33,880 nt of DNA. Source: Rhizaria sp. SCN 62-66 (lineage: Eukaryota). Positions within the stretch are counted from its first letter, which is position 1. The number at the start of each line of letters is the position of its first letter. Made by a program: the position numbers and the translations under genes. Shown here one piece after another: positions 1-33,880 of the stretch. The DNA is taken from the NCBI GenBank assembly GCA_001724265.1, contig MEDY01000102.1:62001-95880 (forward strand), written 5' to 3'. Below the pieces are notes generated by a model. That model was given only the letters and a program-made list of their open reading frames with translations. It had not been told where the DNA came from and ran no database searches.

Positions 1-2
1 TG

Positions 3-209
3 TCGCACATCCCCGAGGCGAACCTCGTCAACGGTTACGAGAAGAAGCAGGACCACGCCGCTCTTTACGCCACGGCCGTGCCCAAGGAGACTCGCCCTGT
101 CACCAAGGCTGACGACTTCTACTCCGTCAACCTCGGCACTGATGCTAAGTCGCTCTCCAAGCTGACCCGCACCATGGCTGCAAAGGATGACATCTCCCTC
201 GTCTTCTAA
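3..209 (+). CDS. 3' end of a gene truncated by the window edge (…SHIPEANLVNGYEKKQDH…AAKDDISLVF*), product unknown
   Basis: Open frame from base 3 to TAA at 207-209 with strong C/G-ending codon bias; composition becomes AT-rich right after the stop. Confidence 0.75.
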   Translation, partial: SHIPEANLVNGYEKKQDHAALYATAVPKETRPVTKADDFYSVNLGTDAKSLSKLTRTMAAKDDISLVF

Positions 210-693
210 GTAATTCAGTCAGCGATGGCGGGATAAAGGCTGGTAGGTGTGACGGATGACTGTAGACCGTCACACATGTGTGTAAATGCGAACTTGTGAT
301 TGGAGAAAGCGGCGTAAACTGATGTACATATGCTGATGTTTATGCGCTGATTGTTAAAAATATCACAAGACATCATTAATACAAAAGAATTTGAATCTCT
401 GTCGTGCTTGAATCGGTAAATTCTATGGTGAGCTTGCCACCACAACTCGAAATTGGGAGTGAGGGCCAAGGAGCTAAATTAGAACACCCCGTATGCACTC
501 ATTTGATCGTCAATATGGATTCAACGAGCAATTTCTATACTGGCGCTATTTATATTGTTCTATTTCTAAAATTGGTATTTGTTCCTGTCCTTATCTCTGT
601 ATCAACCATAATAATGACGCTCTCGCTCCCGCAGCTCGACCCCCCACTCCAGCATCCTCGTTCCGCGCTCTCGCCGCCCGCCCTGCACCTGCC

Positions 694-2638
694 ATGAGCG
701 ACCAGCCCACGCCCACATCAGTGACGGCCCCATTGCAGGCGCACTTTGAGGCCGTGGTCCGCGACAAGGCCGGGAAGGTCCTCGCCGCGTGCCCCGACGC
801 CTTCGACTCCAACCTCACACCGGAACAGCAGGCCCGCGCGCGCCGCGCTGTCGAGAACGCAAGTACGTCCCAACTACCGGCTTCATACGCACTCTCTGCG
901 TTTACTGTAGTCTTTTTGTAAACATTTCGTGATGCTTTTATTTCATCGGACGCTTTTAATTCTGTGAAATTGTTCGAGTTGTATTCACAGTTCTTCCGTT
1001 ACGAACATGCTCATGGACATTGTTTATTGTCTGCTGTCCCGGATTTCTTGTCCCCGCAGCCCGTGACCCAGATGACTCGGTTGCCGACATTATGCAGTTT
1101 GTGTCGTTTGCCATCTTTGCGATTTTGCTCGCCATCGTCTACATCTTCACCGGCATCAACGTTCCTGCCATCGCACTTGGTACGCTCATAGACTGCGCCA
1201 AATCCGAAGCAAACCCGGAAATAACTTTATACACGTAAATACTGGTAATATTTTGTTGTTTCTTATTGTGTTTTCGCTCGATTTGCGCTTATTCTGTTTA
1301 TCTCCATTTGTTTTCCTCATTTCCCTATAGCCGGCATCGACCGCCTGCTGGATCCCACCCCAGCCCCTGACCCGGCCCTGCTCGCAGTCGCGCACACCGC
1401 CGCCGCCGCCGCCGCGGTCTCGGCCCCGCAGTTGGCCCGCGCCTACGCCATCCTCGACGCCGCCGCGGCCGCCGCAGCCGCCGCCCTGGCCTCCACCTGC
1501 GCAGCGACTGTGACTGGGAGAGTGACTGTGAGCACTGCGACTACGGCAGCTCCCGGCTGGCAGTGGCGCCTTGTTTCCTCTGCGGCCGCCGACGCCGCAC
1601 CCGTGTTCGAGCCCGTGACCGAGGCCGGTGCGCGCGCTCTGACCGCCGCCGTCCTCGCCGCGCTCCCCGCCGCCCCCGCCTTCCCCATAGAAGCCGCCCC
1701 CGCAGCCGCCACAGCCACTACGACCGCGCCAATCGACCCCCCGCGGTCGCCCCCGCCCCGCACCGCGGCCCGCGTGAACCTCACCTGGCGCGGCGGCCTC
1801 CGCGGCGTCTGGAACTACTTCACCTTCGCCACGGCTCGCACCGCACGTCTCGCCTCTCGCGCCGGTCTGTTACCCAGCGCGCTCGTTGACTGGGCCACCG
1901 GCGACGGCGCCGCCGCGCGCAACCCCTACGTCTCCGTCTCGCTCCCGCCCGCCGGCTTAGACGGCGCGACCGCGGCATCGCCGAACGCCGCGGTGGCGTG
2001 GACCGCGGCCGTCGCTGCGGAGGCGCACGGGACGACTGTGGGCGAGGCAGCGTGGCGCGCGCTCACTGCGCCGCCGCCGTATGTGCCCGCGTTTGGCGAC
2101 GAAGACGAGCGCGTCATTCAGGCCGCTGTTGCTGCCGCAACAGAGACCGTGGCAGCCGCTGAGGCCTCTGTCAGCACAAGCTCCAGCTCCAGGAAGAGTG
2201 CGAGTGCGAGCATGAGTATTAAGGCCAGCGGCAGGGCTGCGGCGGACATTGCGCACGCTGCGGCCGCGGGGGCCCGCGTCAAGGCGGGTCTGATGCTCTT
2301 GGCCTACATCCAGGGCCGCTCGGCGTTCGCGGCAGTCCCGAGCGCCGCTAGCGTCACTGCAACTGCGGCTGCAGCTGCAGCTGCGCGCGGCGCGTCTGCT
2401 GCCGCCGCCGCGGAGACGGCCGCCGCGGCCGTGATCGCCGCCGCGGCCGCGGTGACTGCGGGCGCGCGCGTGGCGGCCAAGTCTCTTGTGACAGCAGACG
2501 GCCACGTGGCGTTCGAGGATGACGAAACGCTCAGCGCGGACGCGGCCGAGTGGGGCGCGTTCGCCGCCGCGCGCGCGCACGCGGTTGTCGCGGCCGCGGC
2601 GGCACACGCCTGCGCTCAGCTTCGCAGCGACAACAATG

Positions 2639-2673
<35 letters not shown>

Positions 2674-2877
2674 GGTGATGACAGCGACGCTCTGCAGTCT
2701 CTATGCCAGCACGCGGAGGCCACCGGCGCGGCGATTGTGCTCCAGAATTCCGCGTGCAGCACCGCTGCGGCGGGACAGACGGGCGAGACCGTCGGAGACC
2801 GTGGGCAGCAGCCTGAAGAGCGCAGCAACAGCAAGGCGGGTACTGGGGCGGCGACCCCGGTGCACGATGAGCTTTGA
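694..2877 (+). CDS. Hypothetical membrane protein, ~611 aa, 3 exons: 694-862, 1060-1179, 1331-2877
   Basis: ATG at 694 (gccATG). Introns 863-1059 (GTACGT…GCAG) and 1180-1330 (GTACGC…ATAG) are both phase 1 and join track ORFs 493-921, 1020-1238 and 1432-2877 in frame. Exon 2 encodes a hydrophobic helix (FVSFAIFAILLAIVYIFTGI). The rest is Ala-rich; TGA stop. Confidence 0.75.
2641..2670 (+). repeat. (AGC)10 microsatellite encoding poly-Ser
   Basis: Perfect trinucleotide run inside the CDS. Confidence 0.95.
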
Positions 2878-3770
2878 GGGAGATACCTCGCTCTGGTCGA
2901 GAACATTGACTGAGATTTTTATATATAATTTGATACTTTTATTTAGACATTTAATAAATACGTTTTTATTCCCCCAAAAATCGATTCTATTGAAGTTGTT
3001 TTTATAATCGTCGAAAATCGGAAAGGCGTCGATAAGAAGATCACTTATGGCTAAGCATGTCAGAGTCGTGAACGTGGAGTTCTTGGTAAAGTGGAAAATC
3101 ATGGATAAGAAAGAGACTAATCGCAGAAAATCAGCATGAAAAAATATGGGGACTTACAGCAACAGTAGGGACTCAGAATATTTGAATTTCACGTCATAGA
3201 GAAGCGACAGTTGATATCGGAGTGAACATTGTATGGAAACGAACGTGCACCGCCACGGCCCCACGCCCCACTGCGCCGCAAAGCGCGTGTGTGGGGGCGT
3301 GGGCGCGCGTGGCAGCGCACGGGAGCAACTATAGTCAAACTGTACAACACAGCACACAGCTCCGCAGCAAAGTACTAAACGAAAGACGCCGAAAATCAGC
3401 TGTGGAGAATGCAGCGATGGACTGCAACGGGAGCAAACAGACTCTAAAGATCACGAATGAACGAAATAACGGAAAGATTGGCAACGAAAGACTGCGCAAG
3501 CTAACACGAACTGCTTGTGATATAAATTTACTTAATCAATGTTGGGGGTGGGTGGGGGGTTGTTTTGTGGGCGTGTGACATTTCCGTTCAACTTTTGACT
3601 CACAACACAGTAACCGAGACACCGAGGACTACCCATGCACTGCAGCGAGCATATACTGCTCAGCTGCCGCTGCGTCGTCACCATGCGTCGCAATGTCGTT
3701 TGTTTTAGCTTATACGAGCAAATATGTCTGAACACGCGTTGATTTAGCGTTGGTGGTAACCGTCAAGTGC

Positions 3771-4774
3771 TTACGCGTCGTTCGCCTCCTCGTCGTCGAC
3801 CTCGCCCTCGGAGGACTCCTCACCGGTGGGCATGAACTCGCCGTCCTCCTCGTCTTCGTCCTCGTCGTAGGCACCACTCATGAGACGCGCAAGCGCAGAC
3901 ATATCGCCCTCGTCGCCCTCGGCGTCGCCCTCCATGATGGCGGCCATGGCGGCGGCCAGCTCGACGTCGTTGTCGCCGTCGACGACGTCGTCGACGTCCT
4001 GCTCGGCAGCCACGCGGGCCTTCTTCGCGATCTTGTCGTCCTTCTTCTCGTTGCGCTTCTGCGCCAGAGAGCGGCAGAGCGGGAAGTGAGCGCGGGGCAA
4101 AATGCACGAGCAAGAACGGAAACAAAAAAAAAAAAAGGGGGAGAAATGAGTAAGAGGAGCAAGAAAAAGAGGATAAAAGGCAAACAACAATTTTTTGGAG
4201 CCCGGGCATTCTCTGACAAAGCGAGGGTCGATCGTTGGTGCCGTAGTATGCGAAGATCTGCGTGTCGCAGCTTCAACAAGCCCCCACACTTGGGCGGACG
4301 GGCGCATCCCGGCACGGCTCGGAAGAAACGGAGACAGGCTGTGCGCGCGAGATCCCCGGGCTGGCAGGTGCAGTAGACGCGTACAGATCCAAGACACAAC
4401 TCAGCAGGGTGGTCCAGTGGCAGATCGCGCGTGTGACGCCCAGTTGCCGCGGGGAGTACGGCGCGAAACGGGGCTAATCACGGGCAGGCTGGCACGGCGA
4501 TGCGACGCCGAGGCTACAGACAAGCGGAGCGCAACGCAGCCGCGTCGGGGCCCACGGCTGGCAAGATCGCCGTAGCGAGGCGGTCGCCAGGAGCCGAGCA
4601 GCCCATAGAACGGCGCGCGCGGCGGCCGCGGCAAAGGAGGGCACGACGCCGCGCGAAGCCGCCCAGAGCGTGAAGTTTGTGGCAGGAGTGCGCACCGAAA
4701 CCGTGGATGATCGAAATGAAAAATTATCATGTGTTGAACAGTGGCTTGATTCATAGGGAAAAACGTACCGACAT
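3771..4774 (-). CDS. Small acidic nuclear protein, ~97 aa (MSKRNEKKDDKIAKKAR…DEDEDEEDGEFMPTGEESSEGEVDDEEANDA), exons 4774-4769 and 4058-3771
   Basis: ATG TCG directly followed by donor GTACGT at 4768. A long polypyrimidine tract, a gctcac branch-like motif and a CAG acceptor lie at 4060-4059. The phase-0 join gives a basic N-terminus and a D/E-rich body; TAA stop. The 5' micro-exon is inferred. Confidence 0.7.
4059..4768 (-). other. Unusually long (710 nt), GC-rich spliceosomal intron
   Basis: GTACGT donor after ATG TCG; poly-Y tract and CAG acceptor. The other nine introns are 114-197 nt. Confidence 0.6.
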
Positions 4775-5359
4775 TGGATTGGTCGTGCTTTAGTTGCAAT
4801 CGAGGCTTTCTGGGGCCAGCCGTCAGTCGTCTCCAGCGCCAAGCCCGACTCCCGCCTCGCTCCGCGACCGTGCATGCATAACCCTGGTAGGGTCGGACTT
4901 TTGGTCACTTTTCTGTTTTATACATTGGTCTACCTAACATAACGATCTGCAACCGACACTACACTTTGCTTTTGTACATGTTTATTCTGATGTACTTTTT
5001 GTAGAATGCATATGTGCGCTGTTGGAGTCTCAGACGCTCTGGAGCCTCAAAGATCCGACCCGCCTCGATTCGGCTCCTATAGGCGCGTCTCAGAGCTCTC
5101 TTTCTGCCTTCTTCAAACGATTTTCCTGTTAATTTATACTTATCACCACGTTTTCATCTCTGTTTTCTTTGAAACATGTGTTTAATCTGCCTTTGGACGC
5201 CTCCCTCCACCACCTCCAGACACCCTTCCTTCAAAACTCGCTTAGTCGAGGTACACAATCACGCAGACAGAAGCCCATCTCGCTGCCACACAGCTCCCCT
5301 CCCTCCCCACTAGCGTTCGCGCTACCCCCGCCCCACTTTGCGCAAAGCGCGCCGCCGCC
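4775..5359. promoter_or_regulatory. Divergent intergenic region (acidic protein gene / phosphoesterase gene)
   Basis: Head-to-head starts at 4774(-) and 5360(+) flanking an AT-rich core. Confidence 0.5.
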
Positions 5360-8300
5360 ATGGCCGACTACGTTGACGCGGACCTCGCTGAGCTGTCGGC
5401 TTTCGCGACCCACTCCGGCCGCGCCGCGGCCGCCGTGGCCGCCGCGGGCGGGCGCGGCAGCGCCGCCGCCAGCTTTTCCCGCCGTGACGCCGACATGCTG
5501 CATGCGTTTGCGTCCTACCAGGCCGCGGACGCCGCGGACGCCACCGACGCCGACTCGGCGCGTCTGCTGCGGCCCTCGCGCGTCGCCTCCGCGGGCTCCA
5601 TCAACGGCGACGGCGACCGCAACTCCGCGCGCTCCTACGACAACACCGCGTCTTCACAGCAGCAGCCGCCGCGGCCCGGATTTTCTGGCATTGCGGCCGC
5701 CGCGGCCGCCTTTGCCGTCGTTGCCGCCGCCGCGGCACGCACCCTGCTCGCGGCAGCGCTCGCCGGCGTTGCCCTAGTGCTCGCGGCCGTGGCGGCGTTC
5801 CCTAAGCGCGCCGCCGCCATCGCCGCGGGCTCGCTCCTGCTTGTCACGCTCCTGGTTGCCTTTTCAGGCTCTGGCGCGGCTCTAGGTGCCGGTGCTGGCG
5901 CTGGCGCCGGCGTGGCGACTGTGGCGGCACCGGCCGCCACTGCAGTGAGCTGGCCCCCGGGCGTCGCCGTCGCCATCATGGCCGAGACCGACACCGAGAC
6001 CGACGCTGCGACGAAGACTCAGACTGTGAGCAGCAAGGCCACGGGCAAGAATGCGAACACTGCCCCGACGACGCCGGTGCACCATAGGCTGATCGAGGCC
6101 GACATCGACGCCGACGCGGAGCTGGAGGCGCTGCTCACCCAGGAGTCTAGTCGGGCCGCGCGCGCAGCCTCCAGGCTCACGCTCGCGGAGGGCGGCGCTG
6201 GGCAGGAGAAGTCGCAAAAGCAGCAAGATCAGCAATATCAGCAGGACACCGACTCTGACGCCGACTCTGACGATGCTGACTCCAGTGCCGACGCTGAGAG
6301 TGAGATTGAGATTGAGGAGGCTGACGCCGCGTCTGCCGCGCTGCTGGCTGAGATGGAGGGCGAGACTCTTCCCTCAGGCGGCTCGACTTCCCTCGCGCAG
6401 ACCGTGTTCGCCGAGTCCAGCAGCAGCAGCAAGAGCTCGAAGACCAGTGACAGCAAGAGCAAGAGCAAGAGCGACAACAAGGATAACAAGGACAGCAAGG
6501 ACAGCAAGACTGCCAAGAGTGACTCTGCTAAGACTGTGAGCAAGGTTGCCGGCAAGACCATGAGCAAGCGCGAGGCCGCCGCCGCCAAAGCCAAGGCCGC
6601 CGCCGCCAAGGCCAAGGCCGCCGCCGCGCTGGCCAAGAAGAAGGCCCACTACGCACCCACGGCAACGCGCAAGAAGGTCCTTGCGTCCCAGTTGAACCCC
6701 TTCCACACTGTCCACACACACTCGCACAGCGCCACAACATCCTCCTCCTCCGCGCAGACTGGCGCTCAGTTGCAGTCGCAGGCAGGGGGCGGCAAGGCGG
6801 CGGCGGCGGCTCTGAGCAGAGAGACGGGGTCGGCGCTCGCGGCGGCTGTCGCGGCGGCCGGCCAGTCGCTCAAGGCTACGGGCGCGCTTACCGACGTTGC
6901 CTCCGTCTTCCCCCCGTCCTCTACTCTCGCCAACGCCAATGCTAACAGCGATGCGAGTGCGGCAGCGGCGGCCGCTGCGCCGTCTGCGCCGGTGCCCGCG
7001 GCGCTCAAGCTCAACCCCCACCCTCACTCTCCCGCCGCCGCCGCCGCCGCCGCCGCTGCCGCCGCTGCCGCCGCCGCCAACGGCAACTCCAACGGCCCTG
7101 CCGAGGCTGGTGCCGACGGCGTTACGCCGAACAGCAGCGGCGACGTCGCTGGGCTGGCGCGCGGCACGGCGCGGTCCGCGCTCGCGCCGACCGCGGAGGC
7201 TGTCAACGCCGCTTACGCCACGCGCGGCGACGCACCCAGAGTCAGCGTCGGCTTCACCGCCGCCGTCGCGGCCGACGCCGACAGCGGCGCGGCTTCGCGG
7301 GCCGCGCACGCCCCCAGGAACGTTAGTGGTGGCAGCGGCGGCGGCAGCAGAGACGGCAAGGACTCCGTCAAGAACGCCAAGGATGCCGGCAACAGCAATA
7401 AGGACAGCGGCGCCTCATCGGCCGACGTCGCGGCCGCCGCTGCCGCCGCGGCGGCTGCGGCGACCAGAGCTGCTGCAGCGAACGTGACTGCGGCGGCGGA
7501 CGCTCTGCGCGAGCGCGGCGGCTTTTACGCCCAAGGCGCGTCGCCGCACTTCGGACACCTGCACCCGCTGTCGGCCGAGCTTAAGACGGCGGTGCGGTTC
7601 TTCCACTTCTCGGACTCGCACGTGGACCCGTTCTTCACGCCCTCCCAGTCGATGCAACCCGGCGTGTGCCACTCGTGCAAGCTGTCCTCGGCCGTCTTCG
7701 GCCCCGACGCCTACTGCCCGCTGGCGATTCCGGACGGCGAGTCCGTGCGCGACGTCTCCGCCGGGTACGCGTTCGGGCGCTACAAGTGCAACCCGCCGCC
7801 GCGCCTGATGCGGTCGCTGCTGACGCATCTCTCGCGCCACAACGCGGACCCCGATTTCATCGTCATCACGGGCGACCTCGCGCCCCACGGGTTCCCGGAC
7901 GACCAGTACCCGCTCGACGCCGACACGCAGCTCACGGACTTGTGTCCCAGCAAGTTCCTCGTCATGCAGCGCCACATCCGCGAGCTGCGCCGCTTCTTCC
8001 CGCGCACACAGTTCGCTTTCTCCATGGGCAACAACGACCACTTGCCCAAGAACGTCTTCTGGGCGCCCTACATGGCGAAGTTAGGTGATATGTTTCTCGA
8101 CGAAGGGTTTATCTCACCGCAACAGCACGCTGACTTCATCCGCACGGGGTCCTACTACCTCGACCCGCGGCCCGGGCTGCGCATCGCGTGCCCCGACTTC
8201 TCGCTCTTCATCGAGGGCGGCGAGGCCTCGTTCGTGCCCGAGGACCAGTGGGCGCATCTGACCGGCGTGGAGCAGGAGGACGCGCGCTTCCCGGTGCGCG

Positions 8301-10840
8301 CTGCGCTGCTCCAGTGGCTGCGCGCGACGCTGCTCGACGCGCGCGCGCAAGGGCTGGCTGTGATGCTCGTCGCCCACCAGCCGCTGGCGACCAAGAAGGG
8401 CAAAGATGAGATGGACATCGACTCGTTCCACTTTGCGCATCTCAAGGTCACGCTCGCCGAGTTCGCCGACGTCATCCGGTCCGCGCTGTTTGGACACCGC
8501 AACCTCGCGGGACTGCAGAACATTCTCGGTCCGCTGGGCGAGCCGTTGATCCCGTCCATCACGGTCCCCGGCGTGTCGCCGCGCGGCAACAACCAGCCCG
8601 TGTTCCACGAGGTGTTTCTGGACCCCGCTTCGTTCCACATCCTCGAGTTCGAGCAGTGGGTGTTCGACCTCATCTCCGAGAACACTATCGCCTCGCGCCT
8701 TGCCGTTGAGACGGAGCTGGCGTCCGCGGACGTCGCGCTCGTCAGCGCGCAGCGCTCGCTCGCTGAGCTCTCCCACAGCAACAGCAACGGCAACGGCAGC
8801 GGTAGCGGTAGGAACAGGGGCGGTGACCGGAGCAGCGCGGAGCTCGCGGCGGGGCTGCTCGAGGCCGACGCCGCCGCGGACGCCGCGCACGTCGGCCACG
8901 ACCACAGCGGCGGCGCCACCGACAGCCACGGCCACGGCCGCGGCGAGGACAGCGACGACGCCACGAGTACCGCGGATACCGCGGGTACCGCGGGTATTGC
9001 GGGGGTACGCAAGGGCAAGTCCCGCCGTGAGGTGGGCTCGGGCGCCGTGCTGCGGTCCTTCATGAAGGACGGGCCGGGCTCCGCCAACTCCCCCGTCTCG
9101 GCCTCCGCGCTCGCCGCCGCCGCGCTCCGCACCAAGCCTAGAAGCTCCGTCTCTATCTCCGGCTCTAGCTCTGGCGCTGGCACTGGCTCTGGCGCGGGCG
9201 TTGTCGTGGCTGCGGAAAGTGAGCCCGCGCACGTGCACGCCGCGCGCGTCGCCCTACACCACCACAAACAGCAGCAGCAGCAACAGCATCAGCAGGCGCT
9301 GGCGAAAAAGCGTGTCGCTGCCACGATGACCGCCCTCGAGACCGCCGCCACGACTGACTCTGCTCAGAGCGCCGCTGTCGCCGCTGGCGTGAACGCGGCC
9401 GCGACCGCGTCTACGACGGTGGCCACGACTAGCGGCGCGCTGGGCCGGCTGCTCACCGCGCCGAGCGATGAGCCCGAGGTGGTGCGGCTGCAACGCGCTC
9501 TCAAGGCCAAGATCGCCGCCGTGCACCGCAAGATGCAGGCCGACGCCGCCGCAGCCGCTGCCGATGCAGATGCCAAGAAGCAGGCCGGGCTTGCCGCTGT
9601 CCGCTCAAAGCTGCAGCAGCAGGCCGCCGCCGCTGAGGCCGCCGCCGCCGCCGCGGACGCCGCCGTCAAGGACGCCGCGGCTGAGGTCACGGTCGCCAAG
9701 CAGCAGGCGCAGACCGCCGCGGCGGCGCGTGCTGTGACGGAGGTTGCCGCCGCTGCCGACGCCGATGTGGGCAAGCTCGACGCCAAGGCGCGCAAGGTGG
9801 CGGACAGGACCGCCACCAAGGCTGCGAAGGTCAGCGACAAGGCCGGCGCAAACTCCGCTGCTCCGGCGGCGGCGGCAACGGTGACCGCTCTCGAGTCACT
9901 CGGCTCTGACGCTGGCGTTGACTTGGACGCTGACGCGGACTCCGTGGCTGCGGTGGCCGACGGGCTGCGCGACAGCGTGCATGAGAGCGTCGACGCGTGG
10001 GTGCTGACGCTATCGCCGGCCGCCGAGGCTGCGCTGCGCCCCAAGGTGGAACAGTTCCTCGCTGCGGTTGATGCCGCGGCCGCGCAGCGCAAGGCAAACG
10101 CGCAGGCTCACAGTCAGAGTCAGGCTGATCCGAGCGCGCACCCTGCGTACAAGGGCAAGGCTGTTAAGGCTGCTAAGGCTGCTAAGTCTGGTATCACTGG
10201 CGCCGTTCCTGCCGTTACGACTGATACCGCAACCCCCCTGCTTGCGCCTGTGTACGTTGCCACCCTCGTCGCCGCCGAAAAGGTCCCCGTCGCCATCCCC
10301 ATGTCTGCTGCCTCCTCTGCCCCCGCTGCGAAGCCTTCTAGCGGGAGCAAGCCCTCCGCCAGCGGCGACTCCACAGCCAACAACAACAGCAGCAGCAGCA
10401 GCAGCGCCGCCTCTCCCAGCGGTTCGACTGACGCTTTGACTGGCGCGAGCATCGACAAGACCGCGGCCGAGCGCCTCGCCGCCGAGGCCGCCGCCGCCGC
10501 CGCGGCCGCGTCGCTGGGCGCCGACGAGCTCTTCAGCAGTGGCTCGGAACACGAGTACCTGGGCCGCTGGGGCCAACATCCGCAGGACCTCTACTCGTGG
10601 CGCGCCATCTCGGGCGCCAAGAACTTCACCGCCGCGACGCTGGCGCACTTCCAGGACAACGCGCCGCGCATCTCGCGCGACTTCTTTGCCGTGCAGGTGT
10701 GGACGCAGGGCGGGTTTATCGGGTTGGAGACGCCCGAGAACTTCCGGTGCAAGGCCCGGTACGATGAGGAGGATGCAATGATGCGCTGTCTCTTCCCGGA
10801 GCAGGACCCGCGCTGCTTCGATCCCTCCTGGATCAAGTAA
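5360..10840 (+). CDS. Calcineurin-like metallophosphoesterase of the endopolyphosphatase Ppn1 / acid sphingomyelinase-like group, membrane anchored, 1826 aa, intronless
   Basis: Motifs FFHFSDSHVD, FGRYKCNPP, DFIVITGDLAPH, GNND, VAHQP, GHRN and PGVSP…NNQP lie at ~7590-8690. Hydrophobic N-terminal segments lie at ~5680-5900; TAA stop. Confidence 0.85.
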   Translation: MADYVDADLAELSAFATHSGRAAAAVAAAGGRGSAAASFSRRDADMLHAFASYQAADAADATDADSARLLRPSRVASAGSINGDGDRNSARSYDNTASSQQQPPRPGFSGIAAAAAAFAVVAAAAARTLLAAALAGVALVLAAVAAFPKRAAAIAAGSLLLVTLLVAFSGSGAALGAGAGAGAGVATVAAPAATAVSWPPGVAVAIMAETDTETDAATKTQTVSSKATGKNANTAPTTPVHHRLIEADIDADAELEALLTQESSRAARAASRLTLAEGGAGQEKSQKQQDQQYQQDTDSDADSDDADSSADAESEIEIEEADAASAALLAEMEGETLPSGGSTSLAQTVFAESSSSSKSSKTSDSKSKSKSDNKDNKDSKDSKTAKSDSAKTVSKVAGKTMSKREAAAAKAKAAAAKAKAAAALAKKKAHYAPTATRKKVLASQLNPFHTVHTHSHSATTSSSSAQTGAQLQSQAGGGKAAAAALSRETGSALAAAVAAAGQSLKATGALTDVASVFPPSSTLANANANSDASAAAAAAAPSAPVPAALKLNPHPHSPAAAAAAAAAAAAAAANGNSNGPAEAGADGVTPNSSGDVAGLARGTARSALAPTAEAVNAAYATRGDAPRVSVGFTAAVAADADSGAASRAAHAPRNVSGGSGGGSRDGKDSVKNAKDAGNSNKDSGASSADVAAAAAAAAAAATRAAAANVTAAADALRERGGFYAQGASPHFGHLHPLSAELKTAVRFFHFSDSHVDPFFTPSQSMQPGVCHSCKLSSAVFGPDAYCPLAIPDGESVRDVSAGYAFGRYKCNPPPRLMRSLLTHLSRHNADPDFIVITGDLAPHGFPDDQYPLDADTQLTDLCPSKFLVMQRHIRELRRFFPRTQFAFSMGNNDHLPKNVFWAPYMAKLGDMFLDEGFISPQQHADFIRTGSYYLDPRPGLRIACPDFSLFIEGGEASFVPEDQWAHLTGVEQEDARFPVRAALLQWLRATLLDARAQGLAVMLVAHQPLATKKGKDEMDIDSFHFAHLKVTLAEFADVIRSALFGHRNLAGLQNILGPLGEPLIPSITVPGVSPRGNNQPVFHEVFLDPASFHILEFEQWVFDLISENTIASRLAVETELASADVALVSAQRSLAELSHSNSNGNGSGSGRNRGGDRSSAELAAGLLEADAAADAAHVGHDHSGGATDSHGHGRGEDSDDATSTADTAGTAGIAGVRKGKSRREVGSGAVLRSFMKDGPGSANSPVSASALAAAALRTKPRSSVSISGSSSGAGTGSGAGVVVAAESEPAHVHAARVALHHHKQQQQQQHQQALAKKRVAATMTALETAATTDSAQSAAVAAGVNAAATASTTVATTSGALGRLLTAPSDEPEVVRLQRALKAKIAAVHRKMQADAAAAAADADAKKQAGLAAVRSKLQQQAAAAEAAAAAADAAVKDAAAEVTVAKQQAQTAAAARAVTEVAAAADADVGKLDAKARKVADRTATKAAKVSDKAGANSAAPAAAATVTALESLGSDAGVDLDADADSVAAVADGLRDSVHESVDAWVLTLSPAAEAALRPKVEQFLAAVDAAAAQRKANAQAHSQSQADPSAHPAYKGKAVKAAKAAKSGITGAVPAVTTDTATPLLAPVYVATLVAAEKVPVAIPMSAASSAPAAKPSSGSKPSASGDSTANNNSSSSSSAASPSGSTDALTGASIDKTAAERLAAEAAAAAAAASLGADELFSSGSEHEYLGRWGQHPQDLYSWRAISGAKNFTAATLAHFQDNAPRISRDFFAVQVWTQGGFIGLETPENFRCKARYDEEDAMMRCLFPEQDPRCFDPSWIK
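7033..7078 (+). repeat. (GCC/GCT)n tract encoding poly-Ala
   Basis: Near-perfect trinucleotide run inside the phosphoesterase CDS. Confidence 0.9.
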
Positions 10841-11393
10841 ATGGGGCGGGCCAGAGGTCTCCGCAATGGAGCGCAGTGTGGCATGGACGAGCGGGGTGCG
10901 AGTGCGGAGTCCGAGTGTGGGTGATCGCCAACAGACTGCGTGTTGTTGCGACGCATTAAACTGCGTTATACTGCGTTTCTCCTCGCGTTAATCTTATTGT
11001 TGTTCAGATTTGAGGTTGTTTAGTGTGTTTTGGTGCTACTGCGCGTTGTGTACGTGCATGAGTACACAATTTACTTTTCTAGTTTGTCTCTATTATTTGT
11101 TTCTGTGATATGTTTTCAAGTGAAAATCTGCCCCGAGTCGTTTGTTTGTGCCATGCGGTCCAACCGTTGGCGTGACGGCGCGCGCTCTTCAATACAATCG
11201 AATTAGTGTTGTCATGTATCCCGTCGTCAATCTTAAGTGCAGCACTTTACCCGATATGGCACTATCAAAATGCCTATTATACTTTAATTATATGATATGA
11301 TTTTGCGATTTACGCGTTCATCTACGTTGTCCTAACAACCCTCTCAACACTTCTCAACTGCCACCTCAGGACTTTCGTTTCCGGACACTCTCC

Positions 11394-14300
11394 ATGAGCG
11401 ACAACTACGAGCGGTACGTAACCTGCCACCAAACTCGAAATTTGTCTATGTGATCTACTTGTTATTCTTTGGGGCAACTTATATCTCGCTTGTTCTACGC
11501 TCACAAGGCCGTTTTTCGATTGACCTAACACATTGTTTGTTTGTCGATTCATTACAGCCAAGGGCGCCGCAGCTCCTGGGTCCGTGATGCGCGCAGCCCC
11601 GACAACCCTTTTGCGGTCATGGGCGCCGCTAACGCACGCCGCGCCTCCGCCACCGCTGGCTCTGCCGCAGCTGCGTCCCCCGCGCGCGCACCGCGTGCCA
11701 GCGCTGGTGGCATCAACGTCTCCGACAACTTCGCACGCATGCTCGACGCTGCCGCCGCGTCCCCTGCGCGCGCCCCGGCCCCCGCTGCTGGGGCTGCCGC
11801 GCGCCGCCAGAGCGGTGGGCTGTTTTACTCGCAGCCTGATCCCGAAATGCGCCTTGCGCCCGGGCCCGCGGCTTTCGTTTCCAACGCCAACGCCAACAAT
11901 AACAACGCCAACGTCAACGTCAACGCTGCCCCCGTCGCCGCGCCTGCCGCCGCGGGCGCTGGCAGCAACGGCGACGGCGCCCCGCTGAGCGCGCACGTGT
12001 TGCCCTTTCTGCGCACTGTTTGCTTTCTCGACGCCGCCGCGCCAGGCGACAGCAACAGCAACAACTCCGGCATTCCCAGCTTCAGGCGGTTGTCCGTTAC
12101 GACGATTCCCCCGCAGCAGCCGCCTGGCCCGGCCGGCTTAGGCTCCCCGCTACCGCCGCCGCGCCGCCCCGCGCCGCCGCTGCCCGCCGCGGCTCTCTAC
12201 CCCGGCTGGCTCGTGTGGAGCGCGCGCGCCGCTTTGACAGCGCTCGTTGCAGTCGCAGTGACCAACATCGCGCCCGTGTCGTCGTCGTCCTCCTCCGGCG
12301 CACACAGCTCCTGGTTCGGCCTCCGCGACGGCACCGAGCCCGCCGACGCCGCGGGGGCCGCCGCGTGGGCCCTCGCCGCCTCCGCCGCCCCCGCACGCTG
12401 GAGCCACTCCTCCACCGGCTCTCACAGCGGCTACGGTGCCACGTCTGCGACGACCGCCGACGGCGCGCTGCCGCTGTCGTACCTCCCGCTGGCCGAGTGG
12501 GTTGCGGGCGCGCCCGCGGACGCCCCCGCGGCGACGCGCGTGCTGGCGCCGCTCGCCGAGGGCCGCCGCGCGCACAAGGCCGCCACAGGTTCCCCCACGA
12601 GTTCCGGCGCGAGTCCCGCGAGCTCCAGCGCGAGCGCGAGCGCCGGGTTCGCGGCGCTGGTCGAGGCCGCAGCGGCGCCTGTGGTCGCTGAAGCGTCGGC
12701 ACGCGCGCGCGGGGCGGCCGCGCAGGGCCCCGCGGCGCAGCGCGCGGCGTCGGTCCACGTAGTCTCCGGCTGCGCCGCCATCGGCCTGCTTGCGCCCTAC
12801 GTCTCCGTCTCCGCATCTCACAACGCACACGCGAACGCAAACGCGCACGCTAACGGCGAGGGTAATGGTGAGGAATCGTTGGCGACGCCGGCGGGCATGC
12901 TGAGCCGCGAGGCGCTGCGGCGCGCGGGCGCCGACGCGGCACTGCCTGCGCGGCTTGACTTTCCGCCCCTCAGCGCCGGCGCCGGGCTGCTGCGCCTGCT
13001 CGCCAACACCGGCGCCAGTGTCGGCGCCAGCGGGGGCGCTGAGGCGCCAACCGCTGTGGTGCAGGCCAGTCGCGCCGCCGGTGCCGCGAGTACGAGCCCG
13101 AGCGCGAGTGCGCTGACTGGCAGTGCGCTGGGTGAGTGCGACGGCTTCACTGCTACCGCTCACGGTCACAACGAGGGCGCCGTGACCGCGGCGTCGCTTG
13201 AGGTTGCCGCTGCAGCTGTGGATGAGGTGCGAGCTGAGTTCCGCCAGGCTGCTGCGGCTGCGGTCGCCGAGCAGCACCGCGCCTTGTCGTCACGTGCAGG
13301 TGCGTAATTGCAATGAGATTGCTCTATTATCAACACGTATTTTTTTTCATCCAATCAATCAAATTGTTTTCTCACGTTTTGTTTCTTATCCGCTCTGTTT
13401 TTGTTTCATCATAGCGCACGACCTCGTGCTGCAGCTGGCGCTGCCGCAGCGCGCCGCGTGCCTCTCTCTGGCCGACGCAACCATGGGTCTCTCCTCTGCG
13501 CTTGCCGCACGCGACGCCGCCTCCGCCGCGCAGAACGCCGCGGCCGCCGCGCTCGCGGAGGCCACTGGGGCCGGGTCCACCGCCACCGGTGCTGGTGCCG
13601 TCGCCGCAGCGCAGGCCTCGCTTTCCGCCGCCGAGGCCGCGCGCGCCGGCGCCGACGCCCGCGCCGCGACCGCGCAGACCGCGCTGGCGCAGGCGCGCGC
13701 CCGCAGCGCAGGCTGCGACGACCCCGCGACCTCTGCGGCCCGCGCCGCCGCCTCTGCCTCCGCCGCTGCGACTGCAGCCGAGGCCAAGGCGACGTCTGCC
13801 AGCAACGCGTCCGCCGCCGCCTCGGCCGCGGCCGCGCGCGCGCGCAAGGCGTTCCGGCGCACCGCGCAGCGCGAGGCCGCCGTGGCCGCGGAGGCCGCCG
13901 GGCTAGACGCCCTGGTCGGCGCCGCGACCGGCGGCGGCAGCGGCGGCGGCAGTGTGGACGCGATGGCCGAAGCGCGCCGCGCGCTGGACAAGTCGCTTGA
14001 CGAGGCGCACGCGCAGCTGCGGAGACTGCAGACGGCGGGCGTTGCCACTGCGGCCGCGGCCGCGCACATTGACGGTGCGGACGGCCACGACGACGACGAC
14101 GACGACGACGACGAGGACCGCAACGGCGACGCCGCCGCGTCTGCCGGCGGCGCGGGTGGCCACGAGGAGGCGCTGGGCTCGCTGGGCGAGCGTGTGCGTG
14201 CGCAGCGCATTGCGCGCGTGCAAGCGCGCATCGACGAGCTCCTCGCCACGCGCGCCGCGCTGCAACCCGCGGCGGCTGCGGTAGCGGCTGCTGCTGCGAG

Positions 14301-15107
14301 CGCGGCGTCGCCGGCGGCCAGCGCCGCGGGTGCCGAGGACGAGGCGCAGCTCGCGGCCGCGGCGGGCGCGCTGCGCGAGCGCGCTGCCGCGCTGGCCACC
14401 AGCAAGAGCCAGCTCAAGCGCCAGTGGGAGGCTGCCGCCGCGACTGCAGAGGCGGCTGCTGCGGCGGCGACGGCGGCTGCTGTTGAGCACAAGGAACAGG
14501 CGCAGCGCGCGACCGCTGCTGCCGCGGCGAGCGCGCGCGCTGAGGCCGACGCGCGCGCGTGTCGGTCTGCGGCAGATGCGGCTGAGGGCGGCGTCGTGCG
14601 CGCGGCCGCGGTTGCCGCCGAAGACGCCGCGGCCGCGGGCAAGGAAGTCGAGGCGCGCACCAGCGTGCTCGCGCGCGCGCTGCAGGCTGCGGCTGCGCGG
14701 GAGAGCGACGCACGCGCTGCGGCCGCTGCGGCGAATGACGCCGCGAAGAAGGCCGAGGAGGCGCTCGTTGTGCGCGCGCATCGTCATACTGGACTGTTGG
14801 AGACCGCGGTCGTCGGACATGTTCGGCTCACGGTCGCTGCCGTCGAGGCAAGGGTACGCAACACTGAAACACACCCAATTTCTTGATACTTATTCATAAA
14901 TTGTGAGCTATAGCATCATACTTTTTTTGAACATACTCACTCTCTGTCTTTTTGATTTGTTTTTGTGTTTGTGATCTGTAGGCACTCGATTCCGAGCTCG
15001 AGGCTGCTGCGGAAACCGCGGCGCGTCACGCTGCCGCTGCTGCCGCCGCCCGCGCGCGCGCCGTGGCCGCTCTCGGCGGCGCCGCGCCTGCATCTTGCGA
15101 CCGGTGA
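11394..15107 (+). CDS. Ala-rich protein with C-terminal coiled-coil, ~1108 aa, 4 exons: 11394-11413, 11558-13299, 13415-14853, 14982-15107
   Basis: Introns 11414-11557 (GTACGT…ACAG), 13300-13414 (GTGCGT…ATAG) and 14854-14981 (GTACGC…GTAG) all preserve frame and join track ORFs 11541-13307 and 13198-14886. The 3' end is uncertain because the TGA at 15105-15107 overlaps a GTGAGT. Confidence 0.7.
14089..14112 (+). repeat. (GAC)8 microsatellite encoding poly-Asp
   Basis: Perfect trinucleotide run inside the CDS. Confidence 0.9.
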
Positions 15108-16133
15108 GTTACTTACCGTGCATAAACGTGGCCGCACTGAGCCAGCCGTGTTGATGTCACCCGCTATTGAGTCAAGGGGGTCTGTAACATTTTCACTTGC
15201 TGATACACTTTGCCATCGGTCCTCGAAGCCGTCAGATTGGTCGACTCAGAAGAGTGACAAGTTAGTCGAACGTATTAATTGTCAGCCCTAAGTGGGCAGT
15301 GATATCTTTGTCTGTGGGCCGGTGGCATCACTATCATGAGGCCGGGTGGCTTAACTTGTGGCACCGGAGTTCTTGAGTGTGGGCCTTGCATTTTTCTAGA
15401 GGGATAACAAGTTGGCATCAAAATACATATTATCGATTCGAGTTATCGCTACAAAAGACTGAAACAAGTATTTTTATTATGATTGTATGAGAGGTACGGA
15501 TATATTAGCGCACTTCGTAACTCGTCGATTTGTGACCTCCGCGGCAGTTAGAGACCGCTACGATATAACTGTTTTTATTTTTTATTTTTTAAATCACACA
15601 TTAAAAGTTCGCTGTATTGAAAAACAATGTACGTGCGAACGTTCATTAGAAACAAAATGCGTCATATTTGCAGTAAAAGAGGCATACCAACAAATGTTGT
15701 CCAACAACAAACTGCCAGTCGCCGAAGTCATAATACCCACATAATAACCATTATATAGTCACATACACACGGGAAACACTTGCTTTACATATACACGTTT
15801 TCTATCGTTCGTAGAATCACAGTGAATACATGTCGTTTGACTCGACCCAATGATATCGCAACTCAGCCTCAGCGACGACTCTTGAGTCACATCGCTTTCG
15901 ATCCCTTGAGTTGGTGAGTCAAGCTGATCATCATCGTGTAAATAGCGCACCACCCGGCGATAAAATATATTATACAAGCACAACTGGCCCTTGTTGCAAA
16001 GTCTTTGCGTCCCCACCGTCGGCGCAATAAGAACTACTACTTGTTTGATCGGTAGCTCGGTTAGCCGAGCAATATACACCTTAGACACGATCAAGCAACA
16101 CCGGAGTCAGATCAGCGCTCATCAATCGCTCGC

Positions 16134-17900
16134 TCACTCGCCCGCGGCGGCGATCGCCGCGACCGGCGCAGGCACCGGCGCTGCAGCCGCCGTGACCGCA
16201 GGCGCGGCGCCCGCAGGCGCGAGCGGCGCGCGGAAGAGCCTGAGGTCGACGACAAGCGTGGTGATGTTGTCCTGCGAGCCCTTGGTGAAGGCGCGCGTTG
16301 TGAGCACCTTGGCCGCGGCGGCGGGCGTCGCGCATGTGCCCACGAGCGCGGCGGCCTCGGCGTTAGACAGCACGTCCCACACGCCGTCGGTGGCGACTAC
16401 AAGCGCGACGTCCGCCGGTCCGATGCGGCGGCGCATGATCTCGGGGTCGGCCGACACGTACCGCTTAAGGCGTTTATCCCCGAAGGCCCGCGTGAGCGCG
16501 AGCGCGCCCTCGACGCGCCACGTCCCGTGGAAGACGATGCGCCCGCCCAGCGCCTCGATGCGGCGCCGCTCGTCCGCGCGCCGCGGCTTGTGGTCCACCG
16601 ACAGCGCCAGCGCCGCCAGCGCGCGTCCGCCCACCGCGGCCGAGTAGTCGCTGCCGCCCTCGGCGCCGGCGCCCGCGGCCGCGAGCGCGCCCTGGAGGAA
16701 CTTGGCGCTCTGTTGTAGCGCCGCAGCGGGGGAGCCGTTGCTGGGGGCGGATCCCGCGTCAGCGTCGGGCGCGGCGGGCGCGGCGGCCGCTGCGGGGGCG
16801 GCGGCGGGCGCGCCGGTGATGGTGCAGAGCACGGCGCGTGAGTCGCCGATGTTGGCGACGTAGACGTACCCGGCCCAGATGAGCGCACACACGCACGTGC
16901 AGCCGTCGTCCCAGCCCTCGCGCGCCGCGGCCTCAAGCCACATGTCGTCGAGCGCCAGGAACGCCGCGCGCAGCGCCTCGGCGGGCGGCAGCACAGGCTC
17001 CAGCTGCAACTGCGCAGGCGCAGCAGCAGCAGCAGCAGCAGCAGTCGCGCTACCGTTGCTGCCGGTGCTGTTGCCGGTGCTGTTGCTGTTGCTGTAGCTG
17101 TTGAGACGTGAGGCCGAGGCGGGACTGGCCGCGGTGGAGCGGGCGGAGCGCGCGCGGAGCTCGCCGTCGCCGCGGCTGTCGTTGGCGGGCGAGCCGGACG
17201 TGGCGGGCAGGAGACGCAGTGCGGCGGGGTCAAGAGGCGAGAACAGAGAGCTCTCAGCGTCAGCCTCGCCGTCGCCGTCGTTGTTGCTGCCGTTGCTGTC
17301 GCTGTCGCCCTCGACGGAGACGGCGCCGGAGCTGCTATCGTCGGTCGCGAGCCGCAGCCCGCTGACAGGGCTATTACTGCCATTACTGCCGTTGCTGCTG
17401 TTGCTGGTGTTGCTGTTGCTGGGGGAGGGCGACTGCACGGCGGGCGCGGCCTGGAGCGGGTGGCCGGTCATGAGCGCGTTGATCACGAGGCGGTGCAGAT
17501 GCAGCGCGGCGAAATCAGCCGCGCGCGCGCCGCCGTGGCCGTCGAAGACCGAGTATAAAGCGCAGCGTGGGTCGCCGCCGACCGCCAGTGTGGCCTGGTA
17601 GTTGTCCTCCATGTACGGCCGGGAACCCTGGATCGAGTGCGCACCGCCGCAGGGGCCCAGAAACACCTTGCGCGGCAGCGGCTGGGTCGCTGTGGCCGGG
17701 GACAAAAGCGCAGAGACACATGCGGGAGTGGGGAGAGGTGAGGACGAGTGAACAGACAGTTAAACAAGATTCTTCCGAATCTAATGGAGGAGGGGAAACG
17801 AACCTTTTGTGCGTTGTGAGCGGCCAGAGATAAGCGCGTCAAGAAGCATGATGCCCCAGACAATAATGCTGATAATCAGCACGATTGCGAAGAGCGTCAT
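16134..17900 (-). CDS. PP2C/PPM-family Ser/Thr phosphatase with N-terminal transmembrane anchor, ~550 aa, exons 17900-17804 and 17689-16134
   Basis: Motifs GSRPYMED, VFDGHGG, ANIGDSRAV, DHKP, LALTRAFGD, ATDGVWD and GSQDNIT. An upstream exon MTLFAIVLIISIIVWGIMLLDALISGRSQRTK joins in frame via intron 17803-17690 (GTTCGT…ACAG); TGA stop. Confidence 0.9.
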
Positions 17901-18622
17901 AGCGACTTATAGCCTCCTCTAGGCCCGGAAGTCGCGGGGAGTTCGAGTGTCTCGGTTAAGCAGGGCGAACAGTAAAAGATGCCTCCTGAGCGAGGGTTCC
18001 GTGTCAACAGGCGTTAGGTGACTACAACCATACGACACAGAAAAATAATTTGTAAGAGTGATGCACATAAAAAGCGTGAGATACAATGAGAAAGATGACT
18101 AAATATGTTGTTAGGTGGACGCAATGAGCCTGCCACATCATCGGTGTGGATTGTCTTCTTCGGGCAATGACAGTGAGGCACAATATCGTTTGATAGCAAT
18201 GCCGATATATCGTGCAATATACGACTGTACATTTTATCAATATTCGGATGCCGTGTGCGCAACAGACGAAGGGCGACGTCATACAATTCACTTTTTGAAA
18301 GCGGTCTTGCAGACCCTGGCACGAGCACGCCGACGCCCACGCCACAGTCCAAATCACGAAACGCCATCTTTCACATGAAGATAACACGTCTGAGACCCAG
18401 TTTGCCAATTTAACAATATGTGCGTTGCATTTAATGTGGTGAGTTTGGTTATTTATTTCAATATGGTAGTACATGTGTGCATTTCAACTATGACGCACTT
18501 ACAAGCCTCGTTTGCACGGAGGGGGCTCGGAAACGCATTTCGCTGCCACAGGGGCGCTGAGTCATAGCTCTAGATAAAATCAACTTGTCAAATCTCTAAG
18601 TTTGTACTTGAAATGAATTGTT

Positions 18623-21600
18623 TTAAGTCTTTCTTACTTGTGAGATGATTACCTCACCCGCAGCCGCGACTGCCGCGAGGTCGACATCTGGCAACGTTAC
18701 TCCCGTGTGCGCCTCTACGGCCGCCTTAGCATCAACCCAACGCCACCCCATTTGTTCCGCCAGCCGCGCTAGTCGCCACGCATCTTCTATAGCAGCAGTG
18801 CTTACAGCTTTGTCGGCGTTTGCGGCCTCAGCACTCGCTCTCACACCCGCACCTGCGGCTGCAGCGCTGCCAGTCGCCAACGCATTCGCGGCACTGGCTA
18901 CAGAGCACCCGCGCTCCCGCAGCTTGGCGAGCGCGGCGACGACGTCCGCAACTTCACCCTCGCTAGGCGCGCGCTCCACGGCCCATGGGAGATCCCGCAA
19001 CGGCGGCCCCTCTGCGTCCCAACCGCGCAGCCACTCGTGCCGCAGCAGCTCCGTGGCCGTGGCGCGCTCTCCGCTGTCCTTGCGGAGACACTGGCGCACA
19101 AAATCGCGCATTGCCGCGTCCGGAAACGTCGCCGCACTAAGCTGCAGCGGCATAGTGTCCTCAGTTGCGGACATGAAAGCGTGCAGTCCCCAGAACTCTG
19201 TCGGCACGGGCAGCGTCCCAGTCGCCAACTTGAACAGCGACAGCCCCAGAGCCCACACGTCGGCCGCGGTCGTCGTGCGGCCCTCCAGCACGCGCTCCGG
19301 CGACAGAAACACGATGGTCCCGCCCGCAGCCTGCAGCGCGCCACCCGGCGGCAGCGCTTTGGCGAGCCCGAAGTCTCCGAGCCGCACGCGGCCGCGGTGG
19401 TCCAAAAGCACGTTTGCGGGCTTTACGTCGCGGTGCACTTGCCCGGCCGCGTGCAGCGCAGCGAGTCCGCGCGCAACGGAGCCGGCAACCCAGCGCAGCG
19501 CGCGCGGGGCCAGCGGGCCGTGCTGCCTTAGTGCGCCTTCGAGGTCGCCGCGCGACATGAGTTCGAGCACCAGCGTGACCCAGCCATCTTCGAAGAACAC
19601 ACCCCGCGCGGCGGTGATGTTTTCGCTGCGCAGTCCCAGGTACACGCCCAGCTCCGCCCGAAGCTGCGCGCGCACGGCTGGGTCGTACAACGGGAGCGCT
19701 TTTACAGCGACGAGGCGCAGGTCAGGCACCAGAAGCGCGCGCGCGACGAGCGCCGACGCGCCGCGGCCGAGCTCCCCCATCGCGATGAGATCGCGCGCAC
19801 ACACACGTGTGCCGAGCAGGGACTCGTCGCTTGACCCGTGGCCGCTATCGCCACTGCTGTTGCTTGCGGCCACTGGCGCGGGCTCGGTGGAAGGCTTGGG
19901 CTCCGTTGGCGTGACAGTAACTGTGGCGGTGTCGTTGCCGTGATGCGTTGTCACTGTCGCGTCGTTATGGGCCGCTGCTATTAAGGTTTGCGCGCACGCC
20001 GCGCTCGACGCTGCTGCTGCATGTGGAACTCCAGCTGCAGCAACACTAGCTGGTGTGAGCAGAGCGTCTGCGCCCCACGAGTCAGGCAGAGACAACGGCG
20101 CCTCGAAGCAGCCTTTTGTCTGCACAGCCGGAACTTGCGCAGCTGCAGTGTCCACACTTGCCGTGCCGCTGCTTGTGTTGTTGCTTGGCGCGTTAATGCT
20201 GGTGACAGCTGAGCTGCGAAATGCATACTGGCGAAACGCAACACATGCGCTGCAGCTGCAACCACATGTTGTGCAGCCGTGATCCGAATCTGCATTGGAA
20301 GGGGAAGTTGCAGCAAGCTCCGGCTCCGTCTCTGGTTGCGGGGAACTTCCCAGAACTACGGGTTCTGGCAGCGTGGGTGTTGGTGGCTGTGGCAATACCC
20401 CGGGCCCGGCAGCAATTGACGCGGCGCCAGACTCTGCGAAAGACGCACTTGTCTGCGCTTCTTCGGAAGTTGACGTTGCCATAACAGCTATTTGCGTCTG
20501 TGCGCGCGTGTTGTGGCCGGTTGCTGTTGGTGGGTGGCCTTCAGCAACCGGAGACATTGCGCTGACGTGCTCCTTTGCCAGCACGGACGCAGCCACCGCA
20601 GGCGCGGTGGTTGCACCGAGTCCCGGCGACGGCACGGGCGTGATTAACGTGAGCACTGACACCGGCGCAGGCAGCCGTGGCGCCTGCGGGGCCGCGGGCA
20701 GCAGCGGCGACGGCAGCGGCGTAACAAACCCACGAGGCTCGGACGCAGACGCCGGCAGCAGCAGCGGTGTCGCACCGCCTAGTCCCAGTCCGAGACCGAG
20801 CCCCAGCAAAGCTTGGTTTGACGCACTGGTTGTCGTCACGCCACCGGTGGCCCCGTTCACGCCGACTCGCAGTCCCAGTCCTGGACTTACCGCAGCTGAG
20901 CACACACCCTGCCCAACTACAGTTGCACCGGGCGCGGGCGCAGGGTCAAAGCTGTTGCCGCGCACGCGACCGCAAGAGAGCGGCGGCGGGCAGTGGCTTT
21001 GTTCTTCGGCGCCGTCGCTGCTGCCTTCGCTGCGTGGCCCACTCCGGTCGCTGCTGCCGCCGGTGCCGCTGCTGCCACCGCTGTCTCCGCGCCAGTGGCA
21101 AGCGCTCACGCTGCTGCTTGCTGCTGCATTGCTGGGGCGTGCAATACCCTGGGCAAACGCACCACTTTGATCAATCTCGCCATGTTGACTATCGCGCTGT
21201 TTGTAGTCACTGGTGTGCTTTATGTGTGAACTTGACTGTTGTGGACTTGCGCGCCCCGCGCTGTCTTGCGCTGGACTGGGACAGTCGTCCGCCAACGGCG
21301 CTAGCGCTGGCATGCGCCACGCTCTGCTTTGCGCACCAGGTTGAGCGCGCAGTAGCCGCGTATGTGATTGCGCATATACGTGCGCACTGAGACCAACGCT
21401 GGCACCACGCGCAAGCGGCACCGGGGCAGGCCCTGGGGGCGGCAGACCTGCTGCGTTTGCCGCTGCAACAGGCGCCGGTGCTGGCGTCGCTGAGGAGTGC
21501 TGCGGGTGTGCATGTGCCGAGCTTAACGCTTGCGCAAATGCCGATAGTGGCATTGCACTGCGTGTAGCATGCTGCTGCCCTCTGCGTTGTTGCGGGCCTT

Positions 21601-24600
21601 GCTGCAGTGTATGCTGCGGGTGATGCTGGTGGCTGTGCGCGCTGTATGTCGCGCTAACCGCAACACTCGGCGCAATGCTTAGGGCAACGCTTGGTGCAAC
21701 ACTCAGCGCGAGACTGGCACTAGGCGGTGCACGGTGCAGACACGCACTAAGCACGAACGACGCCAACGAGTCCACGTCTGCACGGTCGCCGCCTGCCGTG
21801 ACAGAGCCAGCGTGGCTGAAGTTCTCAAGCCGTGCAGTCCAGTCTTCGCCGCCATTGTCAACGCATGCGCCGCTGACACCGCAACCGATGTCGGATATGC
21901 ACGCAAACGCGTCAAAGGCTGCGTTTGCGTTGTTTTGAGCACAAAAATCTCCGTTAGCGTGTGTACTACCAGGAGGACCAACAGTCGCATTGACATTTGG
22001 TGGTGCAACGCTGCTGGGGATCTCGCTCACACACATGCTGAGCCCATTGTGCATGTTGCCGTTTGACCGCCCCGCTGTGGGCGCGCCTGCGACTAGGCCA
22101 CTAAGCCCAGTGCCCGCGCGCCACGCGTCCAGCGGCTCGTCACCATCAGAGAGCTCTGCCAACGGCGTGGTCGTCAAGCGGTAGCCATTGCCAACGCCGT
22201 AGCGCTCTGCTGCTCGCGTCGACGCGGGTCCGGCTGATGCCACAACAGCTGCGGCTGCGGTCCGCGCGATGATGACCGTGGGTGCAACAGCTGCGGGCAA
22301 GAGCGCAAGAGCACGCGTGTCGTCGCAGTGCAGCGGGCTCCACAGCGCGGCATCGCATATTACTGTGTCGCGCTGCTGCTGATGCGCGCTGTTTGCGTCG
22401 CTAAACACGGTGCTACTCGGATGCATTGCGGCACTGCAAAGCGCAAGTGCCGGTGCAGAGGCAGCCTCCGACGGTGGCGCTCCGCCGTCAGTGTCACCGT
22501 CTTTGTGCCACACCCCGGCGCTTCCGTCCGCGGGCGCAAGTGCATGCGCGCTGGCGCCGCTGCGGAGCGATGGCGGCGGCGAGGCCAGACTTGGCAGCGG
22601 TGTACGCGGCGTCACTAGCAGGCCTGCGCTTAGGCATCCACAGGGCAGCGCACCCGCAGCCCCAGCAGCAGGCGTGGGCGCGGACGCCGCTGAGGGTGCT
22701 GGCCCTGCAGGCGAGGGCAGTGAGCCTCCCAGTGAGCCAGATAGAGCAAGCGCAATGGCGGCGGGCGCGCGGCAGCGGCAGCGGCAGCCGTAGAGCGCAC
22801 GCGCGCCCTCGACGCCATGCCCGCCCACGGTGCCCGCCAGCGCGGCTGCTGCGGCAAGAGCGCGGCGCTGCGCTGCGGCCGCAAAGGCTGGTGAGGCAAA
22901 CGCAAAGGCTGAGTCAGACGCAGGTGACGGCGCTGGTGTACCAGTGCCATGCATCTTCACTGTGTTACCACGACCATTGCCCTGCTGTTGCGGCTGTTGA
23001 TTGCTGTGACGCGGTCTGCGAGAGCGCGCAACGTGTCCTGTGTGCGAGATTGTGATCACGGCTGCCGTGACAGGATCGCGCACCCGCAGCGTGCCAAACC
23101 GCGACACGTCAAAGCTGCTGTCAAGCGCGAACGACCGCCCCGCGCCCGCAGCAGACAGCGCGGCGGACGCGTCGCCGCTGCCGCTGCCGCCGCCCGCCGC
23201 GCGCGGCCCCGGCGCCGCCAGCATGCCGTCTCTGTCTTCCTGGCTGCAGCTGTTGCTGTTGGTGCTGTGTCCGTTGCCGGCGGCAATGCCGCGAGAAAGA
23301 GCTCCAGACATCGCGGCTACAAGCGCCGCCGCGGCCGCAGCGTCTGATGATGCGAGCGACTGCGATGACGCTACAGAGCCTAATGCTAGGTCGATTCTCA
23401 GCAGCGCGCGCGGTTGGTCCGAGTGCAACGTCAGCGGCGGTGGCGCGAGTGCCGGGGACCCAGGCTCGGCATCAGCCCTAGCGTCAGCTTCGGCGTCGAC
23501 ATCGGCTTCCGTGGTAGTGCTCGTGGTGTTGGAGCTTGCATAGCACGGCGGCGAGAGACGCAGTGTCAGTCGCGCGCCACTGTGCTGGCTGGTGCTGATC
23601 GCGTTGTTTTCCGCCTGCTCTGCGCAAGGGATGCTCGCCATGGCGACGCTCTTGTTGCTGTTGCTAGAGTCCAGCGAGTCCATTGAGCTGTTACGTGACA
23701 AGCCAGATTGCTTCTGCGACAATGCGCCTACATGCATCGCAAAGGAGAACTCGAGCTCAGTCTCTTCATCTTCACTTGCGTCACCGTTGTCAGCACCAGC
23801 TCTTCCGCTGTCAACAGGACTTAGGCCGTGCGCGTTTGCTACCGTTGCAGTTGGCGAGCCGCAGTGCTACAGCTGCTGCGCCTGTGCGCTCTGCAGCAGC
23901 CGGGCGCGCGCCAGCAGCTGCGCAGCACTCAGCACTGCGTGGTCGCAGCGCGACTGCGCCTGCGCCGGCACGTGCGATCGCGACTGCAACTGCAGCTCTG
24001 ATTGAGACTGTAGCTCTAATGGAGAGTGCGACTACGACTGAAAGGGCACCGAGTCAGAAGCGCTGTCTACGGGACTTGGCTGCCCGTGTTGGTTTGCGCT
24101 ACCGTTATCAGGAGTTTTATCGCCATCACCGTGCTTCTGTGGAAACACGAGAGGCAGACCGAGCAGCAGCGGTGCCGACATCCGTGGCGCCATCGCCAAG
24201 TCTCCCGCGGCGAACGCAGCGGCGGCCGCGTGAGTTGGCGTGCGCCGGCTTGCGCTGCCTGCATGCGCGGATGAGTTGCCCTGAGTGTTGCTGTCGCCGG
24301 TGCTTGTGCTTTGCGGCGAGACTGCGAGTGGCGACGCGGTGACCGCGCCCTCGGTCGCGGCGCTCTCTGTCGCGGCGCACTCAGTCGCTCCACCGTGAGA
24401 GCCGGGGGACGCGGACGCAAAGCCGGGCGCGTACACAGGGGAGTTACCTGGCGCAGTCGCAGTTGCCATTGACAGCGATGACGACGAGTGAGATTCCGAA
24501 ACCGCTGCTGATGATGATGATGATGACGACGATGACGACGACGATGATGGTGATCCAAGAGCAAACACGCACGCGTTAGCGGCTTCACTTACAGACGCGC

Positions 24601-24751
24601 GCGGTTGCGCGTGTAGCTTGTTTGTGCTCTCATGCGGCTTGATTTCTGCGTCATATGCCGCAGTGTCCGCTGCGGAGCGCGCGGGTTCGCCTTGGAGGGG
24701 GCTCTCGGGCACAGCCGCGGCTGCGTCGGGAGGGCGCGGGGATGTACTCAT
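18623..24751 (-). CDS. STE7/MAP2K-like protein kinase with very long low-complexity N-terminal region; uninterrupted ORF 23737-18623, extendable to ATG 24751 (or 24850) through two in-frame TAG codons
   Basis: Kinase domain at ~19800-18990: LGRGASALV, VAVKAL, LVLELMSRGDL, HRDVKPANVLL, DFG, GTIVFLSPER, ADVWALG. The kinase call is secure; the 5' extension depends on TAG being read through. Confidence 0.8.
24508..24550 (-). repeat. (TCA/TCG)n tract encoding poly-Ser in the kinase upstream frame
   Basis: GAT/GAC run on the + strand. Mixed synonymous Ser codons on the - strand are consistent with coding in the kinase frame. Confidence 0.8.
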
Positions 24752-24850
24752 TGCGCCATGCACCGCAATACGCAGCACAGGTTCGCGCGCGGGGTTAATG
24801 GTGCTGAGATCGTAAAGCAGGAGTCGTTGATTGTGGAGCAACAGATGCAT

Positions 24851-25630
24851 GCGAATGATGGTGGGTCAAGTTGGAGAGGTGAGAGGGCCAGTCGCGCAAA
24901 GCAAAATCATGATATCTAAGAGCATCAAGTTGAAGATACGTGTTTCCTCTAGTTTTGTGTGTTGTGTTGAAAAATTGCAACCTTGGAGACCTGTTTGACG
25001 TTGTGGGGTATGCATGTGTGCAGATTCCGAAGACGAGATTTTGCTGTTGATGTGACGCAGAATGAAATACAGCATTGCCACTCAAAGACGGCACGGTAGC
25101 GCACATCAACTTGTAAAGTACAAATTTTCAAATGAAACAGTAAGGTACATAACATAAACACCCGATTAACGATGATTCCACAGAAATATTGAGTGAGAAA
25201 GATTGAGGGTCTCGCTTTACTCGGTGAGCAAGCGAGCGATGGCCGACTGGGTTCGCAAAAAATCGGAGATCGCGGCTGAGTTGGGGGCATCTTTCGCGCA
25301 AGATTCTCAGTGTTGAGTATCGCAAATTTAAAGTGTACAATTTGCACTGTGAATCAATACTCACAAACAACACCCTTTGCTCTTTTGAGACTTCCTATGT
25401 CTTCTTGAACTACTTCGATCTAGCTTCTTAAGTTGACCATCCTCGCCATCTTGCTCTTGCTTTCATTTCTCACACTATCTGCTCCCTTCAATTCTTTTTG
25501 GTAGCTTGTTTAAGGGCATCTAGATCTTGCCACTCTTATAACCTGCGCATCTTTACAGTAGCCGCCCCAGACCAGTCACACCGCGCTTCCCCGCAGGCCT
25601 TCCCGGCTCTCGCCTCGCACCCGCCGCAGC
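24851..25630. promoter_or_regulatory. Divergent intergenic region (kinase / WW protein)
   Basis: AT-rich spacer between head-to-head genes. GC-rich coding-like composition on the minus strand begins at ~24800, not at 23737. Confidence 0.5.
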
Positions 25631-28600
25631 ATGTCGGAGACCGAGGTCCCTGCCACTGCCACGGCCGCCCCGGCCGCCACGGCCGCCGCAGCGACCCCGA
25701 CCGCGGCATCCACACCCGCCAGCACCACCACGTCCGCCACACCCGCCGCGGCGGCCCCGCGCGCGCAGGAGCGCCTTGGCCGCAGCGACTGGTGGATCTA
25801 CCGGCCCCCGTCCAACGGACGACCGTATTACTTCAACGCAAAGACCCAGGTCACCAGCTGGACGCGGCCCGTCGGCGACGACATTCCGCCCGCTGATGCC
25901 GCTCCGGCTACCGCTGCCCCTGCTGCTGCTGCTGCGGCGGCGGCGGCGGTCAGCACCCCGGCCTCGCAGCCCGCGACTGCGAGCTCTGCCACCACCGAGG
26001 CTGCGGCCAAGCCTGCCGCCGCTGCCGCCGCTGCCACTGCTTCCGCCGCGACCAAGACCGAGACTGCGGCTGCTGTTGCTGGTGCTCCTGCGACCGCGCC
26101 GCCGCCGCCGTCGCGCGAGGCTATTGCAGACGCCTGGCGGCAGTACGCGACCCCCGAGGGCCGGCTTTACTTCCACAACCCGCTGACGCGCGCGACGGTG
26201 TGGCAGCGCCCGCCCGAGATGGCGCCGCCGCCGCACATCATCACCGCGCGTATCCGCTTCCCCGAGGACCGCGCGCGCTTTGTCAAGGGTGTGCTCGCCG
26301 AGCTCGGCCGCCGCTCCGCCGCCGTCAACGCCGCCAAGGCCGCCAAAGCCGCCGCGACGGAGCAGGCGCGCATTGACGACATCCACAAATCGCGCGCGCG
26401 CCGCGCCTCCGCCAAGGCCGCCGTGGCCGAGCGCGCGGCCGCGACGGCCGCGGCCGCGCTGGCACGCCGCGTTGCGATCATGGGCGCGGCCGGCGACCCC
26501 GCGACGGCGGCGCAGTACGGCACCGCGCGCGACGCCGAGCTCGCCTTCGCGGCGATGCTCGAGGAGCGCGTGGGCGGCGCCGACCTGGCCTGGCCCGCCG
26601 CGCTCCTGCGCATTGCGCGCGACCCGCGGTTTGGCGCGCTGGTGACACCGCGTGCGCGCCGCGAGGCGTACTCGCGCTTCCTCGCCTCGGCCGCGGACCG
26701 CCGCGCCGCGCGCGACGCCGCGGCCGAGCGCGAACACGTGACCGCGTTGTCGGCCGCCGTCGCCGGCGAGGGCCCGCTCGCGCTGGCGCTGCCGCCCAAG
26801 CCGCGCTGGTCGGCCGAGCGCGACGCCGTGCTCGCGCTGCCCCCCGCGGCCGCGCTGCGCTCGTTGTGGGCTGCCGCCGAGGCGCGCGCGCGCCGCGGGC
26901 CCGGCGAGGCGCCCGGCGCGCGCGACTACGACGAGGCCGAAGACCGGCTGCGCGGGTTGTTTTACCGCGTCGTGGACGAACAGGACCGGCGCCGCGCGGA
27001 CGAGGAGAAGCAGCGCCGCCGCGCAGTCTTCTCCGCATTCGAGGACTTGCTGTACGAGCACTCGCTGCTCAAGCGCAAGCCCGCGGCCGTGACGTCGCCC
27101 GAGGCCGCCGCGACGCTCCACGACGAGCTGGCCGCCGCCTGCGCCGCGCAAGCCGCTGCGGGCGCGGCGGCGCAGCCCCCGCTGGTTTTCCCTGGCGCCG
27201 TGTGGCGCACTGCGCTGACGGACGCCCGGTTGACCGGCGACGCACGCTTCGCCGCCGTCGAGTCCGACCAAGAGCGACTCGCGCTATTCGACGTCGTCGC
27301 CGCCGCGCTGGCCGACGCCGAGGCCGAGGCCGCGCGCCACGCCGAGGCCGCTGACGCCGCCAAGACGGCCGCCGCTGAGGACGCCTTTGTCGCCGCGCTC
27401 GACGCGATGTCCGCCGGGGCCGCCACCGCGTTTGCCGCGCTGGCGCCCGCGGCCGTGGCGTCCGCCGCGCCTGCGTACGCGCCCGCGGCGGGTGACCCGG
27501 CGTGGTTGCGCGCGCTCTTCACCGCGCGCTACGGCGCCGTGCCGCCGTCTCTGTACCCGCTGACGCCCATCGCGCCGCCCGCGTTCGTGTTCTCGCACAC
27601 GGCCGCGGCGGCGTCCCCGGAGCTGTCGGCGCTGCGCGCGCTGCTCACGCGCCCCGTCCCGCGCTTCTCGGGAACCGAGGCGCCGCTTCTTGAGGGCGCC
27701 GCGCTGGACGCGCGCCTCGACGCGCTCGTCGACCGCTGGAGCGCGGGGGTCAAGGCGCGGCTGCAGGGCGCGCGGCGGCTCTTCGCGGGCATGCTGGCCG
27801 AGGCGGGTCCCAGCGCCGCGGTGGCGCTCGACGGCGACTTCCACGCCGACTTCGAGGCGCGCTGGGCCAGCGACCCGCGCTACAGCGCTGCCGCCACCAC
27901 CGCGACCAGCAGCGGCAGCGGCGGCGGTGCGATGACCGACGACGACCACAACAACGGTGGCAGTGCGAGCGTGCTCTCGCGCGCCGACGCGTGGCTCCTG
28001 TTCGCGACAGAGAAGGACCGCGTGCTCTTTGCCGCGCGCCGCTGCTGGCTGCGCGAGGTTGACGCGCGCGCTGACCTGGCCGACTTGCTCGTCAAGTCAA
28101 TCACGCTGGGGTATATCCGCGAGAAGCTGGCGCGGCGCGAGGCCGAGTATGGCCGCGACGCACGAAACCGCCCGCTTGACTCTGCCAGCGGTTCTACTGG
28201 TGATTCCGCCGCGAAGGAGCCCGCGGCGACGCCGTTCTCGTTCGTGATGTCTCCGCAGGAGTGCCTGCCGTACGGCGAGGCACTGGGCAAGCTCGACTGG
28301 CGCTGGCCGGATCATCTGGGCCAGCTGCGGCGCGACTTAGGCGCGCAGGCCGGCCGGTCTGAGGCCGTGCTCGACGCCGTGCTGGGCGAGGCCGGGCTCG
28401 AGGAGGGCCGCCAGAAGGTCTACTACGCGTTCTTGACCGAGATCCTGCGCCGGGTCGACGACGAGCGCGTCGCTGCGGAGAAGAATAGCAGCAGCAGCAG
28501 CAGCAGCAGCAAGAGCAAGGGCGCGTCTGATGGCGCCAGTGACAGTGCTTCTGGCAGTGGCAGTGCTGGCGGTCGCAAACGGGGCGCGCCGTCGGAGCGC

Positions 28601-28678
28601 GAGGACGGGGATGACGCGGGCGCGGACGGCGGCGAAGACGGCGATGTTGAGGCACGCCGCACTCGCAGCAGGCGGTGA
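25631..28678 (+). CDS. WW-domain protein with probable FF repeats (PRP40/TCERG1-like splicing/transcription factor), 1015 aa, intronless
   Basis: Two WW domains: WWIYRPPSNGRPYYFNAKTQVTSWTRP (~25787-25870) and WRQYATPEGRLYFHNPLTRATVWQRPP (~26132-26215). FF-like segments follow (AFAAMLEE…W…IARDPRFGAL…RREAY; GDARFAAVESDQERLALF; WASDPRY), then a basic C-terminus; TGA stop. Confidence 0.8.
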   Translation: MSETEVPATATAAPAATAAAATPTAASTPASTTTSATPAAAAPRAQERLGRSDWWIYRPPSNGRPYYFNAKTQVTSWTRPVGDDIPPADAAPATAAPAAAAAAAAAVSTPASQPATASSATTEAAAKPAAAAAAATASAATKTETAAAVAGAPATAPPPPSREAIADAWRQYATPEGRLYFHNPLTRATVWQRPPEMAPPPHIITARIRFPEDRARFVKGVLAELGRRSAAVNAAKAAKAAATEQARIDDIHKSRARRASAKAAVAERAAATAAAALARRVAIMGAAGDPATAAQYGTARDAELAFAAMLEERVGGADLAWPAALLRIARDPRFGALVTPRARREAYSRFLASAADRRAARDAAAEREHVTALSAAVAGEGPLALALPPKPRWSAERDAVLALPPAAALRSLWAAAEARARRGPGEAPGARDYDEAEDRLRGLFYRVVDEQDRRRADEEKQRRRAVFSAFEDLLYEHSLLKRKPAAVTSPEAAATLHDELAAACAAQAAAGAAAQPPLVFPGAVWRTALTDARLTGDARFAAVESDQERLALFDVVAAALADAEAEAARHAEAADAAKTAAAEDAFVAALDAMSAGAATAFAALAPAAVASAAPAYAPAAGDPAWLRALFTARYGAVPPSLYPLTPIAPPAFVFSHTAAAASPELSALRALLTRPVPRFSGTEAPLLEGAALDARLDALVDRWSAGVKARLQGARRLFAGMLAEAGPSAAVALDGDFHADFEARWASDPRYSAAATTATSSGSGGGAMTDDDHNNGGSASVLSRADAWLLFATEKDRVLFAARRCWLREVDARADLADLLVKSITLGYIREKLARREAEYGRDARNRPLDSASGSTGDSAAKEPAATPFSFVMSPQECLPYGEALGKLDWRWPDHLGQLRRDLGAQAGRSEAVLDAVLGEAGLEEGRQKVYYAFLTEILRRVDDERVAAEKNSSSSSSSSKSKGASDGASDSASGSGSAGGRKRGAPSEREDGDDAGADGGEDGDVEARRTRSRR

Positions 28679-29118
28679 GCTTTCAATGACGTTCGTAACG
28701 AGTTAAGCTTCACAGCTCTCGATGCAAACACTCGGTTTCCTTCCTATAAGCTCGTATAATGGCCATCTCTGTTCTTAAACACATATAATCTTTGTATAAT
28801 ACAATAGTTCTATCATTATTCTATTCATTCGTGTTTGTATCATTCATAGTCGTAACACGTTTATAACTTACACCAATCTCACGTTATTATCGCATCAAGT
28901 CACGAAGACATATCATGTGGTTAAGCGAGCTTTAAATTACACATGAGGACCATCAAGTACAACTATAAGCAGCGCGATGCTTTGTCATGCCTTTGATATT
29001 CAATAACAACTCACTTTCTCTCACCTCACCCAAGCTTCGAGTCACAAATCAACAGAAACACCAAAGCTCCTGATGCTCGGCAATGCAAAGCGTCCGTTAA
29101 CTCTTTGCTTTGCCACAC

Positions 29119-31232
29119 TTAGTCGAAATGTTTCGAGTCAGCAATAACCTTTTGGGGCGGCTGCGCCCACGCCCAGCTAAGCTTGGGGTCAAAGGGCCCA
29201 CACTCCTTACGGCGCTGCGCGATGCCACCCGTGCGGTAAAAGCCCAACGCTTCCTTGAAGTGGCCCAGCGGCATCACACGCACGACGTCACCGTTGAACA
29301 CCGCGCGCACCCAGTACGGGTCTGTCAGCGCGCGCGGCGTCGCGTTCGCGCGCGTCACGTGCGGCCACTCGGTGCCGGGCGGCATTGTCTCCGTGTGAGA
29401 GAACTCGTCTCTGCGCATGAGAAACGAAGAGAGAGAAGCAAAACAGCAAAATGAAGCAGAAACGTGAGAATGTAGAACAGAGATCAAAGTCATAATAGAT
29501 TATCAATTATTTATAGATAACGTCAAATTATAATTTTAGATATATGAAGCAACATCAATTACTATTTACACCATGTTGCGATGACGTAAATCGTGTGCGT
29601 ACCTGCGGGCGTGGTTGACGATGCTCTCGAGCTTGTTGTAGGCGTACTGCGGGTCCGTCGCGGCGGCGTCGCGGTGGCGCCACAACTCCAGCTCCACGTG
29701 CGTTGAAAACGGCGGCCACGACCGGAGCGGAATGCCCAGCACGGCCGCGAGGGGCGCGATCGTGGTGTCGTGGCCCGAGTACACCACCAGCTTCGGCGGC
29801 TGCTCCGAGACCGGGGAGAAGCGTGCGTGCGGCGAGAAGGGGTCCTGGTTGGCCGCCTCGCCCACCCGCAGCGCGCGCGACGTGTCGGCGGCGGCGGCCT
29901 TCTTGGCGGCGATCGCGGCCGTCTCCGCAGCCACAGCCTCAGCGGCGGCGGTGTCCCCCGCGGCCGCGGCGGCGCGCGCACGCGCACACAGCTCCGCCTC
30001 CTTGCGGCGCGCGCGCTCTTCGGCGTACAGGTCAATGCTGGTGCGGACGTCGAACGTCGCGGGGCGGCGGCCCGAGGCGGCGAACTCGGTCATGCCAACG
30101 AGCCGGTCGACGAGCGGGCCGACGCCGAGGCGCAGCGACTGCGGGGTCGCGGCCAGGGCCTCGCGGAACTCGTGCCACGCCGCGCGCTCCACCACTGGCA
30201 AGAAGTCAGCAGGCAGGCCGGGCAGCAGCGACAGCTGGTGATACGTGCGCGAATGCGCCCAGTCACCCGCGGCGACCCAGCTCTGTGTGTCCATCGGGTC
30301 CACGCCCGCGCCCGCCTTGACGCGCGAACGCAAATCCTACAGAAATGGCGCGATAATGCAGCAGAATGAGCAATGGGAAAAAAATTATCAAAAAGTTAGG
30401 CAATGTTATTTAATCATTATTTAATTCCAAGATTGAATTATATTTGTTATGCGTAGCAATAATGCAAAGACAAGTCGTTGTAAAGTACCTGGAAGAGGGC
30501 CGAGTCTTCAACCTCAGCGACGGCGTCTGCGTGTGCGCGGCGGTAGTCGCGCAGCAGTGTGTGGCAGCCCTCGAGACGCATGTTAAGCGCGTTATCGGGG
30601 TCGACTTGGTCGTCCAGGTGCGCCTGCGGCGGGGCACCGCCCGGGAAGAGGCCTTCGAGCGTGCGCTTGAGACTGAGACGCGCACGCGGGTACTTGGTCG
30701 ACTCGACGTGCATGTACCGCTCGTCGAACGCAGAGGGCAGGAATCCGAGCTGCGTAGCGTAGCGCGCGCGAAGACGCTCGCCCAGCTCGACGCACATGCG
30801 CTCGCCGTTGACAGTGAGCTGCCCGGGGGCACAGGGCCGCAGCTCGGGGTCGTCGATCGCCTGGTCGGAGTCGTGGCATTTGGTCCAGTCGCGCGCGAAC
30901 TGCTCTGGGTTCTCGAAGTCCAGCAGCGAGCACGTCGAGCGCGCCCCGTGGCGCATCACCACCTGCAGCTGCACCAACTCGAAGTCCGCCGGGTCAGGCT
31001 CTGCGTAGCTCATGGCAGGGGGAACAGTGGCGGCGCCGGTGGCGACGGCGGCGACGGGCTTGGCCGCATGGTTAGCAGCCGCGGCGTCGACGACGGGCGC
31101 AGAGATCGCGGGCGGAGCGGGTGCATCAGCGACCGAAGGCTTGTTAGGAGCCTTGGCAGCAGAAGCAACAATGACCGACGATGCTGCAGCCGCACCGAAG
31201 CCACTGAGTAGCTTAAGGGAGTGCTTCCACAT
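29119..31232 (-). CDS. Histidine acid phosphatase (branch 2, ACP6/lysophosphatidic-acid-phosphatase-like), ~589 aa, exons 31232-30489, 30336-29603, 29410-29119
   Basis: Catalytic RHGAR motif, GQLT..G, and YSGHDTTIAPL…WPPFSTH. Introns 30488-30337 (GTACTT…GTAG, phase 0) and 29602-29411 (GTACGC…GCAG, phase 2) preserve frame; TAA stop. Confidence 0.88.
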
Positions 31233-32069
31233 CTGTATGCAGGGTGACGTGACCGGGTGTTGAAGAAGTAGGTGAGTTCTGGGTCTATATTGTGCCAGTA
31301 CATGTATAAATAACCAAACATGTGCTAACAACAGCATCACCAAACATATTACGGTTACATTCTATTTTACGATCGTTGCATCGAGTACGTGAGTGATCTT
31401 TAAGACCCTTCAGTGCGATTGGCATATGACCACAAGCCACAATTCGCGCAGAAAAGTTACAAATCACTTTATTATCCTTATACAACGAGCACAGCTGCCG
31501 TCGCTGACATTTTGCTTCCAAACGAAATCCATGTGGGCCCGCATGTTTTAGTTATTCAACTCTGTACATATTGCGCAACATATCACCTCCGATTTTGACA
31601 AAGTTGTACATCGTATCATAAAGAACCATATGATTCCAACTTAGAGCAGCAGTCAAGAGTAAATTAATGCCGGATTCAGGTATGATACAATGTGGGCAGC
31701 TATACCCAAGTTGATTATAAGCAGGTTGCAATCATATTTTTGACTTAAATCGTTAAATTCCACCTGAATAACGTGACGTTAGTGCAAGACAATCAATTAT
31801 AGACGCAAGATACCTAACGATGACATAGAAAATATAGTGATAACATACATTTATTTCAGGAACATACGGCTCCGCATTATTTTCACAAGTTTTATTCATA
31901 TATGCAGCGATATATGATCCGGAAACGTTTTAGAGGAGGTCCGGTTCCCAAAAAAGCACGAGGGATGAAATTGCATTTGTGTTTTTTGCGAACCGGGGCG
32001 GGGAATACCGAGACCCACTTAGATGATGAGGAACTTTGAAGGTGTTTTTCGTTTGAAAACCCAACGGAA
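31233..32069. promoter_or_regulatory. Divergent intergenic region (acid phosphatase / ATP synthase d)
   Basis: AT-rich spacer between head-to-head starts at 31232(-) and 32070(+). Confidence 0.5.
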
Positions 32070-32919
32070 ATGATGCGTTCTACCCGTGCTGTGGCCCGCC
32101 TTCCTTTTAACTGGTACGTAATCATTTCTGACTACTATTCTGCCTTATCTCTCGCTCCTACGAACCCGCTTTGTGAGACGTGGTCGTCGTTGCTCACTTC
32201 CCAACCGTGCACTGTTGCTTTCCTTGCTTCTTTTGCGCTGCTATAGGCAGAAGGCCGTGTCTCGTTTCTTCCCCGCGTCTGGTCGCCAGTACAAGGACAT
32301 CGACGCCAAGCTCGACGGCCTGTGGCGCGAGGTCTACGCCGCCCCCGAGGCCGTTGCGCCCATTGACTGGGCTTCGTGGAGCAAGAAGATCCAGGACAAG
32401 GCTGCTGTCGAGGCTATCAAGCGCGAGTACGAGGCCAAGACCTTCGCGGCCCCCGTCCCGGACGTCTACCAGACCCCCGAGCAGTTCAAGCAGGCCCTGG
32501 CCGACGCCAAGGAGGCCGGCGAGTTCTCCACCGAGTACAGCAAGAAGCTCCAGACTGAGCTGGCGTCGCTCGAGAAGAAGAAGAAGGAGTGGTACTTCTA
32601 CACCCTCGAGGCGCTCTACGGCGAGCTCCCCGGCTACGAGGCCGAGCTTGCGCGCTTCCGCGAGGACCTCCACCCCTCCGTGCCCTCCGAGGTCATCGCT
32701 GCGATCGAGACTCTGTCCCCTGAGGAGATCATTGCCTCCCTCAAGGCCGGCAAGCTCCCCGCGTTCCCCGTCGCCGCCATCCAGGCCCTCCCCAAGGACT
32801 CCCCCGTCCGCACCGCCATCGCCGCCGAGTACGAGGCCTACCGCAACGAGGCTGCCGCCAAGAAGGTCAAGACCCCCACTCTCGACGCCATCATCGCCGG
32901 CCCCGTCGCCGCCCTCTAA
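32070..32919 (+). CDS. ATP5PD: Mitochondrial ATP synthase subunit d, ~238 aa, exons 32070-32113 and 32247-32919
   Basis: PIDWASWSKKIQDKAAVEAIKREYEAKTFAAP resembles the subunit-d core (IDWxxY…VDxFxKxF…P). Arg-rich presequence-like start MMRSTRAVARL. Intron 32114-32246 (GTACGT…ATAG) is in frame. Strong codon bias; TAA stop. Confidence 0.8.
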
Positions 32920-33618
32920 GCACAACTACACTCGCTGTAGTCTGCTCAGCTCTCTTCTTCATGAAGCGTTGTGTACGGAGACTCACAACTCTCTCCGCTG
33001 ACGCTGGTGCGCTCATGCGCTTGTTATAATACGTACGTCTACAACCCATATATCCTAGCATTTATTGTTCACGCCTTTTTGCCCCTCTTAAGGACCCCGC
33101 TTATCATGTTTGCCTTCTTCCATGCTCTTCTCCTGGCTTTCCCAGTATGTCCCGGTTCACCGAAGTCCTCTTGACGCGGCTGTTCTCGGAGTCTTGCCGT
33201 GGCGGCTTCACTCGCCAGCTTAATTTATCCTTTGCCTTTTTGCTGGGAATAAACTCTTTTTCGTTTTTCATCCATCTTCATCTCCTTTCACCGCTTTGAA
33301 TTGCACCTATCGGGACCGGGCATGAAGAGATTTGGTCCCAAGATTGTTTTCACCCTAAGTGCCAATAAACTCGTACGGCGCGACTCGATCCAGAAAAAAA
33401 ATGATATAACAGCTTATTATGTACTTTTGTATTACGGACAGGTTGAATAGTAAAACATCCTTCACAAACCGTGGGGCACGCCTTCTGACGAACGCAGACG
33501 ATTCCAAGAATCGAGCGATGGGGGAAAGAGAGCGCAAGCGCACGCGGTTATCTTTTTACTCAACGGTCACGGAGAGAGAGGAGCTAAGTGAGGGCATCTA
33601 TTTTACAAGATGCCGAAC

Positions 33619-33879
33619 TTACGCCTTGCAAGCGCAGCACTCCTGGCCGTTGGCGGCCTGGTACTTGACGGAGGCCATCACCTCGGCGAACGAGGGGAGG
33701 TTCTCAGAGGTCACGGACTCGGAGGCGGAGATCATCGAGGCCTTGACGTTGGCGGGGTTGCAGGGGCAGCAGCCGAGGGCAGTGAGCTGCTGGGGGACGG
33801 GGGCCTGGTACTCGCAAGCGGGCTTCTCGCAGACGAGCTCGCACTTGGGGCGGGGGCACATGAGGGGCTTGCGGCACTT
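33619..33879 (-). CDS. 3' part of a cysteine-rich protein (…KCRKPLMCPRPKCELVCEKPACEY…GCCPC…ECCACKA*), truncated by window edge
   Basis: Open frame to the window end, strong C/G-ending codon bias, periodic Cys spacing, TAA stop at 33621-33619. Confidence 0.8.
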   Translation of the reverse strand, partial: KCRKPLMCPRPKCELVCEKPACEYQAPVPQQLTALGCCPCNPANVKASMISASESVTSENLPSFAEVMASVKYQAANGQECCACKA

Positions 33880-33880
33880 C

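Follow-up and report, generated by a model that had tools for sequence, protein, structure and literature searches.

Two in-frame TAG codons ahead of a MEK-like kinase ORF in Rhizaria sp. SCN 62-66: possible nonsense mutations in an expendable N-terminal extension

The locus examined here raises the question of why a long coding frame that leads into an intact protein kinase is interrupted by two TAG codons. The frame lies on the minus strand of contig MEDY01000102.1 of Rhizaria sp. SCN 62-66, within a stretch of 33,880 nucleotides that was analysed as a whole and is hereafter called the window. A frame scan from 24865 to 18626 found only two stops, TAG1 at 24034-24032 and TAG2 at 23869-23867, in agreement with the initial annotation, which had described two ORFs in one frame separated by two TAG codons alone: ORF 24850-24032 (272 codons plus TAG) and the kinase ORF 23737-18623 (1704 codons plus TAA) share this frame. 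Its translation across the two stops (...VPFQS*SHSPLE...AQQL*HCGSP...) was also reproduced; the read-through product from the ATG at 24850 comprises 2,075 codons, so that the previously given size of about 2040 aa has to be corrected to 2,075 residues.

From 5' to 3', the frame consists of the upstream ORF (24035-24850, 272 codons from the ATG at 24850), TAG1 (24032-24034, in the context CAG TCG TAG TCG CAC, with T as the next base), an inter-TAG stretch of 54 codons (23870-24031) that is rich in Gln, Ser, Leu and Ala and has every CAG in frame, TAG2 (23867-23869, in the context CAG CTG TAG CAC TGC, with C as the next base), a stretch of 43 codons (23738-23866) that precedes the first in-frame ATG at 23737, and the kinase ORF. 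The two TAG codons are 55 codons apart, and both are located within Gln-rich sequence. Just 5' of the ATG at 24850, the GC content falls, and the AT-rich divergent intergenic region at 24851-25630 (GC 0.463, 7 to 13 stops per frame) is likely to be a promoter region. On its other side lies a gene for a WW/FF-domain protein, with the ATG at 25631 on the plus strand.

The kinase ORF (18623-23737, minus strand; the terminal TAA is followed by A) encodes about 1,300 low-complexity residues, a protein kinase domain (19028-19777, ORF residues 1321-1570) and a C-terminal tail. The domain matches the Pfam Pkinase family with an E-value of 4.4e-48 (164.4 bits, against a cut-off of 31.7), the VAVK, HRD and DFG motifs are present in the translation, and the ORF is intact, with no frameshift or further stop over 5.1 kb. 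Among solved structures in the PDB, the domain is closest to MEK1, MEK2, MKK5, MKK6 and MKK7 of the MAP2K/MEK (STE7) group, with MEK1 chains being the best matches (E = 4e-33); judging from these best matches, the protein appears to be MAP2K-like. Unlike MAP2K/MEK proteins, it carries some 1,300 to 1,690 low-complexity residues before the kinase domain. A search for an orthologue yielded none, the best long relative being 33% identical, and a scan of genome contigs returned only a Streptomyces kinase at 32% identity. Elsewhere in the window, a conserved phosphoesterase domain has its best named relatives in Amoebidium parasiticum (50%) and a Eutreptiella transcriptome entry (47%), with the best unnamed match at 63%; a homologue search for the PP2C gene gave five matches dominated by low-complexity words, none of them informative.

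The length of the upstream ORF is uninformative by itself because antisense and shifted ORFs of 281 to 432 aa are common in this GC-rich window. Other signals, namely stop depletion, GC content and codon usage, continue through and beyond both TAG codons and thus support the conclusion that both ORFs derive from a single ancestral coding frame. In 23738-24865, the shared frame contains 2 stops, compared to 6, 7, 8, 17 and 19 in the other five frames. The GC content is 0.630 in the upstream ORF, 0.673 between the TAG codons and 0.574 between TAG2 and the ATG, whereas the gaps between other genes in the window (about 400 to 1000 nt) have a GC content of 0.39 to 0.49; the intergenic DNA set against these three segments measured 0.44 to 0.46. 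The codon-usage score is highest in frame in all three segments: 0.30 versus -0.23 and -0.01 in the shifted frames for the upstream ORF, 0.23 versus -0.18 and -0.11 for the inter-TAG stretch, and 0.37 versus 0.28 and -0.07 for the stretch from TAG2 to the ATG. The earlier description of the intervening DNA as GC-rich and coding-like is therefore borne out. The product of the upstream ORF is Ser/Ala-rich and predicted to be disordered. It is listed in a public catalogue as a separate protein of 272 aa, and an ESM Atlas entry that is identical to it letter for letter has a mean pLDDT of 0.38 and a pTM of 0.10; the Atlas offered no usable look-alike. The upstream ORF contains no Pfam family, and a search of 1.84 billion representatives with the read-through N-terminus (617 aa, TAG taken as Q) found no relatives, consistent with the earlier remark that the TAG codons lie in non-conserved sequence.

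Both TAG codons are genuine bases. A DNA contig from run X3, which belongs to another study, covers 21761-26377 without a single difference and contains both of them; a contig from run X4 covers 23922-24495 with TAG1 unchanged; and a metagenome contig (L001) is 100% identical across 21761-26291, again with both TAG codons, although L001 and the X3 contig have a common end and are possibly not independent of each other. The persistence of the TAG codons in independent DNA assemblies eliminates assembly error, which had been named as an alternative. Near-identical sequence was found across runs of several studies, and a metagenome scan recovered nothing but identical copies of parts of this locus (L001 and L002), with no related species among them. 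Comparison of the X4 and X8 sequences with the window revealed three non-synonymous and two synonymous differences within the 2,075-codon frame, too few for a test of selection; the sole strain difference in the upstream ORF is synonymous (GGC to GGT at 24257). Contigs from the polyA-RNA run X8 cover 24049-24399 within the upstream ORF as well as parts of the kinase ORF; the pieces listed stop short of 23867-24048, so that their silence on this segment carries no information.

The explanation that we rank first, while placing it a little below an even chance, is that the two TAG codons function as ordinary stops and arose by nonsense mutation within an N-terminal extension that is disordered and that the MEK-like kinase can dispense with; the initial annotation had listed such CAG-to-TAG decay among its alternatives. 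The ancestral gene would have been about 2,075 codons long and would have encoded a MEK-like kinase preceded by a very long, disordered N-terminal region, the outermost part of which then acquired two nonsense codons at a distance of 55 codons. That both are TAG would reflect the most frequent nonsense outcome in CAG-rich sequence: among the single-base changes in this stretch that create a stop, 48-54% give TAG, and two TAG codons are expected in 23-29% of double hits. With TAG as an ordinary stop, translation from the ATG at 24850 would end after 272 residues, and the kinase, if it is still produced, would start from the ATG at 23737 or a later one, via a shorter transcript or reinitiation. 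We infer this mutational origin, as well as how, and whether, the kinase is still translated.

Several observations fit nonsense mutation of a dispensable extension. Given the lack of relatives and Pfam families in the searches described above and the low pLDDT, the TAG codons sit in the least constrained part of the protein, and an intact 1,704-codon kinase ORF with its catalytic motifs would follow naturally if nothing but the N-terminal extension can be lost. The base after each TAG (T and C), compared to a purine after all nine gene-end stops of the window, is a further point in favor, as the TAG codons thereby do not resemble evolved terminators. The locus resembles nonsense-interrupted or N-terminally truncated genes and young unitary pseudogenes in that it has genomic stops in a continuous coding-like frame, within an unconserved, disordered part, and downstream of them a catalytic ORF that is intact and begins with an in-frame ATG. 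It differs from them in that both of its stops are TAG and close together, with no other lesion in 2,075 codons, and in that no AT-rich, promoter-like DNA precedes the downstream ATG. The promoter-like AT-rich DNA 5' of the 272-codon ORF, together with the polyA-RNA contig inside this ORF, suggests that the transcript probably starts upstream of it. With ordinary scanning, this ORF should keep ribosomes from reaching the kinase, whose own ORF is nevertheless undecayed. Furthermore, neutral drift to a second stop should also have left stops or frameshifts in the 272 upstream codons, but these contain none and retain good codon usage; as a rough estimate, the chance of such a lesion-free stretch under neutral drift would be 0.02 to 0.07. 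Three more points weigh against the nonsense explanation: none of the nine gene ends in the window is a TAG; both stops are of the one type that editing, suppression or a change of code would target; and the searches found no relatives in which CAG could be read as the ancestral codon at the two sites.

The strongest competitor, which we nevertheless regard as unlikely, is that UAG is decoded at both sites, through readthrough, editing or use as a rare incipient sense codon, such that the 2,075-residue kinase would be made only when both codons are recoded; the apparent avoidance of TAG at gene ends (0 of 9) would then belong to this phenomenon, too. In the narrower form of site-specific recoding, which is somewhat more doubtful, both UAG codons may be read by a near-cognate or suppressor tRNA, or converted to UGG by A-to-I editing, yielding the full-length protein, and might act as a conditional gate on kinase production. 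Such recoding would account for both stops being TAG, for the frame being open and codon-like before, between and after the TAG codons, for the intactness of the kinase ORF despite the preceding 272-codon ORF, and for the presence of the upstream ORF in a polyA-RNA contig. The sequence context of the TAG codons also differs from that of evolved terminators: the base after the stop is a purine at all nine gene ends in the window compared to T and C after TAG1 and TAG2, respectively, a putatively leaky UAG context of the kind associated with programmed readthrough; two pyrimidines at this position have a chance of 0.13 under the coding composition. The known cases of readthrough extend the C-terminus past one stop. 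Here, in contrast, there are two internal stops 5' of the catalytic domain, and two serial readthroughs would be an inefficient route to a kinase. Neither a stimulatory motif nor a stimulatory structure was detected: a complete CARYYA-type motif is missing after TAG1 as well as after TAG2, and the predicted fold of 23780-24080 does not exceed shuffled sequences in stability (z = -0.41).

With respect to editing, restorative changes of the fungal type are known from filamentous ascomycetes alone. The AT-rich introns of 115 to 192 nt and the coding DNA with 65-78% GC in this window are unlike those of filamentous ascomycetes. A precedent is the PUK1 gene of Fusarium graminearum, as described in PMC4817773, likewise a kinase gene whose frame is intact except for two UAG codons, which are restored by editing; the UAG codons of PUK1 are adjacent and inside the kinase domain, whereas 55 codons of a disordered N-terminus separate those examined here. 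According to the account in PMC11156358, the edited A lies in a hairpin loop with U at position -1. At the present locus, the U is inherent in UAG itself, and the local fold is the unremarkable one reported above.

It is improbable, in our assessment, that both TAG codons are removed by splicing of an atypical GC-rich intron or exitron in phase 0, which would leave a protein of about 2,014 residues. The initial annotation had stated that the region has neither a GTNC donor nor a pyrimidine tract and is unlike the introns of the window. The first part of this statement did not hold, given that a GTGC occurs at 24049, just before TAG1, and delimits a candidate GT..AG interval at 23867-24049 on the minus strand (183 nt, tcg/GTGCCC...GCTGTAG/cac); the other two parts did. 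The five introns of the window on which the comparison is based all have a GC content of 0.31 to 0.40, a T content of 0.38 to 0.46, a length of 115 to 192 nt and GTRC(G) donors. The candidate interval shares the GT..AG ends with a donor of this type, its AG being supplied by TAG2, and with 183 nt, a multiple of 3, it falls inside this length range; its excision would also account for the closeness of the two stops. It lacks the AT-rich composition and the T-rich 3' tract: GC is 0.66 and T is 0.18, both outside the range of all five introns, the last 30 nt are purine-rich, and the interior retains coding-like codon usage in frame. The preceding exon would end in CG, whereas AG precedes three of the five introns (and CG and GG one each). 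Pairing of GT and AG is cheap here because every in-frame TAG provides a phase-0 AG and every Val codon a GT, and the kinase ORF with its 1,704 codons contains 20 phase-0 occurrences of GTNC. One of the X8 RNA contigs has its end at 24049, a single base into the putative donor and thus off by one for a branch point, an observation from one study to which we give no weight; the joint 24050^23866 is absent among the 15 joints listed (of 83), RNA contig coverage being thin, and the listed RNA pieces leave 23867-24048 uncovered.

A comparably small probability attaches to the possibility that the entire gene is a young pseudogene that was killed by two nonsense mutations and has not yet decayed elsewhere. 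Such inactivation would agree with the expectation that, under standard scanning, the 272-codon ORF prevents translation of the kinase, and with the occurrence of near-identical sequence in runs of several studies. When two nonsense hits were placed at random in 2,075 codons, however, 5% of trials put both into the first 371, and 5.6% put them no more than 55 codons apart; 5.1 kb of DNA without a frameshift or extra stop, intact catalytic motifs and polyA-RNA contigs over the gene also weigh against it.

The initial annotation had favored UAG as a rare sense codon, most likely for Gln. We consider it very improbable that UAG is a rare or incipient nuclear sense codon in this organism. In the seven other reading frames of the window, a set of 6,940 codons that includes the 1,704 codons of the kinase gene itself and represents one window only, TAG occurs in frame 0 times compared to 27 and 30 times in the shifted frames, an avoidance as complete as that of TAA and TGA. 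Out of 7,311 codons, both TAG codons would fall by chance into the 371 upstream ones with a probability of 0.0026, and when TAG is read as sense, no other large ORF gains length, the exceptions being a pair of short 5' pieces of AT-rich leader. Taken together, the lack of in-frame TAG elsewhere, the clustering and the lack of extension of other large ORFs indicate that the cause of the TAG codons is local rather than a code, and they lend poor support to a UAG sense codon across the genome. The gene ends of the window are TAA in five of nine cases and TGA in four, which is compatible with reassignment of UAG, but the lack of TAG in this small sample has a chance of about 0.1 under the standard code, assuming 20-25% TAG use. 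An ORF of 150 aa at 18022-18474 that ends in TAG was rejected as a gene (GC 0.43, codon score near 0 in all frames). The coding-like frame through both TAG codons speaks for a sense reading as well. With its in-frame UAG codons, Gln-rich context and TAA and TGA as the only terminators seen, the locus recalls the codes of Iotanema spirale (UAG = Gln) and the rhizarian exLh (UAG = Leu) described in PMC5304391. As reported there, however, such codes use UAG often, with more than one in-frame UAG per gene and many at conserved residues: 204 in-frame UAG codons were found in 126 genes of I. spirale, and most of 71 orthologues in exLh have at least one, many at conserved positions. At the present locus, by contrast, both sites are unconserved. 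Scans for tRNA genes and Rfam families in the window found none.

An origin from two tandem genes that share a frame by chance, with TAG1 terminating a gene for 272 aa and TAG2 lying in the leader of the kinase gene, would suit the separate catalogue entry and needs no more than a 1 in 3 coincidence of frame, but is very improbable as well considering that the 297-nt spacer has a GC content of 0.62, unlike the low-GC gaps (0.39 to 0.49) elsewhere, contains one further stop in the shared frame compared to 4 and 6 in the other sense frames, has its best codon score in the shared frame, and follows a stop with T as the next base, unlike all nine terminators.

If the two TAG codons are plain nonsense mutations, as we tentatively prefer, this is an ordinary interrupted gene, and the case is a caution against taking a continuous frame through stops in GC-rich, low-complexity DNA as evidence of a new code. 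Should the codons instead be recoded, this would be a rare example of a kinase that depends on decoding two internal UAG codons outside filamentous fungi and viruses; alternatively, UAG reassignment could be at an early stage in this uncultured eukaryote, which is found repeatedly in samples from wastewater and bioreactors.

The minus strand from 24865 to 18626 is one open frame interrupted only by two TAG codons, at 24034-24032 (TAG1) and 23869-23867 (TAG2), which confirms the initial annotation on this point. The layout from the ATG at 24850 is 272 codons, TAG, 54 codons, TAG, 43 codons, the ATG at 23737, 1,704 codons and TAA, and the read-through product from ATG 24850 comprises 2,075 residues. 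The protein kinase domain (Pfam Pkinase, E 4.4e-48; nearest solved structures, MEK1 chains, E 4e-33) lies in the C-terminal part, at residues 1321-1570 of the kinase ORF, and the sequence ahead of it is all of low complexity, rich in Ala, Ser, Gly and Gln. The middle of the kinase ORF (20601-21800) remains open with an own-frame codon score of -0.11 versus 0.07 and -0.07, and represents either extreme low complexity or an insert that is evolving differently.

An assembly or base-calling error, entertained earlier as an alternative, is very unlikely because the TAGs recur in other contigs: one from DNA sequencing run X3, of a different study, without differences across 21761-26377, the metagenome contig L001, identical over 21761-26291, and one from DNA run X4 (23922-24495), with TAG1 unchanged; the first two share a contig end and so may not be independent.

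Because window DNA yields ORFs of 281-432 aa antisense to real genes, ORF length alone proves little. Stop counts, GC content and codon usage nevertheless agree that the upstream ORF (24850-24035) and the kinase ORF belong to a single ancestral coding frame. Across 23738-24865, there are 2 stops in the kinase frame versus 6, 7, 8, 17 and 19 in the other five. The coding DNA of the window is GC-rich, with introns and intergenic DNA at GC 0.31-0.49; the upstream ORF, the inter-TAG piece and the piece after TAG2 have GC of 0.63, 0.67 and 0.57, falling to 0.46 immediately upstream of ATG 24850. The codon-usage log-ratio, for which 5,236 codons from six other genes served as the training set, is 0.30 in frame for the upstream ORF (versus -0.23 and -0.01), 0.23 between the TAGs (versus -0.18 and -0.11), bearing out the earlier description of this DNA as coding-like, and 0.37 after TAG2 (versus 0.28 and -0.07), comparable with 0.26 for the kinase N-terminus. 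Two separate genes sharing a frame by chance are unlikely, given that the 297-nt spacer has a GC of 0.62, unlike all other gaps between genes in the window, and its shared frame contains a single additional stop, versus 4 and 6 in the two remaining sense frames.

A contig from the polyA metatranscriptome run X8 covers 24049-24399, and two AT-rich intergenic stretches have no X8 depth but are covered in the DNA runs, observations that suggest transcription of the upstream ORF. The sole difference in this contig, 24257 G>A, is also found in X4, from the same study, and thus is a strain variant; it is synonymous in frame. Further X8 contigs cover parts of the kinase ORF, and none of the RNA contigs listed spans either TAG.

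The simplest reading, and the one that we tentatively consider the most likely, is local nonsense interruption of the N-terminal extension. Nonsense mutations would cut off a dispensable, disordered, orphan extension, with the kinase retained; the extension has no relatives among 1.84 billion representatives, and the predicted pLDDT of the 272-aa upstream ORF is 0.38. That both codons are TAG lends little weight to a TAG-specific mechanism, because random nonsense hits in such a CAG-rich stretch produce TAG about half the time, and 23-29% of double hits are expected to yield two TAGs. The intact kinase domain argues against a uniformly decaying pseudogene, as do simulations of random nonsense, which place both hits within the first 371 codons 5% of the time. 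Truncation has its own weaknesses: the upstream ORF shows no further decay, and the only promoter-like AT-rich DNA precedes 24850, so that the 272-codon ORF should block scanning ribosomes.

These weaknesses keep alive site-specific recoding of the two UAGs, which we consider unlikely. Recoding also agrees with the atypical bases that follow TAG1 and TAG2, T and C, compared to a purine after 9/9 terminators. RNA folding at the TAGs indicates no special structure (z -0.41).

Splicing would also restore the frame. The five introns defined in the window by frame joins and composition (11414-11557, 13300-13414 and 14854-14981 on the plus strand; 30488-30337 and 29602-29411 on the minus strand) all have GTRC donors (GTACGT, GTGCGT, GTACGC, GTACTT and GTACGC), lengths of 115-192 nt, GC of 0.31-0.40, T of 0.38-0.46 and a T-rich 3' tract. 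The GTRC(G/T) donor is unusual, and the preceding exon ends in AG in 3/5 cases. Contrary to the initial annotation, a GTNC donor is present, GTGC 5 codons ahead of TAG1, and the 183-nt GT..AG interval 24049-23867 (-), phase 0 and in frame, would remove both TAGs. The interval, however, lacks a pyrimidine tract, as originally stated, has a GC of 0.66 and T of 0.18, and retains coding-like codon usage. Such pairings are cheap because an in-frame TAG always offers AG and a Val codon always offers GT; phase-0 GTNC occurs at 20/1,704 kinase codons. We therefore regard this intron as improbable. The X8 contig, the only RNA contig listed over the upstream ORF, stops one base inside the candidate donor at 24049, probably by coincidence, this being one contig from one study.

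The variant-code interpretation favored in the initial annotation, with UAG as a sense codon, is disfavoured, and a genome-wide sense UAG, necessarily very rare, appears highly improbable. Seven window frames (phosphoesterase, two-exon gene, PP2C, WW/FF protein, histidine phosphatase, ATP-synthase-d-like ORF and kinase, the latter contributing 1,704 codons) contain no in-frame TAG, TAA or TGA in 6,940 codons, compared to 27 and 30 TAGs in the two shifted frames. Given two TAGs, the probability that both fall within the upstream 371 of 7,311 codons is 0.0026. No other large window ORF gains length with TAG as sense, beyond short pieces of AT-rich leaders (TAGs at 5243 and 25559). By contrast, UAG is common in the established UAG-sense codes (PMC5304391): Iotanema spirale has 204 in-frame UAGs across 126 genes, and the rhizarian exLh has at least one UAG in most of 71 orthologues, many at hyperconserved Leu/Gln positions. 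In favor of reassignment, TAG terminates 0/9 definable genes (TAA 5, TGA 4), a hint only, the genes being so few.

Among the neighboring genes, the spliced gene 11619-15105 (+) has an uncertain terminator because its TGA, in the stretch 15093-15118, lies within GGTGAGT and could instead belong to the donor of another intron, in which case it would not be the true stop. The only other ATG ORF of at least 150 aa ending in TAG, 18022-18474 (-), is probably not a gene, being AT-rich (GC 0.43), with a codon score near 0 in all frames, and located in the kinase-PP2C intergenic gap. The gene 5360-10840 (+) encodes an acid-sphingomyelinase-like or calcineurin-like phosphoesterase domain (residues ~730-1130; best named relatives, Amoebidium parasiticum, 50%, and a Eutreptiella transcriptome entry, 47%) flanked on both sides by low-complexity arms of ~700 aa, and thus resembles the kinase gene in its very long disordered extensions.

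The window is a eukaryote-like contig of a bioreactor or wastewater metagenome. Several studies, spanning 2015 to 2025, have wastewater, activated-sludge and bioreactor runs with near-identical sequence of 15900-28800 (each contig piece shows 0-2 differences), pointing to a single uncultured eukaryote that is widespread and nearly clonal. The GC of its introns (0.31-0.40) contrasts sharply with that of the coding DNA (62-78%), and the intron signature of donor, length and composition could serve to bin contigs of this organism.
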